Origin: Planctomycetota bacterium
Lineage (GTDB): Bacteria; Planctomycetota; Planctomycetia; JALXBF01
DNA length: 64,000 nucleotides
Direction of reading: 5' to 3'
NCBI GenBank assembly: GCA_026991575.1
Contig: JALXBF010000006.1
Location: forward strand, 6,402-70,401
Position numbers and translations under genes: made by a program. This document shows positions 1-64,000 of the stretch, in pieces; positions within the stretch are counted from its first letter, which is position 1; every line of letters begins with the position of its first letter. The notes under the pieces were generated by a model. That model was not told where the DNA came from. It made no database searches and worked only from the letters and a program-made list of their open reading frames with translations.

Positions 1-271
1 GAAGCGCGGCGGCCTTGCCGAAATTCCGCCGGAAGCGGATGCCACGGATGCGCGCGTCGGCGTCAGCCAACCGACAGATCTCGCGCCACGACCCGTCGGT
101 GCTGCCATCATCCACGAAGATCAGCTCGAAGGGCAACCCGGTGCGCGCGGCATGCTCACAGATCTCGTCGGCCAGTTGCGCGAGGCTTTCTTCTTCATTC
201 AACACGGGCACGACAAACGACAGCACCACGTCGCTGCCCTTGTGCTCGGTATGCGCAGGTGACAGGCTCAT
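1..271 (-). CDS. Glycosyltransferase family 2 (ArnC/Dpm1-like), N-terminal part; runs off the window edge
   Basis: Not in the ORF track. Manual minus-strand translation from ATG 271: MSLSPAHTEHKGSDVVLSFVVPVLNEEESL...ELIFVDDGSTDGSW...RFRRNFGKAAAL (VP-NEE, VDDGSTDG and RNFGKA GT2 motifs). ATG overlaps the TGA of the upstream gene (ATGA). Confidence 0.9.
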   Translation of the reverse strand, partial: MSLSPAHTEHKGSDVVLSFVVPVLNEEESLAQLADEICEHAARTGLPFELIFVDDGSTDGSWREICRLADADARIRGIRFRRNFGKAAAL

Positions 272-1257
272 CGTCTGGGTGTGTCGATTGCGGCTTCTGA
301 TCGCGTGGCGGCGTGACCGGCCAGAACTCTGGCCAGGCCCCAGAATAATAGCGAACCGCCCAGTTCCATGCCCAGCCAGACCAGGCGCATGACCGCAGCA
401 GCCAATGCCGCCCCCCCGATCGAGTACCCGTCCAGCACGGCAGTTAGCACCAGTTCCCGACTGCCCAGCCCCCCCGGCAGCATGCTGACAAACCCCACCG
501 AAGTCGCGATCGCTGTTGCGGCCACACAGGCAACCAGACCCGGCGCACCGATGCCCAGCGCCACGTAAACCAGCTTGAGGCTGAGCCCCAGCAACAACCA
601 GCAGCAGACCATCCAGGCAACGCCGCGCAGGAACGTCCCGACGCTACGTACCGATAGATCGGCCAACCGCCCCAGCCCGGGCAGGCATCGCAGCAGTGGC
701 AACAGCGCAGGTGAGGCGACCAGCGTCATCGCCAGCCCGGCACCAACGGCGACCAGCGCCGAAGCGAAGGCAGTCGCGTGATACCCCGGGGCCGTCGCAA
801 ACCACAACCCCCCTCCAAGCAGCCCACCAATGCCCATCATTAACAACGTCTCCTGCGTCGCCGTCATGGCAAGCATGCCCGCCGTCAGGCCGGCGCCTTC
901 GGGCCACGCCGACCGGACCACGATCACCCAGACCTTCCCCGGCAGGTACTTGGCAAGATGCCCCACGAAATAGGCCACCACGACGCTGAGTTGCTTCGGT
1001 TTGCCCCCCGCGTTGGCGATCAGGGCCAGCCAGTACAACACGCAGCACAGCAAGCCGGCCAGGTAGACAAGTCCCGCCGCCAGCAGGTTCCGGACCGCTG
1101 CCAGGTCTAGCACAGGTAGCGCTCTGGCCTCGCCGTACGCCCGGTACGTGGCGTAGCCAAACGCTGCCAGCGCCACGGCCACACGAACCAGGTTTCGCCA
1201 GCCGCTGTCGCGTCCGGACGTGGGCGGCTTGTTTGCGGACTGCGCAGAAGTTGGCAT
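268..1257 (-). CDS. Lysylphosphatidylglycerol synthase TM-domain / flippase-like membrane protein (UPF0104/YbhN-like)
   Basis: About 8 hydrophobic segments; motifs GHLAKYLPGKVW and SMLPGGLGSRE typical of the family; coupled to the GT2 gene. Start placed at ATG 1257 (ORF track 1281). Confidence 0.75.
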   Translation of the reverse strand: MPTSAQSANKPPTSGRDSGWRNLVRVAVALAAFGYATYRAYGEARALPVLDLAAVRNLLAAGLVYLAGLLCCVLYWLALIANAGGKPKQLSVVVAYFVGHLAKYLPGKVWVIVVRSAWPEGAGLTAGMLAMTATQETLLMMGIGGLLGGGLWFATAPGYHATAFASALVAVGAGLAMTLVASPALLPLLRCLPGLGRLADLSVRSVGTFLRGVAWMVCCWLLLGLSLKLVYVALGIGAPGLVACVAATAIATSVGFVSMLPGGLGSRELVLTAVLDGYSIGGAALAAAVMRLVWLGMELGGSLLFWGLARVLAGHAATRSEAAIDTPRR

Positions 1258-1273
1258 CGCCGGTCTTCCGACC

Positions 1274-2281
1274 TCACGCAAGCAGCCGAGCCAACTCGTC
1301 CCGGGCCGTGCCCTCCAACGGTCGCTCTTGCCCCTGGCATCGCATGATCATTCGGCCATCGCCCCGAAACCGCCCGATGACCGCCAGTGGCAGCTCCTGC
1401 TGGCGGAACGCCTCTTCCAGCGCAGTTCGCCGGCTAGGCGCAATGGCAATCAGCAGCGTGCCTGAGCCAAGCAGACGGTACGGGTCACAGTCCAGCGCAG
1501 CGCACAACTCGCGGGTCTCCGGCAGCACGGGCACTTCTTCGACCATCAGTTCAACGCCGCAGCTGCTGGCCCGGGCCATCTCCCAGACGGCCGCCATGAT
1601 CCCACCCTCAGTAACGTCATGCAATGCACTGGCCCCGGTGCGAGCTGCCAGAAGCGCGGGCCGAACCACACTGATGCCCGGTTCGTCCAGCAACCGACGT
1701 GCTCGTGCCAGTGTCGTGTCGGGCACCCGATCCCTTAGCCGATGAGCCAGCTCCACAGCTAGGATCGCCGTCCCCTCCACGGCAACTGGCCCAGAGCAGT
1801 ACAGCAGATCTTGGGGGCTCGCCCCCGAGGCAGACAGCGGTCGGTCGGCAACGCCCAACATCGTTCCCACGACAATAGGCCGATCCAGCCCCACGGTCAC
1901 CTCCGTGTGGCCCCCGACCACGGCAATGCCGAGTTGCTCGGCTGCTTCGGCAATTCCCGCCACGATGCTTCGCACCAGCGACTCGTCGCACGGCGGCAAC
2001 AGCAGCGTGCTCAAGAACCAGCGTGGCTCGGCACCGCATACGGCCACGTCGTTGGCGTTCACGTGGACCGCGTACCACCCGATCCGGTCCGTCGCAAAGG
2101 TAATCGGGTCCGTGGCCGCTACCAGAAAGCGTCCGTCAGGCAGGCGTGTCAGCGCCGCGTCCGTGCCAACCGACGGCCCCAGCACCACGTCGTCGCGCGC
2201 CGCGCCGCGACTGGCGCGCAGCAGTTCTTCCAGCAGCGGATAGGGCAGTTTGCCATAAGGTAGCAGTGGCTCCTGCGTCAT
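1274..2281 (-). CDS. AIR synthase-related protein (PurM/HypE/ThiL superfamily)
   Basis: GKLP start, GPSVGTDAA, ATDPITFA, HVNANDVAVCGAEP, GGHTEVT, LHDVTEGG, GSGTLLI. GAGGAGG RBS upstream of ATG 2281. Confidence 0.85.
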   Translation of the reverse strand: MTQEPLLPYGKLPYPLLEELLRASRGAARDDVVLGPSVGTDAALTRLPDGRFLVAATDPITFATDRIGWYAVHVNANDVAVCGAEPRWFLSTLLLPPCDESLVRSIVAGIAEAAEQLGIAVVGGHTEVTVGLDRPIVVGTMLGVADRPLSASGASPQDLLYCSGPVAVEGTAILAVELAHRLRDRVPDTTLARARRLLDEPGISVVRPALLAARTGASALHDVTEGGIMAAVWEMARASSCGVELMVEEVPVLPETRELCAALDCDPYRLLGSGTLLIAIAPSRRTALEEAFRQQELPLAVIGRFRGDGRMIMRCQGQERPLEGTARDELARLLA

Positions 2282-2607
2282 GGCCTCCTCGGGCAACGCT
2301 GGCGCCGGGATGACGGTGTTCTGGTTCCAAACCCGGTCGCGGCTATTACATGGTAGCCGTGCACCGATCGATCCACCGCCATCGGGGCCCACAGGAGCTG
2401 CCTGCCGGACGTAGCACGCAAGAGGGGGTTGTGCCGCTGTCTGCTACGATGTTCCATCGGGCTGTGCTGGACCCAGTATTGCGTTCTCCTGAGCGAAGAA
2501 CCATCGTGGGGGTCAAGCGTCGGCGGTGGCGGTATGGCCATGGTGGCCGGCGCACAGGACGCGTGAGCCCGAATCCCAAGGTTGCGACACCGGTTCTGGA
2601 GGATCTG

Positions 2608-3699
2608 ATGAGCCGCCAAGTTTTTCCGTTGGTGCGAGCGCCCCAGCGTAACGTCGTCCTCAGGCGCCAGAACGCACGCCGGACCCTGCTTGTCTTCTTG
2701 CTCGTCTTCACGCTCATCTGGGACAGCCTCGTCACGGGGATCCTGGTGACAGGTCGGGTGGATGGCATCTCATCCTGGATCTTCTTGTTCGTTTTCGGCG
2801 GCGTGGCCGTGGTGCTCACGCTGGTAACAGCGGGCATGTTGGTCCACACGATCCTGTTGCAGCGGGCTTTCGCCCCCCCACGCCTTATGGTCGATCACCA
2901 CCCGCAGCTCCTGGGCGACTCGTTCCGAGTGGCCCTGGGCCAGGTCGTCAAACGGGACCTGACGATCACGCGGGCAAAGCTGCGGCTGGAAGGCGAGGAG
3001 CGAGCGACGTGGCGCCGCGGCACGTCAACCTACTCGGAGACGAAAGTGGTTTTCCAGAGCGAACAGGTGTTTGAGGAGCCACTACAGGGTGGCAACCTGA
3101 TCCAACTGGCCGCCGATTTCACGATCCCGGCCGACGGCATGCACTCGCTGAAGGCCAAGAACAATGAGTTCACCTGGAAAGTGGTCTACGAGCTTGAGGT
3201 ATTGAGCTATCCGGATGTGAAAGAAGCGTTCGAGCTCGAGGTTCCGCCGGCACGGATCAAGTCTGTGCCAGGTGAACAGGTGCCGCCTCTGCCCCTGCGC
3301 GTCCTGCGTGCCTGCGACGGCGCGGAGCTGCGTTTTGAGGTGAACACGCCCGAAGCAGGCTACTTCACGCTGGGTGATCCGGTCGAGGCTGTCCTGGTGA
3401 TAGATGCTCGCCAGCGTATCAACTGCCGTGGCGTCGTGGTTCAGCTGCTCTGGTGCACGAGCGGCAAAGGGGATCCCGAGGAGCTGCTCGCCTGGCAGGA
3501 GCAGGTGCACGCTGGACCAATCGAGCCCGGCGTGCACCGGTTCCCGGTCCGAGCGACCCTGCCAGCTGGCCCGGCCTGCTACGACGGTGAGCTCATGCAC
3601 CTGGCGTGGGAGCTGCGTGCCACGATTGATCTGGCGTTCCGTCGCGATCCTGGCATTGCGCAGCCGATCTGGGCGGTGCCTCCGGTCATCCAGTCCTGA
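2608..3699 (+). CDS. Membrane protein with two N-terminal TM helices and two arrestin/Spo0M-like beta-sandwich domains
   Basis: GGAGG RBS before ATG 2608; two hydrophobic helices; two similar domains (L-G(D/E)...G-E-...F---P---P-S/Y-G-----W-L) resembling arrestin-N/Spo0M folds. Fold call is inference. Confidence 0.55.
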   Translation: MSRQVFPLVRAPQRNVVLRRQNARRTLLVFLLVFTLIWDSLVTGILVTGRVDGISSWIFLFVFGGVAVVLTLVTAGMLVHTILLQRAFAPPRLMVDHHPQLLGDSFRVALGQVVKRDLTITRAKLRLEGEERATWRRGTSTYSETKVVFQSEQVFEEPLQGGNLIQLAADFTIPADGMHSLKAKNNEFTWKVVYELEVLSYPDVKEAFELEVPPARIKSVPGEQVPPLPLRVLRACDGAELRFEVNTPEAGYFTLGDPVEAVLVIDARQRINCRGVVVQLLWCTSGKGDPEELLAWQEQVHAGPIEPGVHRFPVRATLPAGPACYDGELMHLAWELRATIDLAFRRDPGIAQPIWAVPPVIQS

Positions 3700-3935
3700 G
3701 CACCCTGCGGCACGAAGCGCGCTTCGGCGCGCCGTGGCGTGCGCCACCGCGGGGCCGTGCTGCCGGCAGTCGTTGATTCCACCTTACCGCGCGTAGCAGC
3801 CATCACAGTGTCTGCTCGTTGCAGTAGGCCACCAGCAGCTTCCGCTGCCCGAGCCCCGTTCGCGCTGCCTGGCTGACGCCGCCGCTCCAGGTGCTGATAA
3901 TTCGGGGAAGTGTCCTATTGCCTGCAGGAACTGCC

Positions 3936-5600
3936 ATGGCCCTACTGTGCATCCGCAACGGCACGGTCTATGACCCGATTAACGGGGTCAACGGCCAGAG
4001 CAGAGACATCTGGATCGAAGACGGCAAGATTGTCCCCCCACCGGAACCGCCGCGGCGGCCCGATCGGGTCTACGACGCGTCTGGCTACATCGTGATGCCG
4101 GCCGGCGTGGACCTCCATGCACACATTGCGGGGCCGAAGGTGAACGTGGCCCGCAAGCTCCGTCCTGAGGAGAAGCGGCATGCGGTCTTGCCCCGTACGG
4201 CCGTTACCCGGTCAGGCACACTAGGCTCGGTGCCAAGCACGTTTGCCACCGGATACAAGTACGCGGCACTTGGCTACGCTACCGTCTTTGACGCGGCGAT
4301 CCCGCCGCTGTCGGCCCGGCACGCCCATGAGGAGCTGCATGACACACCGATCATCGACAAAGGCTTCTATGTGCTAATGGGCAACAATCACTTCGTGCTC
4401 GAACGGATCCGCGACCGCAACTGGGCGTTGCTCCGCGCGTTCGTCGCGTGGCTGCTCGACGCCGCGAAGGGCTACGCGGTCAAGCTGGTCAATCCAGGGG
4501 GGGTCGAAGAGTGGAAGCAGGGTGGACCGACCATCACAGACATCAACCAACCGATCGACTACTTTGAAGTCACGCCCGCAGAGATCATCCAGCGGATGGC
4601 GTTGACCGTGCAAGAGCTCGGCCTCCCCCACCCGGTGCACATCCACTGCAACAACCTGGGCATTCCCGGCAACGCAACGACAACCCTGGCCACGATGCGC
4701 GTGCTGGACGGGATCCGAGCACACCTGACCCACATCCAGTTCCACAGCTACGGCGGATCGCCGGACGACCCGGCCAGCATCGGATCGCGCGTGCCGGAAC
4801 TGGTCAGCTACGTCAACGAACACACCAATCTATCGATCGATGTTGGTCAGGTCCTGTTTGGCGACACCACGTCCATGACTGGCGACAGCCCGCTTGGACA
4901 CTACCTTCATCGCGTCACCGGCAGGAAATGGTTCTCGGGCGACGTCGAGCTGGAATCCGGCTGCGGTATCGTGCCGATCCGTTACCGTCCGAGAAGCCTG
5001 GTGCACGCGGTGCAGTGGGCATGCGGGTTGGAGTGGTTCTTGTTGGCCGACGATCCCTGGCGTGTGGTGTTGAGCACAGATCATCCAAATGGCGGCTCGT
5101 TTCTGGCCTATCCCCAGCTCATCAAGTACCTGATGAGCGAGAACGCCCGGCGCGAGGCACTCCAACGGCTACCGGACCGTGTGCGCGAACGAACGATCCT
5201 CCATGAGCTCGACCGAGAGTACTCGCTGTACGAGATCGCCATTATCACGCGAGCGGCACCGGCAAGGATCGCCGGCCTCGAGCACAAAGGACACCTCGGT
5301 CCTGGAGCCGACGCCGATATAGTCGTGTATCGTCGGGACGACGACTACGAACGGATGTTCTCGTTCCCACGCTGGGTGTTCCGCAAGGGGGAGCTGATCG
5401 TTGACGACGGCGAGATTCGCCGTGACTTCTGTGGCGACACGCTCTACGTGCAACCGCCCACGGATCCCGCCGCTATCGAACCGATCAGGCAGTGGTTCGA
5501 AGAGCATTACACGGTGCAGTTCGCCAACTACCCGGTGCACCCCGAGTACCTGGGTGAACACGCGCGCAGCGTCCGCTGCCGTCGGCCGGAGCAGAGTTAG
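3936..5600 (+). CDS. fhcA: Formyltransferase/hydrolase complex subunit A (formylmethanofuran dehydrogenase subunit A family)
   Basis: VYDPING, DLHAHIAGPKVN, AVKLVNPGG, VHIHCNNLGIPGN, HLTHIQFHSYG, STDHPNGG: complete binuclear amidohydrolase ligand set of FwdA/FhcA. Start placed at ATG 3936. Confidence 0.92.
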   Translation: MALLCIRNGTVYDPINGVNGQSRDIWIEDGKIVPPPEPPRRPDRVYDASGYIVMPAGVDLHAHIAGPKVNVARKLRPEEKRHAVLPRTAVTRSGTLGSVPSTFATGYKYAALGYATVFDAAIPPLSARHAHEELHDTPIIDKGFYVLMGNNHFVLERIRDRNWALLRAFVAWLLDAAKGYAVKLVNPGGVEEWKQGGPTITDINQPIDYFEVTPAEIIQRMALTVQELGLPHPVHIHCNNLGIPGNATTTLATMRVLDGIRAHLTHIQFHSYGGSPDDPASIGSRVPELVSYVNEHTNLSIDVGQVLFGDTTSMTGDSPLGHYLHRVTGRKWFSGDVELESGCGIVPIRYRPRSLVHAVQWACGLEWFLLADDPWRVVLSTDHPNGGSFLAYPQLIKYLMSENARREALQRLPDRVRERTILHELDREYSLYEIAIITRAAPARIAGLEHKGHLGPGADADIVVYRRDDDYERMFSFPRWVFRKGELIVDDGEIRRDFCGDTLYVQPPTDPAAIEPIRQWFEEHYTVQFANYPVHPEYLGEHARSVRCRRPEQS

Positions 5601-5603
5601 CCG

Positions 5604-6341
5604 ATGTTCCGACCAGGTCAAGTCGACATCCTCGTGGCATGCGGGACCGCCTCCGAGCGAAAAGCGCTGGCCAGCTTGCTTTCGAAAGCCGACCGCTACC
5701 GGGGCTCCTCGTTCGAAATCGCCTTTGGCGAGCTGCACGGACTGATCTGGGCAATAGTGCAGCCAGAGCCAGCCTCTGCCCAGAGGCTCTCACGGACGCT
5801 GTCGGCGGTGCGGACCGCTCACCATCCCCGGCTGGCTGTAGTCGCTCAACTGGCCGTGGCGCTTAGCAACGAGCTGCGAGCGGGAACGCTGGTTCAAGCC
5901 GAACAGATTGTGCTTCGTAGCGGGGACGAACAGCTGGTACGGCTGCGGCTTCAACCCGACCCCGGTTTCCGTGCACGCGCGGTGACCGTGCTCAGCGTCG
6001 ATCGCTGGCCGGCCAAGCCCGAGACGCGGCGGCGGCTGCATGAAGCAACCGGTGCCGCGGCTGCAGCCGTTCGTGCGTACAGCCTGAGCGCGGCTCTAGC
6101 AAGCGAACAGCTGGACGCGGCGCTGTACTACGTGCCGTGGTCGGTCGGCGAGGCGCTGAGCGGGGAGTTGCTGGCTATGCTCGGCCCTACGTTTGGCTTT
6201 CGCGTCGGCGCAGCGGTCGCCGCGATCACGCAGGGCGGCCTGGCCCTGTCCCGCTTCCAGCAAGCCGGGGCGCAGGCAGGCAGAATCCTGGCAAGCTTTG
6301 CCCAGGAGGTAACTGCACGGCTTGCCGCCGCGGTCGCCTAG
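5604..6341 (+). CDS. Nucleoside phosphorylase-fold protein (HpnG/MTA-SAH nucleosidase-like), apparently degenerate
   Basis: Layout matches PNP_UDP_1 (ILVACGTASE, AHHPRLAVVAQLAVALSNELRAGTLV, LHEATGA) but the AVDME motif reads AVRAY. Confidence 0.55.
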   Translation: MFRPGQVDILVACGTASERKALASLLSKADRYRGSSFEIAFGELHGLIWAIVQPEPASAQRLSRTLSAVRTAHHPRLAVVAQLAVALSNELRAGTLVQAEQIVLRSGDEQLVRLRLQPDPGFRARAVTVLSVDRWPAKPETRRRLHEATGAAAAAVRAYSLSAALASEQLDAALYYVPWSVGEALSGELLAMLGPTFGFRVGAAVAAITQGGLALSRFQQAGAQAGRILASFAQEVTARLAAAVA

Positions 6342-6438
6342 CAGACCGGTTGCCGTGACACCAAACCGGAAGCACGCTGAGGCCGAATATCATTGGATAA
6401 CGACTCACTCACGGCAGAGCGTACCGGAAGCGAGCGTC

Positions 6439-7395
6439 ATGAAAGTATTGCTGGCGAAACCGCGCGGGTTCTGTGCCGGTGTGGTGATGGCAATCGAGAC
6501 GCTGGAGCGGGCTCTGGAGTATCTCGGGCCGCCGCTCTACGTCTACCATGAAATCGTCCACAACCGGCACGTCGTGGAGCACTTCCGCAACCGTGGCGTG
6601 ATCTTCGTGTCAGACCTGAACGAAGTGCCCGAAGGTTCCAATCTGCTGTTCAGCGCTCACGGCGTCAGCCCGGCCGTCCGACAGCTGGCTCGCGAACGGA
6701 AGCTGTTCACGATCGACGCGACCTGCCCGTTGGTTACGAAGGTGCACCTGGAGGCGCGCAAGTACGCCAGCGAAGGCTACACGATCGTGCTCATCGGCCA
6801 TGAGGGCCATGACGAAGTGGTCGGCACGATGGGGGAAGCACCCGACCAGATCGTGCTCGTGGAGGATGAGCAGGATGTGGAGCGGTTGGACTTGCCGCCC
6901 GACGCCAAGGTAGCGTACCTGACGCAGACGACGCTGAGCGTCGATGATGCGAATCGAATCGTTGAAGCGCTCCGCCGCCGGTTCCCGCAGATCAAAGGGC
7001 CGGCCAAAGAGGATATCTGCTACGCCACCCAGAACCGACAGGAGGCGGTCAAGTTCCTGGCCCGCGAGGTCGATCTGTTCCTGGTTGTCGGCAGCCAGAA
7101 CAGCTCCAACTCGATCCGGCTCACCGAGGTGGCACGAGAACAAGGGGTGCCGGCCTACCTGATCGACGGGCCGGACGACCTCCGCCGGGAATGGTTCGAT
7201 CGTGTCAGCAGGGTTGGGCTCACAGCAGGCGCCAGCGCGCCGGAGTCCCTGGTCCAGGACGTCATCGAGTGGCTTCGGCGAGAACTGGGCGCGGAAGTGG
7301 AAGAGGTCACGCTGAGGGAAGAGGACGTCTACTTCCCACTTCCCCGCGAGCTTCGCTCGCTGGCAGTGGCGCGGTCGCCGAGCCGGGAGGGCTGA
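6439..7395 (+). CDS. ispH: 4-hydroxy-3-methylbut-2-enyl diphosphate reductase
   Basis: PRGFCAGV, HEIVHN, FSAHGV, DATCPLVTKVH, ICYATQNRQ, SSNS, TAGASAPE. Start at ATG 6439. Confidence 0.97.
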   Translation: MKVLLAKPRGFCAGVVMAIETLERALEYLGPPLYVYHEIVHNRHVVEHFRNRGVIFVSDLNEVPEGSNLLFSAHGVSPAVRQLARERKLFTIDATCPLVTKVHLEARKYASEGYTIVLIGHEGHDEVVGTMGEAPDQIVLVEDEQDVERLDLPPDAKVAYLTQTTLSVDDANRIVEALRRRFPQIKGPAKEDICYATQNRQEAVKFLAREVDLFLVVGSQNSSNSIRLTEVAREQGVPAYLIDGPDDLRREWFDRVSRVGLTAGASAPESLVQDVIEWLRRELGAEVEEVTLREEDVYFPLPRELRSLAVARSPSREG

Positions 7396-7510
7396 GTGCC
7401 GAACCCGAAGGCGGCTCCAGGCCGGGTAGCTGGATCCGCTCACGGCCCCGGCCGCACGTGACGATTACAATGAAGGCGACCGTCCCGCCCGGAGCGCACG
7501 GAGTTTCCCG

Positions 7511-8242
7511 ATGCTACGGTGGCATGTCTTGCTCAGCCCAATAATGGTTGGCCTGGTCGCGTCGACTCTGTGCGGACAGATCCAGCAGGGTACGACGCCC
7601 CAACAGAGCCCTGCGGCTCAGGTTGGCCTGCCCACCTTCGGGCAGCTCGGCCAGCAGAACCAACCGCGTTCGCAGCCAACCAGTGCATTCACGGATATCC
7701 TGTCGCGTCCGGTGACCACTGACGTGTTCGCCGGCCGGTCTGATCCTCGGGCGGCACAGGCCCAGGGTGGAAGCGGGACCGGCGGGGCGACAGCGTTCCA
7801 GCGCAGCGCCCAGAGCGGTTTCTTCGGAGCACGTGTGCCGACCGGACTGAGGGCAGGCGGGCGGTTCGGAGCTTTCGGACGTAACCTGGGTAGCGGTTTC
7901 GGTCGGGCCAACCTGCTGGCCAATCGCCCGTCGTTCGTCGTCCGTGCGGTGCAGGTCGTTGCGGGGCTGACCCCTCCCCCATCCATTCGACGCTACGGAG
8001 CAACGCCGCCGCGACGGGCCGTGCCTCCCGTTACGGCAACCGTGGCACGCATCGGTGGCATCCGCAGCGTAGAGGTCACCATTGAGAACGGCGTGGCCGT
8101 GCTGCGCGGTGTCGCCGAGTCCGAGGAGGCGAGGCGGTTGGCAACGCTGATCGTCAAGCTTGAACCGGGCGTGCGCCAGGTGCGCAACGAGATGCGCGTG
8201 GTCAGATCAACGGGATCCACTGCCACCGGGACAACGCCATGA
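7511..8242 (+). CDS. Secreted BON-domain protein with Q/G/F-rich low-complexity linker
   Basis: Signal peptide (MLRWHVLLSPIMVGLVASTLCG); C-terminal VEVTIENGVAVLRGVAESEEARRLA...EPGVRQVRNEM is a BON domain. Confidence 0.8.
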   Translation: MLRWHVLLSPIMVGLVASTLCGQIQQGTTPQQSPAAQVGLPTFGQLGQQNQPRSQPTSAFTDILSRPVTTDVFAGRSDPRAAQAQGGSGTGGATAFQRSAQSGFFGARVPTGLRAGGRFGAFGRNLGSGFGRANLLANRPSFVVRAVQVVAGLTPPPSIRRYGATPPRRAVPPVTATVARIGGIRSVEVTIENGVAVLRGVAESEEARRLATLIVKLEPGVRQVRNEMRVVRSTGSTATGTTP

Positions 8243-9153
8243 GCGCGCGGCTGGAACGCATCCTGGTCGTACCCCAGCCCGATGAAGGCGTCTCGTTTGT
8301 CGTGGACGGACGCGAGCGCGTTTGTTGGAATTTTGCCACCCGCTATCCCCGCCCCTTCCTCTACCCAGTCACCGATCCTCATGGGAACCCCATCACACGC
8401 CTGGGCCATCCGGCCGCGCCCGACCACGACCACCACCGCTCCGTGTGGTTCGGGCATGCGTCCGTGGCCGGGGTTGACTTCTGGGCCGAGCGCGGCGGCA
8501 ACCAGCAAGTGCGACAGACGGCCTGGATCCACTACCAGGATGGCGACGTGGCGGCGCTGGCCGCCGTGCGTCTGGGCTGGTTTGACGCACACGGCGTGAA
8601 GCTACTCAGCCAGGATCTGATCCTCGCGCTGACGCCGCTGGCGGACAACGAGTACGTGCTCGAGCTCCAGAGCGAGTTTCGTCCCGAACCGGTGGAGCTA
8701 GTGCTCGGTCAGACGAACTTCGGTTTCCTGGGCGTTCGTGTTGCCCGGGGTATCTCGGCCCTCTACGGCCATGGCGCGTTGCAGGACAGCGAAGGACGCG
8801 TGGGGGAACAAGCAATCTTCGGCCAACGAGCACGCTGGGTCGACTACAGCGGACTGACCGCGGGCACCACAACCGCTGGCATCACCTACATGGATCACCC
8901 GGATAACCCCAGGCACCCCACGCACTGGCATGTGCGCGACGACGGCTGGATGTGTGCGTCGTTCTTCATGCGCGAGCCCCTAGTGCTCGTCCGTGGCCGC
9001 TCACTCCGGCTGCGCTACGCTCTCTACGTGCATAACGGCCGATGTAACGAACAGCAGATCGAAGCGATCTGGCAGCAGTTCGCAACGTGGCGCCCGTGGC
9101 GAAACGTTGGCGGCCGGGACAGCTACAGGGTCTGGTACGAACGGACAACGTGA
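8239..9153 (+). CDS. DUF6807 / 'PmoA family' (PF14100-type) protein; not a methane monooxygenase
   Basis: RPFLYPV, DHDHHRSVWFGH, FGFLGVRVA, ARWVDYSG, DHPDNPRHPTHWHVRDDG, LRLRYALYVHNG; ATGA overlap with the BON gene. Confidence 0.75.
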   Translation: MSARLERILVVPQPDEGVSFVVDGRERVCWNFATRYPRPFLYPVTDPHGNPITRLGHPAAPDHDHHRSVWFGHASVAGVDFWAERGGNQQVRQTAWIHYQDGDVAALAAVRLGWFDAHGVKLLSQDLILALTPLADNEYVLELQSEFRPEPVELVLGQTNFGFLGVRVARGISALYGHGALQDSEGRVGEQAIFGQRARWVDYSGLTAGTTTAGITYMDHPDNPRHPTHWHVRDDGWMCASFFMREPLVLVRGRSLRLRYALYVHNGRCNEQQIEAIWQQFATWRPWRNVGGRDSYRVWYERTT

Positions 9154-9796
9154 TCGGCCACTCCGCCGTCGTGCCAGACTCGGGTTCGCAGCCCCTAGGA
9201 AGCCAACCACCCTTTGCCGACGCGAGCGCGAGCGTCGTTGCCAGCGAGCCGGGCGTGGCGCCAGCCGGTCGACTGCTTCCCGGCAAGTCGCGTCACGCGC
9301 ACTCTGTTTGCCCTGCCTCGGCAAATCGCAGGCCTGGCGGTTGACGCTCCCGTCGCACGGTTGATGCAACAGCACCCGCGTGGCCACCTCAGTCTTGGTC
9401 CGTCTCCCTGGGCGGACGCGGCATCGCCAGCTGCGACGCCAGGCCAGGAGCGCTCAGTGTGCCCCGGGGCAGGGCATTCGCTTCTCGCAGCACGTCGCGA
9501 TAGCGTCCCCGTGCCGGTGTACCCAGATTGACCCGGGCGCTGCCGGCCACGCCGCCGATGCCGTGACTCCGGGGTTCACGGCTGGGGCGGCGGCCCAGGT
9601 GCATCCGAACATCGGTGGCCTCGTCCGACGGGCTCACCGGCGACGCAGCGGGAACTGAGTTAGCCCCCTGCCACAGAACGCGTAGTCCGTCTGCCAGCGT
9701 AAACTGGAGTGTTAGGGCACGTGAAGGAGAATCACATACGGCGTGGGCACCGCCGGGGCCTGCGTGCGCGCCGCGTGGCGATCATTCGGGTTTGAA

Positions 9797-10885
9797 ATGG
9801 CAGACGGCACGGTTCCGGACGCCAACCTGCCCATCCGACAACCGGCCAAACGGCGCGGCGCGCCGCTAGCGCCGCCCAACCGGTTCGAACACACCCGCTA
9901 CGAGAACGAACCGGGGTATTTTGAAGACAGCGACGCGCCGGCGATTCGACGCACCCAGTACTTTCCTGACCGCAGCCGGACGATCATCGCGAGCAACGAC
10001 AGCCCCGACGTTGGCTTCCGCTACAGCGTGAACCCGTATCGCGGCTGTGAGCATGGCTGCCCGTACTGTTACGCGCGTCCCACGCACGAGACGCTGGGCT
10101 GGAACGCCGGCATTGACTTCGAGACCAAGATCCTGGTCAAGTACGACGCCCCCGAATTGCTGCAGCGTGAGCTGAGCTCACCACGATGGCAGGGGGACGT
10201 GCTCGCGTTTTCCGGCGTCACGGATTGCTATCAGCCGATCGAACGAAAGCTGAAGCTGACGCGCCGCTGCCTGGAAGTCTGTGCCCGGTTCCGCCAGTCG
10301 GTGGCCGTCGTCACCAAGAACGCCCTCCTCTTGCGCGATCTGGATATCCTCACCGACATGGCCGCCAGGAACCTGGTGCACGTAATCGTCAGCATCACGA
10401 CGCTCGATGCGCGCCTGGCCCACGAAATGGAGCCGCGCGCAAGCTTACCGTCCCGCCGGCTGGCGATGATCGAGCATCTGGCGGCGGCCGGCGTGCCAGT
10501 CGCCGTGCTGGTTGCGCCGGTTGTCCCAGGGCTCACGGACAGCGAAATCCCGGCAATACTTGAGCGGGCGGCCGAAGCCGGGGCCGGTGCGGCCGGGTAC
10601 ACGTTGCTGCGACTGCCCGGTGCCGTGCAGACCGTCTTCCTGGACTGGCTCGAACGCGTTTATCCGCAAAAACGGGCTGTTGTTGAGGCACGGGTCAGGG
10701 CATGCCGTCACGGTCGGCTGAACGACAGCCAATTTGGTCGCCGGATGCGTGGAGAGGGGCCGGTAGCGGAGATGATCGCGCAGCTATTTCACGCTGCAGC
10801 CCGACGCACGGGCCTGGACCGAGAGTTGCCTCCTCTGAATACGACGGCCTTTCGCCGTCCAGGCAGCCAGCGCACGCTGTTCTGA
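9797..10885 (+). CDS. PA0069/Rv2578c-family radical SAM protein (SplB-like)
   Basis: NDSPDVGFRYSVNPYRGCEHGCPYCYARPTHE (CxxxCxxC), SGVTDCYQP, MEPRA. Start placed at ATG 9797. Confidence 0.9.
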   Translation: MADGTVPDANLPIRQPAKRRGAPLAPPNRFEHTRYENEPGYFEDSDAPAIRRTQYFPDRSRTIIASNDSPDVGFRYSVNPYRGCEHGCPYCYARPTHETLGWNAGIDFETKILVKYDAPELLQRELSSPRWQGDVLAFSGVTDCYQPIERKLKLTRRCLEVCARFRQSVAVVTKNALLLRDLDILTDMAARNLVHVIVSITTLDARLAHEMEPRASLPSRRLAMIEHLAAAGVPVAVLVAPVVPGLTDSEIPAILERAAEAGAGAAGYTLLRLPGAVQTVFLDWLERVYPQKRAVVEARVRACRHGRLNDSQFGRRMRGEGPVAEMIAQLFHAAARRTGLDRELPPLNTTAFRRPGSQRTLF

Positions 10886-11142
10886 CGCCGTAGGCAGCAG
10901 GAGAGGCCTTCCACGCCCCCCAATGGGTGAGCGGCCACCCAGTCCTTCTGAACGCAGCCCATCCGCACGGCGCAGCTCTCACTCGGTGCTCATCACATGG
11001 GTGACAGCCCGGTTCGAAGCAACCGCTTGCCGCACCGGTCGCGGCAGACGAATCAGCCCCTCGCCGTTCGACGCAGTACAGTCAGCAGTACCTAGCTCGC
11101 CGCGGCGTCGCTTGCCCGGAAAACCACCCGCTGCCGTCATCG

Positions 11143-11952
11143 CTAGCTGCCGATGCCCAGCAGGCGGGCCGCATTACCACCGAGCACCAGACGCTCGTCG
11201 GCCGGCCGCAAGTTCAGAAGTCTGATCTTGTAGAGTTCCACGCGCATGTCGACCAGTGGAGCGTCCGAACCAAAGAGAAGCTTCTCGGCAGGCACCTCAC
11301 GCGCCGCCCGTTCCAGGTATGGAAAGAACACCAACGAGGACGTCTCCACGTAGAGATTGCGCACCAGGCGGGCCGCTCGTATGGCGGCAAGGTGCTGGCG
11401 CCAGTTCTGCGACGCGAAGCTGCCCAGATGGGCGAGGATAAAGTTGATGGAAGGCCAGCGCTTCGCGACGTCGACCAATGGATCCACCGCAGGCGGATGG
11501 ACAAGCATGGGAATCTCAAGTTCTGCCGCCGCGCGCAGCATCTCGTCACTGGGAATGCCGTGAAGTTTCAGCCCGCGCAATCCGAGCTGCTCAACCTCCT
11601 GGCGAAGCATCTGTCCGATCCGCCCGGCCTCCGTTTTCGCATCGTGCTTAGCGAACCCGATGAACCGGCCAGGGAACCGCTTCACGTACCGCGCGATCTC
11701 GCGGTTAGCGGCCTCATACGTGCGATTGGTGATCGGGAAGATGACGCACGTATCGACACCCGCAGCATCCGCCTGCGCAATCAGCCACCGCGGATCGTTG
11801 AACGTAGTCCACGGGTCGGCGGTGTCGCGTGCTGCGCCGTAATTCACTCCTTTACCGGCATGGCAGTGAATGTCGATGACACGCGGCTTTTCGCTGCTGC
11901 CGGTCCATGCGATCATGTGGGGCAGAGCGGTCAGAAACTGTCGGCGATCCAC
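11143..11952 (-). CDS. Amidohydrolase_2 family metal-dependent hydrolase with Tat-like leader
   Basis: GTG 11952 with GGAGG RBS; DRRQFL twin-arginine motif; IDIHCH, GLKLH, ILAHLG, FGSDAP. Confidence 0.82.
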   Translation of the reverse strand: MDRRQFLTALPHMIAWTGSSEKPRVIDIHCHAGKGVNYGAARDTADPWTTFNDPRWLIAQADAAGVDTCVIFPITNRTYEAANREIARYVKRFPGRFIGFAKHDAKTEAGRIGQMLRQEVEQLGLRGLKLHGIPSDEMLRAAAELEIPMLVHPPAVDPLVDVAKRWPSINFILAHLGSFASQNWRQHLAAIRAARLVRNLYVETSSLVFFPYLERAAREVPAEKLLFGSDAPLVDMRVELYKIRLLNLRPADERLVLGGNAARLLGIGS

Positions 11953-12250
11953 GGCAGTTCCTCCCGGGTAAACAGGACATCTCCACGGCCATGATAGTTC
12001 GAACAGGGCTGCGTACGTTGGCAGAGCGTCCCCCCTCGGCTGGAGACAACGCGCTATGGCCCTCGGTAGCCCGGCGCGCTTCACTCTACCGCAGCTGCGG
12101 CTCCGCAAACGGCCGAACGGCGGGGCCACAGGCGTTCGGCTCGGGGGAAGGAATCCTCCATTGGCCGGACGGCCTGGTCCGAACAATAGCCGTAGGAACG
12201 AACAGACGTCCGGCTAGCCGGTGGTTAGCCCTCTTCGGCGCAACGACACC

Positions 12251-14392
12251 ATGAGCAGCGACTCCGGCAGCAACAGCAGTCCGATTTGGCTCCGCCTAGG
12301 ATGGCTCGGGCGGGCCCTGGCGTTTGCCTACGCGCTGGGCTTCGTGGCTTGGTACTTCAGCTTCACGCTGCCCAATAGCCAGGTCCCGCGCGGCCAGGTG
12401 TGGCTGTGGTCCCTGGGCCTGCTGCCGGACATGACGCCGCCGTTGGTGGAAGCGTTCCGCGAGCTGCTCGGCTCCCGGTATCTGGGCCAGCGGATTGCGC
12501 CGCTGATATGGGGCGTTTCGGTCCTGCTGACCAGCTGGTCCGCCGGCTTGCTGGCCTGGACCGTCCTGGAGCGCTGCCTCAAGCTGCCTCAGCCAGATCT
12601 CTTGATGCGATGCCTCCTGTACTACACGCTTGGAACCGTCCTGGTGGCAAACGCTACGCTCGTTGCGGGTCTGCTCGGGTTGCTGCGGCCGTGGCTGTTC
12701 CGCGCGGCCATGGCAGTGACGCTGGCATCAGCAACGATGGTCGCCCTGTTGCAAGAACGGCGTCGCTCGGCGCGGGCTGACGGCGAACGGGTAGAACCGG
12801 CGTCGTGGCAGCGGGGGATCTGGCTGGTAGCCGGGACTGTGGCAGCCGTGGCACTGGTTCTGGCGGTCGCCGGTTCGCTTCTGCCGGCAACGGACTTCGA
12901 CGTGCGCGAGTACCACCTGCAGGGGCCGAAGGAGTACTTTCTTGCCGGTAGGATCGGCTTCCTGGAACACAACGTGTACACGAACATGCCGTTCGGCACG
13001 GAGATGCTGAGTCTGTTTGCCATGGTGGTCAGCGGCGACTGGTGGTGGGGGGCGCTGGCCGGCCAGGTTGTCCTGGCGAGCTATCCAGCGCTGACCGGTG
13101 TGGCCGTGGTCGCGCTGGCGAGAGTTGCGTTCGGCAGTGCGGCCATGCCGTGGGCACTGCTGGTTGCCGCTAGCACGCCATGGTTTTATCGGCTGGCGAC
13201 GATTCCGTATGCAGAGGGGGGCTATTGCTTCTACACGGCGATGGCCGCTTTGGCCCTGCTTCCTCTGCTGGGCCGGCCGTCCAGGAGGCACGATGAGCGT
13301 TTCTCATGGCTTCTGGCCGGCTGGTCGGCCGCGGCGGCGTACGGCACCAAGTACACAGCCGCGTTGTTCATCGTTGTGCCGGTGGTCGCACTGCTGGCCG
13401 CAACCGCCTGGCAACGCCGATCGCTACGGGTGTTGGGCCTCGGGCTCCTGGCGGCGGCAGCGGCCGGCGGGTTGTGGCCGCTGAAGAACATCCTCCTGAC
13501 TGGCAATCCGGTATATCCGCTCGCCTATGAGCTATTCGGCGGCCGTAACTGGAACGCCGAGAAGGACCGCAAGTGGGACCGTGGCCACAGTGTGCCCGGC
13601 TACCGGCTGCGGCAACTGCAGCAGAATGTCATCGACGTGGTGGCCAAATCGGACTGGCAGAACGCGCTCGTTTTTGCGTTTGCCCCGTTGGCGCTCGCCG
13701 CGGGCTCTGGGCACCGACGCTACGCTGTGGCTCTATGGCTTGCCGTGCTCTACTTGTTTGCCTGCTGGTGGCTGGCCACACACCGGATCGACCGCTTCTG
13801 GTTGCCGCTGTTGCCGGTCGCGTGCACGTTGGCTGCCGGCGGGCTGGCGTGGCTAGCCCGAGACGGCCGGTCTGCCGGCGGTCTGCTAGCACTGGCCGGG
13901 GCGGTTGCCTATTTCAATCTCTCGCTGATGGCGTCACCACTGACGGGCAACAACGCCTACGGGATTCCTCTGGACGATCGGCTCCGAGACCCGCTGAACA
14001 CAGCCACGGGCGCGGTGGTGAAATACTGCAACGCTCGCCTGCTGCCAACGGAGCGAGTGCTGGCGGTCGGCGCAGCCGATCTGTTCCATCTGAACCGCGA
14101 CTACGCGTACAACACGGTCTTCGACGACTGTCTGTTCGAGCGCTGGACCGCGGGCAAGACGCCGCGCGAAGCGGTGGCGGCGTTGCGTCACCGAGGGTTC
14201 ACACACCTGTTCGTGTGCTGGGAGGAGATCCTTCGCTATCGCAACACGTACGGCTACACCGACTATGTCAATCCGCGTCTGCTGACTGCATACGAACGGG
14301 CAGGGGTCGTGGAGATGGAATATGCGCATCCGGACCCGATCAAGCTGGATGGGGTCTTCGTACCAAGAGGCGTGCTCTACCGCTTGAAGTAA
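12251..14392 (+). CDS. Polytopic membrane protein, probable GT-C fold glycosyltransferase (ArnT/PMT-like)
   Basis: More than 12 hydrophobic segments, DFDVREYHL loop, GTKY motif, WPLKNILLTGNPVYP, C-terminal extramembrane domain. GT-C call is inference. Confidence 0.55.
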   Translation: MSSDSGSNSSPIWLRLGWLGRALAFAYALGFVAWYFSFTLPNSQVPRGQVWLWSLGLLPDMTPPLVEAFRELLGSRYLGQRIAPLIWGVSVLLTSWSAGLLAWTVLERCLKLPQPDLLMRCLLYYTLGTVLVANATLVAGLLGLLRPWLFRAAMAVTLASATMVALLQERRRSARADGERVEPASWQRGIWLVAGTVAAVALVLAVAGSLLPATDFDVREYHLQGPKEYFLAGRIGFLEHNVYTNMPFGTEMLSLFAMVVSGDWWWGALAGQVVLASYPALTGVAVVALARVAFGSAAMPWALLVAASTPWFYRLATIPYAEGGYCFYTAMAALALLPLLGRPSRRHDERFSWLLAGWSAAAAYGTKYTAALFIVVPVVALLAATAWQRRSLRVLGLGLLAAAAAGGLWPLKNILLTGNPVYPLAYELFGGRNWNAEKDRKWDRGHSVPGYRLRQLQQNVIDVVAKSDWQNALVFAFAPLALAAGSGHRRYAVALWLAVLYLFACWWLATHRIDRFWLPLLPVACTLAAGGLAWLARDGRSAGGLLALAGAVAYFNLSLMASPLTGNNAYGIPLDDRLRDPLNTATGAVVKYCNARLLPTERVLAVGAADLFHLNRDYAYNTVFDDCLFERWTAGKTPREAVAALRHRGFTHLFVCWEEILRYRNTYGYTDYVNPRLLTAYERAGVVEMEYAHPDPIKLDGVFVPRGVLYRLK

Positions 14393-14414
14393 TGGTGGGG
14401 CCTCCTTCGGCCCT

Positions 14415-15980
14415 CTACAGCACCGGACCGATTGTCCACGGCGCGAATTCCTCTTCGCCGATGCCGTGCTCTTCGCTCTTGGTCCGTTTGCCGCTGGCGA
14501 CGGCCAAGATCTCCTCAAAGATCTGGCGCCCGACCTCCTCGACCGGTACCCCGTCCAGAATGACTCCGGCGTTGATGTCCATGTCCGAGCGCATCCGTTC
14601 GTAGGTGTCGGTATTGGTCGCGATCTTGATCGTCGGGGCTGGCTTGCAACCGTAGCAGGAACCACGCCCAGTGGTGAAGCACACGACCGTGGCTCCGGCA
14701 GCAACTTGTCCCGTAATCGAGACCGGATCGTACCCCGGACTGTCCATGAACACGAATCCGCTGGTCCGAATCGGCTCAGCGTACTCGAACACGCCGGCCA
14801 GCGGTGCGCTGCCACCCTTGGCCACGGCGCCAAGCGATTTCTCGTAGATCGTGGTCAGCCCCCCTGCCTTGTTGCCGGCCGATGGGTTGTTGTTGATCTC
14901 GGCGCCCAGCGTTTTCGTGTACCACTCCCACCAACGAACGCGGTCCAGCAGCTTCCTGGCAATCTCGGGCGACTTCGCGCGGCGGGTCAGCAGGTGTTCG
15001 GCACCGTAGATTTCGGTGGTCTCAGCCAGGATCGTTGTGCCGCCCTGAGCCACGATCAGGTCGGAGGCGACACCCAGGGCAGGATTGGCCGTGATGCCAC
15101 TGGCGCCGTCTGAGCCACCACACTGCAGCGCAACGCACAGTTTCGCGGCGGGTTGGCGCGTGCGTTTGGCCCGGTTGACGATGGGCAGAAGCCGTTCCAC
15201 TTCACGTACCAGAGCTTCGACCGTCGCCGGGATACCACCTAGTTCCTGAATCGTGAACACCCTCGGCCGCCCCGTGTCGGACTCACGGCTGGTCGGCGTG
15301 CGCAGCTGCACGAGCTCCTGAGTCTCTATCAAGTAGGAAGCCTGACCGGTCTCGCAGCCGAGGCCCACAAGCAGGTACGCGGCAACATTTGGGTGACGAG
15401 CATATCCGGCCAGAACGCGCGCGAGCAACTTATGGTCCGTGCCGTCGAACTGCAGGCCGCACCCCCCCTTGTGCGTGATCGCGAAGACTCCGTCCACGTT
15501 CGGGTAGTCGCGCAAACGCTCGCGTGAAAAGACCGAAGCGGCAAACCGCGCCGCGCTGGCGGCGCAGTTGACCGTCGGGATGATGCAGATGTAGTTGCGG
15601 GTTCCGATGCGGCCGTCCGGCCGCTCGTAACCTTCGAAATAGCGCGGCTCAGCCGCGATCGGGTCGGGTGGCGTCTCGGAGCAGAAAGCGTAGTCCCGGT
15701 CGAACTGTCCGAGCGTCACGTTGTGCACGTGCACCCACTGGCCGGGCTGAATGTCCTGGCCGGCAAAGCCGATGATCTGGCCGTACTTGCGGATCGGCTC
15801 ACCCTTGCGGATCGGAGCAAGCGCGACCTTGTGAGGAACGGGAACGGTGTCGCGGACGGTGAGCGTGATGCCGTTGAGGGCAATCTGGTCCCCTGGCTTC
15901 AGTGTCCGGCGGGCTACGCCCACGTTGTCGTTGGGACGCAGGACGATGATGGGGCTTTCTGGCAGGCTGCTCGGCGCCAT
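14415..15980 (-). CDS. uxaA: UxaA-family sugar-acid dehydratase (altronate dehydratase-like; SAF + GD_AH_C domains)
   Basis: DNVGVA, HKVAL, KYGQIIG, WVHVHNV, GTRNY, HKGGCG, LQCGGSDG, NPSAGNKAGGLTTIYEKSLG, FTTGRGS. Substrate uncertain. Confidence 0.85.
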   Translation of the reverse strand: MAPSSLPESPIIVLRPNDNVGVARRTLKPGDQIALNGITLTVRDTVPVPHKVALAPIRKGEPIRKYGQIIGFAGQDIQPGQWVHVHNVTLGQFDRDYAFCSETPPDPIAAEPRYFEGYERPDGRIGTRNYICIIPTVNCAASAARFAASVFSRERLRDYPNVDGVFAITHKGGCGLQFDGTDHKLLARVLAGYARHPNVAAYLLVGLGCETGQASYLIETQELVQLRTPTSRESDTGRPRVFTIQELGGIPATVEALVREVERLLPIVNRAKRTRQPAAKLCVALQCGGSDGASGITANPALGVASDLIVAQGGTTILAETTEIYGAEHLLTRRAKSPEIARKLLDRVRWWEWYTKTLGAEINNNPSAGNKAGGLTTIYEKSLGAVAKGGSAPLAGVFEYAEPIRTSGFVFMDSPGYDPVSITGQVAAGATVVCFTTGRGSCYGCKPAPTIKIATNTDTYERMRSDMDINAGVILDGVPVEEVGRQIFEEILAVASGKRTKSEEHGIGEEEFAPWTIGPVL

Positions 15981-15993
15981 GAATCAGCGGTGT

Positions 15994-16479
15994 TCAGAAA
16001 AAGCCCAACTGGTTGCGGGCTTCCTCGCTCATCCGGTCCGGCGTCCAGGGCGGGTCCAGCGTCAGCCGCACGTTGGCAACGATGCCGGGGCGAAGCGCTT
16101 CAATGGCCTGCTTCGCTTGCATCATCATCTGTGGCCCAGCCGGGCACAGCGGCGAGGTCAGCCCGAGATCGACTTTGACCTCGTTCCCCTTCACCTCGAC
16201 ATTGTAGACGAGGCCCAAGTCGACGACGTTGACCATGAGCTCCGGGTCAAAGACGCCCTTCAGCGCTTCCAGGATCTGGGCGGTAGTCAGCTCCTCACCG
16301 CTGCCACCGCTCTCGCCAGCAGCGGGCTGCGTCTGCTGCCCCTGGTCGTTGCCGGCTGGTGCCGCCGGCGCGGCCTCCGGCGAGCGATCCGACGCCGGCT
16401 GCGTAGCATGCTCACCAGGCGATCCAGTACCGAGCGTCTGCTTCGGTTCGCGAGTCTCGGACGCACCGCTCACGGTCAA
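15994..16479 (-). CDS. sufT: DUF59 / SufT-like metal-sulfur cluster assembly factor with low-complexity N-terminal extension
   Basis: VFDPELMVNVVDLGLVY, LTSPLCPAGP, DPPWTPDRMSEEAR; start overlaps the Rieske stop. Confidence 0.88.
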   Translation of the reverse strand: MTVSGASETREPKQTLGTGSPGEHATQPASDRSPEAAPAAPAGNDQGQQTQPAAGESGGSGEELTTAQILEALKGVFDPELMVNVVDLGLVYNVEVKGNEVKVDLGLTSPLCPAGPQMMMQAKQAIEALRPGIVANVRLTLDPPWTPDRMSEEARNQLGFF

Positions 16480-16799
16480 TCCTCCCGCAATCGCACGTAC
16501 ACTTTGCCGTCGTGCACACGCACCTCATGCACGCGGATCGGCTCCACAGCCGGCATGCGTGTTACGGCGCCAGTGCGGATGTCGAACCGCGCTCCGTGCC
16601 TGGGACATTCGATCTCATAGCCGCAGAGCGGTCCATCGCCAAGCGGACCGTCGTCATGGGTGCACACGTCATCGATCGCATACAGCTCACCGTCGACGTT
16701 CAGCACCAGCACGGGCTGTTCATCGACGATGACGTGTTTGCGTGCGCCTGCCGGTAACTCCGCCAGCTGCGCCACCTGGACGAAGCCTTCCTGGTCCAT
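16476..16799 (-). CDS. Rieske [2Fe-2S] ferredoxin (dioxygenase ferredoxin type)
   Basis: DDVCTHDDGPL and IECPRHGARFD (CxH...CxxH); GGAGG RBS before ATG 16799. Confidence 0.92.
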   Translation of the reverse strand: MDQEGFVQVAQLAELPAGARKHVIVDEQPVLVLNVDGELYAIDDVCTHDDGPLGDGPLCGYEIECPRHGARFDIRTGAVTRMPAVEPIRVHEVRVHDGKVYVRLRED

Positions 16800-16901
16800 C
16801 GTTACCCTCCACGACCAGCAAACCGCCATTCATGCGGCCCGGCACCGTCGGTGCCATTGCCGCGTGCACGGACGGCAGGTCGCTCAGAGCATCGCGCCGC
16901 G

Positions 16902-18260
16902 TCAGAGCGCGGCCAGCTCGAAAACCTCCTCCGGCGCCGGCAGGCGGAAACCGAGCTTCTCCGCGACTGCCGCGCGCAGAGCGGCACGGACCGATGGAAT
17001 GGCGATACGGTTGACCACCTCGGTGAAGAAGCCTTCCACAATCAGGTGCACGGCTTCGTCGTGCTCCAGCCCCCTGCTCTGCATGTAGAAGACCTGCTCC
17101 GGGTCCACACGGCCGGCCGTGGCCCCGTGTGTGCAACGAACATCGTCCGCTTCTATCTCCAAGCCAGGGATCGAATCGGCACGGGCATGGTCGGAGAGGA
17201 TCAGGTTGTCGTTTCGCTGGTAAGCGTTGGTCTTGAGTGCCCCCTGCTCCACGCGAATCATCCCGCGCCAGACGATGCGGGCTCGTTCCGTAAGGGCGCC
17301 ACGGAAAAGCAGATCGCTGCGCGTCGCGCCGACACGGTGCCACTGACGCGTGTGATAGCTGAGATGCTGCCGATCCCGGGCAAACATTAGCCCGTTGACG
17401 TCCGCTTCAGCGCCACGCTCGCTGAGCTCTACCTCCTGGTTCACCTTAGAAAGCTTGCTGCCGAGCACGCCGACGGCCCAGTCCACCGCCCCATCTTGGT
17501 CACAGAGGACGCGCTGATGGGCAAAGTTCCATACCTTGATGCCCAGGTCCTGCAGCGTTACCAGCCTCAGCCGGGCACCGCGGCCAACAAACACTTCCAG
17601 TGCTCCCAGGTGCAGGCCGTCCTCCAGCTCCGGAGGCGAAAGCAGCTCGATAAACAACGTGGCCTCGGCCCCCTCCTCCAACACGATCAACGTGTGCGAC
17701 GTCTCGGCAGCCGATGGCGTGGCCAGGGCTGTAACCACGTGAAGGGGGGAGGAGAGCATCATGTTCCGCGGCACGTACAGAAAGGTTCCACCCGACCAGA
17801 ACGCCGCATGAGCGGCGGCGAACTTGTCATACAACGGATCGACCGCACGGGTGAACAGATACCGCCGGACCAGTTCGCCATGCTCGCGGACGGCGTCATC
17901 CAGCGAGCAGAAAACCACTCCTTTGCTCGTCACTTCGTCGGCAAGTGACCGCTCCAGTTCGCAACCATCGACGACGACGCGATGGCCGTGCACGGTGGTC
18001 CGGTCGAAGAGCCGCAGCGTCACGGCCTCGGCCGGTAGAACGACTTGCCGGGCTCCTGCGGACAGAACGGCTGCAGGAGTGTACCGCTGAAACGAGAACA
18101 GCCTCAGATCCGTGCGGCGCCACTCCTCATGGCTTCGCGACGGGAATGGCATCCGTTGGAATGCTTCAAACGCCTGCCGTCGCTGGCGCAGCGACCAGTC
18201 CGGCTCGGCACGCTCACTGAGGAAGCGTTCGAATGTCTCTTGGTCGAATCCGCTAGTCAT
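16902..18260 (-). CDS. sufD: Fe-S cluster assembly protein SufD
   Basis: EEWRRTDL, KFAAAHAAFWSGGTFLYVP, AYQRNDNLILS, SIPGLEIEADDVRCTHGATAG, FYMQSRGL. Confidence 0.95.
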   Translation of the reverse strand: MTSGFDQETFERFLSERAEPDWSLRQRRQAFEAFQRMPFPSRSHEEWRRTDLRLFSFQRYTPAAVLSAGARQVVLPAEAVTLRLFDRTTVHGHRVVVDGCELERSLADEVTSKGVVFCSLDDAVREHGELVRRYLFTRAVDPLYDKFAAAHAAFWSGGTFLYVPRNMMLSSPLHVVTALATPSAAETSHTLIVLEEGAEATLFIELLSPPELEDGLHLGALEVFVGRGARLRLVTLQDLGIKVWNFAHQRVLCDQDGAVDWAVGVLGSKLSKVNQEVELSERGAEADVNGLMFARDRQHLSYHTRQWHRVGATRSDLLFRGALTERARIVWRGMIRVEQGALKTNAYQRNDNLILSDHARADSIPGLEIEADDVRCTHGATAGRVDPEQVFYMQSRGLEHDEAVHLIVEGFFTEVVNRIAIPSVRAALRAAVAEKLGFRLPAPEEVFELAAL

Positions 18261-18356
18261 CGGCTCCCTTCACGTCATCCGGGCAATGCCGTAGCGCACG
18301 GTGGCAAGGTCGGGGTGTTCGCAGGAGCAGCTGCTGTAGAAGACCTACGCGACGCT

Positions 18357-19769
18357 CTAGCCCACGGAGCCCTCCATCTGGAGTTCGATCAGCCGGTTCA
18401 TCTCCACGGCGTACTCCATGGGCAACTCCTTAACCAGCGGCTCGATGAAACCAGCCACGATCAACGTGGTCGCTTCCTGCTCGGTAAGTCCCCGGCTCAT
18501 GAGATAGAAGAGCTGCTCCTCACCGATTTTCGACACGCTCGCCTCGTGCCCGATCTGGACGTCGTCCTCCTCAATCTCGATGTATGGGTACGTATCGCTG
18601 CGGCTCTTCGGATCCAGGATCAGCGCATCGCAGACCACATTGGCCTTCGCCTTGCGGGCTCCCTTGGCAATGCGCAGCAGGCCGCGGTAACTGGTGCGGC
18701 CACCATCCTTGGAGATCGACTTAGAGATGATCCGGCTCGAGGTATACGGGGCCGCGTGGATGATCTTGGCCCCGGCATCCTGGTGCTGGCCACGGCACGC
18801 GAAGGCGATGGAGAGGATTTCGGCCCGGGCGCGTGGGCCGAGGAGATAGACGGCCGGGTACTTCATGGTGACCTTCGAGCCGATGTTGCCGTCGATCCAC
18901 TCCATCAGCGCATCTTCGTACGCAACCGCCCGCTTGGTCACCAGGTTGTACACGTTCGGCGCCCAGTTCTGGATGGTCGTGTACCGGCAGCGCGCACCCC
19001 GTTTGACGACGATCTCCACCACGGCGCTGTGCAACGAAGCGGTCGTATATAGCGGGGCCGTACACCCCTCGACATAGTGTACCTGAGCACCTTCCTCGAC
19101 GATGATCAGCGTCCGCTCGAACTGTCCCACCCGTTCAGCATTGATCCGGAAGTAGGCCTGCAGCGGGAAGCCCACCTTCACGCCGGCAGGCACGTACACA
19201 AAGGAGCCGCCGCTCCAGACGGCCGAGTTCAGGGCGGCGAACTTGTTGTCGGTCGGCGGGACGATCGTGCCGAAGTACTGGCGCACCAGGTCTGGGTACT
19301 GCTTGAGGCCTTCGTCCATGCTGAGGAAAATGACACCGAGCTTCTCCAGCTCCTCGCGGACGTGGTGGTAGACCACTTCGCTGTCATACTGCGCGCCGAC
19401 GCCGGCGAGGAACTTCCGCTCGGCCTCAGGAATACCCAACCGGTCAAACGTGCGCTTCAGTTCCTCCGGCACGTCGTCCCAGGTCCGTCCGACACGGTCC
19501 GTGGGCCGCACGTAGTAGCAGATGTCATCGAAGTTGATTTCCGAGAGGTCTGCCCCCCAGGTAGGCATGGGCTTCTGGAAAAAGATCTCCAGGGCTTTCA
19601 GCCGAAACTGGAGCATCCATTCCGGTTCGCCCTTGATGGCGGACATCTCGCGCACGACTTCCTCGGTCAAGCCCCGGCCGGCCTGGTAAACCGGCTTGAC
19701 CTCGTCGTGAAAGCCATACTGGTATTCGCTGACCCCCTGAATGGGCACGTTCTTTTCGGCCGTAGCCAT
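18357..19769 (-). CDS. sufB: Fe-S cluster assembly protein SufB (no intein)
   Basis: [68 protein letters not shown]; normal length of 470 aa. Confidence 0.97.
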
Positions 19770-19828
19770 GGTTTACTCCTCGCTCGCTTGGTAGCGACCG
19801 CAGTGAGTCACGCCCCGACGCTTTGGTC

Positions 19829-20662
19829 TCAGACAGCCGCCTGCTCCGAAGCCGCTTCGGCCGCTGCCTGTTCGGCCTCCAGTTCGGCTAGCAAGTCCTT
19901 GTACTTCTCACGGAAGGAGGCGTAGCCTTCCTCGTGGACGCGGTGAGCGAGTTGCCAGTCACCGGTCTCGACAATGCGGCCGGCAAGCATAATGTGGACG
20001 AAGTCTGGACGATTGTGTTCCAGCAACCGCTCGTGGTGTGTGATGATCAAGAAGCCGGTCTCCGGACCCCGCATCCGGCGGATCCCCTCAGAGACCACGC
20101 GCACCGCATCGGAATCCAACCCGCTGTCGGTCTCATCGAGGATCGCGAACTTGGGCTTGAGCAACAGCAGCTGCAGGATCTCACACCGCTTTTTCTCGCC
20201 CCCGGAGAAGCCTTCGTTCAGATAACGGCGGGCAAAGCTGGGGTCCATCTCCAACAGCTTCATCGCCTGCATCAGTTCCTGACGGAACTCACGCATCGGG
20301 ATCAGCTCCTCGCCCTCCTTGCGCTCAGGATTGCGGATGTTGCTGACGGCGTGGCGCAGAAAGTTGGCGACGGTCACCCCCGGGATCGCAACCGGGTACT
20401 GGAAGGCAAGGAACAGTCCCTGGCGTGCGCGTTGGTCCGGCGACAGCTCCAGTAGATCGGTCCCGTTAAGGGACACCGACCCTTCGGTAATCTCGTAGCC
20501 CGGGTGGCCCATGAGGGCATAGGCAAGCGAGCTCTTGCCCGAGCCATTCGGGCCCATCAGCGCATGCAACTCTCCTTGGCGAATGGTTAGGTTCACGCCG
20601 CGCAGGATCGGCTTTCCCTCAACGGACACATGCAGGTTTTCAATCTTCAACGTCTTACTCAT
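19829..20662 (-). CDS. sufC: Fe-S cluster assembly ATPase SufC
   Basis: MGPNGSGKS Walker A, FLAFQYPVAIPGV, NEGFSGGEKKR, LDETDSGLD. Start at ATG 20662. Confidence 0.97.
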   Translation of the reverse strand: MSKTLKIENLHVSVEGKPILRGVNLTIRQGELHALMGPNGSGKSSLAYALMGHPGYEITEGSVSLNGTDLLELSPDQRARQGLFLAFQYPVAIPGVTVANFLRHAVSNIRNPERKEGEELIPMREFRQELMQAMKLLEMDPSFARRYLNEGFSGGEKKRCEILQLLLLKPKFAILDETDSGLDSDAVRVVSEGIRRMRGPETGFLIITHHERLLEHNRPDFVHIMLAGRIVETGDWQLAHRVHEEGYASFREKYKDLLAELEAEQAAAEAASEQAAV

Positions 20663-20702
20663 GCTCCCTGTGCCCCGTGTGTGGGTCACTGTGCGGCGTC
20701 CG

Positions 20703-21305
20703 CTAAGCAGACGCCTCTTCTGAGGCCGACACCCGATAGTCCTCCGGCTTAATGGGCAGCTCCGGGTAGCCGGTGTGGTGCGGGACGGGCAGCTCGTCGG
20801 TGGCATCCCGAGCGATCCGCTCAGCCCGTACCCGGTCCTGCACCCGCATCAGCCCCTCCAGCAGCGCCTCGGGCCGCGGCGGGCAACCCGGCACATACAC
20901 GTCCACCGGGACCACCAGGTCCACCCCTTTGACCACGTGGTAGCCGTACTTGAAATAAGGGCCACCACCGCAGACGCAAGCGCCCATGGCGATGACATAC
21001 TTCGGATCGGGCATCTGGTTGTACAGCCGCCGCACCCGGCTGGCCATCTTGTAGGTCACGGTCCCGGCGACGATCATCAGATCGGCCTGCCGGGGCGTGG
21101 CACGGAAGGCTCCGGCACCGAAGCGATCGATATCAAAGCGGCTGCAGCCAACGGCCATCATCTCGATCGCACAGCACGCGAGCCCGAAGGTCAACGGCCA
21201 CAGGCTCGACTGCCGTGCCCAGTTGATCGCCTGCTCCAGGCTGGTGATCACCACGCCCTCGGAGAACCGATCTTCGATCCAGGGAGTTCGTCCGTCGTGC
21301 GGCAT
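20703..21305 (-). CDS. nuoB: NADH-quinone oxidoreductase subunit B-like [4Fe-4S] protein (orphan; no other nuo genes in window)
   Basis: [65 protein letters not shown]; GGAGG RBS before ATG 21305. Confidence 0.93.
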
Positions 21306-21401
21306 CGGCCACCTCCAACGTGCTTCTGCCCACGGAGCGCCCCCGCGAGCGCCACGAACCGGAATTGTACCGGCGGGCGCCCCGGTCCCAGCCTTCAACG
21401 C

Positions 21402-22034
21402 TTACCGCCCTGCAGCACACTCACGTACCTCGAACTCACAACAACGAGCCCCGTTCAGGCGGCACTGCGTCAGCCGGACGTTGGCATCAAGCGCGGTGCT
21501 GAGCACGCGTCGCTCGATGCCGCAAACCTTGCGATCCCCATCGGCCAACTGCTGGTACGGACAACTCAGCAGTCGCAGCGCCAGCGAGCCGTCCGTGGAC
21601 GTGGCCATTTCCGCCAGGATGCCACGCCGCCGGAACAGCGCTACAAGCCGCCCCAGCCGCTCGGCCAGCGACCGGCCCGAAACCAACGCGCGGTACGTGC
21701 GCCCCAACCGATCGCCCACCTGCTTCAACAACCGGATGGCCAGCGGGCGATCGGCCTGCGCGTCGATCTCGTTCCAGAGGGCGATTGCCAGGTCGGTGAA
21801 GTTGTTGCCCAGCTCGCTGCGGACGTCGCTGGGCACGAAGTACACGTGGCGCGGCCGCCCGCGGCCATACCGCTGCTGACGCCGCTCCACGAGTCCTCGG
21901 GCCATGAGCCGGTTCAGGTGGTGCCGGACCGCCGTGGCCGTGATCGAGCACGCCTCGGTCAGCTCCTGCACCGTCTTGGGCCCTTCGGCCAGCAGTACCT
22001 GCAAAACCAAATCTTCTTCCACGACGACCGCCAT
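21402..22034 (-). CDS. sufR: SufR-type Fe-S-responsive HTH transcriptional regulator
   Basis: N-terminal wHTH (TVQELTEACSITATAVRHHLNRL...GRPRHVY); C-terminal CPY-x-C...E...C...CC ligands; heads the suf cluster. Start ATG 22034 lies downstream of the predicted promoter. Confidence 0.8.
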   Translation of the reverse strand: MAVVVEEDLVLQVLLAEGPKTVQELTEACSITATAVRHHLNRLMARGLVERRQQRYGRGRPRHVYFVPSDVRSELGNNFTDLAIALWNEIDAQADRPLAIRLLKQVGDRLGRTYRALVSGRSLAERLGRLVALFRRRGILAEMATSTDGSLALRLLSCPYQQLADGDRKVCGIERRVLSTALDANVRLTQCRLNGARCCEFEVRECAAGR

Positions 22035-22073
22035 GACTGCCCTCGGATGCGCTGCGTTGAGTCGTCCCGGAGG

Positions 22074-22102
22074 ATTGTACGCCCGGCAAGCAATTTTGAC
22101 AA
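22074..22102 (-). promoter_or_regulatory. sigma70-type promoter for the sufR-nuoB-suf operon
   Basis: Minus strand TTGTCA (22102-22097) - 17 nt - TACAAT (22079-22074), 40 nt upstream of sufR ATG, in an AT-rich patch. Confidence 0.75.
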
Positions 22103-22425
22103 CCAATATAGCGAAAAACAACGTCCGCACGCGCGACCGGCCGAGCGCACGAATCGGCTCCTGTCAAGCTGGCCACGTCAGTTCCGGGCGTCTCCGATCG
22201 CTACGGACCGCTCAACGACTTCAGCACCCCCAGCCGCCAGTTGCGCTACGGACAGCGCAGCCGGGGCCAGAAGGCAGCTGGTTGCGCAATCGAAGGGGGC
22301 AGGAACGGGCGATAACCACCAAAGGCAACGGCTGAACGTGCGCACGGAGTGTGGCCAGTACACGATGCTCGAAGGATCGAGGGCTTCCCAATGGACCACG
22401 CGGTACGGCGCAGAAGGTGGCACCC

Positions 22426-23241
22426 ATGGAACGCGACGTCAAAGTGGGCCTGGTCCTCGGCGTGTTGCTGGTCGCGGTGATCGCCGTCGTCTTCTTCCGG
22501 CGCGAGCCGCAGCCACCGACCGCGGCGGTTGCCGTCTCGAGCTCCACGGAGCCAACCCCCGACGAGCTGCCGGTCATTCGTACTCGACCCGAGCCGTATC
22601 ATGTCTCTCCGGACTACCTGCGCCGGCTGCTCAGCCCTCGCCTGGCACAGCACGCCAACTCGGACGAGCCGCAAAGTGCCGCCCGACCGGCCGACGCGCC
22701 GCCGCCTGAGGGCGAGCTCCGCTCGGAGCGATCCTCTGACCACCACCAGAAACCACCGGAAGTCCCCACCGACCCCACGCCCGAACCTCCTCCCTCACAG
22801 GTGCCACCTTCCCCCGCCGAGTTGCGTGCGGCACCCCGTCCGGGCAGCAAGTACGTGGTCCGACCGGGCGACACTCTGGCCAGCATCGCGGAGGCAGCCT
22901 ATGGCAGTCAGCGGTACTTCCGGGTGCTCTACGAAGCGAATCGCGACGTGCTGGTCTCACCCGGTGAACTGCCCGTGGGCATTCTTATTCACATCCCACC
23001 TCTGGACGAGCTGCAGACAGCAGGGGATGCCGACCGACGGTCGGTCCGCCTTGCGGCCACGGCCGACGAAAGGTCGTCCCGCGGCCGGGTGTATCGGGTT
23101 CGCCCAGGCGATACGCTACGGTCGATCGCCCGCCGGTTCTACGGCGATGAACGGATGTACCGCAGGATCTTCCGGGCCAACCGGGACCGCCTCGCCTCTC
23201 CGGCCGATCTCCGGCCAGGCATGGAGCTAAAACTCCCCTGA
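22426..23241 (+). CDS. Membrane-anchored protein with two LysM peptidoglycan-binding domains
   Basis: N-terminal TM (VGLVLGVLLVAVIAVVFF), Pro-rich linker, YVVRPGDTLASIA...YEANRD and YRVRPGDTLRSIA...FRANRD. Confidence 0.9.
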   Translation: MERDVKVGLVLGVLLVAVIAVVFFRREPQPPTAAVAVSSSTEPTPDELPVIRTRPEPYHVSPDYLRRLLSPRLAQHANSDEPQSAARPADAPPPEGELRSERSSDHHQKPPEVPTDPTPEPPPSQVPPSPAELRAAPRPGSKYVVRPGDTLASIAEAAYGSQRYFRVLYEANRDVLVSPGELPVGILIHIPPLDELQTAGDADRRSVRLAATADERSSRGRVYRVRPGDTLRSIARRFYGDERMYRRIFRANRDRLASPADLRPGMELKLP

Positions 23242-23309
23242 CCGCCCTGGTCGGTTGCCGCCCGCTTCGACCCGATTCGGGCCCGGGAGTGGCCGGACGG
23301 GTCGACCGT

Positions 23310-24203
23310 CTAGAACAGTCGTCCCTGGCGTGCTGGTCCCTCGGTCGATGGGACGGCGATGTCTTTCAGACGCGGGTAGTGCTCGATGAGCCCCGGTGGC
23401 GCGTGGACCTTTTGTCCCGTAAGCATGTGCTTCAGCTCAAGCGCGTTAACCACCGCCTGGGCCCGGTAGTGATTGTTGCAGAAAACGAACGTCTTCTCCG
23501 CCTCCCCCTGTACCTTGCGGATCCGCGGCACCCACTCGGCGAGCTCCTCGCGACTGTACAGATAGTCGTACCGTTCATGAGCCTCTTCGTGCTGGAACCA
23601 CTTCGAAGCGTTTCGCCCATGGAGCCGCACGTACCCGATTGGCCCGATGACCAGGTCCGTCGGCGGCAAGCAGTGGTGCAACCTGGGCTGATCGATGTTG
23701 CAGAACCCGAGCCCCAGTTCTCTCAGTGTCCGCAATGCCTCTGGGGCCAGCCACGAGTCATGCCGCACCTCGACGACCACCGGCACGAAGCGGCGTAAGG
23801 GAGCGATGACCTCTTCCAGCCAGGCAACGTTTTCGGGCAGATAGCGGAAGGACCAGGGGAACTGGGCCAACAGCGCTGCCAGACGCCCGGCCTCGACCAC
23901 CGGCTCCAGCCCCTCCAGGAACTGGTCCACCTCCTGCTGAGATGGCGGCTGCTCCCGATCGTGCGTGAACCGGCTCCAGAGCTTGGCTGTCAGCATGAAG
24001 TCAGGCGCACTTTGCAGACGGCGGGCCCAGCTGCGTGCCGTCCTGGCATCGATTGGCCGGTAGTACGTCGCGTTTACCTCTGCGGCATCCACGTACCGCG
24101 CCAGGTACCGCAGCGGGTCCATGGCCCGCCCCTCTCCGAAGAAGATCTCCTTCCAGTCGTCGTAATACCAGCCCGACGTGCCGAGGTAAAGTCGGTGGTT
24201 CAT
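23310..24203 (-). CDS. DUF72 (YecE-like) protein
   Basis: LGTSGWYYDDW, EVNATYYRP, LLAQFPWSF, VEVRHDSW, YVRLHGRN, RYDYLYSREEL, FCNNH. Confidence 0.92.
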   Translation of the reverse strand: MNHRLYLGTSGWYYDDWKEIFFGEGRAMDPLRYLARYVDAAEVNATYYRPIDARTARSWARRLQSAPDFMLTAKLWSRFTHDREQPPSQQEVDQFLEGLEPVVEAGRLAALLAQFPWSFRYLPENVAWLEEVIAPLRRFVPVVVEVRHDSWLAPEALRTLRELGLGFCNIDQPRLHHCLPPTDLVIGPIGYVRLHGRNASKWFQHEEAHERYDYLYSREELAEWVPRIRKVQGEAEKTFVFCNNHYRAQAVVNALELKHMLTGQKVHAPPGLIEHYPRLKDIAVPSTEGPARQGRLF

Positions 24204-24331
24204 GGTCGGGTCCGTGGGTTGTGGGCCGTAGCTTGAAACAGGGTAACCGGCAGTGACGTCAGAGTCGGTTCATTCGGTGGTTCGACCAGCGGCGACACGG
24301 CTGCTGCCACGGAGCGGGGGAAGTTTTCGAC

Positions 24332-24337
24332 TATAAT
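24332..24337 (+). promoter_or_regulatory. Possible -10 element upstream of the giant-protein pair
   Basis: Perfect TATAAT 48 nt before GTG 24385; no convincing -35. Confidence 0.35.
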
Positions 24338-24384
24338 GCGCGCCAGGATGAATCGGGCACGTCTTTCAGCTCGACAGAGGCAAC

Positions 24385-27300
24385 GTGGTGCGTCAACGAT
24401 TCGCGAAACCCCTGTGGATTCTACTGGTTTGCGCGGCAGTATGCCCGTGGCCGGCGGTGCTGGAGCATGCGTCGGCTCAGCAAGCTCAGCCTCCGCTGCC
24501 GCCTGAGCTACTTTCCTATCGCAGGCTTTCGGTGTTCTATATCGCCAAGGACCTGGACAGTGCGCTTCAGCCGGTTGCGCGTGCGGATGCTGAGCCGCAG
24601 GCTGCCCTGCCCGGGCGGCCTCGTGTGCTGCCGGCAGAAGTGCACGCCACAGGCCGTGTTGATGGCGCCGTGGTCCGGCTGACGTTCACTGTCGACGTGG
24701 TCGCAGGTCCGGCTGGCGCCCTCTGCGTGCTCGGCCTCGGCAACGCGGTCCTGGAGGGAGCCCGCGCCGCCGTTGGCCAGGGGCTTGCTGTGCTGTGGCA
24801 CGAACAGCTCGGTTACCTGCTCGAACTGCCAGGTCCGGGCCGTTACCAGGTCCAGCTCCAAGCAGTCCTCCCGGCACTAAGGCTGAACCAGGGTGGTGCG
24901 TTGCGTCTGGCACTACCTGGTGCGCCCGTGACAGGGATCGCGCTTGACTTGCCAGCCGGGACCAGCTTCGTCCAGATCCTGCCGGACCGCCCGCATCGAC
25001 TGGAGCAGCGAGACGGCAGCGGTGCTCGTTTGACTGTCGCCGCCGGCAGCGTCCGGGAGCTGCTGGTCCGCTGGGCCGACAGCCCCCCTCAGTCCCCGCG
25101 CGTGGCCCGGTTCGTGGTCAGCCAGAGTCGCGTTTGGGCCAATGATCGGGCGGTCACGTTGCAGAGTGAGCTGAGGCTGACGGCAGCCGAACCGGTCGCT
25201 AGCTGGCAGATCGAGTTGCCGGCCGGGGCCCGGTTCATATCGGCCGAACCGGTGGGGGAGGCCCGTTTCGACCGGATTCTCAACACGGAAAAAGGGCGGA
25301 CGACGCTACGACTCGAAGCAATCGACTCGCGGTTCAGTCACGCGGAGCTCCGGCTTGAGCTTCAGTTCCCCTTCGACCGTGAGGGTCGTAGCCGCGTGGT
25401 GGGTGTTACCGTCGCCGACGCGGCCGAGCACACCGGGTGGGTCGTACTTCAACTTGATGTAGACAGCCAGCTTGGTGTCACGGCCACCGAGCATCTCGTG
25501 CCCCGCGACCCGGCCGACTATCCGGGAGAGCTGCCGCAGGACGGACCGCTGTATGTGTGGCGGGTTGGTGGGGCACCGTTTGCATTAGAGCTGCAGCGGT
25601 TCGCAGTGGCCGGGCCAGTACGGGCAACCGTAGACGTGGCTGCGCTGGCCGAGGAGGCGTCGACGGCCGTGGCCGCCCGTTTCACGCTGCGTGCCAACAA
25701 GCCACTGGAAGCTGTCGAAGTAGCTCTGCCCCGGGACGTCGCCGGGTTACAGCTGGCGACGCAAGAGATGGTTCATGCCGTGCCCCCGGTGGAACTGGAC
25801 ACAACGGGCCACTACCCGGAGCGGGTCACGATCCGCTCGCCGCGCCGCAGCAGCACCACGTTCTCGTTCACGCTGACGTATCGCGTACCGCACGTCACCG
25901 CTGGACCGTCAGCCCCCCGCACCGTCCCCCTGCCGGCGCTGCTTGGCGCCCAGCCGGAGCGAGTCCGCGTGCTGATCGCCGCAACGGATGCGCCAGCTTG
26001 GCTCGTCGCCCCCGAGGCCAGGGAGACGCACGCCGACTTTGACGGGGCAACTGCCCTGCTGGCTCTACTTCAGCAGCAAGCCCGGGTCATCGTCCGCGCT
26101 TACGAACTGGTCGCGCCCCGACTGCCCCAGCTCACGATCCAAAAGGGCTCGCCGGCCCTCAGCTACCATGGTGACGCTCAGGTGAATATCACGCTGGTCG
26201 ACGGCAGGCTGCGCGTTGAGCAAGCGCTCCGCTACACCCCGCCCGACGTGCTGCTCCGTGGCCTGGAACTGCTCGTGCCAGCCCCGCTGGAACATTCCAT
26301 CCGGTGGCCTGAACAGCTCCGTGTCCAGCCGCTCGGCAACGGCCGTTATCTGGTGCAACCAACGGTCGCATCCGACCAACCCGGAACCGGATCGGTCCGC
26401 TGGCAGTTTGATCTGGCAGTGCCTGAGGATGGCCCGCTGAGCTTGCCACTGGTCGTTCCCGACAACTTACCGGTCACGTGGACAGAGCTTCTTGCCGAGC
26501 TGCCGGCTTCTCTGCGACTCCGGGTGGCGGATGCCGGCTGGCACGAAGCGGGACTGGAAGCCCGTGACGACGCGGCCACGATCCGATGGCGGTGGTACCG
26601 GCCGGAGAACGTGCCGACACAGGCGAAGTTGACCATCGAACGCATCGGTGCTGCCCTCGGGTACGGTTGGTTTGCCGATCGTGTGCTGTATCGTGTGGCA
26701 TTTGAGCCACCTGACGGCCTCCGCTGGCGCTGCTCCTGGCGGTTCACGCGCCTCCGCACCTCCGAAGTAACACTCCGAGTGCCGTCCGGTGCCACGGTCG
26801 TTGAAGTGACCGTTGACGGTAAGCCGGCTGCCTGGGGAGCGGTGGCACAGAACCAGTATCGGGTACAAATCCCGCAAGCACGTGGCTCAGCCCGTCTGCT
26901 CAGCGTGGCCATGGTGCAGCGGTTGGACAGGCCGCTGGGACTGGTACGGAACCTGAGTCTCACCCCCCCGAACCTGTCGGGTTCTGGCATCTTGGGCGAG
27001 ACGCTCTGGGAGTTGCGGCTGCCTCCGCTTCTGCATCCGCTGCTAGGCGGGACCAACTATGTGCCGCTGGTAACGTTTCGCCTCAGCGCAGCCCCGGGCT
27101 GGTTTACTGCCGCACTGGGACCCGATGAGCTCGCAGCATGGATCGGCCAAGGCCACGACCAAGACGCTGCCAAGGCGCCAACTCCGGTTCCCAGGGCCGT
27201 GCTGTACGCTCCCGCCAACGGCGGCCCACTGCGGCTGGCGGTGGTCGCACTGGCGTTACTGGCACTGGTCGCCGCTCTAGCGGCGTTCCTGATCACCACC

Positions 27301-27576
27301 CTTATGTTCCTTCTGCCGAAACAACTCGCGCAAGCCACCGGTGCCCTTACGCTGGCGGGCCTTCTGCTGTTGGCCTGGTGGGATCTGCCCACGGCGGTGC
27401 TGGTCATCCAGTATGGCATCGTCGGCGGACTCATTGCCGTGGCAGCAGCCCTGGTGCGTCGCCGGCTAGAGCTTGAACGTGTCCGACGTGAGCTCTTCCG
27501 GCCGGCCGTGCCACCAAGCAGCTCCGTAGCACGCGACAGCCGCGCTGCGGCCGAAGTGGCCTCGGAGGTCCGCTGA
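24385..27576 (+). CDS. Large hypothetical membrane protein (1063 aa): signal peptide, about 5 beta-rich modules, 3 C-terminal TM helices
   Basis: Leader ending HASA|QQ; recurring xLPxG motif (LDLPAGTSF, IELPAGARF, LRVPSGATVVEVTVDG); hydrophobic C-terminus; no catalytic motif recognised. Confidence 0.85.
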   Translation: MVRQRFAKPLWILLVCAAVCPWPAVLEHASAQQAQPPLPPELLSYRRLSVFYIAKDLDSALQPVARADAEPQAALPGRPRVLPAEVHATGRVDGAVVRLTFTVDVVAGPAGALCVLGLGNAVLEGARAAVGQGLAVLWHEQLGYLLELPGPGRYQVQLQAVLPALRLNQGGALRLALPGAPVTGIALDLPAGTSFVQILPDRPHRLEQRDGSGARLTVAAGSVRELLVRWADSPPQSPRVARFVVSQSRVWANDRAVTLQSELRLTAAEPVASWQIELPAGARFISAEPVGEARFDRILNTEKGRTTLRLEAIDSRFSHAELRLELQFPFDREGRSRVVGVTVADAAEHTGWVVLQLDVDSQLGVTATEHLVPRDPADYPGELPQDGPLYVWRVGGAPFALELQRFAVAGPVRATVDVAALAEEASTAVAARFTLRANKPLEAVEVALPRDVAGLQLATQEMVHAVPPVELDTTGHYPERVTIRSPRRSSTTFSFTLTYRVPHVTAGPSAPRTVPLPALLGAQPERVRVLIAATDAPAWLVAPEARETHADFDGATALLALLQQQARVIVRAYELVAPRLPQLTIQKGSPALSYHGDAQVNITLVDGRLRVEQALRYTPPDVLLRGLELLVPAPLEHSIRWPEQLRVQPLGNGRYLVQPTVASDQPGTGSVRWQFDLAVPEDGPLSLPLVVPDNLPVTWTELLAELPASLRLRVADAGWHEAGLEARDDAATIRWRWYRPENVPTQAKLTIERIGAALGYGWFADRVLYRVAFEPPDGLRWRCSWRFTRLRTSEVTLRVPSGATVVEVTVDGKPAAWGAVAQNQYRVQIPQARGSARLLSVAMVQRLDRPLGLVRNLSLTPPNLSGSGILGETLWELRLPPLLHPLLGGTNYVPLVTFRLSAAPGWFTAALGPDELAAWIGQGHDQDAAKAPTPVPRAVLYAPANGGPLRLAVVALALLALVAALAAFLITTLMFLLPKQLAQATGALTLAGLLLLAWWDLPTAVLVIQYGIVGGLIAVAAALVRRRLELERVRRELFRPAVPPSSSVARDSRAAAEVASEVR

Positions 27577-30500
27577 TGCCAGGTTCGGGTCGAGCCAGAC
27601 GCCAGCTGTTGCACGTCTCGGTGCTGCTAGGCGTAACGACCGTGCTTTCTGCCTTGCCGCATCCGCACTGCGCTGCGCAGGATCTGGCGCCGGCAAGCAG
27701 GCCGAACGCAGCCGCGGCACCGGCCGCTGTGCCGGCCCGCGTGATCCTTGGCGAGCGTGGTTGGTTGCCGGAATTCATCCAACGCTTCGGCCCAGCGGTC
27801 CGCCTCGATCGGCGCTCCCTTGTGGAGCTGCTGGAGCAGGCTGCGGGTAGCCTGCCCGTGGCGAACGTGCACAGCGTGCACGTTCAGGTCGATCAGTTCG
27901 GCGAAACGGTCACCGGCTCGGCTCGGATCACGCTTCGCGCCAACCGCAGCCCGTGTTTGCTGGTCATTCCGCGACCGCTGGCGGGCTGTCTGCACCGAGT
28001 CGAGATGGATGATACCCCCCTTCGCCCGTTCGCCTCTCGGACCGACGCCGATTTGTTCCTAGTGCGTGCAACAGGACCGGCTACCGTGTCAGTCGCGTGG
28101 GATATGGCCCCCCCGAGAGCGGATGACTGGTCCTGGCTGCAGTGGCACTGGCCCGGCGTCTCGGTCCACTGGCAGCTGCCCGCCACCTTGACGAGCGTCA
28201 TCGCAGAGGACGGCTTGGTCAGCCGAGAGCGCGATGGATCCTGGCAGGCTTGGTTCGCGCCGGGTAAGGCCGCGTCGCTGCTCGTGCAGGACGGCGCGGC
28301 AGGACCGCCTTCTCAGCCAAGTAGCCCGCCGGTGTTTGCGAAACTGGTCGGCAAGCACACGGCCGTCGCGCCTGACCTGGTGCGCGTGCGTCTGAGCGTG
28401 GTGCTTTCCCGCCCGCCGGTCGGTAAGCGGAAGCGGCTGCGGCCCGTGCAGATCGCCTTGCCGCCAGCGTTCGTGGCACGCTCGATGGCTGCGGAGAGGC
28501 TGAAGGTAGCTGCGGCGGCCGACGGCGCCGGTATCGTGGCACTGCTGCCACAGGAGACGGACCAAGGCACGCTGGAACTGACCGGATCGCTACGCATCTC
28601 CAACAGTCGCCTGGCCCTGCCGCTGGCACGTCTGGACGGCGCGCTGGTCCTGGCACGAGAACATGCCTGTTACGGCCCGCCAGATGCAGTCTTTGCCCTG
28701 GAAGAGGCACGGGGTGTCCGGCCTGTAGCCTCGATCGCCCCCGCCGCTGACGAAGCACCGGAGCTTCGGCTCTCGTGGACCACGCCCGACGGTCGAGCGG
28801 TGCTGCGGCTGTACCGCACCGCTGCCCCGCTGCGCGCTAGTGCTACCGTCCGGCTGCATGCCGGCGAACAGACCCAAGCCCTCTGCGAACTCCGCTACCA
28901 GGCTGCCGACCGGGAGGTGCGACTGCTCCGGGCATGCCTGCCCGGCGGCTGGCGGGCCGTGTCCGTGACCCCCTGTGATGAGACCGTCGTGGAGGCGTGG
29001 CGTGTTAACGATCGAGAATGCGTCGGCAAGGCTGGGGGGACTGACGCGGCCCGGTCAGGCGGTCAGCTTGACGTTTGGCTTGCCCGGCCGCTGGGCCCTG
29101 GCGACCGTGCCTGCGTTCAGGTGGTGCTGGAGCCGATCGACATTGCGGGTGATCGGCCGCATCCGTTACCGCTGGTTCTGCCACTGGCACCGCTGCGCGA
29201 GCAGTGCAGCCTGGAGCTGGAATCGGACCCGGGCCACCGTGTCGAGCTGGTCACAGCGTTTGGCCTGGAGCCGGCCGCCACGTCGCAACAGACTGCTTTG
29301 CCGGGCATCACGCGGCTCGCATACGGCGAGCAGTCCCGCGGTACCTTCCGGACGGTGATCCGCACCCCCCGGCCGGACGTGACGCTTCGCACCGTCATTC
29401 GAGTCGACGCCGATGCGCTGAGGGCCACCTATGTCGTGGAGCGGCCAGAAGGTGCAGTCGCCAAGTGGGACAGGCCGTTGCGGCTGCGTTGGAGCGCTCC
29501 GGTACCAGGACTCGCGCTTACGCACGTTGCGACCGAGCTGGCTGCGGAGTTGCAAGAGGACCAGACCCTACTGGTGCGACAACGGCTGTCGGCAACCGCG
29601 GAGGCCAGGCCCGAAGCGAGCCATCCTGAACTGGTACGTCTCGCGGCCAGCTGGGCCGGCATCGACTCGGTCACCATCCCGCTTCCCACCCCGGTGGACG
29701 CGAACCTGGTCGAAGCTACGGTGACCGTTCAGCTGCTGAGCACCGATGTCGCCCTCGACGCCACAGGGCTGACGCCCGAGACAACGGCCCGCATGCCCAA
29801 CGGCGGCCGAACGCTCACGTACCGGTACGCCGCTGGGCAGCTGGCGTTGCGCGTGGTGCGCAAGCGGGGCGAAAGAAGTAGCGCCCGGCTAACGGCGTGC
29901 GGTGTTACGGTCACGATGCACGGTGACCAAGGCCGCGTGTGGTGGGATCTGGGCCTGAGCGTCGCCAGAGCCGCCAGGCTTACGGTGCGCCTGCCGGCGG
30001 GATTCCAGCCGCTGGCGGCTGAAGCCGGTGGACTACCGCTGGAACAAACCGGAACGCCATCGGTTCTGTCCGGCAGAATCCAAGGGGGCCTGCACCGCGT
30101 CCGCGTGATCGCGTCGATGCCCGCTGGTCCGTTTCGAACCGCCACCGTACGTCTGCCGGTGCTGTTAGTTGACGGAGAGCCCGTGCCCAGGCCGGAAGCG
30201 ATCATTGCCCGTGTGCTGACACCAGCACGCTGGCGTGCCGTGCTGCTAACCAGTAGCCGACGTACCGGTCCGCGGCTTCCCGGCTGGCAGTTTGTCGCCG
30301 TGCCCTATGTTTGGCTAGCGCATCGTCTCAACCGGCACCACCAACAGGAGCCGACGCTGCGCGTCGCGCCTGAGCAACTCAGGACCGTTGGCGATCTGCT
30401 TCGTCAGCTAACGCCGACTGTCGTTGTGGACCGCTTTGCACTGGCTGCAGCCGATCTGCAACCGGACCGCCCACTGATTGTGCCTCCCGGAAGCAAGCAG

Positions 30501-33500
30501 CCACCGACTGCCATCGACCTCGTTCGTGCGCTCGGACTGCATCTGGTGCAAGCTGACCGGTTCCAATTGGCCACCATTCGCCAGGAGCGGCTGAGCCCGT
30601 TTCTACCCGCCGACAACCGGACAGACATCGCCCCGCTGACAGATCCGGTCCTGCAACGTCAGTGTGAACAGGCGCTGCTATTCGGTACGGATGCCAGCGG
30701 CCGGTTCGCCCGCGCCGATCAATGGGTACCAATACCGTTACCGGGCGCGAAGCTCACGGTGTCGCCTTTGTGGCAGAGCCAGTTCTTCCTACTGGAGGAG
30801 CCAGCCGACAGTTTTACGCTGCTGTTCCTACCGTTCGAGCGGCTGGTTGGCGTGAGTCTACTCGGCGGGGTGCTGGCGCTAGTTGCAACGATCTTGCTGG
30901 CACGTCGCCTGACATCCCGCTGGCCGCTGGTGGTGGTTGGGGCAGTCCTCTTGCTGCTTGCAGGGCTTTGCAACACGCTCCCGTTACCGCTGGCGGCGCT
31001 GGCCGGTTGGCCCGTAGCGGCAGCCCTGATCGGTCTACTGATCGGCCGCCTGCGGGCCCCCCACCGGCAGGTGCAGCCGGCCACGTTGGAAACAGCAACC
31101 ACAGTACCGGCAGGTCCGACCGTCCAGGCAAGCATCACTGTTGCCCTGTTTTGCAGCAGCTTGCTAGCCGGCACCGCTCGCCTGGGCCACGCCCAGACCG
31201 AACCGGAACCGCGACCCGCGGCCGCGGAGCAACCGCTTGCCATCTTCGTCCCGCTCGACGAGCCGGGAGCGTTCTACGTGCCGGGTCGTTGGTTGCCCCG
31301 CATCGAACAGATTCGACAGGCCGATGTGGCCTATCTTCCGCGTGGCCGGCTGTCGATCGATATGAGCAGCGAGCAGGTCGCCGCGGAGGGGTGGATCGAT
31401 CTGGTCGTTTCCGGGCATTCGGCGGTGGAAGTGCCCGTGCCACTCGAGGGCTGGAGCTATCGACGACTGGCAGTGGATGGCCAGGCCCCCCTGGTCATGG
31501 AGCGCGACGGCAGAGCCGTGCTGCGCGTTACGCCGGGCAGTCACCGGCTGGAGTTTGCGGCTGTTGCGCCGTTGGAATCTGCCGCAGGCCGCAATCGGGG
31601 CGTTTGCCGGATCCGCTGGCTTCCTGTGGCCCACACCGTGGTAACGGTCGTTGGACCGGCTGCCGATGGCCTGTTGATGACTTCCCCGAGGCTGCGCAAT
31701 GCACGCCTCCGTTTCGTTCGCGTCTCAGAGCGTCGGGCCCGGCTGCAATTGACCGGACACCTGGGCCCCACCGAGCTGCTGGAGGTGCACTGGTTCAGCA
31801 ACCTGGATCCGCCGGACAGGCCGGCTCGGTACGAGTACGACCAGGTCATCGTGCTCCGGCCGGGCATTATCGAAAAGTATGTGGTCCTGACGGTGCCCCC
31901 CTCGAGCCAGCCTCTCGTGCGCGTCGTGCTCCACCTGCCTGACGGCTGGCGCGCGGTGAACGCCAACTGCACGCTTATCGATCGCGGCCAGCGTGCGGAA
32001 CTGCTTGTTCCCATCGACCGGCTGCGCAGGCGGAGAGCCATCCTCCACCTGGTTCGGGCCCGTCCGGAAACCGGCCCAGTCGAACTACTCGATGCGATCA
32101 ACTCCCCGAATGCCCGGCTCCGCGCGAACTATGTTCTCGTGCTGGCTGAGCCGAACGCGGCACCGCGGCTAGAGTCCGACAGGCTACGTAACGTGGCCGC
32201 AGACCAGCCGGCCGTCGAGCAACTACTTGCGTTGCTCAGCCCACTACAGGCCGAGCGTGTGATCGCGGCGTACGCGTTCGAGTCACAAACGGCGGCACTG
32301 CGTTTGTTGGCAAACGAACCGACGGCGCAGCGGAGTGGCGTGGAGCTTACCGCAGGCGTGACGCTGCACCATTGGGGGGTGAGGCTGATTGAGGTACTTC
32401 AGTTTGAGACCTTCCCGCCAACCGGGGTCAGGATTCGGATCCCAGCGGGGTGGCAGTTGCGATCCGTGCGCGCCAGCGGCGCCCGGTGGTCCCTGAGCGA
32501 GGATAACACCGCCCTACTGCTCCACGCGGAAGCAAGCGGTACAGAGGCGGCCACCGAAGGTGAACGGGTGCGCGTGGAACTGATGGCCGACCGGTTCGCT
32601 CCGCCGCAGATGGCAGCGTGGCGTATCGACCGGTTGCTTGCGCTTCCGGACACAGCAGTGCGTACGGTGCAGGTTGAACTGTACCGCACGGCAGACGTGG
32701 CCTTGGCCGAGGTCCATGCTCCGCAGTGGCGCCGACTCCGCGTCAATCAGCCGCCCACGGACCAGGCGAACCAGCGATTGCCAGAGGGCCGGTTTGTGGT
32801 ATCGGGGCCACCTCCGGAACTGAGGGTCAAAGCAACGGTCCAGGAGGCGATCACGGACTGGCGGGCCGAGACAACGATCGCACGGGAAGCAAACCGGATC
32901 CGGGCCAGAACGCGGGTCCAGCTGCGGGGCAACCTGCCTGCAGGTAGCCAGCTCCAGCTCTGGGTACCGCCAATGGCTCAGCTTGAGGAGCTTCGACCGC
33001 TTCGGCCCACGGCACAACTGGCGGTACGCCGGCTGGCTGCCGACCCAGCCCGCCAGGGCTCACGTTGGGCAGTGCGCTCCGCGCTGCCGGTCCGCGGTGG
33101 GCTGACGTTCGAGATCGGCTGGCGGCTCAGCGTGCCGGACCACCGGCAGTGGCGTTTCGAGCAACCACTCATTAACGGGATCCCTCCGGCCGAACATGTC
33201 GTGCGTGTGAGCCGCAATGCTCTTCCCCCCGGCACAACGCTCTCGGTACGCAGCGGCGACGTCGCTGTGCGTGAGGAACCGGACGCGGTCGTGCTGACGC
33301 TCAATCAAGAATCGCCTGCCGAGTTGGTCCTTGCGCTGGAGCGTGCCGCTTGGGCTCGGCCCACACTCGTGGTCGCCGAGCGGAAGACGCGAACGGACAG
33401 CCGGACGGTGCGCGATCACCTTAGCCTGTGGCTTTGGGCACCGTTCGGCGGCGACTGTCTGCTCCTCAGCCCCGTCCTGGAGCACGTCGATGCAGTGCTC

Positions 33501-34472
33501 ATCGACGGCCAGGCTGCCGGCTTCGAGGTGCAGAACGGTCAGCTTCGCTTCGCGCTTCTGCCCGACTGGTCGGTGCGGCGCGTGGAGATCCTGCAACAAG
33601 CCGCCTTGTCGCGAACGACCGATCTGCCCGTAAGCGTGCAACTGCGCGTCGGTCCGCATACGATCAAGGCCGGGTATGCGTGGCAGGTGCCGACGGCCCC
33701 AAAGCGGCTTCCGGGCAGCATTCGCATCGCATCCTGGCAACGGATCGAGCAATGGCAGGTGTCGCGGCTGTTGGCGTGGGCCAGTCGGTTTGCTGACGCA
33801 GCCCCGTCGCTGGAACAGCAAGTGCACCGCCAGCCACTGGCCCAGGTGCTCTTGACCGTGCATCTGCGCTGCCTGGCCGCCCTACCACGGCTCCGCTGGC
33901 TCCGCGAGGAAGGCTTCTGGTCACTGGCCCCGGTGGGCGACGTGGACGCGATTCGAGCAAGCGTCTCTGCGTTGCAGGATCGCCGTGTCGCAGCCGAGCG
34001 GCTTGCACGACAGCTCGGCCTGGACCTCGGCGCCCTCGCCGCCGGCAGAGGCACCGCCCAGACCATAGAGCCGCTCACGCTAAGCGACCCGTTTGCCGCC
34101 TCCGAGAACAACCGACAGTGGCTGCTGGTCGGACCGGCAGGGCCGGAGTCCAACCGGCTTCCATCAAGCTGGCTCGCAGCGTCCGAACACCCGCAAACGC
34201 CCTGGCTGACGCAACCGGTGCGTTGGCTGCTCGTCGGCGTGCCAGTCCTGCTATGGCTGCTGGCCATCCGACCGCTGTTCTACATGCGTGTTGCGGCACT
34301 GTTGGGGGCCATTGCGCTGTACATGACCGTGGAAGGCTACGGGCGTAGCGAAGTATTGCTGATGACGGCACTCACCGCGGTTGCTGTGCTACTGGGACTG
34401 GTCGAGGCGTTCGCCTGGTGGCGAGCGGTCCGCCGGAGCACCGGGGGCCCCGAACCGATCGTGCTCGAATGA
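27576..34472 (+). CDS. Giant hypothetical membrane protein (2298 aa): two tandem ectodomain + TM units
   Basis: TGATG overlap with the previous gene plus GGAGG RBS; leader ending HCAA|QD; TM cluster near aa 1090-1206; second ectodomain; C-terminal TM cluster; repeated LPxGW motifs. Confidence 0.85.
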   Translation: MPGSGRARRQLLHVSVLLGVTTVLSALPHPHCAAQDLAPASRPNAAAAPAAVPARVILGERGWLPEFIQRFGPAVRLDRRSLVELLEQAAGSLPVANVHSVHVQVDQFGETVTGSARITLRANRSPCLLVIPRPLAGCLHRVEMDDTPLRPFASRTDADLFLVRATGPATVSVAWDMAPPRADDWSWLQWHWPGVSVHWQLPATLTSVIAEDGLVSRERDGSWQAWFAPGKAASLLVQDGAAGPPSQPSSPPVFAKLVGKHTAVAPDLVRVRLSVVLSRPPVGKRKRLRPVQIALPPAFVARSMAAERLKVAAAADGAGIVALLPQETDQGTLELTGSLRISNSRLALPLARLDGALVLAREHACYGPPDAVFALEEARGVRPVASIAPAADEAPELRLSWTTPDGRAVLRLYRTAAPLRASATVRLHAGEQTQALCELRYQAADREVRLLRACLPGGWRAVSVTPCDETVVEAWRVNDRECVGKAGGTDAARSGGQLDVWLARPLGPGDRACVQVVLEPIDIAGDRPHPLPLVLPLAPLREQCSLELESDPGHRVELVTAFGLEPAATSQQTALPGITRLAYGEQSRGTFRTVIRTPRPDVTLRTVIRVDADALRATYVVERPEGAVAKWDRPLRLRWSAPVPGLALTHVATELAAELQEDQTLLVRQRLSATAEARPEASHPELVRLAASWAGIDSVTIPLPTPVDANLVEATVTVQLLSTDVALDATGLTPETTARMPNGGRTLTYRYAAGQLALRVVRKRGERSSARLTACGVTVTMHGDQGRVWWDLGLSVARAARLTVRLPAGFQPLAAEAGGLPLEQTGTPSVLSGRIQGGLHRVRVIASMPAGPFRTATVRLPVLLVDGEPVPRPEAIIARVLTPARWRAVLLTSSRRTGPRLPGWQFVAVPYVWLAHRLNRHHQQEPTLRVAPEQLRTVGDLLRQLTPTVVVDRFALAAADLQPDRPLIVPPGSKQPPTAIDLVRALGLHLVQADRFQLATIRQERLSPFLPADNRTDIAPLTDPVLQRQCEQALLFGTDASGRFARADQWVPIPLPGAKLTVSPLWQSQFFLLEEPADSFTLLFLPFERLVGVSLLGGVLALVATILLARRLTSRWPLVVVGAVLLLLAGLCNTLPLPLAALAGWPVAAALIGLLIGRLRAPHRQVQPATLETATTVPAGPTVQASITVALFCSSLLAGTARLGHAQTEPEPRPAAAEQPLAIFVPLDEPGAFYVPGRWLPRIEQIRQADVAYLPRGRLSIDMSSEQVAAEGWIDLVVSGHSAVEVPVPLEGWSYRRLAVDGQAPLVMERDGRAVLRVTPGSHRLEFAAVAPLESAAGRNRGVCRIRWLPVAHTVVTVVGPAADGLLMTSPRLRNARLRFVRVSERRARLQLTGHLGPTELLEVHWFSNLDPPDRPARYEYDQVIVLRPGIIEKYVVLTVPPSSQPLVRVVLHLPDGWRAVNANCTLIDRGQRAELLVPIDRLRRRRAILHLVRARPETGPVELLDAINSPNARLRANYVLVLAEPNAAPRLESDRLRNVAADQPAVEQLLALLSPLQAERVIAAYAFESQTAALRLLANEPTAQRSGVELTAGVTLHHWGVRLIEVLQFETFPPTGVRIRIPAGWQLRSVRASGARWSLSEDNTALLLHAEASGTEAATEGERVRVELMADRFAPPQMAAWRIDRLLALPDTAVRTVQVELYRTADVALAEVHAPQWRRLRVNQPPTDQANQRLPEGRFVVSGPPPELRVKATVQEAITDWRAETTIAREANRIRARTRVQLRGNLPAGSQLQLWVPPMAQLEELRPLRPTAQLAVRRLAADPARQGSRWAVRSALPVRGGLTFEIGWRLSVPDHRQWRFEQPLINGIPPAEHVVRVSRNALPPGTTLSVRSGDVAVREEPDAVVLTLNQESPAELVLALERAAWARPTLVVAERKTRTDSRTVRDHLSLWLWAPFGGDCLLLSPVLEHVDAVLIDGQAAGFEVQNGQLRFALLPDWSVRRVEILQQAALSRTTDLPVSVQLRVGPHTIKAGYAWQVPTAPKRLPGSIRIASWQRIEQWQVSRLLAWASRFADAAPSLEQQVHRQPLAQVLLTVHLRCLAALPRLRWLREEGFWSLAPVGDVDAIRASVSALQDRRVAAERLARQLGLDLGALAAGRGTAQTIEPLTLSDPFAASENNRQWLLVGPAGPESNRLPSSWLAASEHPQTPWLTQPVRWLLVGVPVLLWLLAIRPLFYMRVAALLGAIALYMTVEGYGRSEVLLMTALTAVAVLLGLVEAFAWWRAVRRSTGGPEPIVLE

Positions 34473-35120
34473 AAGGTGCGCGGGCCGCCGAAGTGCCGCA
34501 GGAACCTCCGTAGCGACCGTTTCGCTCGTCGGACCGGTCTGCCGCGCCCCCCCGCCAGCCTGCTTCAGTCGTTCAAGGGTTCGGTACTCGGACAGGCGTT
34601 TGGCAGGGCCCGGCAACAGGACCGTGGCTGCGTCGCTAAGCAAGGCCGGGCGGCCGGCCGCCTGGAAACTCGCCCGCAGGTCGCAGCGCAGCTCAGGCTG
34701 GTCGGCCGGTCCCCAGGGCAGCCAGAAGCTGTAGCCCCACCCAAAAGCGTCCTTCCTCAATCGGTGGCGCGCCTCCTCCGGTGAGAACACCCAGATGCGG
34801 TCCGGCTTGACCTTAGCTTTCGTCACATCCTCCGGTGCCACCCACGCAAAGAACGTAAACGTTCCGTCCGCGACCACAGGCTCCTCGTTGGCCGGGCCGA
34901 ACAAATACACGCGTGCCGCAAACCCACGCAGGTGCGGCTTGCCGTTCAACTCCAGAAGCGCGTCATTCCAGATGACGTGAACTTCCGTAACCTCCTCGGA
35001 CTGAGCCGCCTGCAGTGAGCCGCTGATCAGGCGACGACCAGGCTCGGTCGCGCTGCCAGCGCATCCGCTCAGCACCAGCAACGCGACCGCGGTCGCGACC
35101 AGGCACCAGTTTCTGGGCAC
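34389..35120 (-). CDS. Putative lipoprotein, planctomycete-type conserved hypothetical
   Basis: Lipobox LLVLSG|C after a GTG start near 35120-35129; core VIWNDALL...LRGFAARVYLFG...WVFSPEE...GWGYSFWLPWG; tail overlaps the convergent giant gene by 84 nt. Confidence 0.65.
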   Translation of the reverse strand: MPRNWCLVATAVALLVLSGCAGSATEPGRRLISGSLQAAQSEEVTEVHVIWNDALLELNGKPHLRGFAARVYLFGPANEEPVVADGTFTFFAWVAPEDVTKAKVKPDRIWVFSPEEARHRLRKDAFGWGYSFWLPWGPADQPELRCDLRASFQAAGRPALLSDAATVLLPGPAKRLSEYRTLERLKQAGGGARQTGPTSETVATEVPAALRRPAHLSFEHDRFGAPGAPADRSPPGERLDQSQ

Positions 35121-36203
35121 GTGCACAACCACGACCAATCTCCGTAACACCGTTGACCGGTGGCATTCCCAGTTTCCGCGGTCACCGCCCGCTGTCAACG
35201 CCGACTTGGATGCAATCCAGCCCTTGCGGACGCGACCCAGCAACGCGGCACGGCGAGGCCGAACGGGAAGCCGCCGGATGGATGACTTCCGCTCGGACCA
35301 GGCCGATGCAGGCTCTCCCTCCGCGGCCTTGGCAGACACTGTGGCCGCGGGCGCGCTCTTCCTGTCGAACAAACACATGGTTCAATGGCGCCCGCCCAAC
35401 TTTAGCGCTCCCTCTTCTCCCCCTCCTCCCGACTCGATGCCGTGGCCGCAGCGGTGGCATCGGCCGGCGCGATCAGGCTCACGCCACGAGCCACCAGTTT
35501 TCGCCCACGGCGCACAGACGACTGGGCCCGGCAGCGGCCATGATGAGCGTACGGCTCGGCTAGGGATGAGATCGGCGTCTTCGGTGGAACCAGGCATCGC
35601 TTGCTACGTTCAATCAGGGGGTCCGCAATGCCAGCCCCGGACGTTCGCCGAGGAGCACACTTCCCTGCGCGACAACCACTCTCGCCGCACGCGCCCGGTG
35701 TCGTCGACCGATGAACGCCCCCCCCAGCCTTGCAGGCGTTCGTGATCCGGGCGAAGAACTCTTTCCGGAAGACCTGCAAGATGCCGCGCTGGGTGACCGA
35801 CGGTGCGCTGAGGCCGGACGAGATTTCGGCGCGCGGCGTTCGACGGGCACTGCTTTCCTTGTCCGCTCTGCGCGGAAGCGGTGCCTTGGGCAGTCGTCTG
35901 GTGGACTGCTATGCCCTCTCTCCCGGGATGGGTCGTGACAGCACTGGGCCCACGTCGCATCGTGGCCATCGGGCCATGTTCGAGGCGGGACTGTGACGCA
36001 GTCGTGGTAGCTCATCGCGCGTAGTCCGTCGCCCCGCATGCACCCGGCGAGCTTCCTTCCGGCCCCTCCGTCCGGACCACCGCCGCGGCGGAACCGACAG
36101 TCTCGGAGTCCCCGGGGCCAGACGGCTCAGGTGGTCCGCGTCGGGCAGGCAGCCGCAGCGCGAGGCAGAGCGTGGAAACGGCGGGACGTGACCTTGTGCC
36201 TGC

Positions 36204-36890
36204 TCATCGGGTCAATGCCTCATGCACGAGCTCCGGGCTGAGGCCCGACGGCACGATCCGCACGCGGAGCTGGAAGACGTCGTACAGGAGCGAGAACGCC
36301 GACCGGCAGCTACCGTTCGACCGGCGTTCGATGAGCTGCAAGGCCTCGGCCGTCAGCGGGAAGCGAGCTGGATTGAGGCCGGCCCATCGCAGGCGACGCT
36401 CGTACGCGCAAGCAAACTCCTCGGCCGACCACGGGTTAAGCTGAACGCTGTCGGCCTGCTCCCCAAGCTGCTGCTCGACAGAGCGATGGGTACCCAGCAA
36501 CAGGCGGCGGACACATCCGCCGCGGATGGCAGCTGCGAGGAGCTTCAGCAGCGGGGGGGCTAGACGCTCGGCTTCATCGACGCAGATCAGATCGTAACCG
36601 ACGGGCACCAGCCAGCTGAAGCGTCGACCGGCTGGAACGTAGCAATAGCGTACCCGCCAGCCGCGCTGCCGGGCCCAGTTGCAGGTTGCAACCAACAGGG
36701 ACGTCTTGCCAACGCCCTCGGGACCGCTGAGTTGCACGATTGGGCGGGGTCGATAGAGGAGCTGAGCCGGTCGTGGCATACCGGAGCGCTGGACCAACAG
36801 GTTGTCCAGCTCCTCGTCACGCCAGGCCCCGAACGGGTTCAACGCCGCTCCCAGAGCTTGCCACAGCCGCAGATCTCGTTGTCCACTCAC
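36204..36890 (-). CDS. Small stand-alone P-loop NTPase (AAA+/Hda- or ExeA-like)
   Basis: GPEGVGKTS Walker A, LICVDEAE Walker B, C-terminal helical lid (FPLTAEALQLIERRSNGSCR); starts 4 nt after the rpe stop. Confidence 0.7.
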   Translation of the reverse strand: MSGQRDLRLWQALGAALNPFGAWRDEELDNLLVQRSGMPRPAQLLYRPRPIVQLSGPEGVGKTSLLVATCNWARQRGWRVRYCYVPAGRRFSWLVPVGYDLICVDEAERLAPPLLKLLAAAIRGGCVRRLLLGTHRSVEQQLGEQADSVQLNPWSAEEFACAYERRLRWAGLNPARFPLTAEALQLIERRSNGSCRSAFSLLYDVFQLRVRIVPSGLSPELVHEALTR

Positions 36891-36894
36891 CGCA

Positions 36895-37563
36895 TCATGC
36901 TCTCAGTTTTTCGACCAGCGACCGGACCGCGTCGCCGACGGGCGCATCGGTAGAGAAGATCGCGCTGGCGGCGACGAAGATGTCGGCCCCGGCCGCACGC
37001 GCCGCCGTGATTGTCTTGGCGTTGATGCCACCGTCCACTTCGATTGCGTAGCCAAGCTGGCGCTGCTCACGCCAGCGGCACAGCTGTTCGACCTTGCGCA
37101 ACGGCCCGCGCAGGAACGGCTGGCCGGCGAAGCCTGGATTGACCGTCATGACGAGCACCAGATCGATCAGCTCCAGGACCTCGCTCAGCGTACCGGCCGG
37201 AGTAGCTGGGTTGATGGCAACACCGGGATGGGCACCGAGCTCGCGGATCCGCCGCAACGTCCGATCCAGGTGCCGGCAGACTTCCTGGTGCACGATGATG
37301 CGTGTGGCTCCGGCACGGGCGAATGCTTCCAGGTGATCGTCCGGTTCGGTGACCATGAGATGGGCTTCGATTGGCACCTGCGTGTGAGCACGTACGGATG
37401 CGACGATTGGTACGCCGATAGTGAGGTTGGGCACAAAGTGGCCGTCCATGACATCGACGTGGATCGCCCCCACGCCCGCAGCAAGCGCCTCGTCGATCTG
37501 TTGGCCGAGTTGCCAAAAGTCGGCCGCCAGGATCGAGGCGGCCAGTTCCGCGCGCGGTCGCAT
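36895..37563 (-). CDS. rpe: Ribulose-phosphate 3-epimerase
   Basis: ASILAADF, HVDVMDGHFVPNLT, EAHLMV, VMTVNPGFAGQ, IEVDGGI. Start at ATG 37563. Confidence 0.97.
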   Translation of the reverse strand: MRPRAELAASILAADFWQLGQQIDEALAAGVGAIHVDVMDGHFVPNLTIGVPIVASVRAHTQVPIEAHLMVTEPDDHLEAFARAGATRIIVHQEVCRHLDRTLRRIRELGAHPGVAINPATPAGTLSEVLELIDLVLVMTVNPGFAGQPFLRGPLRKVEQLCRWREQRQLGYAIEVDGGINAKTITAARAAGADIFVAASAIFSTDAPVGDAVRSLVEKLRA

Positions 37564-37565
37564 CG

Positions 37566-39305
37566 TCAGTCCCCCTGCGTTCCGGCAGCCTCCTCCAGGG
37601 CAATCCGCAGCCGTACTAGCCCGGCCTGCACGTCGGGACCGAGGTTCAGCCACAGGACCGGCCGTCCGACATCGGCCAGCGCGAGCACATCGCCGTAGGC
37701 CTGCGCCTCTTTGAGCACCCCGAACGAATAGTTCGTACCCGGCACCGGGATGTCCTCGCGGTCCTCTGCCGAAATAAACAGGAACACCCCTTCGGGCGGC
37801 CCCCCTTTGTGAAGCTGCCCGGTCGAGTGCAGGTACCGGGGGCCGTAGCCCAAGGGCACGGCACACCGAGCGGCAGATCGGATGATGCGGCGGATCCAGC
37901 GGAGTTCGGCGGCCGTTTCGCCGTTTTCAGGGATGAACGCATTCACCGCCACGAAGCCCTTCAGCGTGCGGGCCGTGTGCATGAGCGTCTGAAGGGCGGC
38001 CGTCAGGCCGGCGTCACGCAGGGCGCGCCCTACAGCAGAGTCGGCGTCGGGCACAAAGCAGCGCAAGTCCTCACCCTGGCGAAGCCATTGCGGTCGCGGG
38101 AGTACACCGCGATCTGCATACTCGCTCAGCAGGGCACGCGTCTTCTGCTTCGTCGCCTCAACGTTCGGTTGGTCGAACGGGTGCACGCCAAGCAGGACAC
38201 TCGCGATCGCCGTTGCAACCTCCCAGTGGTACATCCAGCCAGCCAGTGCCGCCGGACCACGTAGCTCAATGGTGACCGCCGGCGCACCGGCGGCACGCAG
38301 CGCCGCAACCGCGTCGTCCTGTTCCGGATCCGGGCGCGCCTGGTCGCGGATATACACAAACAGCCGGTCGTCGCCATAATCGTCGGGCGGTCCCAGTGGC
38401 TCGCCCGCCACGGGCACGATCCCGCGACCGTCTTTGCCGGTCGATTCGGCGACGAGCTGTTCGATCCACAGTTCGATCGCCGCCACGCTCGGGGATGCTA
38501 CGAGCGTCAGTTTGTCGGCGCCCTCCAGGGTCGCACGGCCCAAGATAGCACCAAGGACCAGCCCCATGTTTGTCTCGGGCGAATCGGACTGGTCCGCCTG
38601 CTCAGCAGCCACCGCGCCTGCCAGCAGTTCAGACATCGGTGCGCCGTGGAGGGCACCGGGGACGAGGCCGAACGGACTGAATGCCGAGAACCGTCCGCCC
38701 ACGGCTGGGTCGCCCAACAGCACCGCTCGGAATCGCTCCGTCTCCGCTTGGCGGGCCAGAACGGTGTCCGGGTCTGTGATGGCGATCATGCGCCGGTAGA
38801 CGGCGTTGCCTTCGCCCAATGCGTCGCGCAGCCTGGCTTCAAACAGCGACGCCAACGCCGTGGTCTCGGCCGTCGTGCCCGACTTAGACGAGATGATCAC
38901 CCACGTCCTGGACCAGTCCACGTCGCGCGTTAGCCGCCGAATTTGGCCGGGCACGGTCGAATCGACCACCCGCAGTCGCGGCTCGTCGCCTTCGCAGAAG
39001 GTGCGTTGCCATAGCAACGGGCATAGGCTCGAGCCCCCCATGCCCGCCAGCAACACCGTCTGGATCTGCTCTTGCCGTGCCTCGTCACGGAGCCGAAGCC
39101 AGGCGGGCAGGTCCGTCCGGTAGCGTGACGGCGCATCGAGCCAACCGAGCCAGCGGTGCTCGTCGCGACCGGTCCACAGCGTTGCATCCCGCTGCCAGAG
39201 CCGTTTGATCCACCGTTCCGTGGCCGCGCGGGCTAAGTCCGCCTCGATCTGTCGGCTCCAGGGGAGTTGCCCGATCTGATCCAACAAATGCTTTGTTGCC
39301 GTCAT
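37566..39305 (-). CDS. pgi: Glucose-6-phosphate isomerase (type resembling the Pgi half of Tal-Pgi fusions)
   Basis: WLGWL, GMGGSSL, SSKSGTTAET, VGGRFSA, EQLVAESTGK, PFDQPNVEATK, PRYLHSTGQLHKGGP. Start at ATG 39305. Confidence 0.88.
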   Translation of the reverse strand: MTATKHLLDQIGQLPWSRQIEADLARAATERWIKRLWQRDATLWTGRDEHRWLGWLDAPSRYRTDLPAWLRLRDEARQEQIQTVLLAGMGGSSLCPLLWQRTFCEGDEPRLRVVDSTVPGQIRRLTRDVDWSRTWVIISSKSGTTAETTALASLFEARLRDALGEGNAVYRRMIAITDPDTVLARQAETERFRAVLLGDPAVGGRFSAFSPFGLVPGALHGAPMSELLAGAVAAEQADQSDSPETNMGLVLGAILGRATLEGADKLTLVASPSVAAIELWIEQLVAESTGKDGRGIVPVAGEPLGPPDDYGDDRLFVYIRDQARPDPEQDDAVAALRAAGAPAVTIELRGPAALAGWMYHWEVATAIASVLLGVHPFDQPNVEATKQKTRALLSEYADRGVLPRPQWLRQGEDLRCFVPDADSAVGRALRDAGLTAALQTLMHTARTLKGFVAVNAFIPENGETAAELRWIRRIIRSAARCAVPLGYGPRYLHSTGQLHKGGPPEGVFLFISAEDREDIPVPGTNYSFGVLKEAQAYGDVLALADVGRPVLWLNLGPDVQAGLVRLRIALEEAAGTQGD

Positions 39306-39795
39306 ACCAGTCTCGCGGACGAACCGGACACGATTGTGACGCTGGCGCAACGGTACCAGGGTCAGGTGTGTGAAGTTTGACGCGGCGAGGTAGTGCTCGT
39401 CAAGGCCATGCGTCGCTTTCGGGTTCGATGGAACTCCTGAACGTAGCGTGTGCTGCTGCCAGGTGGGTTCGGATCGCTGCCCCGGGGGTTCGCTTCCCGC
39501 CGATATGCCAGGCGCACCGATGATCCCACCGAGCGGACCCTTCTCTTCCCTGAGTTCGCTTCCCAGCGATAAGCCAGGCGCACGCAGCGCTGTTGCGCGG
39601 GCTCGTCCCCCATTCACGCGGAGATCAAGCATGGGAGCCTTCGATCGCGCAATGAGTCGCTACGCGTGTTCGTCGCCCACTGGGGCGTGTTCGCCGCGGG
39701 AAGCGATCGGCGCTCCTGACAAACGATGGGCGGCGGTCGTGGCCGAGCGGCGGCTCGACCCCCACGCGCGCCGCGAACACCGAAAGCCCCTCTGC

Positions 39796-39824
39796 TTGGA
39801 CCTTCGCGCCAGATGATCTAGAAT
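39796..39824 (+). promoter_or_regulatory. sigma70-type promoter for otsAB
   Basis: TTGGAC (39796-39801) - 17 nt - TAGAAT (39819-39824), followed by GAGGAG RBS and ATG 39864. Confidence 0.6.
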
Positions 39825-39863
39825 ATTCGCATGGCAGGCAGCTCTACCGAACGGTGAGGAGCG

Positions 39864-42092
39864 ATGCAACGACATGCGGACACGGATTTGGTTGTCGTTT
39901 CCAATCGACTGCCAATCACCTTAACGGAAACGCCAAGCGGTTACACGTACAAGCCGAGTGCAGGGGGACTGGCAACAGCGCTTTCCGGGCTGAAGGAAGC
40001 GAATTTTCTCTGGATCGGCTGGCCGGGAGCGGTTGTCGAGGAAGGGGTTCAGAAGCACATTGAGGAAGACCTGCTCCGCGAGCACCGCTGCATGCCGGTG
40101 TTTCTGAGCAACGAGCAGGTCGAGCAGTTCTACAACCGCTTCTGCAACGGGGTCATCTGGCCGCTGTTCCATTACCTGCCTGAGTACACCGACTTCGAGC
40201 TCGTCGGATGGAACTACTACCAGGAGGTAAACGAGCTGTTTGCCAATGCTGTGGCAGAGGTTGCGCCGCCGGATGCGACAATCTGGATCCACGACTACCA
40301 CCTAATGCTGCTGCCACAACTGCTCCGGGAACGGTTGCCCGATGCTCGAATCGGCTTCTTTTTGCACATTCCGTTCCCGTCATCGGAGGTTTACCGGCTG
40401 CTGCCGGTGCGGCGTCAGATTCTGACCGGCCTGCTCGGAGCCGACGTCGTCGGCTTCCACACGTACGACTACGCGCGGCACTTCCGCAGTGCGTGCATGC
40501 GGGTGCTAGGCTACGACGCCAAGCCGGACATGGTCGATGCCGATGGTCGGCCAGTGCAGCTGGTGGTGGCCCCCATTGGGATCGATCCGGATCGGTTTGT
40601 TGAGTTGGCCCGGAGCACGCGCACCCAGATGCGGCTCGAACGGCTGCGCAGCCAGTTTCGCTCGCGTCGCGTGATCCTGGGCGTGGACCGGCTGGACTAC
40701 AGCAAGGGGCTAACGCACAAGCTGCGCGCGTTCGCCCGCTTCCTGCAGCGACATCCTGAATGGCGTAACCGCTGTGTGTTCCTGCAAGTGGCAGTGCCAT
40801 CCAGAACGGGCGTGCAGCGTTACAAGCAGTTGCGGCGCGAAGTGGAAGAGCTCGTCGGGCACGTCAACGGGCTGTACAGCAGCGTGGAGCACACCCCGGT
40901 GCACTTCCTCTTCCAGAACGTCTCCCCCACCACGCTCAGCGCGCTGTATCAGCTCGGCGACGTCTGCTGGGTCAGTTCCATCCGGGACGGCATGAACCTG
41001 GTCTCGCAGGAGTATGTCGTGAGCCAGCTTGAAGGGGACGGGGTGCTCGTTCTCAGCGAGTTTGCCGGCGCCGCCCAGATCCTTGACGGCGCGATCCTCG
41101 TCAACCCATGGAACGTCGACCAGATGGCCGACGCGCTGCGGGAAGCACTGGAGATGCCCATCGAGGAGCGGGAGGCCCGCCTGGCCAGGATGCGCGAGAA
41201 GATCTACAGCAACAGCTCCAAGGCCTGGGCAGAGAAATTCCTCGGCATCATCCGCAAGCATACCGAGGAGGTTCGGGCGGTGCCCGACCGGATCAACTTG
41301 CTCCGCGTGCTGGAAGACCTAACACAGGCATGCGTTCAGGCCGAGAAGCGGTACTTCCTGCTGGACTACGACGGCACCCTGCGTCCGTTTGCCCCGACTC
41401 CCCAAGAGGCCGTGCCCACCCCTCAGGTGCGTGAGCTGCTGAACGCCCTAGCCTCCCTGCCAAACACGTATGTGTATGTCGTCAGTGGTCGGGACCAGGA
41501 GACGCTGGAAAGCTGGCTGGGCGATCTACCCATTGGCCTTTGCGCCGAGCATGGTGTGCTGTTCCGCGACGTCGGCAGTCGTGAGTGGCAACGCCTGGTT
41601 CACGTGTCCACTGACTGGTTCGAGACCGTGCGGCCGATCATGGAAAGTTACGCCCAGATGACTCCAGGGGCGTTGGTCGAGAAGAAGTCCGCGGCGCTGG
41701 CATGGCATTTTCGCCGCTGCGACCCGGACTTTGGTCAGTGGCAAGCCAACGAACTGGCGTTCCATCTGGCCAGTGTCGTCAGTAACCTGCCAGTCGAGGT
41801 GATTCACGGTCACAAGGTCATTGAGGTCCGCGCTCAGGGTGCCAACAAAGGGGCACTGGTACGCCACCTGGAGAAGCGCTGGGAGCGGGACGACTTCATC
41901 TTCGCCATCGGTGACGACGCCACCGACGAGGACATGTTCCAGGCTCTGCAGGGACGTGGCTGGTGCTGTCGGCTCGGCCGAGGACCGTCGGCCGCGGCCT
42001 ACTACTTGGAGCGACAGGCCGACGTGATGCGCGTGCTGAACCACCTGGTGCGCGCCGTGCAGGGCAGTCCGGCCGAGCAAGTTCAGGGCTAA
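39864..42092 (+). CDS. otsAB: Bifunctional trehalose-6-phosphate synthase/phosphatase (GT20 + HAD fusion)
   Basis: SNRLP, WIHDYHL, FLHIPFP, GVDRLDYSKG, RDGMNLV, LSEFAGA; TPP half LDYDGTL and GDDATDEDMF. Confidence 0.95.
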   Translation: MQRHADTDLVVVSNRLPITLTETPSGYTYKPSAGGLATALSGLKEANFLWIGWPGAVVEEGVQKHIEEDLLREHRCMPVFLSNEQVEQFYNRFCNGVIWPLFHYLPEYTDFELVGWNYYQEVNELFANAVAEVAPPDATIWIHDYHLMLLPQLLRERLPDARIGFFLHIPFPSSEVYRLLPVRRQILTGLLGADVVGFHTYDYARHFRSACMRVLGYDAKPDMVDADGRPVQLVVAPIGIDPDRFVELARSTRTQMRLERLRSQFRSRRVILGVDRLDYSKGLTHKLRAFARFLQRHPEWRNRCVFLQVAVPSRTGVQRYKQLRREVEELVGHVNGLYSSVEHTPVHFLFQNVSPTTLSALYQLGDVCWVSSIRDGMNLVSQEYVVSQLEGDGVLVLSEFAGAAQILDGAILVNPWNVDQMADALREALEMPIEEREARLARMREKIYSNSSKAWAEKFLGIIRKHTEEVRAVPDRINLLRVLEDLTQACVQAEKRYFLLDYDGTLRPFAPTPQEAVPTPQVRELLNALASLPNTYVYVVSGRDQETLESWLGDLPIGLCAEHGVLFRDVGSREWQRLVHVSTDWFETVRPIMESYAQMTPGALVEKKSAALAWHFRRCDPDFGQWQANELAFHLASVVSNLPVEVIHGHKVIEVRAQGANKGALVRHLEKRWERDDFIFAIGDDATDEDMFQALQGRGWCCRLGRGPSAAAYYLERQADVMRVLNHLVRAVQGSPAEQVQG

Positions 42093-42216
42093 CCCTGTGT
42101 TGCGCGCGTCCCTCAAAAAGCACGAATCCGCTCACGCAACTGAACCGATAACAAAAGCGAACACACGCCGAGCCAGACGTTCTGACGAAACGCGGCACCG
42201 GATGCAGGGACGCATC

Positions 42217-42504
42217 ATGAAGATTGCGACCGTCGAATGCAGCGATACGGACCAGCTGCGCGAACACGTTCGCCAGACCCTCTGTGCCCGGCAGGAGCTG
42301 CAGCCGGGTGAGTATCCGTTTGTCACGATCCCGATGCACCGCGACGAACAGCGCTGTGGCGAACTGCTCATCCAACACGGCCCCAGGCTGATCCGTCTGC
42401 TGGCGGTCTGGGATCAGACCACAAGCACGGTCCACTACTACGACTGTAACGGCGAGCGGTTTCGCGTCGAACGAATCGTACTCACACCGCGCCGGGCCGC
42501 ATAA
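42217..42504 (+). CDS. Small conserved hypothetical protein (planctomycete-type)
   Basis: CGELLIQHGPRLIRLLAVWD...YYDCNGERF resembles a short protein I recall from planctomycetes; start at ATG 42217 or 42202. Confidence 0.55.
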   Translation: MKIATVECSDTDQLREHVRQTLCARQELQPGEYPFVTIPMHRDEQRCGELLIQHGPRLIRLLAVWDQTTSTVHYYDCNGERFRVERIVLTPRRAA

Positions 42505-42558
42505 CCGGTTACAGCTCGCCGACATTCGCACCCGGTACGCAGGCCTAGTCCATTGCGC

Positions 42559-42592
42559 AAAAAAAACCCCTGGAGACGGTAGCTCCCAGGGG
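42559..42592 (-). terminator. Rho-independent terminator after the desaturase gene
   Basis: CCCCTGG/CCAGGGG stem (42567-42592) followed on the minus strand by T8 (A8 at 42559-42566), 30 nt past the desaturase stop. Confidence 0.8.
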
Positions 42593-42622
42593 GGTAGATT
42601 GCGCTCGAGCCAAAGGGCGTGT

Positions 42623-43642
42623 TCAGTTCGCGGACGCCGCAGCCGCCTCCTGGTCCGCCACCGCCGTTCGGGTCGCTTCCAGCAATTGCCGGCGAGCTTC
42701 TGCGTCGACCGGCGCCAGGCCATCACGACGCTGGCGATCCAGCTTCAGGCCCAGCTCCAGCACCCTCTTGGGCGGCAACCTGAGATCTCGGACCAGCCCC
42801 ACCCAGCTCAACGCCTTGAGGATGTAGTACGTAACGTCGATCTCCCACCAGTAGAAGCCCTGGTTGGCAGAGCTCTGGTAGTAATGATGGTTGTTGTGCC
42901 AGCCTTCGCCCATCGTCAGCAATGCCACGAACAGGTTGTTGCGGCTGTAGTCGGTGGTCTCAAACCGGCGCGAACCGAGCAGGTGGCACACAGAGTTGAC
43001 CATGAAGGTCGTGTGGTACAGGAAGACGGTGCTAACCACGAAGCCCCACACCAGGCCACTCCAGCCGCCGATAAGCCAACACACAACGGCCAGCACGAGG
43101 CCCGGCACCCAGTAGTGCCGATCTAGCCAGCGGAGTTCCGGGTAGCGCGTCAGGTCCTTAACCAGCTCCACCGGCGCCTTCTCGCTGCTTTCGTCCAGGA
43201 TCCACCCGATGTGCGACCACCAGAAGCCTTCCTGGATAGGCGAGTGGACGTCATCGGGCTGATCCGACTCGCGGTGGTGCTTGCGGTGATGGGCAGCCCA
43301 CCAGATCGGGCCCTTCTGCAGGGCACTACAGCCCAGCCAGGCAAGCACGAACTGCATTACCCGGTTGACCTTGAACGCCCGGTGCGCGAAGTAGCGGTGA
43401 TAGCCCCCGGTCAATCCAAAGGTGCGGAGCACCCATGTGGCAAAGAACAGCGTCAGTGCCGTCCCGGTCACCGGCACGAAGAAGACGCTGACCACGGCCA
43501 GGTGTAGTCCCAGGAAAGGCACCGCACCGAGCCATCGGTAGCGTCGTGGTCGCCGCGTACGGCGCGGCTCGGGCCGTCGTTCCGACTGTTCGATGTTTGC
43601 GGGCACAGCCGCTCTGGGCTGCTCCAGTGCTGCACTACTCAC
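42623..43642 (-). CDS. Acyl-CoA (delta-9-type) fatty acid desaturase
   Basis: His boxes HRYFAH, HRKHH and HNNHH; VNSVCH; GGAGG RBS before GTG 43642. Confidence 0.93.
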   Translation of the reverse strand: MSSAALEQPRAAVPANIEQSERRPEPRRTRRPRRYRWLGAVPFLGLHLAVVSVFFVPVTGTALTLFFATWVLRTFGLTGGYHRYFAHRAFKVNRVMQFVLAWLGCSALQKGPIWWAAHHRKHHRESDQPDDVHSPIQEGFWWSHIGWILDESSEKAPVELVKDLTRYPELRWLDRHYWVPGLVLAVVCWLIGGWSGLVWGFVVSTVFLYHTTFMVNSVCHLLGSRRFETTDYSRNNLFVALLTMGEGWHNNHHYYQSSANQGFYWWEIDVTYYILKALSWVGLVRDLRLPPKRVLELGLKLDRQRRDGLAPVDAEARRQLLEATRTAVADQEAAAASAN

Positions 43643-43761
43643 GTCGATCCTCCAACTGTCTGGACCACCGTCCGACCATGTCACTCATGCCAGGCAAGCA
43701 ATGGTAGGTTTGGGCCGGAGCGGAAGTGCTGCAGCGACGTGGAAGCTGTGTAAAAGTTCTG

Positions 43762-44862
43762 TCAACGGTGACCGGCTTCGCCCAGCGTTCGGGCAATCGC
43801 CTCGGCGGTCACGGGTCTGATGACACCCCGGTCGGTGACGATGGCGGTGATCAGCTCCGCCGGGGTGACATCGAAGGCAGGGTTGTACGCTTCGGTGCCG
43901 GCCGGTGCGAACCGAACCCCACGCGGTTCGGTGACTTCCGTAGCGGGCCGCTGCTCTATCGGGATCTCCCGACCGCTACGGAGCTGGAGGTCAAACGTAC
44001 TGTAGGGCGCCGCAACGTAGAAGGGAATAGCATGGTGGCGGGCCAGCACAGCAAGTGAGTAGGTGCCGATCTTATTGGCCGTGTCGCCGTTGGCCGCGAT
44101 CCGGTCCGCCCCCACGATCACCGCCTGGACCTTCCCTTCGCGCATCAGCTGGCCCGCTGCGTTGTCGCAGAGCAGGGTGTGAGGGGTGCCCCATTGGGCA
44201 AGCTCCCAGGTTGTGAGCCGGGCGCCCTGAAGTAACGGCCTGGTCTCGTCGACGTACACGTGCAGCTCGTGGCCGCGGCACCAGGCCGCAACGATCACAC
44301 CCAGAGCAGTGCCGAGTTCGGCAGTGGCCAGACCGCCGGTGTTGCAGTGCGTGAGCACGCCGCCGCGTTTCGGCAGAAGCTCTGCCCCGTGCTGTGCGAT
44401 CCGGTGGCACAGGGCGGCGTCCTCGTCACGCAGCGCTAAGGCCTCGGCGTGCAGAGCCCGGTGCAGGGCAGTGCTGCTGTCCCAGGACCGAGACCGAGCC
44501 ACGGCGCGCATCCGGTCCAGCGCCCAGAAAAGATTCACCGCCGTAGGTCGGGCCGTGGCCAGGTAGTCGATCGTTGCCTGCAGGTGGTACAGATAGTGCT
44601 CCAGCGGGGCGTCGTGCCTCGAGCGTAATTCGGCAACCAGCCCCATGGCCGCCGCAATCCCGATGGCCGGCGCGCCCCGGATGCGTAGCGACCGGATCGC
44701 CTGCCACATCTGTTCGGCAGACTCTATCCGCAGCCGCACCAGCTGGTCCGGCAGCTGGGTCTGGTCGATGATCTCCGGGCAGCCGAACTCATCACCAACC
44801 CAGCGGATGCTGCGTACCGGCGGGTTCTCCAGCAGCCGGCTCCGGCTCGCGGCGTCGCTCAC
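43762..44862 (-). CDS. mtnA: S-methyl-5-thioribose-1-phosphate isomerase
   Basis: DQTQLP, RGAPAIG, RPTAVNL, THCNTGGLAT, DETRPLLQGARLT, GADRIAANGDTANKIGTY. Confidence 0.95.
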   Translation of the reverse strand: MSDAASRSRLLENPPVRSIRWVGDEFGCPEIIDQTQLPDQLVRLRIESAEQMWQAIRSLRIRGAPAIGIAAAMGLVAELRSRHDAPLEHYLYHLQATIDYLATARPTAVNLFWALDRMRAVARSRSWDSSTALHRALHAEALALRDEDAALCHRIAQHGAELLPKRGGVLTHCNTGGLATAELGTALGVIVAAWCRGHELHVYVDETRPLLQGARLTTWELAQWGTPHTLLCDNAAGQLMREGKVQAVIVGADRIAANGDTANKIGTYSLAVLARHHAIPFYVAAPYSTFDLQLRSGREIPIEQRPATEVTEPRGVRFAPAGTEAYNPAFDVTPAELITAIVTDRGVIRPVTAEAIARTLGEAGHR

Positions 44863-45371
44863 GACTCCTCTCCCCGTCGCAGCCGCTGCAGGCGTTCGTC
44901 CTTCTGGCGCACCTGGTCGATCAGCTCACTCTGATAGCTGCGGAGCCGGTCGGCCAGCTGCTCGTCAGCCAGTGCCAGGCAGCGCAATGCGAAGACAGCA
45001 GCATTCGTCGCCCCGGCACGACCGACAGCCATGGTCGCTACCGGAACTCCCCCTGGCATCTGGCAGATCGACAGCAGCGAATCAAGGCCGCCGGCCAGAC
45101 CGGTCTGAACCGGCACGCCGATGACCGGCAGCGTCGTCAGGGCAGCGATCACGCCGGGCAGGTGTGCCGCTCCGCCGGCGGCTGCGATGAACACACGGGC
45201 CCCGTCGTTCTCGGCCGAGCGGACGTAGTCGGCCAACAGATCGGGCGAACGATGAGCGCTAATGACGCGGACGTCGAAGGCTACACCGAAGCGTTCCAGC
45301 AGCCGGCATGCCGGTTCGATCGTCTGCCAGTCGCTGTCGCTACCAACGATGATTCGCACCGGAATGCTCAC
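44859..45371 (-). CDS. purE: N5-carboxyaminoimidazole ribonucleotide mutase
   Basis: [48 protein letters not shown]. Confidence 0.97.
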
Positions 45372-46486
45372 GGCGATCTCTCCGGAAACAGCTCCACGTA
45401 GGGCAAACCAAACGTCTCGGCCACGGCCCGGTTCGTTACCTGGCCGGCATGAATGTTAATGCCGTGGGCAATGCCCGGGTCTTGTGCCGCGGCCTGAAAG
45501 ACACCCTCATTGGCCAGCTTGAGCACGTAGGGCAGCGTGGCGTTGCAGAGCGCGTACGAGCTGGTGCGGCCGACGGCACCAGGCATGTTCGTGACACAGT
45601 AGTGCACGACGTCATCGACGAGATAGGTCGGGTCGGAATGAGTGGTAGGCCGGCTGGTTTCGCAGCAGCCGCCCTGGTCGATGGCCACGTCGACGATGAC
45701 CGCTCCGCTCTTCATCCGTTTCAGATCTTCGCGGCGGACCAGTACCGGCGTCCGGGCCCCCTCCACGAGCACCGCGCCGATCAGTAGGTCCGCAAGCTCA
45801 AGCAGCTCCAGGATCGTGTGCCGATCGCTGTACAGCGTCGTGACGTTCTTGGGCATGATGTCGTCCAGGTAGCGGAGCCGGTCGATGTTGATGTCCAGCA
45901 GGAAGACGTTAGCGCCCAGGCCGGCGGCGATCTTCGCCGCGTTGGCACCCACAACGCCCCCCCCGATGATCACCACATTGGCGGGCATCACGCCGGGAAC
46001 TCCGGCCAGGAGGATACCCCGCCCCAGTTGCGGCCGTTCCAGGTACTTTGCCCCCTCCTGGATGCTCATCCGCCCGGCCACCTCGCTCATGGGCGTCAGC
46101 AGCGGGTGGCCACCGCGCGCGTCGCGGATCGTCTCGTAGGCAACGGCGGTGATCCCTGAGTCGATGATGGCACGGGTCAGGCGTTCGTCGGCCGCAAAGT
46201 GAAAGTAGCAGAACACGGTCTGGCCGGCCCGGAGTAGTGGCCATTCACTGGGCTGTGGCTCCTTGACCTTCACGATCAGATCGGCACGCCGGTAGACCTC
46301 CTCGGCCGACTCACAGATCTCCGCTCCGCAGACGCTGTAGCGGGAGTCAGGAATCCCGGACCCGAGGCCTGCGCCACTCTGGATCAGCACCTCGTGTCCG
46401 GCGCGCTTGAGCTCTTCTGCACCGACGGGCAGCAGAGCAACCCGGTACTCATCCTGCTTGATCTCTCTAGGTACGCCCACGATCAT
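45368..46486 (-). CDS. ald: Alanine dehydrogenase
   Basis: GVPREIKQDEYRVAL, VKVKEP, PMSEVAGR, GGGVVG, DVAIDQGGC, HYCVTNMPGAV. Confidence 0.96.
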   Translation of the reverse strand: MIVGVPREIKQDEYRVALLPVGAEELKRAGHEVLIQSGAGLGSGIPDSRYSVCGAEICESAEEVYRRADLIVKVKEPQPSEWPLLRAGQTVFCYFHFAADERLTRAIIDSGITAVAYETIRDARGGHPLLTPMSEVAGRMSIQEGAKYLERPQLGRGILLAGVPGVMPANVVIIGGGVVGANAAKIAAGLGANVFLLDINIDRLRYLDDIMPKNVTTLYSDRHTILELLELADLLIGAVLVEGARTPVLVRREDLKRMKSGAVIVDVAIDQGGCCETSRPTTHSDPTYLVDDVVHYCVTNMPGAVGRTSSYALCNATLPYVLKLANEGVFQAAAQDPGIAHGINIHAGQVTNRAVAETFGLPYVELFPERSP

Positions 46487-46516
46487 GTTCGAGCTCCCCG
46501 TTTGCGGCCAACGTGC

Positions 46517-47962
46517 TCAGAGAACCGGCGCGGCAAGCCGGCAGACGCTCTCCAGGAACTTGCGGTACATTGGCCTGCGCCGCCAGCTTTCCAGTTCCAG
46601 CGGGGTACACTTGGCCCAGTCCTGATGGAACATGTTGCGAACCCGCTGAATCGTCGGTCGATCATAGAACACCACGCTAATCTCGAAGTTCAAGAGCAGG
46701 CTGCGGTAGTCCAAGTTGGGGCTGCCGACCAGGGCGAAGCTATCGTCTACCACGACCAGCTTCGAATGCAACAGGCCGGGGCGATAGAGGCCGATCGCGA
46801 CGCCACAGTCGGCCAGCTCCTCGTAGTACGACTGAGCCGCCAGAAGCGGCACCCGGTGGGCGCTGATCGACGGCAGCGCAAGCATGACGCGGACGCCTCG
46901 GTGGGCCGCCGCCTTCAGCGCCACCAGAAGTGATTCAGGCGGGACGAAGTAGCAGGTTTCAACGAGGATTTCTGAGTGCGCCGCCGCGAGCACCGCCAAG
47001 AGCAGCTCATGCAGCACCTCCTGCTCCTGGTCCGGCCCGGTGGGGACGACATCAACCAGGGTGTTGCCGGGCATGCCTGGGTCGGGGAAGAGGGCGGTGG
47101 CCGTGAGCTCCTCACCAGTGGAGAACAGCCAGTCCTGGGCAAACACATGCTGAAGCTGCCGAACCGCTGGGCCGCGCACGACCATCATCGTGTCCCGCCA
47201 TTGGCCGAAATGGCGGACCCGGCTGCGGTATTCGTCGCCAATGTTTGCCCCCCCGGTGAAAGCAATCCGGCCGTCGACCACGGTGATCTTGCGGTGCGTG
47301 CGGAAGTTCACGGCCCAGCGTCGCTTCCAGGGGAGCACCGGATGAAACACCGACACCCGGCCACCTGCGTCAAGCAGCGGCTGGAGAAAGCGACGGTTCA
47401 GATGCAAGGAGCCGACAGCGTCGTAGATGAGCCGCACCTGCACGCCCTCCCGTGCCTTGCGCGCCAGGAGGTCGCGCAGCTCGGCACCGGTGCCATCCGG
47501 CTGGTAGATGTAGTACTCCAGGTGAACGTGGTGCCTGGCCTGGTCAATGGCATCGAGCATCATGCGGTACGCGGTGTTGACGTCCGAGTACAGCTGGACC
47601 TCGTTGCCGCGCGTCGCCGGGAACTCGTTCAGCGCTCTCAGGAACCGCAACGCATGGTCGCCGGCACAGCCGGCAGCTACGTCCAGCGATTCGACCTCCG
47701 GATGAGCCAGGAACGAAAGCCGCTCGGACACGTGCCGGGCAGCCTCCCGCCGTTTGCCCTTCCGCTTCTCGATCCGGTTCACGCCAAATACCAGGAAAAA
47801 GAACGCGCCGACGATGGGCACGAGCAGGATGAAGAGGATCCAGGCAGTGGCCGAGACCGGCTGGCGTTTCTTGAAGACCACGTAAGGGATCAGCGCAAGG
47901 GAACCTAGCTCCAGAAGGGTCAGAACCAGTGCCCAGAGATTCGTCCACGACAAGCTTGCCAT
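46517..47962 (-). CDS. cls: Cardiolipin synthase
   Basis: Two N-terminal TM helices (SATAWILFIL); HKD motifs HRKITVVD and HSKLVVVD; GSPNLDYRS. Start at ATG 47962. Confidence 0.92.
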   Translation of the reverse strand: MASLSWTNLWALVLTLLELGSLALIPYVVFKKRQPVSATAWILFILLVPIVGAFFFLVFGVNRIEKRKGKRREAARHVSERLSFLAHPEVESLDVAAGCAGDHALRFLRALNEFPATRGNEVQLYSDVNTAYRMMLDAIDQARHHVHLEYYIYQPDGTGAELRDLLARKAREGVQVRLIYDAVGSLHLNRRFLQPLLDAGGRVSVFHPVLPWKRRWAVNFRTHRKITVVDGRIAFTGGANIGDEYRSRVRHFGQWRDTMMVVRGPAVRQLQHVFAQDWLFSTGEELTATALFPDPGMPGNTLVDVVPTGPDQEQEVLHELLLAVLAAAHSEILVETCYFVPPESLLVALKAAAHRGVRVMLALPSISAHRVPLLAAQSYYEELADCGVAIGLYRPGLLHSKLVVVDDSFALVGSPNLDYRSLLLNFEISVVFYDRPTIQRVRNMFHQDWAKCTPLELESWRRRPMYRKFLESVCRLAAPVL

Positions 47963-48143
47963 GCTGACGTCGGAGGCCCCCTGCAACCAAGAGACTCGTT
48001 CCTTTACATCGTGCCCAATTCTAGTCGCCGAAGCCGGCTGCCGCCCGGTCGCAATGGCCGCGCACGACGGGTACAATCCCCGAGACACAGCCGGCAACCG
48101 CAGGAGCTGACGCGGTAACGACGAGTCAGGAGGTGTAGAACGC

Positions 48144-49160
48144 ATGGCCAGGGCTCTGGTAACCGGGGCAACGGGATTCATCGGAAGCCATGTGGCAGAG
48201 CGGCTGGTCCGCGACGGCTGGCACGTGCGCACGCTGGTACGTCCGAGCAGCCAGACCGAGTTCGTGGACAGCCTTGGTGTCGAGAAGGTAGTGGGAGACC
48301 TGACCGACGCACGCTCGATTCAGGAAGCAGTCCAGGGCTGTGACGTCGTCGTGCACTGCGCGGCCATGGTGGGGGATTGGGGACCGGTCGAGCAGTACCG
48401 CAAGGTGAACGTGGAAGGGATGCGACACCTGCTGGACGCGGCCGCTGAGCAGGGGGTGCGGCGTTTCGTGCACGTCAGCTCGCTGGGCGTCTACGAGGCA
48501 CGCGACCACTATGGCACGGACGAGTCCGTGCCGCCGCCGCGCCAGCATATCGACGGTTACACGCAGACGAAGGTGGAAAGCGAGGAGCTTGCGCTGCAGT
48601 ACCACCGCGAGCGCGGCTTGCCCGTCGTCGTGCTTCGCCCCGGCTTCGTCTACGGCCCACGCGACCGGACTGTCCTGCCTCGGCTGCTGGAGGCGATCCG
48701 CACGGGCCGGTTCCGCTACTTCGGCTCGGGCAACCAGGCGCTGAACGCGATTTTTGTGGGCAACCTGGTCGAAGCCGTGGTGCTGGCACTGGAAAAGGAC
48801 AATGCCGTCGGACAGGTCTACAACCTGACCGACGATGAGCCGATCTCCAAGCGACGCTTCGTCGGCACCATCGCTCGTCTGGCTGGTTATCCGGAACCGC
48901 AGAAAAGCATCCCGCTCTGGCTTGCGAAGCTGTTGGCCAGCGTGCTGGAATGGCGCGCCCGGCGAAAAGGCTCAACCAAACCGCCGATCGTCAACAAGGC
49001 CCGCGTGAAGTTCCTCGGACTGAACCTGGACTTCTCCTGCGAGAAAGCCAAGCGGGAGCTCGGCTACAAGCCGCCCTACTCGTTCGAGGAAGGCATGAAG
49101 ATCACCATGACCTGGTTCAAGGAACAGGGGCTCGTCCCCCCCCTGGAACAGGCAGCCTGA
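48144..49160 (+). CDS. Extended SDR, NAD-dependent epimerase/dehydratase (3-beta-HSD-like)
   Basis: LVTGATGFIGSH, HCAA, NVEG, HVSS, YTQTK (YxxxK), LRPGFVYGP; AGGAGG RBS. Confidence 0.9.
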   Translation: MARALVTGATGFIGSHVAERLVRDGWHVRTLVRPSSQTEFVDSLGVEKVVGDLTDARSIQEAVQGCDVVVHCAAMVGDWGPVEQYRKVNVEGMRHLLDAAAEQGVRRFVHVSSLGVYEARDHYGTDESVPPPRQHIDGYTQTKVESEELALQYHRERGLPVVVLRPGFVYGPRDRTVLPRLLEAIRTGRFRYFGSGNQALNAIFVGNLVEAVVLALEKDNAVGQVYNLTDDEPISKRRFVGTIARLAGYPEPQKSIPLWLAKLLASVLEWRARRKGSTKPPIVNKARVKFLGLNLDFSCEKAKRELGYKPPYSFEEGMKITMTWFKEQGLVPPLEQAA

Positions 49161-49199
49161 AGAGGCTCAGCCGCACTGCCGACGTCGGAGGAATCGGAG

Positions 49200-49727
49200 A
49201 TGGCAGGCATCCTGGAAGGCAAGCGGATCGCGATCTTGCTCGAACGCCAGTATCAGGTGCTCGAAGTCTGGTTCCCCTTGCTCCGCTTCGTCGAGGACGG
49301 CGCCCACGTGACGCTGGTTGCGCCCGAAGCGGAAAAGGAGTACCCCAGCAAGGAAGGCTATCCGGCCCGGTCGGACCGGGCGGTGACCGAGGTGAAGGCC
49401 ACCGACTTCGAGGCCATCGTCATACCCGGCGGCTTTGCCCCCGACTTCATGCGACGGCACGACGAGATGATCCGGTTCGTGCAGGAGGCCGTCGACACCG
49501 ATCGGGTGATCGGCGCCATCTGCCACGGAGTCTGGATGCTCTGCTCGACGAACGGCCTGAAGGGCAAGACCGCAACCAGCTTCTTTGCCATTCGCCACGA
49601 CGTCATCAACGCTGGCGCCACCTGGGTCGATCGTCCGGTGGTCCGCGACGGAAACATCATCACCAGCCGCAAGCCGGAAGATCTGCCAGTCTTCTGCGCC
49701 GAGATCCGGAACGCATTGCTAAGCTAA
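49200..49727 (+). CDS. pfpI: PfpI/DJ-1 family protein (type 1 glutamine amidotransferase-like)
   Basis: IPGGFAPD, GAICHG nucleophile elbow, VVRDGNIITSRKPEDLP. Confidence 0.9.
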   Translation: MAGILEGKRIAILLERQYQVLEVWFPLLRFVEDGAHVTLVAPEAEKEYPSKEGYPARSDRAVTEVKATDFEAIVIPGGFAPDFMRRHDEMIRFVQEAVDTDRVIGAICHGVWMLCSTNGLKGKTATSFFAIRHDVINAGATWVDRPVVRDGNIITSRKPEDLPVFCAEIRNALLS

Positions 49728-49748
49728 CTCGTCCGCTGGAGGTGTGCG

Positions 49749-50945
49749 ATGTCTACCGGCGACAGGTTCCAACCCGTACCCGAAGACCACTTCACCTTCG
49801 GCCTCTGGACCTTCGGCAATCCGGGACGGGATCCGTTCGGTGACCCAGTGCGGCCGTTGCCGAATCTGGAGTCGATCAAACGATGGCTGGGCATCCTGGC
49901 CGAGATCGGAGCGTACGGGGTCAATCTTCATGACAACGACCTGGTTCCGTTCGATGCCTCCGCCGCCGAACGGGATCGGATTGTTGCCGAGTTCAAGAAG
50001 GCACTGAAGGACACGGGCCTCAAGGTTCCGATGGCCACAACCAACCTGTTCAGCCATCCGATCTTCAAGGACGGAGCATTCACGTCGAACGACCCGAAGG
50101 TCCGAGCGTTTGCACTGCACAAGACCATGCGCGCCATCGATCTGGGCGTCGAGTTGGGCGCCCAGGTGTACGTCTTCTGGGGGGGCCGGGAAGGCACCGA
50201 AGTGGACGCCAGCAAGGACCCGGTCACGGCATTGAAGCGCTACCGGGAATGCATCAACTTCCTGTGCGAGTACTGTATCGACAACGGTTATCAGATCAAG
50301 TTCGCGCTGGAAGCAAAGCCGAACGAGCCACGCGGCGACATCTTCCTGGCAACCACCGGCGCCATGCTCGCATTCATCTACACGTTAGACCACCCCGACA
50401 TGGTCGGGCTGAACCCGGAGGTAGCCCACGAACACATGGCCGGCCTGAACTTCAGCCACGCAGTGGCGCAGGCGCTGGAGGCAGGTAAGCTGTTTCACAT
50501 CGACCTCAACGCCCAGAAACTGTGCCGTTTCGACCAGGACCTGAGATTCGGTTCTGAGGACCTCAAGGGGGCCTTTTTCCTGGTGAAGCTGCTGGAGGAC
50601 TACAACTGGCCTGGCATGCGACACTTTGACGCGCACGCCTATCGCACAGAAGACCTCGACGGCGTGCGCGACTTCTGCCTGGGCTGCATGCGTACGTACA
50701 AGATCCTCAAGGAAAAGGTCCGCCAGTTCCACGAGGACGAAGAGATCCAGGCCATCCTACGGGAACTCAACGCTGGCGACGAACCGCTCGAGACGCGCAT
50801 GGCACAGTACTCACGCGCGAACGCCACCTACCTCCGAGACCAATTCGGTTACAGCGACGTCGCCGATCGGGCCACCCGGGGCCTGGGTTACGAGCGGCTC
50901 GACCAGCTGGTGATCGAGCTATTGCTGGGGGTTCGCGGCAGCTAG
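49749..50945 (+). CDS. xylA: Xylose isomerase, class I (short form)
   Basis: [62 protein letters not shown]. Confidence 0.95.
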
Positions 50946-50989
50946 CGCCGCTCAGGCCCGCAGCGCGGCCGACCGCCAGAGCAGCTGGG

Positions 50990-51604
50990 TCACGGCACCA
51001 GCCCGGCACGGGCCAAGATGGCCCGTGCCTGCTCGGCGTCCTGGTAATGGACTGCTCGGATACCGAGTTGGCCCGCAGCTTTAACGTGTGCGAGTGTGTC
51101 GTCGAAGTACACGACGCGCCCGGCCGGTAGCCCGGGCACACAGGCCAGTGCCGCCTCGAACATCGCCTGTTCCGGCTTCGCCGCACCCACCTCGTACGAC
51201 AGCACCCGTTGGGTCAGCCGGCGGAAGAACGGAAAGTGCTGTTCGATCCAGTGAACGTGGATCGGACAGGTGTTCGAGACGATCACTACTGGAACTCCCC
51301 TGTCAAGAAGCGTCATAGCCAGCTGTTCCATGGGCGGATTGGGCCAGAAAATGTCGCTGGCTGCACGGATGAGCTCCTGCAGCGGTACCGAGCGGCCCGC
51401 CCATCGGCACAACGCGTGATGCAGCGTCTCTGTACCGATTAGGCCCCGTTCATACTGCCACAGCAGCCCGTCGCGGAAGAACAACTGCTGAAGAGCTGTC
51501 GGCGCACACCCCAGACAGTCAGCCACCTGCTGGACCATCCTCTGGTGGCTGAAGTGCACAAGCACGTTGCCGAGATCGAAAAGCACGGCCTCGAAGTCGG
51601 CCAT
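50990..51604 (-). CDS. HAD-superfamily phosphatase (YihX-like)
   Basis: LFDLGNVL, VSNT, AAKPEQAMF, YFDD; start at ATG 51604. Confidence 0.88.
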   Translation of the reverse strand: MADFEAVLFDLGNVLVHFSHQRMVQQVADCLGCAPTALQQLFFRDGLLWQYERGLIGTETLHHALCRWAGRSVPLQELIRAASDIFWPNPPMEQLAMTLLDRGVPVVIVSNTCPIHVHWIEQHFPFFRRLTQRVLSYEVGAAKPEQAMFEAALACVPGLPAGRVVYFDDTLAHVKAAGQLGIRAVHYQDAEQARAILARAGLVP

Positions 51605-51620
51605 GGCCCCAGTCGGCCAC

Positions 51621-51660
51621 TCACAGCTCACAGAGTGCAATCACAGCTCACAGAGCACAA
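51621..51660. repeat. 2 x 20-bp tandem repeat spanning the DUF1080 stop codon
   Basis: tcacagctcacagagtgcaa / tcacagctcacagagcacaa, 18 of 20 identical. Confidence 0.85.
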
Positions 51661-52291
51661 TGTTCCTGAAGTGGATCTCCATCGGCGGCCCTCCGTGGAT
51701 CTGCAGCCCGATCACACCGGTTTGTGGGATCTTCGGGTCCGACTCGTTGTAGTCGACCGTCTTGACTCCGTTAAGCACCAGCGTGATGTGTCGCCCCTCA
51801 GCACGGATCACGTACCGGTTCCAGCCGTCCGGCTTCAGGGCCTTGAGCATGCGTTTGCGCACGTCGCCTTCGGGCCTGGCCAGCAGGCGGTTCCGGCGGG
51901 ACTCGTCATAGAGTGCCCCCCACCAGCCCGGGCCGATATCGGCCTGATAACCGGAGACCTCCGTCGAATTCGGCACGCGTTTCGACCGGAACTGAATGCC
52001 ACTGTTGCCCCTGCCACCGACCAGCCGGAACTCCAACTTCAGCTCAAAATCGGCAAACGATCGCTCCGTGCACAGGAACTCGTTATGGCGAATGCCGTCG
52101 TGGCGGCCGACGATCATGCCATCCCGTACGGACCAGTACTTGCGGTTGCCCTCCCAGCCGTTGAGCGTCTTTCCGTCGAAGAGCTGGATACAGCGCCGAG
52201 GCTTGGCTTGTTGAGTCTTCGGACCCGCAGCCAAGATCAACGGCAACGCACCGCAAGCGATGGCGAACAGAGCGACCGGGAAGGATCTCAT
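51641..52291 (-). CDS. Secreted DUF1080 (3-keto-disaccharide hydrolase family) protein
   Basis: Signal peptide; LFDGKTLNGWEG, DFELKLEF, NSGIQFRS, GYQADIG, WNRYVI, IGLQIHGG. Start at ATG 52291. Confidence 0.9.
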   Translation of the reverse strand: MRSFPVALFAIACGALPLILAAGPKTQQAKPRRCIQLFDGKTLNGWEGNRKYWSVRDGMIVGRHDGIRHNEFLCTERSFADFELKLEFRLVGGRGNSGIQFRSKRVPNSTEVSGYQADIGPGWWGALYDESRRNRLLARPEGDVRKRMLKALKPDGWNRYVIRAEGRHITLVLNGVKTVDYNESDPKIPQTGVIGLQIHGGPPMEIHFRNIVLCEL

Positions 52292-52349
52292 AGCTGTCTC
52301 TCCCGTTGTTGCAGATCGAGGGTCAGCAGCGGCGGCACCGTGGCTCTGC

Positions 52350-52844
52350 TCAGTCGCTGTCACCGTAGCGTGACGTCATCCATTTTTCCACTGGCCGAAG
52401 GATGGCCAGAACGACTACGGCAAGCAGGGTACCTGCAACAGCGACGCCAAACTGCTTCATGCCGCACGCCGTACCCACGGCGGCAGACAGCCAGACGGAA
52501 CTGGCCGTGGTCAGGCCCTTGACCTCAAGCCGGTCGGCTAGCTTCAGGATGGTTCCCGCGCCGATGAAGCCGATACCGGTGGCGATGCCCTGCACGGCGC
52601 GCGTGGCGTCGGGGAGGAATTCCTTTGCCGCAACGAGCGCAACGAGCATGAACATCGCCGCGCCCATGGCCACACTCATGTGCGTCCGGAACCCCACCCA
52701 ACGCCCATGCACCTGGCGCTCCAGCCCGAGGATCCCCCCCAGCGCCCCGGCCATGGTCAGTACGATGCAGGCGTCAAGAAACACGGGCAGTTGCGCTAGA
52801 AGCTGCCGCCACGTGTCATGAACCGCTTGCTCGATCGCGTCCAT
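52350..52844 (-). CDS. MgtC/SapB family membrane protein (no C-terminal ACT domain)
   Basis: LGLER, VGFRTHM, IATGIGFIGAGTI, GLTTASSVWLSAAVG. Confidence 0.9.
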   Translation of the reverse strand: MDAIEQAVHDTWRQLLAQLPVFLDACIVLTMAGALGGILGLERQVHGRWVGFRTHMSVAMGAAMFMLVALVAAKEFLPDATRAVQGIATGIGFIGAGTILKLADRLEVKGLTTASSVWLSAAVGTACGMKQFGVAVAGTLLAVVVLAILRPVEKWMTSRYGDSD

Positions 52845-52855
52845 GGTCGCCCGTG

Positions 52856-54547
52856 CTAAGTTCCGGAGTCTGCCGTTGTCACAGCGCCTCGGGCAGCAGA
52901 GGAAACGAGCCGAGCATACTTAGCCATCACGCCCGTACGGTACGCCGGTTCAGGAGGGCGGTACGCCGCAGCCCGTGCCGCCAGCTCCTCATCCGGCAGT
53001 TCCACCGCCAACAATCGCTTGTCGACATCGATCACAATCGTGTCCCCGTCGCGCACGACGCCGATTGGGCCGCCACGAACCGCCTCGGGTGCCACGTGTC
53101 CGACCATCATTCCGTGCGTCGCGCCCGAGAAGCGGCCGTCGGTGATGAGGGCCACCTCATCCGCAAGGCCTGCGCCAACGATCGCTCCGGTTACGCCAAG
53201 CATTTCGCGCATGCCCGGTCCACCGGCAGGCCCTTCGTTGCGGATGACCACGACATCACCCGGCCGAATCGAGCCCCGCTGGATCGCGGCCATCGCGTCC
53301 TCTTCACGCTCGAAAACCCGTGCCGGACCTCGGTGACGCCGCCGCTTCTGACCGGCCACCTTCAGGACCGCACCTTCCGGCGCGAGGTTTCCTTTCAGGA
53401 TAACAAGGCCACCGGTTGGCTTCAGCGGCTCGGTCACCGTACGAACCACATCCTGGCCGGGCCGTTCCTGAGCTTCGGCCACTTCTTCGGCAAGCGTCCT
53501 GCCGGTCGCCGTCAGGCAATCGCCGTGGAGCAGTCCGGCCTCCAGCAGCCGCCGGGCCACAAGCGCTATGCCACCGGCACGATAAAGGTCCACGGCCATG
53601 TACCGGCCCCCTGGCTTCATGTCTGCGATCAAGGGAGTCCGCGAGCTGATCCGGTCAAAGTCGTCGATCTCCAGCGGCACACCAGCTTCGTGAGCTAGCG
53701 CCAGGTAATGCAGCACGGCGTTGGTCGAACCGCCGGTGGCAGCCACCGCGGCAATCGCATTCTCGATAGCCGGGCGCGTGATGATCTGACGCGCTGTGAT
53801 GCCCCGTCGTAACAGCTCCATCACGAGCTGTCCGGTGCGAAAAGCCACGTCCTCTTTTCTTGGGTCCAGTGCGGGCACGCTACCAAAGCCCATCGGGATC
53901 AGCCCGAGCACCTCCAGGGAGGTGGCCATTGTGTTGGCAGTGAATTGGCCGCCGCAGGCACCGGCCCCTGGACAAGCGACGTCCTCCAGCGCTTTGAGCT
54001 CCTCTGCGGTCATCCGTCCGGCGGCACACGCGCCCACCGCCTCGAACACATCTTGGATGCTCACGTCGCGACCGCGATAGTGGCCCGGTGCGATTGAGCC
54101 ACCGTAAAGCAGTACTGACGGGAGGTCGACCCGAGCCAGCGCCATGGCACAGCCGGGGATGGTCTTGTCGCAGCCGCACAGGGCCACGACGGCATCGAAC
54201 AGGTGACCGCGAAGCACCAGCTCGATGCTGTCGGCCACCAGTTCGCGGCTGATCAGCGAAGTTTTCATCCCCTCAGTGCCCATCGTCACGCCGTCGCTGA
54301 TGGCGATCGTGTTGAATTCCATCGGCGTGCCACCTGCCGCGCGGATCCCTTCCTTGACCTTCTCCGCCAGGCGGCGCAGGTGATAGTTGCATGGCATCGT
54401 CTCGATCCATGTGTTGGCAACTGCTACGATCGGCCGCTGCAGGTCCTCGTCACGGAACCCGATGGCCTTCAGCATGCTGCGCGCCGGCGCGCGCGTGATC
54501 CCGTCCAGCAACGCGCGGCTGCGATGGCGTGGGTCGAACTCCGGCAT
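52856..54547 (-). CDS. ilvD: Dihydroxy-acid dehydratase
   Basis: PCNYHL, SDGVTMG, CDKTIPG, GACGGQFTANTM, GGSTNAVLH, GPAGGPGMREML, ITDGRFSG. Confidence 0.95.
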   Translation of the reverse strand: MPEFDPRHRSRALLDGITRAPARSMLKAIGFRDEDLQRPIVAVANTWIETMPCNYHLRRLAEKVKEGIRAAGGTPMEFNTIAISDGVTMGTEGMKTSLISRELVADSIELVLRGHLFDAVVALCGCDKTIPGCAMALARVDLPSVLLYGGSIAPGHYRGRDVSIQDVFEAVGACAAGRMTAEELKALEDVACPGAGACGGQFTANTMATSLEVLGLIPMGFGSVPALDPRKEDVAFRTGQLVMELLRRGITARQIITRPAIENAIAAVAATGGSTNAVLHYLALAHEAGVPLEIDDFDRISSRTPLIADMKPGGRYMAVDLYRAGGIALVARRLLEAGLLHGDCLTATGRTLAEEVAEAQERPGQDVVRTVTEPLKPTGGLVILKGNLAPEGAVLKVAGQKRRRHRGPARVFEREEDAMAAIQRGSIRPGDVVVIRNEGPAGGPGMREMLGVTGAIVGAGLADEVALITDGRFSGATHGMMVGHVAPEAVRGGPIGVVRDGDTIVIDVDKRLLAVELPDEELAARAAAYRPPEPAYRTGVMAKYARLVSSAARGAVTTADSGT

Positions 54548-54680
54548 GGATCACCCCCCGGTGGACTATGGCGGGAATTCACCGTCAGGAAGGAGGCCAA
54601 AACACGATGCAATTGTACGGCACTGTCGCTGGCCCCCCAAGGAACCCCGCTGGGATCAGCGGTTCGGACCACAGCGTGAG

Positions 54681-56495
54681 CTAGAGGCTGAGCAGGTACT
54701 CGATCAGATCGTCGATCTGCTCCTCAGTGACGCGCCGTGGGATCTTGTGCCGCCAACGCGTGAACACCTCTCGCAACGTTGCTGCTCGGCCGTCGTGCAG
54801 GTAGGGCGCCGTGTACGCGAGCCCGAGCAGGCTCGGCGGGTTAAACGCTCGATTCCCCCCGGGGCCGTCGTCAAGCCCTACGTCCACCACGCCCTCTGAC
54901 GTGAAGTAGCCCACCGGACGGTGACAGCGGCCACACTGAAGGCGTTCGAACAGCTGGCGGCCCCGCTCGACCTTAGCCGGATCAAGCTGCCGGTAGGCGA
55001 TCCGCGGCGGCCGCGGCAGCGACCGCAAGTACGCTACCAAAGCGGCCACCGTTTTGCGGGACGGATCGCGGGGCGAACGCATCGAGGTGCGGAGCGACGC
55101 TTCGACCTGATCGTGCAGACTGTCGAAAACACCTATCCAACCCCACGGCCCCGTCTGGCCGGTACCGTACAGCGTGGGGATGTTCTTCGGGGCACCGTAG
55201 GAGCCGTCACCAAGGGTGTCGGCATTCAGACCACAGGTGTGGCCGTCCGTGTGACAGCTGTTGCAGCTGTACCAGCCGTCAAGCGACAGGGTAGCGTCAT
55301 AGAAGAGCTGTTCTCCCAGTTCGACCAGAGACAACGGCTGCGGCGCCCGGAGTCTGATCCGGCCAATCGATTGAGCCCCAGCCAACTCCACCACCTCGAC
55401 ACTGTCGTCGAAATAGTTTGCCACGTACACACGGTCATGTTCCGGGGCGAGGGCCAGCGCCACGGGCCGTTTGCCCACGTCGACCCGGTGCACACCGAAT
55501 TCCTTCAGTGGTACCATGCCGATGTCGTGCACGCCTGAGAGGCAGAGCACGATGGTGCCATCACGCGCGACGATCACGGCGCCCGGGTCACCGGCAGCAT
55601 GGCCTGCGTCGCCCACGAAGTGGGTGCGCCCCGCGCCGAAGGGATTGGCCTCCGGATCCAGGAACGCATCGAGCGGGAGCACGCGGAGGTTGCTGGTCAT
55701 GGTGATGCCCCAGTGCACGTTCTCTCGTGTCGTGGGCGCCGTTTCGGTCAATAACATGTGGCCAATGACGAGGTACTGCTCCGACGGATCAGCAGCCAAC
55801 CCGCGCACGTTGTGCGCCGGCACATCGCGGCAGACCACCCGATCGGCATAGACGCGCCACTCGCCTCGGGGCGTCAACGCGGTCGTGATCCGGTAGACCG
55901 CGATCTTGCCCCCGAACGCATCCGCAACGACCAGCAGTTCGCGGCGCGGCAGATACAGCAACTCACCCGGGCAGAACTCCAGATCGATCGATCCGGCCAG
56001 CCGGCCACTTCGCCCCTCCACAATCGTCACCCCCCGCGCCCAGCGCCGGCTCACGACCACGAACCACGCGTCGTCATCTTCAAAAGCTACGCAGCGCTGA
56101 GGTCCGCCTGGCAGCGGAACCGTGCGCACGACACTCCCTTCAGGGGTAAACACTATCAGCCGTTGGCCCACCGCGTCGCATGCCGCCAGCAGATCACCCG
56201 AGTCGGTACCACACAGCGCTGTCAATGACTTGCCCAGCGAGTACTCGGCCAACACCTTTCCTTCGGCTGGGTCCACCACTGCGACCGAACCGGTCCCTGC
56301 CCCGGCCACATACAGCCTGCTCCCGTCCGGCTCGTGCCACAATGCCGCCGGCTTGAACCGTCGCGAACGATCCGTACGCTGTCCCATGACCGGGCCACGT
56401 GCCCCGGCCAGCAGTATGGCGACCAGCACCGCGGCCGCTGCTACAACCGCCAGCCATCTTTTCCACTGTCCGCGGCATGGGGCGGTTTGGTTCAT
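54681..56495 (-). CDS. Exported YVTN beta-propeller + di-heme cytochrome c (CCP/MauG-like) fusion
   Basis: Signal peptide; propeller repeats (LYVAGAGTGSVAVVD, RVYVANYFDDSVEVV); CNSCH and CGRCH heme motifs; NPPSLLG...APYLHDG. Confidence 0.85.
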   Translation of the reverse strand: MNQTAPCRGQWKRWLAVVAAAAVLVAILLAGARGPVMGQRTDRSRRFKPAALWHEPDGSRLYVAGAGTGSVAVVDPAEGKVLAEYSLGKSLTALCGTDSGDLLAACDAVGQRLIVFTPEGSVVRTVPLPGGPQRCVAFEDDDAWFVVVSRRWARGVTIVEGRSGRLAGSIDLEFCPGELLYLPRRELLVVADAFGGKIAVYRITTALTPRGEWRVYADRVVCRDVPAHNVRGLAADPSEQYLVIGHMLLTETAPTTRENVHWGITMTSNLRVLPLDAFLDPEANPFGAGRTHFVGDAGHAAGDPGAVIVARDGTIVLCLSGVHDIGMVPLKEFGVHRVDVGKRPVALALAPEHDRVYVANYFDDSVEVVELAGAQSIGRIRLRAPQPLSLVELGEQLFYDATLSLDGWYSCNSCHTDGHTCGLNADTLGDGSYGAPKNIPTLYGTGQTGPWGWIGVFDSLHDQVEASLRTSMRSPRDPSRKTVAALVAYLRSLPRPPRIAYRQLDPAKVERGRQLFERLQCGRCHRPVGYFTSEGVVDVGLDDGPGGNRAFNPPSLLGLAYTAPYLHDGRAATLREVFTRWRHKIPRRVTEEQIDDLIEYLLSL

Positions 56496-56511
56496 CTTGT
56501 CGGCCTCCTGG

Positions 56512-57588
56512 TTACGTGGCTCCCTGCGCTTCGGAGACCTCTGGCAGTCGGACTCCCAGTCGCTCGGCCAGTCTAGTCAATGCCTGCCAGTTGCCGGAAT
56601 CGATCGGGATGCCGTGCTGCTTCCGTTGCCAGAAAACCCTGCGCTCAGGCTCACCGGGCAGCAGGATTTCACCGCCCGGCTCGGCCGGGGGACACGAGCG
56701 GACGTACTCGAGGAGCTGTTTGACCTGAGCGACGAAGTGCTCGCGCCCGGCAAACCGGTCCGGTTCGATCAAGAGTGCAAAGACATCGTTGCCCAGTGGT
56801 GGTTCAGGGTTGGGGTGTGCGGTCAGGCCGCCCGAGAGGGCGCCGGCGAGGATGTCCACGACTAGCCCAAGGCCGAACCCCTTGTATCCCTGAGGCCCGC
56901 CGAACGGCAGGATCGCGCCGCGCGGTTCACGGTACAGCACGCTCGGGTCTGTGGTGGGCCGGCCCGTGGCGTCGATCAGCAACCCGGGTGGCACGCGTTT
57001 GCCTGCGATCCAGCTCACCCGCATCTTCCCCTCTGCTGTTGCCGCCGTGCAGAAGTCCAGGATGATCGGGTCCCGGTCCGTCGGCACGCCGATACAGATC
57101 GGATTGGTACCCAGCCTGGCTTCTCGACCGCCGAACGGGGCAACGCGCTGGGCGGCGCCGTGGGTGTTGACAAAGAACAGCGAAACCAGTCCCTCGGCCG
57201 CCGCCTGCTCCGCATACTCCCCGACCCGGCCGATGTGACCGAGTCGCTGGGCGGCAGCCGCCGCGATGCCCTCCCGCACCGCCACTGCCATCAGCTTCTC
57301 CAGGAGCCGGTGCATCTGCACCTGGCCCAGGCCCCAGCCGGCATCAACGACCATGTGGCACTGACCGCGACGAACGATCTGCAGCGGTGCGTCGAGCCGG
57401 ATCCGCTCCTGCTCGATCGCCTCCACGTAGTAGGGGATCCGCATCACACCGTGCGAATCGAGCCCGCGGAGGTTGGCCTCCACCAGGGAGCGGGCCACGG
57501 TCACCGCCTGATCGTGCGGCACGTCGGCCGCTTCAAGCAGCCGGCGGGCAAACAGCTCCAACTCTTCGGCTCGGACAATGACAGCCAT
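56512..57588 (-). CDS. Ldh_2 family (malate/L-lactate/ureidoglycolate dehydrogenase type 2) oxidoreductase
   Basis: NLRGLDSHGV, HIGR, LGTNPI, LDFCT, GYKGFGL, PGEPE. Start at ATG 57588. Confidence 0.9.
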   Translation of the reverse strand: MAVIVRAEELELFARRLLEAADVPHDQAVTVARSLVEANLRGLDSHGVMRIPYYVEAIEQERIRLDAPLQIVRRGQCHMVVDAGWGLGQVQMHRLLEKLMAVAVREGIAAAAAQRLGHIGRVGEYAEQAAAEGLVSLFFVNTHGAAQRVAPFGGREARLGTNPICIGVPTDRDPIILDFCTAATAEGKMRVSWIAGKRVPPGLLIDATGRPTTDPSVLYREPRGAILPFGGPQGYKGFGLGLVVDILAGALSGGLTAHPNPEPPLGNDVFALLIEPDRFAGREHFVAQVKQLLEYVRSCPPAEPGGEILLPGEPERRVFWQRKQHGIPIDSGNWQALTRLAERLGVRLPEVSEAQGAT

Positions 57589-57893
57589 GCGCGACTCCTG
57601 CGCACGAGCAAGCAATCTGGCAGGCAGGACTCGTTTAGATTCTAGTCACGGCCGACTGCAACGCTGGCCCCCCTGGCATGGTCCCGGCATGCAAAGCCCG
57701 TTCCAGCTACAGGGGATCCGCGAATGCGCAGGTACCGTGCCATCACCCGCAGCGGTACGCGGCGTGAGCGGCAGGGGCGCCGAATGATCTGGCATGATCG
57801 CCTGCGACTGTGGAAACGGGCGCGCAGGCCGGCTACGATGATTACCGAAAGTTCGCCCCAGCCACGTTCGACCTTGTGCCCGCGAGGACGCAA

Positions 57894-58700
57894 ATGCCCA
57901 AGAGCCAACGAGTCACCGTTCACGCACTCCGCAGCATGAAGGAAGCGGGCAAGAAGATCGCCATGCTCACGGCGTACGACTACTACACGGCCCGTCTGCT
58001 GGATGAAGCCGGGGTCGACGTGCTCCTGGTGGGCGACACGGTCGGCATGGCATTTGCTGGTCACGAGACCACGCTCGGAGTGCGACTGCAACATATCGTG
58101 TATCACGCCGAGATTGTGTCGCGCGCTGCGCGGCGGGCCATGGTCGTAGCCGACATGCCGTTTCTCACCTACCAGCTCACGATCGAGACCGCCGTGGAAA
58201 ACGCCGGCCGTCTGATCCAGGATGGCAAAGCCCATGCGGTTAAGCTCGAAGGAGGACGCGCTATGGTGCCGGTCATTAAGCGAATCCTGCGCGCCGGCAT
58301 CCCAGTGATGGGGCACATCGGTCTGACGCCGCAGGCAGTGCACCGCTTCGGGGGCTTCCGCGTTCAGGGCAAAGACCCCGAGTCCGCGATGCGACTGAAG
58401 GAAGCGGCCAAGGCCCTGGAGGAGGCAGGCTGCTTTGCGATTGTGCTCGAGGCGATCCCGCGTCGGTTGGCAGCCGAAATCACCGAACAGCTTCAGATTC
58501 CTACGATCGGCATCGGCGCGGGCCCGGATTGCGACGGCCAGGTGCTGGTCACTCCGGACATGCTCGGTCTAACCGGCTTCACCGCCCGTTACCTCAAGCA
58601 CTATGCATCACTGCGCGATGTCATCCGTGAGGCAGCGCGCCGGTACGTGGACGAGGTAAAACAGGGACTGTTCCCCGGCCCCGAGCACTGCTACGAATAG
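57894..58700 (+). CDS. panB: 3-methyl-2-oxobutanoate hydroxymethyltransferase
   Basis: MLTAYD, LVGDT, ADMPF, VKLEGG, GHIGLTPQ, IGIGAGPDCDGQVLV. Start at ATG 57894. Confidence 0.97.
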   Translation: MPKSQRVTVHALRSMKEAGKKIAMLTAYDYYTARLLDEAGVDVLLVGDTVGMAFAGHETTLGVRLQHIVYHAEIVSRAARRAMVVADMPFLTYQLTIETAVENAGRLIQDGKAHAVKLEGGRAMVPVIKRILRAGIPVMGHIGLTPQAVHRFGGFRVQGKDPESAMRLKEAAKALEEAGCFAIVLEAIPRRLAAEITEQLQIPTIGIGAGPDCDGQVLVTPDMLGLTGFTARYLKHYASLRDVIREAARRYVDEVKQGLFPGPEHCYE

Positions 58701-58890
58701 GCCAGCAGCGGCCCGGATCGCACGCGCAATAAGCTCAACCCCCCAAGAACCCGCTTCGCCTCATTATCCCGATCCGCCATCCTGGCCGATCATGAGCATC
58801 GAACGCACGCCGGGTCATGCGAACCGCTGATAGAGACAACCGGCCGTGCTGAGGTCACCACGCGGGGTCGCCAGGAGCAGACAGCCTCGG

Positions 58891-60969
58891 CTACCGCCCC
58901 GTTAGTTCCGCGACCAGAGAATCCGCGTGATAGATCGTCCGGAGCGCTTCCAGCATGCCGTGAGCATGCACTGCGATGGCTCGCGCGCGCTGGTCGGTGT
59001 ACGCATAGTCGAACGATAGGCTGTAGATGTTGCCGTCGAAAATCAGCCCCACGAGCTGCGCGTCACGGTTGACCACAGGGCTACCAGAATTGCCGCCGAT
59101 GATGTCAGCCGTGGAAACGAAGTTCAGTGGCGTCTCCAAGTTGAGCCGATCGCGAGCCCGGTGCCAGCTTTCTGGCAACAGCCACGGTTCGCGCCTTCCG
59201 TGCCGTTGCTCGTGGCGGAACGCACCCGCAAACGTTGTCCACGGCGCAATCCGCTTGCCGGCTTCTTCATAGCCGGCGATCACCCCAAAGGAGAGCCGAA
59301 GAGTGAACGTGGCATCCGGGTAGACGTTGGTACCGTAGATGGCAAACCGGGCGTCTGCGATGCGCGCGTATGCCTCGCGTTCGGGCTCCTCCACCTCCGT
59401 CTCGTACCGCTGCCGCACGGCACGGGCACGGGGATCAACGATCAGAGCAAGCCGAATCATCGGATCGTCCGATTGCTGGATCGCCTTCAGGCCGCCCGCA
59501 GCCAGCTTCTTGCGGTACTGAACGTCAGCCAGCCGCGTGCCGTGGACCAGTTCATAGGCTCGCTGCCGTGGGCTCTTGCCCTGTAGCACCTGCACCACAA
59601 ACGGGTCATCCATGCCGTAGGACTCGGCCAGCAGAGACAGCCCGTCGGCCAGCTTGGTCTGCTCGAGATCCGCGTAGATTGGAGCCGGCGAGTACAGCTC
59701 CTGCTCCAGGCGCGGCCGCTGGGTGTCACGGTATTCGCGGAGCCGCTCTTCGTTCGGTTTCTGATCCTCGGCAGCCATACGCACCAGGATGCGTGCGATA
59801 CGGAACAGCCGGGAACGAAACGCATAGCCGCGCTCAAGTAGCAGATAGTCCACCATGATCTGCCGATGGACCTCTTGAGCCTGGCGGATCTGGCGGTAAG
59901 CATCGAGTGCGGCAGCCAGCTCGGTGCGCCGCCGGATCTCTGACAGCAGCCTCTCCTCCTGCTCGGCCTTCCGCTTGAGAATGGCAGGATCCTGCAGGGC
60001 AGCGAGCATACCGGTATATGCCTTGCGTGCGTTCTGAATGCCGAACAGCTCGTCCCGCGCCCGTCGTTCTTGTTCGATCCCCTCGTAGCTGTACTGCTGC
60101 AGCAGGATCTCCCAGCGGCGGAGCAGATTCAGAACGAATGGATGGCGGTGGTCGCGCAGGAAAGCCAGCGCATCGAGTGTCAGTTGTCGGCTCGTGCGGC
60201 CGGGATTGCCGGAGACAAAGACCAGCTCTCCTTCATGGGGCGGACGCGGTGACCAGCGGAGGTAGTGCTCGGGACGGTACGGTTTGCCGTCCTTGTACAC
60301 TCGGAACAGCGCCATGTCCAGGCAGTAGCGTGGGTATTCGAAGTTGTCCGGGTCGCCTCCGAAGAAGGCAGCGTCCTTCTCCGGGGCAAACACCAGGCGG
60401 ACATCGGTGTAGCGGTGATACTGGTAGAGGTGGTACTCCTTGCCCCGGTACAGAGTAACCACCTGGCTGAACAGCCCGCTGTCACGGGTAGCCTCTTGCT
60501 CAATGCGGGCGATGACCGCCTGACGCGCCCGGAACGCTTCGGCCGGTGACATCCCCGGCCGAACGGCCGATTGGACCTGATCGGTAACGTCGGTGATCTT
60601 GACCAACTGCAGTAGCTCCAGGTCCGGTGCCCGTAGCTCCTCTTCCCGGCTCCTTGCCAGGAACCCGTCCCTCAGCAGATCCCGCTCAGGCGTCGACAGC
60701 TTCTGCAGCGTGTCGGCGGCCACGTGGTGGTTGGTCAACACCAGCCCGTCTGGCGACACGAACGAGCCGCTTCCGCCGGAGGAGAACCGGACGGACGCCT
60801 TCATGACATGCTCAGCCCACTGCTTCGAGATGCGGATGCCGTATTTCTGATAGAGGTAGTCGTTAGGGAGACGGTTGAACGGCCACATGCCCTCGTCGCC
60901 GTGGCTAGACGGTGCTCCAACAGAGGCTACTAGAATGAAAACGAGCCAGGCACCCAGACGAAGCGGCAT
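58891..60969 (-). CDS. S46 family dipeptidyl peptidase (DPP7/DAP BII-like)
   Basis: Signal peptide then DEGMW; GSFVSPDGLVLTNHH; DNFEYPR; DIIGGNSGSPV; FDGN (Gly at the S1 position, as in DPP7, rather than the Arg of DPP11). Confidence 0.93.
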   Translation of the reverse strand: MPLRLGAWLVFILVASVGAPSSHGDEGMWPFNRLPNDYLYQKYGIRISKQWAEHVMKASVRFSSGGSGSFVSPDGLVLTNHHVAADTLQKLSTPERDLLRDGFLARSREEELRAPDLELLQLVKITDVTDQVQSAVRPGMSPAEAFRARQAVIARIEQEATRDSGLFSQVVTLYRGKEYHLYQYHRYTDVRLVFAPEKDAAFFGGDPDNFEYPRYCLDMALFRVYKDGKPYRPEHYLRWSPRPPHEGELVFVSGNPGRTSRQLTLDALAFLRDHRHPFVLNLLRRWEILLQQYSYEGIEQERRARDELFGIQNARKAYTGMLAALQDPAILKRKAEQEERLLSEIRRRTELAAALDAYRQIRQAQEVHRQIMVDYLLLERGYAFRSRLFRIARILVRMAAEDQKPNEERLREYRDTQRPRLEQELYSPAPIYADLEQTKLADGLSLLAESYGMDDPFVVQVLQGKSPRQRAYELVHGTRLADVQYRKKLAAGGLKAIQQSDDPMIRLALIVDPRARAVRQRYETEVEEPEREAYARIADARFAIYGTNVYPDATFTLRLSFGVIAGYEEAGKRIAPWTTFAGAFRHEQRHGRREPWLLPESWHRARDRLNLETPLNFVSTADIIGGNSGSPVVNRDAQLVGLIFDGNIYSLSFDYAYTDQRARAIAVHAHGMLEALRTIYHADSLVAELTGR

Positions 60970-61100
60970 CTCTACTCGGCAGCGCACGGGGCTCCTCCAC
61001 TGTCGCCGATGCCACAAGGAACGAACCACTCGGTGAAGAGATTCTACGGAACGGTCCTACAGCCTGGCGGTCCCATGGGAGCGGACAGGACAAGGAGATC

Positions 61101-62063
61101 ATGACGCGGAGCTGGCTGATTGCCATTCCGATCGCACTGGGCACGGCCCTGTTGTTACTGACGCTTGGCGTTGCCATCGCGTGGCTGGTCGGTCACGTGC
61201 GGCCATCGCTTTTTGACCGTTTTCCGGTTTGGGGTCCGATCACCGTTGGCATCGCGTTCTTCCTGGTGGTTTCCGCCGGCATCGTGACCTACATGGTGTT
61301 GAGCTTGAAGGCGTGGAACCTGCATTTGAGGCAGTCGCGCTTCTTGGACGCCGTAACGCACGAGTTGAAGACACCGCTCGCATCGCTACGTCTGTACGTG
61401 GAGACGCTGCTGCGGCGGCCGCTGAGCGAGCAAGAGCAGCAGGAATTCTTCGGTGCAATGCTCGAAGAGATCGACCGGCTGGACGAGCTGACCGAGCAGC
61501 TCTTGGACGCAGCCCGTGCCGGGTCAGGTCGCTGGCGCGGGGCGCGCCGGCCGATCGCCGTAACCCCTGTGCTGGCCGACTGCGTGGCACGGTGCTATGC
61601 CCGGTACCGGCTGCCTGAGGATGCGATTCAGGTCGATGCGGAGCCGGTGGTGGTGGAAGGCTGGGAGGCCGCGTTGCGTTCGGTCCTGGACAACCTGTTG
61701 CAGAATGCGGTGAAGTACTCCGACGGCTCCCCGGAGATTACCGTGCGAGTGCGTGAGACGGCTCCGGGCACGGTCCGGGTGGAGGTCAAGGACAGGGGCC
61801 GTGGCGTGCCAGCTTACCTGGGCAAGCAAATCTACCGCAGATTCGTGCGGGGGGAGCGAACAAGCGACAGCAAGCGGCCAGGCACCGGGCTGGGCCTTTA
61901 CGTTGTCTGGAGCCTGATGCGTGCCATGAAGGGCCGTCTTGGCCACTACAACAACACTGATGGCCCAGGGGCAACATTCTACGTGGAGTTGCGTGGATGG
62001 CGGAGCGCGCGCGAATCCTCATCGTCGAAGACGAACGCTCGTTGCGACGACTGCTCACGCTGA
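61101..62063 (+). CDS. Sensor histidine kinase with two TM helices and a very short extracytoplasmic loop
   Basis: H-box DAVTHELKTPLAS, N-box NLLQNAVKYS, DRGRG, GTGLGL. Confidence 0.93.
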   Translation: MTRSWLIAIPIALGTALLLLTLGVAIAWLVGHVRPSLFDRFPVWGPITVGIAFFLVVSAGIVTYMVLSLKAWNLHLRQSRFLDAVTHELKTPLASLRLYVETLLRRPLSEQEQQEFFGAMLEEIDRLDELTEQLLDAARAGSGRWRGARRPIAVTPVLADCVARCYARYRLPEDAIQVDAEPVVVEGWEAALRSVLDNLLQNAVKYSDGSPEITVRVRETAPGTVRVEVKDRGRGVPAYLGKQIYRRFVRGERTSDSKRPGTGLGLYVVWSLMRAMKGRLGHYNNTDGPGATFYVELRGWRSARESSSSKTNARCDDCSR

Positions 62064-62725
62064 ACCTGGCCGCCGAAGGCTACGACGTACGTGCCGTCGC
62101 GTCCGCTGAGGAGGCCCTGGCACTCGTACAGGACGAGGGTTTTCGCGCGGACCTGGTCGTGCTGGACATCATGCTGCCCGGCATGGACGGCTACACGCTG
62201 TGCCAGCGGCTGCGAGCCGATGGCTTCGACCGTCCCATCATCATGCTGACAGCACGGTCGCTCAAGGATGACCGGATCCGAGGCTACGACAGCGGCGCTG
62301 ACGCCTATCTTGTGAAGCCCTTCGAACTGGACGAACTGCTCGCCGTCGTCCGTGCCCAACTGCGGCGTGCCCACGCGGTCATTCCGCCGGCGTCGCCGCC
62401 TGTGCTGCGCGGCAGGTATCGATTTGGCAATGCCGATGTCAATTTCGACACCTTCGAAGTCACGGTCGCCGGAGAGCCGCGCAAGCTGACGGCACTGGAA
62501 CTGCGGCTGCTGAAATACTTCCTCGACAACCCGGGCCGCGTGCTCAGCCGGGACGAACTGCTGCGCAACGTCTGGGGCGAAGAAGCGTACCCCAGCACGC
62601 GCACGGTGGACAATTTCGTGGCCCGGTTGCGGAAGCACTTCGAGCCGGACCCGTCCAACCCGCGGTATTTCCTGTCCATCCGGGGCGCAGGCTACAAGTT
62701 CGTCCCACCCGAGAGCCAGCGCTAG
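61997..62725 (+). CDS. OmpR/PhoB-family response regulator
   Basis: ILIVEDE, LDIMLPGMDG, MLTA, GADAYLVKPF, wHTH (LSRDELLRNVWG, TRTVDNFVARLRK, RGAGYKF). Confidence 0.96.
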   Translation: MAERARILIVEDERSLRRLLTLNLAAEGYDVRAVASAEEALALVQDEGFRADLVVLDIMLPGMDGYTLCQRLRADGFDRPIIMLTARSLKDDRIRGYDSGADAYLVKPFELDELLAVVRAQLRRAHAVIPPASPPVLRGRYRFGNADVNFDTFEVTVAGEPRKLTALELRLLKYFLDNPGRVLSRDELLRNVWGEEAYPSTRTVDNFVARLRKHFEPDPSNPRYFLSIRGAGYKFVPPESQR

Positions 62726-62827
62726 ACGAGCTCGGCCGTCTCGGTGCCGGCACCACTTATCCTCGGGCCGCGCAGGCTACGTTGCCCGCAATTGATCCCT
62801 GCAATCTCTGCCGTCCCATGTCGGTGC

Positions 62828-62894
62828 GCAGCCTCAGGTCCCATCAACGACCACACGCACAGGATGTTGCCCTACCAGCTCAGCCTGAGGCTGC
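62828..62894. repeat. 11-bp perfect inverted repeat in the convergent RR/addA intergenic region
   Basis: gcagcctcagg (62828-62838) and cctgaggctgc (62884-62894). Confidence 0.7.
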
Positions 62895-63005
62895 AATACA
62901 ACGAAAGCACCGAGCCGTGCGCGCACGGTAGCGCCCTCAACCAGCCCCCCCTGCCGGCACGCCCTGCCCTGTCGGCCTGCACCGGAAGCTAGTCGGCAGC
63001 GCAAG

Positions 63006-64000
63006 TCAAAGGCCATCAACCGACAACAAGTGGCCCGTCTCAGCCACCGCCAGGTAGGGCTCGATGCGGCGTCCGGGAAGCGCCTTGCGCACCGCCTCGA
63101 CATAAGCTAGCAGCTGAGGCCGGTATCGATCCAGCAACTCGTGCTCGGCACCCGGCCGGACAGCGTCGGTCTTGTAGTCGATCAAGATAACGACGCCTTC
63201 AGGCAACTCGATAAGTAGGTCGATAGTACCTTCGATCAACTCCTGGCCATTACCAGCACCATCGCAACGGCGGCTTGCCGCTACGGGCACTTCGGTGTGA
63301 GCCGTGCCGTTAGCAAGCCACTGCTCGAGCCGTTGGTTGGCAAGGACATTCCTGGCAAGTTCCAAGGCTCGCTCCGCCCGCTCGGCGGTCAACCCCCGGG
63401 CCTCGGCCCTTGCCTCCACCCACTGCCCCAACCGGCCCGCCAGATCAGCTGCAGAGACGCCTTGACCGACCGCCAACTGCAACAGTTCGTGCACAAGGGC
63501 ACCGACAGCGATTGCCGAGGCACCGTCTCCTGCCCCGTGGGGGCGCACTGAAGGTGGCCCCTCCGGGACCGCGCTCGCCTCAACCAGTTCGGACGGCCGA
63601 ATGATCCGCAGGCCAGAGCGCGACTTCTCGGTCACCTGTTCCGCACGCGTTTCCAGCTCCGATGCACGGGCCTGCAGTCGCCGGGCCCCTTCGCTGACCT
63701 CCTCCCGGCACAGGTCCTCCGGACGAACACGCGGATGCCGCTGCACACGCGGTGGCCTGCCCCATGCGCTCGTGTCGACGACCGTGGCCCGCATCTGCCG
63801 GGCTGCGGCGTGGATGTCACCCTTCAGTAGCTCGCGCCATTTTTCTGGCAAGTACTCCTGCATCGGCTTGCCGTTCCCTTTCTTATACGGCCAGTTCACG
63901 GGCAGGACCAAGAAGTCCTTTGCTCGTGTACAGGCCACGTATAACAAGCGGATCCTCTCGGCATTCAGTCGTCTTAGCTCGAGCTCCTCGGCAGCACGCC
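63006..64000 (-). CDS. addA: AddA/UvrD-type helicase-nuclease, C-terminal part (5' end outside the window)
   Basis: Frame stays open to the window edge: ERIRLLYVACTRAKD (helicase motif VI), GALVHELLQ, TEVP, GTIDLL, IDYKTD, YRPQLLAY (RecB-type nuclease). Confidence 0.85.
   Translation of the reverse strand, partial: RAAEELELRRLNAERIRLLYVACTRAKDFLVLPVNWPYKKGNGKPMQEYLPEKWRELLKGDIHAAARQMRATVVDTSAWGRPPRVQRHPRVRPEDLCREEVSEGARRLQARASELETRAEQVTEKSRSGLRIIRPSELVEASAVPEGPPSVRPHGAGDGASAIAVGALVHELLQLAVGQGVSAADLAGRLGQWVEARAEARGLTAERAERALELARNVLANQRLEQWLANGTAHTEVPVAASRRCDGAGNGQELIEGTIDLLIELPEGVVILIDYKTDAVRPGAEHELLDRYRPQLLAYVEAVRKALPGRRIEPYLAVAETGHLLSVDGL

What the first reader, a model, noticed from the sequence alone, without database searches (positions are those of the whole stretch)
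20703..21305. Orphan complex I NuoB embedded between sufR and sufC
Seen: a complete NuoB (CC...C...CP ligands of cluster N2, plus an extra Cys in GACVCGGG) is the second gene of the Fe-S assembly operon, with no nuoA/C/D in 64 kb. Known: nuoB normally sits in nuoA-B-C-D. Inference: either a repurposed stand-alone [4Fe-4S] carrier, scaffold or sensor filling the role of the absent SufA/SufU, or SufR tunes complex I assembly through its N2 subunit. Either would be an unusual Fe-S system.
Basis: partly seen in the sequence, partly recalled or inferred. Interest (0 to 1): 0.7.

Follow-up and report, generated by a model that had tools for sequence, protein, structure and literature searches.

The report
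Complex I nuoB relocated into suf operon
This is an ordinary respiratory complex I subunit gene (nuoB) that one branch of planctomycete bacteria moved out of the complex I operon into the iron-sulfur assembly (suf) operon; it most likely explains where their "missing" nuoB is, and it is not a new iron-sulfur carrier.

Summary
Window 20703-21305 (minus strand) encodes a full-length NuoB with all four N2-cluster cysteines. It is the second gene of sufR-like, nuoB, sufC, sufB, sufD, Rieske, sufT, and no other nuo gene lies in the 64 kb.

The order is not a one-off. It recurs in 15 genomes or contigs of Pirellulales and Planctomycetales, including Aeoliella, Bremerella and Schlesneria.

The protein is an orthologue of operon-encoded NuoB, not a diverged paralogue:
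- It is 73-82% identical to NuoB from nuoI-A-B-C-D clusters of Phycisphaerae and Gemmataceae.
- It mixes with them in the tree on short branches.
- It keeps 96% of universally conserved NuoB columns.

Pirellulales nuo clusters run nuoA-nuoC-nuoD with no room for nuoB, as in Pirellula staleyi, Lignipirellula cremea and metagenome contigs.

Best reading (0.8): this is the working, probably sole, complex I NuoB. It is transcribed from a conserved promoter and inverted repeat upstream of sufR, so it is probably under SufR control.

A role as SUF scaffold or carrier is not supported. The extra cysteine is not conserved.

The layout appears undescribed, and interest is modest.

The parts
22074..22121 (-). 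Promoter-like region of the operon: T-rich upstream element (22111-22121), -35 TTGTCA (22097-22102), 17-nt spacer, -10 TACAAT (22074-22079). The upstream element and the -35 box form an imperfect inverted repeat, the putative SufR operator.
   Evidence: The scan finds one promoter-like site, matching 10 of 12 positions. TTGTCA-16/17-TAnnAT preceded by TTTTTCAAAC-like sequence was picked out in 9 of 11 orthologous loci by my pattern and seen by eye in the other two. In L171 the repeat is perfect: TTTTGACAA-N6-TTGTCAAAA. The operator role is inferred.
21402..22034 (-). SufR-like regulator (210 aa): N-terminal winged helix-turn-helix and a C-terminal domain with four invariant cysteines.
   Evidence: Pfam hits HTH_5, TrmB and MarR_2. 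TIGR02702 SufR_cyano scores 72 bits, below its cutoff of 179. C158, C171, C191 and C199 (C-X12-C-X19-C-X7-C) are invariant in 12 of 12 orthologues.
21306..21401 (-). The 96-nt sufR-nuoB spacer, with the ribosome-binding site GGAGGT before the nuoB ATG. It holds no terminator-like site and no conserved internal promoter.
   Evidence: The spacer ranges from an overlap (TGACATG in L004 and L006, TAATG in L024) to about 260 nt in orthologous loci.
20703..21305 (-). nuoB: the complex I subunit that carries [4Fe-4S] cluster N2. Ligands are C44, C45, C110 and C141. The roughly 35-aa C-terminal tail carries the motif [10 protein letters not shown] (aa 171-180).
   Evidence: Family matches, solved complex I structures, tree, conserved columns, tail motif and extra Cys.
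19829..20662 (-). sufC, the Fe-S assembly ATPase. It starts 40 nt after the nuoB stop codon.
   Evidence: TIGR01978 scores 341 bits against a cutoff of 213. Gene call.
18357..19769 (-). sufB
   Evidence: SUFBD_core, E 1.8e-90.
16902..18260 (-). sufD
   Evidence: SUFBD_core, E 1.2e-77.
16476..16799 (-). Rieske-type [2Fe-2S] protein of the suf operon
   Evidence: PF00355 on the gene call. It is conserved in this position in the orthologous loci.
15994..16473 (-). SufT-like DUF59 protein (FeS_assembly_P), the last conserved gene of the operon
   Evidence: PF01883 on the gene call. It is conserved in this position.

Best explanation
This is the genuine, and probably the only, gene for the complex I subunit NuoB (Nqo6/PSST, carrier of cluster N2) in this planctomycete.

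In an ancestor shared by Pirellulales and Planctomycetales, nuoB left its place between nuoA and nuoC. It became the second gene of the suf operon, between the SufR-like regulator and sufC. It is transcribed with the SUF genes from the promoter upstream of sufR, which overlaps an inverted repeat that probably binds SufR.

The polypeptide receives its [4Fe-4S] cluster like any other SUF client. It then assembles with NuoD, NuoC, NuoI and the membrane arm, which are encoded elsewhere in a nuoI-A-C-D-H-J-K-L-M-N type cluster.

Shown:
- the identity of the protein
- orthology with operon-encoded NuoB
- strong constraint on the sequence
- conserved gene order across two orders
- a conserved promoter
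- nuo clusters without nuoB in Pirellulales

Inferred:
- co-transcription
- control by SufR
- single copy in this genome
- assembly into complex I

Whether the linkage is adaptive or a frozen accident is open. It could match supply of the N2 subunit to Fe-S assembly capacity. Or nuoB may simply have become dependent on a housekeeping promoter.
For: 1. Family membership. PF01058, TIGR01957 and NF005012 all score above their cutoffs. The best solved relatives are all complex I NDUFS7/PSST/Nqo6/NuoB chains, with E 2e-60 to 1e-49. Identity to mouse NDUFS7 is 60% over 146 residues.

2. Orthology. The window protein is 73-82% identical to NuoB from nuoI-A-B-C-D clusters of Phycisphaerae and Gemmataceae. 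In an 87-row tree, suf-linked and nuo-linked planctomycete NuoB share one clade (SH-aLRT 84-95). Suf-linked end branches are short, mostly 0.03-0.2, and there is no split into paralogues.

3. Constraint.
- Suf-linked NuoB keep 96% of the 63 columns that are at least 90% conserved in 60 nuo-linked NuoB of other phyla. Nuo-linked planctomycete NuoB keep 97%.
- The only suf-specific columns lie in the C-terminal tail.
- dN/dS is at most 0.15, with dS saturated.

4. The complementary gap. In Pirellulales-type nuo clusters the nuoA stop abuts or overlaps the nuoC reading frame, and no NuoB match appears even at E 10.
- L098: nuoI-A-C-D-H-J-L-M-N
- L108, L095, L131
- Lignipirellula cremea CP036433.1
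- Pirellula staleyi CP001848.1
The NuoD proteins of these clusters are named Pirellulaceae or Pirellulales by their sources.

5. Conserved order. The order sufR, nuoB, sufC, sufB, sufD, Rieske (followed by sufT wherever the contig reaches that far) occurs in 15 genomes or contigs. These include Aeoliella SH292, Bremerella cremea, Bythopirellula, Thermoguttaceae and Schlesneria.

6. Operon anatomy. The promoter and inverted repeat upstream of sufR are conserved. sufR/nuoB and nuoB/sufC overlap in some genomes.

7. Co-loss. In a published Stieleria pair, chain B is listed with chains A, C, D, H, I, L, M and N as specific to the strain that has complex I (PMC11588811 text and Table S6).
Against:
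- I did not obtain both loci from one and the same genome record. The link is at the level of orders and families.
- Co-transcription and SufR control are inferred from anatomy. No RNA run holds this stretch.
- Some orthologous loci have long spacers (up to about 260 nt) and hairpins around nuoB, so separate or attenuated transcription is possible there.
- The conserved His-His tail motif is unexplained.
- I did not verify that the Stieleria nuoB is suf-linked.
Confidence: 0.8

Rival explanations
1. Repurposed NuoB. The suf-linked protein no longer works in complex I. It serves the SUF machinery as a [4Fe-4S] carrier, scaffold or sensor, filling in for SufA/SufU.
For: - The position inside the suf operon is conserved across two orders.
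- nuoB overlaps sufR or sufC in some genomes.
- A conserved tail motif ELPVPHH[ST]GY is absent from Phycisphaerae NuoB.
- No SufS, SufU or SufA lies in the window.
Against: - No sequence signature of a changed function. 96% of universally conserved NuoB columns are kept and no suf-specific substitutions occur in the core.
- The branches are short and mixed with nuo-linked orthologues.
- The nuo clusters of Pirellulales lack nuoB and would have no N2 subunit without this gene.
- Chain B is absent together with the rest of complex I in Stieleria SV_7m_r.
- A related tail (LPVPARTG) occurs in nuo-linked Gemmata NuoB, and LPVP-type tails occur in stand-alone NuoB of L015 and L017. The tail is therefore not tied to suf linkage.
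Confidence: 0.05
2. Redundant paralogue. The genome also has a canonical nuoB in a full nuo operon, and the suf-linked copy is a second, condition-specific isoform, for example one made under Fe-S stress.
For: - Two nuoB copies per locus or genome exist in other phyla (L030, L031, L034, L152).
- A second planctomycete NuoB clade in canonical A-B-C-D-H-I-J-L-M-N operons exists (L027, L040, L116).
- The window's genome could not be searched.
Against: - All Pirellulales-type nuo clusters I recovered lack nuoB.
- No locus that its source names as Pirellulales or one of its families (Pirellulaceae, Lacipirellulaceae, Thermoguttaceae) carries a nuo-linked nuoB.
- Suf-linked NuoB is not a separate paralogue clade.
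Confidence: 0.1
3. Frozen accident. The gene is the working complex I nuoB, but its place in the suf operon has no regulatory meaning. In a phylum with fragmented operons it landed behind a constitutively active housekeeping promoter and stayed because it has no promoter of its own. This is a variant of the best explanation.
For: - nuo genes are scattered in many ways in Planctomycetia. Gemmata has inserts between nuoA, B and C. L015 and L017 have nuoB alone. L. cremea has nuoA-C-D cut off from nuoH-N.
- Spacer lengths around nuoB vary widely.
- I found no conserved internal promoter.
Against: - The order has survived across two orders in a phylum with poor synteny, even where foreign genes were inserted elsewhere in the operon (Aeoliella).
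- An unrelated soil MAG independently joins sufCBD-Rieske-sufS-sufU to nuoB-D-I-C (L078). That hints at selection for the linkage.
Confidence: 0.35

Closest known systems
Canonical NuoB / Nqo6 / NDUFS7 (PSST), the 20-kDa N2 subunit of respiratory complex I (e.g. T. thermophilus 4HEA/2FUG chain 6, mouse 6G2J chain B, E. coli 7NYR)
   Same: - Same fold family.
- All four N2 cysteines.
- 60% identity to mouse NDUFS7.
- 96% of universally conserved columns kept.
- Same clade as operon-encoded planctomycete NuoB.
   Different: - The gene lies in the suf operon and not between nuoA and nuoC.
- The protein has a roughly 35-aa C-terminal tail with the motif ELPVPHH[ST]GY.
Planctomycete nuoI-A-B-C-D-H-J-K-L-M-N clusters of Phycisphaerae and Gemmataceae (11-subunit type, nuoI first, no nuoEFG)
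   Same: The NuoB proteins are orthologous, at 73-82% identity. The rest of the Pirellulales cluster has the same order with nuoI first.
   Different: In Pirellulales, nuoB is cleanly missing from the cluster and nuoA abuts nuoC. The gene sits in the suf operon.
SufR-controlled suf operons of cyanobacteria (sufR / sufBCDS) and actinobacteria (sufR-sufBDCSU-sufT, some with a Rieske gene); the comparison is from my own knowledge
   Same: - A winged-helix regulator with C-terminal cysteines, including a C-X12-C pair.
- A sufBCD core.
- Rieske and DUF59/SufT genes in the operon.
- A palindromic site at the promoter.
   Different: - sufC precedes sufB.
- No sufS or sufU in the operon.
- The regulator scores below the SufR_cyano cutoff.
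- A client apoprotein gene (nuoB) is embedded between the regulator and sufC.
Split nuo operons with Q-module genes encoded elsewhere
   Same: Core complex I genes are missing from the main cluster and encoded at a second site.
   Different: Here the second site is known and specific: the Fe-S assembly operon. Only nuoB moved.
L078-type array sufC-B-D-Rieske-sufS-sufU-nuoB-nuoD-nuoI-nuoC in an unclassified soil MAG (DATGHZ010000008.1)
   Same: SUF genes and the N2 subunit gene are physically linked on one strand.
   Different: - The whole Q-module follows the suf genes, whereas in the window nuoB alone is inserted after sufR.
- It is a different lineage, so the linkage probably arose independently.

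Membership tests
NuoB / Nqo6 / PSST subunit of complex I | Sequence matches the curated family models above their cutoffs | tested here: met
   PF01058 scores 97 bits (cutoff 27), TIGR01957 236 bits (cutoff 143) and NF005012 243 bits (cutoff 116).
NuoB / Nqo6 / PSST subunit of complex I | Four cysteine ligands of cluster N2 (tandem CC, a third C, and C in GCPP) | tested here: met
   C44, C45, C110 and C141. The columns are invariant in the alignment.
NuoB / Nqo6 / PSST subunit of complex I | Orthology with NuoB encoded inside nuo operons | tested here: met
   Same clade as nuo-linked planctomycete NuoB, with short branches. Identity is 73-82%.
NuoB / Nqo6 / PSST subunit of complex I | Conservation of residues shared by all complex I NuoB (interfaces and acidic residues near N2) | tested here: met
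   The window protein keeps 61 of the 63 columns that are at least 90% conserved. The two deviations are conservative: L155V and I159V.
NuoB / Nqo6 / PSST subunit of complex I | Other complex I subunits are encoded in the same genome and assemble with it | not testable with these tools
Related Pirellulales have nuoI-A-C-D-H... clusters that lack only nuoB. Physical assembly needs biochemistry.
SUF carrier or scaffold proteins (SufA/ATC, SufU/IscU, Nfu) | Homology to Fe-S_biosyn, NifU_N or Nfu domains | tested here: not met
   The only Pfam hit is Oxidored_q6. No such domain is present.
SufR (Fe-S-sensing repressor of suf operons), for the upstream gene | Winged HTH plus C-terminal cysteine ligands, and a match to TIGR02702 | tested here: inconclusive
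   The HTH is present and four cysteines are invariant, including a C-X12-C pair. TIGR02702 scores 72 bits, below its cutoff of 179. Cluster binding is untested.
SufBC2D-type SUF operon | sufB, sufC and sufD present and adjacent | tested here: met
   TIGR01978 sufC scores 341 bits. Two SUFBD_core proteins are present.

The most novel reading that the evidence does not exclude
The linkage is functional. By placing nuoB under the Fe-S-sensing SufR-like repressor, next to sufC, these planctomycetes would make synthesis of the N2 subunit, and so assembly of the complex I quinone module, depend on the cell's Fe-S assembly status. The conserved His-His tail (ELPVPHHSGY) could be a docking or hand-over element between nascent NuoB and the SufBC2D/SufT machinery. 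The independent suf/Q-module array in L078 would be a second instance of the same principle.
Probability: 0.12. Interest if true: 0.65.

Novelty: new variant of a known kind. Interest (0 to 1): 0.38.

Why it matters
It most likely closes a bookkeeping gap. Pirellulales complex I clusters lack nuoB, which could be misread as an incomplete or exotic enzyme. The gene turns up in the suf operon in genomes of the same order.

For annotators, it means an "orphan" nuoB next to sufC should be counted when scoring complex I completeness in Planctomycetota.

For Fe-S biology, it offers a natural case in which one client apoprotein gene has been kept inside the assembly operon across two orders. That makes one question testable in tractable planctomycetes: is supply of the N2 subunit coordinated with Fe-S assembly capacity?

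If the linkage is only a frozen accident, the finding is a curiosity of gene order.

Tried and rejected
The single-copy question for this genome stays open.
- Finding both loci in one genome record:
  - The lists of best NuoB and NuoD homologues share no contig.
  - Matching NCBI accession neighbourhoods of cluster members found no pair from one MAG. The closest was MFO0903477 against MFO0918279, about 14,800 apart.
- Laying the contigs of the source metagenome (run X1, hydrothermal vent) on a Pirellulales nuo cluster at 80% likeness gave hundreds of short pieces from many organisms and was uninterpretable.
No RNA run holds the window stretch, so co-transcription could not be checked.
- A first NuoD search with a Phycisphaerae-like query returned only Phycisphaerae-type proteins. 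It was replaced by a profile of NuoD from nuoB-less clusters.
- dN/dS: synonymous sites are saturated (dS above 1), so the values are only rough upper bounds.
- Literature searches for nuoB with suf, sufR, Planctomycetes or Rhodopirellula found no description of this arrangement.
- An internal promoter before nuoB was considered. The window spacer has a TACAAT but no -35 box at proper spacing, and nothing is conserved across loci.
- The extra cysteine as a fifth ligand or special site was rejected, because it is not conserved.

Full report
**1. The observation**

On the minus strand, window 20703-21305 is a 200-aa ORF whose ATG is preceded by GGAGGT. It matches PF01058 (E 7e-28), TIGR01957 nuoB_fam (236 bits, cutoff 143) and NF005012 NuoB (243 bits, cutoff 116).

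The four ligands of cluster N2 are present: C44 and C45 in [11 protein letters not shown]110 in MGAC and C141 in PGCPP.

The neighbours on the same strand are a SufR-like regulator (21402-22034), sufC (19829-20662), sufB, sufD, a Rieske protein and a DUF59/SufT protein. No terminator-like site lies between sufR, nuoB and sufC.

A tblastn search with NuoA, C, D, H, I, J, L, M and N finds nothing else in the window. Pfam scans of the remaining genes show no nuo gene and no SufS, SufU, SufA or SufE.

The one weak point is the "extra Cys" in GACVCGGG. It is real, but only 8 of the 120 closest homologues have a Cys there and most read GACTVGGG.

**2. The arrangement is a lineage trait**

Look-ups of close homologues gave the same order (sufR-like, nuoB, sufC, sufB, sufD, Rieske, sufT) in three records:
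- Aeoliella sp. SH292 (CP197417.1)
- a 7.3-Mb contig of GCA_021651095.1
- Bremerella cremea

A scan of one genome per species, followed by a tblastn map, added nine more loci. They carry source labels such as Bythopirellula, Pirellulaceae, Thermoguttaceae, "Planctomycetaceae" and Pirellulales.

Cluster members led to Schlesneria sp. (CP172346.1, Planctomycetales) and an 8.3-Mb MAG with the same order.

That makes 15 distinct genomes or contigs in two orders. Five other first readers of this scan noted the same thing in other genomes. I treat those notes as leads only.

**3. What the protein is**

The window NuoB is 73-82% identical to NuoB encoded in nuoI-nuoA-nuoB-nuoC-nuoD clusters of Phycisphaerae and Gemmataceae.

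In an 87-row maximum-likelihood tree, all these planctomycete sequences form one clade (SH-aLRT 84-95). Suf-linked and nuo-linked rows are mixed within it. Suf-linked end branches are mostly 0.03-0.2, no longer than those of nuo-linked rows.

Sixty-three columns are at least 90% conserved in 60 nuo-linked NuoB of other phyla. Suf-linked proteins keep 96% of them and nuo-linked planctomycete proteins keep 97%. The window protein deviates only at L155V and I159V.

The only columns specific to suf-linked proteins lie in the C-terminal tail. Pairwise dN/dS is at most 0.15, although synonymous sites are saturated.

Against solved structures, the best 40 matches are all complex I NDUFS7/PSST/Nqo6/NuoB/NdhK chains. 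Identity to mouse NDUFS7 is 60% over 146 residues.

Nothing in the sequence suggests a changed function.

**4. The complementary gap**

An earlier follow-up in this scan (e1-2299464) reported that Pirellulales nuo clusters run nuoI-A-C-D-H-J-K-L-M-N without nuoB. It could not say where nuoB is. I tested this independently.

A metagenome scan with a NuoD alignment, mapped by tblastn, gave loci with nuoA followed directly by nuoC:
- L098, on a 119-kb contig: nuoI-A-C-D-H-J-L-M-N
- L108, L095 and L131

In these loci the nuoA stop abuts or overlaps the nuoC reading frame, and no NuoB match appears even at E 10.

A profile of their NuoD proteins retrieves proteins that their sources name Pirellulaceae or Pirellulales. 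Two of them are from complete genomes:
- Lignipirellula cremea CP036433.1 has nuoA (8693-9388), nuoC (9401-9922) and nuoD, with no nuoB.
- Pirellula staleyi CP001848.1 has nuoI, DUF2203, nuoA, nuoC and nuoD, with no nuoB.

A complex I without the N2 subunit cannot reduce quinone; this is established knowledge of the enzyme. These orders therefore need a nuoB elsewhere, and the suf-linked gene is the obvious candidate.

**5. A natural experiment**

[quoted passage not shown] Its Table S6 lists chains A, B, C, D, H, I, L, M and N together as specific to TBK1r (PMC11588811).

NuoB is thus lost along with the rest of complex I. That is expected for a complex I subunit and not for a SUF component. 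I did not verify that the Stieleria nuoB is suf-linked.

**6. Operon anatomy**

Upstream of sufR, the window has TTGTCA-17-TACAAT (22074-22102) behind a T-rich element.

My pattern search picks out TTGTCA-16/17-TAnnAT with an upstream TTTTTCAAAC-like element in 9 of the 11 orthologous loci compared, and by eye the other two (L003, L008) have it too. In L171 the upstream element and the -35 box form a perfect inverted repeat, TTTTGACAA-N6-TTGTCAAAA. That is the likely operator of the winged-helix regulator.

The regulator has four invariant cysteines, C158, C171, C191 and C199, in the pattern C-X12-C-X19-C-X7-C. It scores below the cutoff of the cyanobacterial SufR model, so I call it SufR-like.

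Spacers vary between loci:
- sufR and nuoB overlap in L004, L006 and L024 and are up to about 260 nt apart elsewhere.
- nuoB and sufC overlap (ATGA) in L019 and are up to about 215 nt apart elsewhere.

I found no conserved internal promoter. Co-transcription is thus well supported by anatomy but not shown, because no RNA run holds this stretch.

**7. Interpretation**

Best explanation (0.8): this is the working, probably sole, complex I nuoB. It was relocated into the suf operon in an ancestor of Pirellulales and Planctomycetales and is expressed from the SufR-controlled promoter.

The carrier or scaffold reading gets about 0.05. A redundant-paralogue reading gets about 0.1.

Within the best explanation, I cannot decide between an adaptive coupling and a frozen accident.
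- An adaptive coupling would match supply of the N2 subunit to Fe-S assembly capacity.
- For the accident: nuo genes are scattered in many ways in this class.
- For selection: the order survives across two orders in a phylum with poor synteny, even where foreign genes interrupt the operon.
- Also for selection: an unrelated soil MAG (L078) independently joins sufC-B-D-Rieske-sufS-sufU to nuoB-D-I-C on one strand.

**8. Limits**

I could not search the window's own genome for a second nuoB or for its nuo cluster.

I also did not obtain both loci from one genome record. Contig-length and accession matching failed, and laying metagenome contigs on a nuo cluster was too noisy. The link between "nuoB in suf" and "nuo cluster without nuoB" therefore rests on the same orders and families, not on the same genome.

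**9. Novelty**

The protein is an ordinary NuoB. The conserved embedding of a client apoprotein gene between the regulator and sufC of a suf operon was not found described in five literature searches.

I rate it a new variant of a known kind, of modest interest. It most likely resolves an apparent gap in planctomycete complex I and gives a testable case of possible coordination between Fe-S assembly and complex I biogenesis.

Noticed in passing
window 20763-20792 (NuoB aa 171-180); also P0001-P0120: The C-terminal tail of NuoB carries a conserved motif ELP[VI]PHH[ST]G[YWF], found in 80 of the 120 closest homologues. It is absent from Phycisphaerae NuoB and weaker (LPVPARTG) in Gemmata. Its function is unknown; it could contact a lineage-specific partner.
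   Followed up: partly
L078:4092-12904 (DATGHZ010000008.1, unclassified soil MAG): All on one strand: sufC-sufB-sufD-Rieske-sufS-sufU-nuoB-nuoD-nuoI-nuoC, with sufU and nuoB overlapping by 20 nt. This is an independent physical linkage of SUF genes and the complex I Q-module outside Planctomycetota.
   Followed up: partly
L171:9169-9224; L007 upstream of sufR; window 22097-22121: An inverted repeat TTTTGACAA-N6-TTGTCAAAA overlaps the -35 box of the sufR promoter. It is perfect in L171, near-perfect in L007 and degenerate in the window. It is a candidate operator for planctomycete SufR-like repressors.
   Followed up: partly
L168:7342-11206 (Pirellula staleyi CP001848.1): The order is nuoI, DUF2203, nuoA, nuoC, nuoD. 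It may encode an accessory factor of this NuoEFG-less complex I.
   Followed up: no
L003:11505-14185 (Aeoliella sp. SH292): The suf operon is interrupted by a DUF4160/DUF2442 gene pair between sufC and sufB, and by a Uma2-family gene between sufB and sufD. The sufR-nuoB-sufC order is kept.
   Followed up: no
window 24385-34472 (+): Two adjacent giant ORFs of 1063 and 2298 aa have no Pfam hit on record. They lie just upstream of the DUF72, LysM and suf region.
   Followed up: no
L015:5059-5658 and L017:5857-6474: Planctomycete NuoB genes with the same type of tail (LPVPIQSGF, LPVPHHSGF) have neither suf nor nuo neighbours within the contig. This is a third, stand-alone arrangement.
   Followed up: no
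L027, L040, L116: A separate clade of NuoB (68-69% identical to the window protein) sits in canonical nuoA-B-C-D-H-I-J-L-M-N operons. L027 and L040 are on contigs labelled Planctomycetaceae; L116 is an unlabelled metagenome contig with the same layout and was not in the tree. Whether these are another lineage or second operons in some genomes is unknown.
   Followed up: no
L171:12794-14234: In the 8.3-Mb MAG, sufD is matched in two pieces (12935-13717 and 13701-14225), and the gene caller reports only a 150-aa fragment. This may be a frameshift or an assembly error in sufD.
   Followed up: no

Follow-up and report, generated by a model that had tools for sequence, protein, structure and literature searches.

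This locus poses the question of whether two adjoining genes, which together encode about 3,360 residues, hold three copies of one membrane-anchored architecture, as had been predicted from the letters alone, and what kind of assembly their products might form. Positions given below are those of the window, the whole 64,000-nucleotide stretch of DNA that was analysed, and all features described lie on its forward (+) strand.

Layout of the two genes

Gene A (unit 1; 24385..27576, GTG start, 1063 aa) was taken from the open reading frame list and its translation; the record P0003 is the same protein with its start one codon later (1062 aa). It opens with a putative signal peptide (residues 1-31, 24385..24477) that has a basic N-terminus, a hydrophobic core and an A-x-A/Q ending (...EHASA/QQ, the slash marking the site), and the A/Q leader ending is also present in gene A homologs. 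Module 1 (residues 78-239, 24616..25101), a ribophorin I / M1-peptidase-N-like beta sandwich by AlphaFold2 and Foldseek, is followed by modules 2-5 at about residues 240-409, 410-588, 589-759 and 760-900 (25102..27084), with approximate boundaries drawn from self-alignment in hhalign and from the full model. A juxtamembrane region in which short helices and strands are mixed in the AlphaFold2 model (residues 901-955, 27085..27249) leads to three TM helices at residues 956-976, 979-999 and 1001-1037 (27250..27495), which were placed by AlphaFold2, hydropathy and conservation and include a nearly invariant G1014 and a conserved WWD-type loop. The remaining tail (27496..27573) would be cytoplasmic by the positive-inside rule. 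A basic cluster, RRRLELERVRRELFRP, begins at the end of the third TM helix (residues 1025-1040) and extends into this tail, and a similar RR..(V/F)(F/H)P is found in the tails of family members.

A GGAGG Shine-Dalgarno-like site and a TGATG stop/start overlap were read at 27564..27578. The TGA of gene A shares one base with the ATG of gene B (CGCTGATGCC) and GGAGG stands 8 nt upstream, which bears out the TGATG coupling that had been predicted.

Gene B (27576..34472, ATG start, 2298 aa; open reading frame list and translation) encodes units 2 and 3 in one chain. Unit 2 (B1) begins with a signal peptide read from the sequence (residues 1-33, 27576..27674), with a putative cleavage site at ...HCAA/QD, and its beta-module array (residues 54-848, 27735..30119) is collinear with unit 1 by hhalign. 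The juxtamembrane region that follows (residues 849-1087, 30120..30836) is specific to unit 2: it gave no hhalign alignment to unit 1, and D952, T1000, G1037, D1039 and W1050 are conserved in it among 17 B homologs. Three helices make up the unit 2 TM cluster (residues 1088-1158, 30837..31049), which was located by hydropathy and is kept in all B homologs. Behind it, alignment of the 17 B homologs brought out a fourth, internal signal-peptide-like helix (residues 1183-1206, 31122..31193, ...ARLGHA/QTEP), with Ala at position -1 in 16 of the 17 sequences, Gln at +1 in 12 and Pro at +3 in 11; this conserved A/Q.P site resembles the N-terminal leaders of the family. Unit 3 (B2) comprises a beta-module array collinear with unit 1 by hhalign (residues 1251-2054 of B, 31326..33737), a juxtamembrane region read from sequence only (residues 2055-2212, 33738..34211), which does not align to unit 1 and whose composition suggests that it is helical, and a C-terminal TM cluster (residues 2213-2282, 34212..34421) placed by hydropathy and present in all B homologs. 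The original prediction of about three TM helices per unit holds within each hydropathy cluster (A 946-1026, B 1088-1158 and B 2213-2282) but not for the stretch between units 2 and 3, in which four hydrophobic helices were found.

Homology of the units and fold of their modules

BLASTP of A against B and of B against B returned no match below E 0.6, and hhalign with two-sequence profiles of the units reached a best probability of at most 1.4%. The first signal of homology between units (96-97.5%, hhalign) was obtained with a 33-sequence profile of the A family, and decisive homology required the addition of B homologs from related loci to the profiles. The A family then aligned to B1 at 99.9% (E 6.9e-34, residues 47-847 / 54-848) and to B2 at 99.9% (E 1.4e-33, residues 80-888 / 76-879), and B1 to B2 at 98.8% (E 1.4e-16). 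Three tandem units of one architecture had been proposed from the start, and these deeper, collinear profile alignments, at 98.8-99.9%, recover what BLASTP could not see; judged by profile comparison, A, B1 and B2 are true paralogs.

Self-alignment of the A family in hhalign gave off-diagonals at shifts of about 160, 330 and 510 residues (99.6, 98.3 and 92.8%). Within B1 the shifts were about 163 and 346 residues, a weaker repeat signal than in A, and the self-alignment of B2 was without repeat signal. The shifts in A and its all-beta model agree with the beta-rich modules of about 160-170 aa that had been noted earlier. Each unit is built of a leader, five beta modules of about 165 aa, a juxtamembrane region and three TM helices, a layout seen directly for A in its full-length model and self-alignment and deduced for B1 and B2 from collinear profile homology and hydropathy.

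In a tree of the A, B1 and B2 units, these formed parallel clades with matching branching order in 10 of 11 loci, from which it follows that the triplication would be old and the units co-evolving. The exception was the most divergent locus (L003), whose three units group together, either as a long-branch artefact or as a finding that counts against a single old triplication.

The module motif that had been said to recur was searched for with the pattern [LIVC]x[LIV]P[ASDGP]G, which was picked post hoc; it was counted 7 times, where shuffles give an expectation of 0.5, and 0 of 2000 shuffles reached 7. The copy ACLPGGWRAV at B 454-463 is present as described and is not covered by this pattern. 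Few columns of the family are nearly invariant, and the motif prolines P632 and P800 belong to them. The residues that reach 75% conservation in the A-family alignment are Pro, Gly, Trp and Leu, besides the initial Met and a pair of Ala; in the B alignment a small number of Asp and Thr in B-specific regions (D952, T1000, D1039 and D1977) are conserved as well, whose role could be catalytic or ion-binding, which weighs against a non-enzymatic assembly. HEXXH, CxEQ and GxSxG do not occur in A or B, in keeping with the earlier remark that no catalytic motifs are visible.

Full-length A was modelled by AlphaFold2 with a pLDDT of 78.8, all-beta over residues 85-955 and with three helices at 956-1037; the TM helices (pLDDT about 90) are among the best-predicted parts, and at a pTM of 0.40 the overall shape is not readable from the model. 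Module 1 modelled separately (A residues 76-246) gave pLDDT 92.5, pTM 0.85 and 14 strands. In Foldseek searches against the PDB, the full unit A matched Ost1/RPN1 chains at ranks 1-8 (E 2.4e-8 to 3.4e-6), and the best 50 matches of module 1 were all Ost1/RPN1 or aminopeptidase N-domains (TMq 0.38-0.59), with 6s7t_E and 8b6l_O at ranks 1-2 (TMq 0.52-0.59). The aminopeptidases among the module 1 matches are given as 49 M1 and two chains of one M61 enzyme; the N-domains of ERAP1, ERAP2, IRAP, APN, tricorn-interacting factor F3 and LTA4H match at TMq 0.46-0.55 and probability 1.0. Ost1/ribophorin I (6s7t_E, 8b6l_O, 6s7o_E, 6ezn_A, 6c26_1, 7oci_A), in chains of OST and of Sec61-TRAP-OST complexes, is therefore the best structural match of both the full unit and the module. 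As modelled, module 1 of A has the fold of ribophorin I/Ost1 and of the M1-aminopeptidase N-domain, so that the comparison with the aminopeptidase N N-terminal domain suggested in the original prediction had named the right fold.

The M1 aminopeptidase N-domain (Peptidase_M1_N) is of similar size (about 170-200 aa) and, like a single module, a many-stranded sandwich. Unlike M1 aminopeptidases, which have HEXXH(18)E and a thermolysin-like domain, A and B are without HEXXH and without a Peptidase_M1 Pfam match, and whereas M1 enzymes carry the N-domain once as an appendage, an A/B unit repeats the fold five times in tandem.

Distribution, gene surroundings and novelty

The pair of A and fused B was seen in about 20 Planctomycetota loci, which bears out the earlier mention of similar proteins in other planctomycetes; the locus is not peculiar to the source genome, and conservation of the pair extends over the sampled Planctomycetota loci. 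Genome loci were collected by a pattern scan with a five-sequence Gemmataceae-type alignment; a scan of genome contigs with P0001 alone gave no match. An A-type gene directly followed by fused B was found in L003-L006, in L009 and in 12 of 17 genome loci, the other five being fragmented or too short. In related loci A measures about 1060-1210 aa and fused B 2231-2503 aa with middle and C-terminal TM clusters, to which the window conforms. Despite deep divergence, every intact locus retains A and fused B1-B2 in this arrangement, with the same gene order and coupling.

In the window, the pair has the suf operon, LysM, DUF72, rpe, pgi and otsAB as neighbours. A conserved third gene was considered and rejected, since the position 3' of the pair is taken by a FadB-like gene in one subgroup, by an S9 peptidase in a second and, in the window, by a gene of opposite strand. 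A Bat/MoxR linkage was likewise rejected, MoxR-DUF58 having been seen only once and with an opposite-strand gene between it and the pair. Because neighbours differ between lineages, the pair is taken to be a self-contained unit.

Two kinds of relative resemble A/B in being fused or coupled paralogs of the same modules by profile. A Pontiellaceae (Kiritimatiellota) locus, L008, encodes a 2101-aa fusion of two units, which match by hhalign at 100% and 99.9%, and has a larger middle TM cluster and a vWA/YfbK neighbour gene. The other, L007, is a pair of TM-less genes (669 and 741 aa, three modules each; hhalign 99.1% and 99.4%); in pairs of this type, of 600-740 aa, one protein bears a CarboxypepD_reg domain. 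Sequencing runs containing the window's sequence were hydrothermal-vent metagenome DNA only, and no RNA-seq run with it was found.

At E ≤ 1 neither A nor B matched a Pfam family, and at E ≤ 0.01 none of 33 family members did; NCBIfam and PADLOC gave no credible match for A, B and 33 relatives. Searches of PDB sequences, whether with one protein or with the family profile, found nothing, the profile picking up no OST chain at E ≤ 1, and no described bacterial ribophorin-like family came up in literature searches. The absence of a characterised family, claimed at the outset, stands at sequence level, and the family of A and fused B is undescribed in public resources.

Proposed assembly, competing readings and meaning

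The reading preferred here, which we hold to have about an even chance of being correct, is that the locus encodes a conserved, non-enzymatic, equimolar scaffold of the Planctomycetota envelope, anchored in the inner membrane and periplasmic, this function being a putative one. From the leaders and the positive-inside rule, the beta arrays would face the periplasm and the tails the cytoplasm. The chain of B would accordingly pass from outside through three TM helices to the inside and through the fourth helix to the outside again; this fourth helix would serve as a signal sequence within the chain, from which export resumes for unit 3, and signal peptidase I probably cuts B after Ala1206. Coupling and gene fusion would enforce 1:1:1 synthesis of A, B1 and B2, and the TM helices of the three units, about 10 in all, may pack together as a core with 15 beta-sandwich modules on top. 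We infer this heterotrimer-like assembly from three features of the genes, namely translational coupling, gene fusion and the parallel clades; the channel or coat that had been offered as alternatives finds no support in the present evidence. The array would be no enzyme but a passive scaffold or a platform for binding in the enlarged periplasm of planctomycetes, with an extended polypeptide or a glycan as possible ligand, or it might space envelope layers. A bolder version of the scaffold reading, which seems unlikely, is that A, B1 and B2 form a phylum-defining, possibly essential pseudo-threefold inner-membrane complex, produced by a polyprotein route unusual in bacteria, with a cleaved internal signal; its 15 ribophorin-like modules would give order to the enlarged periplasm or bridge it, perhaps to keep membrane invaginations or contact sites in place or to deal with exported proteins.

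Ost1/ribophorin I in the eukaryotic OST is proposed to capture and present emerging polypeptides, and the units might likewise be non-catalytic partners of the translocon (Sec/YidC) or of a polyprenol-dependent glycosyl- or oligosaccharyl-transferase that present emerging polypeptides, which we consider rather unlikely. Besides the structural matches, Ost1 and the units have the same gross layout: both are exported and type-I-like, with a leader, tandem outer beta sandwiches, a C-terminal TM anchor, a cytoplasmic tail and no catalytic residues. Unlike Ost1, which has two modules and one TM helix, the A/B units carry five modules and three TM helices each, form three paralogous units in two coupled genes, are bacterial (Planctomycetota and one Kiritimatiellota relative), and are without sequence signal or a Pfam Ribophorin_I (PF04597) signal at E ≤ 1; no STT3-like gene is linked to them in the loci seen, nor was a conserved transferase or Sec neighbour gene found in the loci examined. 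The match to M1 peptidase N-domains is just as good as that to Ost1, so the likeness to Ost1 may be of fold only, and the analogy in ligand binding is weak because the fold similarity is moderate (TM 0.5-0.6) and lacks a sequence signal.

That the units are three independent paralogous receptors or adhesin-like proteins sharing an operon, with no obligate complex, is improbable. The TM-less L007 pair speaks for it, since its existence implies that modules can work outside a TM-anchored trimer. Independent receptors should, however, be variable in copy number and order, and the constancy of the A and fused B1-B2 arrangement, order and coupling in intact loci argues against this reading, as does the shared branching order of the three clades, which is what co-evolving subunits should show.

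Still more doubtful, and in our judgement quite improbable, is a transporter or channel whose functional core is formed by the roughly 10 TM helices of the three units, with the beta arrays serving as gate or receptor on the periplasmic side. The well-predicted TM helices of A, with G1014 and the WWD-type loop, and the conserved Asp of B near the membrane would fit it, but no transporter family was matched, a unit of three helices, in which conserved polar residues are few, offers little from which to make a pore, and beta structure in the periplasm accounts for some 80% of the mass. A protease trap or defence protein of alpha-2-macroglobulin/complement type, or a BatD-like aerotolerance component, is very improbable indeed: the full A model does align weakly to complement C5, A2M and integrin alpha chains and the Kiritimatiellota relative adjoins its vWA/YfbK gene, but those structural matches are of low probability (TM 0.07-0.11, and 0.07-0.09 for C5/A2M), there is no CxEQ thioester and no A2M, BatD (PF13584) or PADLOC match, and neither in the window nor in most loci does a MoxR/DUF58/vWA gene adjoin the pair.

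The envelope of planctomycetes is atypical: the periplasm is enlarged, the membrane forms invaginations and division proceeds without FtsZ; to our knowledge its protein components are largely unknown. In Planctopirus limnophila, TraDIS has listed 108 essential phylum-specific proteins of unknown function (PMC10632474). On the scaffold reading, the A/B locus provides a concrete envelope candidate with a fixed three-paralog design and a fold otherwise known from ribophorin I and M1 peptidases, and it offers a testable case of internal-signal-peptide processing in bacteria. Ribophorin I is a eukaryotic signature protein that has been reported in Asgard archaea too (PMC11417166), and a bacterial array of the Ost1 fold, if true, would bear on the origin of those eukaryotic OST subunits that are not catalytic. 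Should the assembly turn out to be structural or essential, it would open a direct route into the biology of the planctomycete envelope.

The A-B locus and its surroundings

ORF A (24385-27576, + strand; GTG start, 1063 aa) and ORF B (27576-34472, + strand; ATG start, 2298 aa) are coupled, the TGA stop of A and the ATG of B sharing one base, with GGAGG 8 nt upstream. Hydropathy analysis placed a leader at the N-terminus of both proteins and transmembrane (TM) clusters in A (946-1026) and at two places in B (1088-1158 and 2213-2282); no lipobox was found at either N-terminus. G+C content is even throughout the window (62-69%), where the pair is flanked by housekeeping genes: a suf operon and a LysM protein gene are neighbours, a DUF72 gene lies upstream on the opposite strand, and rpe, pgi and an otsA-otsB fusion lie downstream of B. 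The sequence originates from a hydrothermal-vent metagenome, and none of the RNA runs searched for it contain it.

A 329-aa ORF lacking Pfam or PADLOC matches (34389-35378, - strand) lies directly downstream, convergent with B; in L005, a locus from a relative, a 289-aa gene without a Pfam match adjoins rpe at the equivalent place. The longest ORFs of rpe (36895-37866, - strand; 323 aa, matching Pfam only from residue 108 onward) and pgi (37566-39632, - strand; 688 aa, match 188-400) overlap by ~300 nt, and the true starts of both probably lie further in. The otsA-otsB fusion (39864-42092, + strand) encodes a 742-aa trehalose-6-phosphate synthase/phosphatase (Glyco_transf_20 + Trehalose_PPase). 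A NuoB-type gene (20703-21305, - strand) is located between a TrmB/MarR-type regulator and sufC, and since the syntenic metagenome contig L001 carries one at the same suf-operon position (6254-6850, - strand; 198 aa, Pfam Oxidored_q6), at least one further genome shares this insertion.

Homology of the three units

No similarity among unit A and the two halves of B (B1 and B2) was detected by BLASTP (best E-value 0.66) or with profiles of the window proteins and one ortholog (L001, 60% identical). A was then searched exhaustively by HMMER against 1.84 billion representative proteins, yielding 41 relatives at E<=1e-3, 32 of them 1059-1210 aa long and the others shorter. Decisive profiles were built from 33 A-family sequences and from B homologs drawn from related loci. 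With these, the A family aligned to B1 (B 1-1175; 99.9%, E 6.9e-34, residues 47-847 against 54-848) and to B2 (B 1176-2298; 99.9%, E 1.4e-33, residues 80-888 against 76-879), and B1 to B2 (98.8%, E 1.4e-16), the units matching end to end. The original prediction of three units of one architecture was thus borne out by deep profiles and not by BLASTP, and A, B1 and B2 are three ancient paralogs.

Self-alignment of the A family gave off-diagonals at shifts of ~160, 330 and 510 residues (99.6, 98.3 and 92.8%), which indicate five tandem modules of ~165 aa over residues 78-900 of A. B1 showed the same shifts more weakly, and the self-alignment of B2 showed none. Five modules and three TM helices are established directly for unit A, and for B1 and B2 by collinear homology. 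The recurring module motif that had been predicted, phi-x-phi-P-x-G, also held up, with 7 copies against 0.5 expected for a pattern picked post hoc, and its prolines P632 and P800 belong to the small set of A-family columns that hardly vary.

Searches of Pfam and NCBIfam with A, B and 33 relatives gave no match, nor did PADLOC or PDB sequence searches, and no description of the family was found in these resources or in the literature searched. Source annotations of relatives, where present, read 'hypothetical protein', with the lone exception of a 949-aa match annotated 'PAS domain-containing protein'.

Predicted fold and the junction within B

Unit A was modelled by AlphaFold2 with a 33-sequence alignment (mean pLDDT 78.8, pTM 0.40); residues 85-955 were predicted as all-beta, followed by helices at 956-976, 979-999 and 1001-1037. 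In Foldseek searches of the PDB with this model, ranks 1-8 were all Ost1/ribophorin I chains of the yeast and human oligosaccharyltransferase (OST) (E 2.4e-8 to 3.4e-6, probability 1.0), followed by unspecific matches to proteins with several sandwich domains (integrin alpha, complement C5, mu-homology domains), then aminopeptidase N and LTA4H. Because domain orientation lowers TM scores of multi-domain models, module 1 was modelled singly (A 76-246, 16-sequence alignment; pLDDT 92.5, pTM 0.85, 14 strands). Its best 50 PDB matches were only ribophorin I/Ost1 or aminopeptidase N-terminal beta domains, the latter from the M1 enzymes ERAP1, ERAP2, IRAP, APN, factor F3 and LTA4H and from two chains of one M61 enzyme (probability 1.0; TMq was 0.46-0.59 with Ost1/RPN1 and M1 enzymes and lower, 0.38-0.41, with the two M61 chains). 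The lumenal domains of Ost1 have reportedly been likened to the M1-peptidase N-domain in OST structure papers. As modelled, the modules of unit A are Ost1/M1-N-like; no sequence-level link between A or B and the Ost1 or M1 families was found in Pfam, NCBIfam or PDB sequence searches.

In each of the 17 B homologs, the stretch joining unit 2 to unit 3 contains, in succession, three hydrophobic helices, a short basic linker and a fourth hydrophobic segment, which ends in Ala in 16/17, is followed by Gln in 12/17 and has Pro at +3 in 11/17; N-terminal leaders of A proteins have the same A|Q ending. Four helices return the chain to the periplasmic side, which is where unit 3 must lie given its homology to units 1 and 2, both of them exported. 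The fourth helix is inferred to be an internal signal sequence, probably cut by signal peptidase I after A1206, which would make B a two-product polyprotein.

Distribution, age and proposed role

The same pair is present in L001, where B looks interrupted only because of a run of N. A-type proteins of 14-27% identity are each directly followed by a 2231-2395-aa ORF in L003, L004, L005, L006 and L009. A scan of species-representative genomes returned 17 loci, every one carrying a Planctomycetota label (Gemmataceae, Planctomycetaceae, Planctomycetia and two Ca. Kuenenia); 12 have an A-type ORF of 1113-1169 aa and then one of 2323-2503 aa, three are fragmented (two of these in MFD-series MAGs), and the remaining two do not extend far enough to cover all of B. 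The middle and C-terminal TM clusters are kept by all B homologs examined by hydropathy. The pair is conserved across Planctomycetota with gene order, coupling and fusion fixed; flanking genes vary among lineages, the downstream gene encoding a FadB-like protein in one subgroup but an S9 peptidase in a second, so there is no conserved third partner. The Kuenenia labels (L014, L018) look unreliable, since these sequences are closely related to, and their A and B nearly equal in length to, proteins of freshwater Gemmataceae/Planctomycetota MAGs; L014 adjoins the freshwater MAG locus L020 in the tree.

Profile searches also returned a 2101-aa Pontiellaceae (Kiritimatiellota) protein in which two units are fused, along with many TM-less 600-740-aa proteins with three modules each. 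At the Pontiellaceae MAG locus (L008, 26-9021) the middle TM cluster is larger, the preceding gene encodes a zf-HC2/vWA/YfbK_C membrane protein, and no separate A-type gene is visible, the contig beginning 25 bases before the vWA gene. Locus L007 (8001-12232) holds a coupled pair of 669 and 741 aa with a 4-nt overlap, each a leader and three modules without a TM anchor, one with a CarboxypepD_reg domain; metagenomes contain many 600-715-aa relatives.

In a maximum-likelihood tree of beta arrays from 11 loci, A (100/100) and B1 (99/98) formed separate clades in ten loci, and B2 its own clade in the same ten with weak support (68/66). Internal branching order is alike in the three clades, indicating that A, B1 and B2 were already distinct when these lineages separated and have since evolved side by side, as obligate partners would. 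The three units of the most divergent locus (L003, 9798-20017) cluster with one another on long branches (97/97) and not with their A, B1 and B2 counterparts. Either an artefact or a separate history of this locus may lie behind the grouping, with long-branch attraction, gene conversion and independent triplication as candidate causes.

Given the leaders, and by the positive-inside rule, the beta arrays would lie in the periplasm and the tails in the cytoplasm. A-family positions conserved at >=75% are Pro, Gly, Trp and Leu, besides the start Met and two Ala, and HEXXH, CxEQ and GxSxG were not found; the B alignment adds conserved polar residues D952, T1000, D1039 and D1977, all within stretches peculiar to B that have no aligned counterpart in unit A. 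The fold, and beta arrays without conserved catalytic-type residues, suggest a passive scaffold or ligand-holding platform, and coupling, fusion and parallel phylogeny point to an assembly of A, B1 and B2 in equal amounts, built around ~10 core helices. An equimolar membrane-anchored periplasmic scaffold or platform is given an even chance of being correct, the architecture being far surer than the function.

Ost1/ribophorin I is closest in working mode, being likewise exported, membrane-anchored, non-catalytic and built of tandem sandwiches. However, the family fails the sequence profile test, domain and TM counts differ, no OST partner is linked and the M1 N-domain matches the module as well as Ost1 does; A and B are therefore not members of that family, and a ribophorin-like accessory to a translocon or glycosyltransferase is unlikely. 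Membrane-anchored paralogs might also serve as receptors acting independently, without an obligate complex, which is distinctly unlikely beside their fixed coupling and fusion. That the TM helices, three per unit, form a transporter core is improbable, and an A2M-like or BatD-like role, with complement C5 among the lower structural matches and CxEQ missing, is most improbable. A and B constitute a real, well-defined, undescribed but widespread family, in which the fold is already known and the architecture is new.
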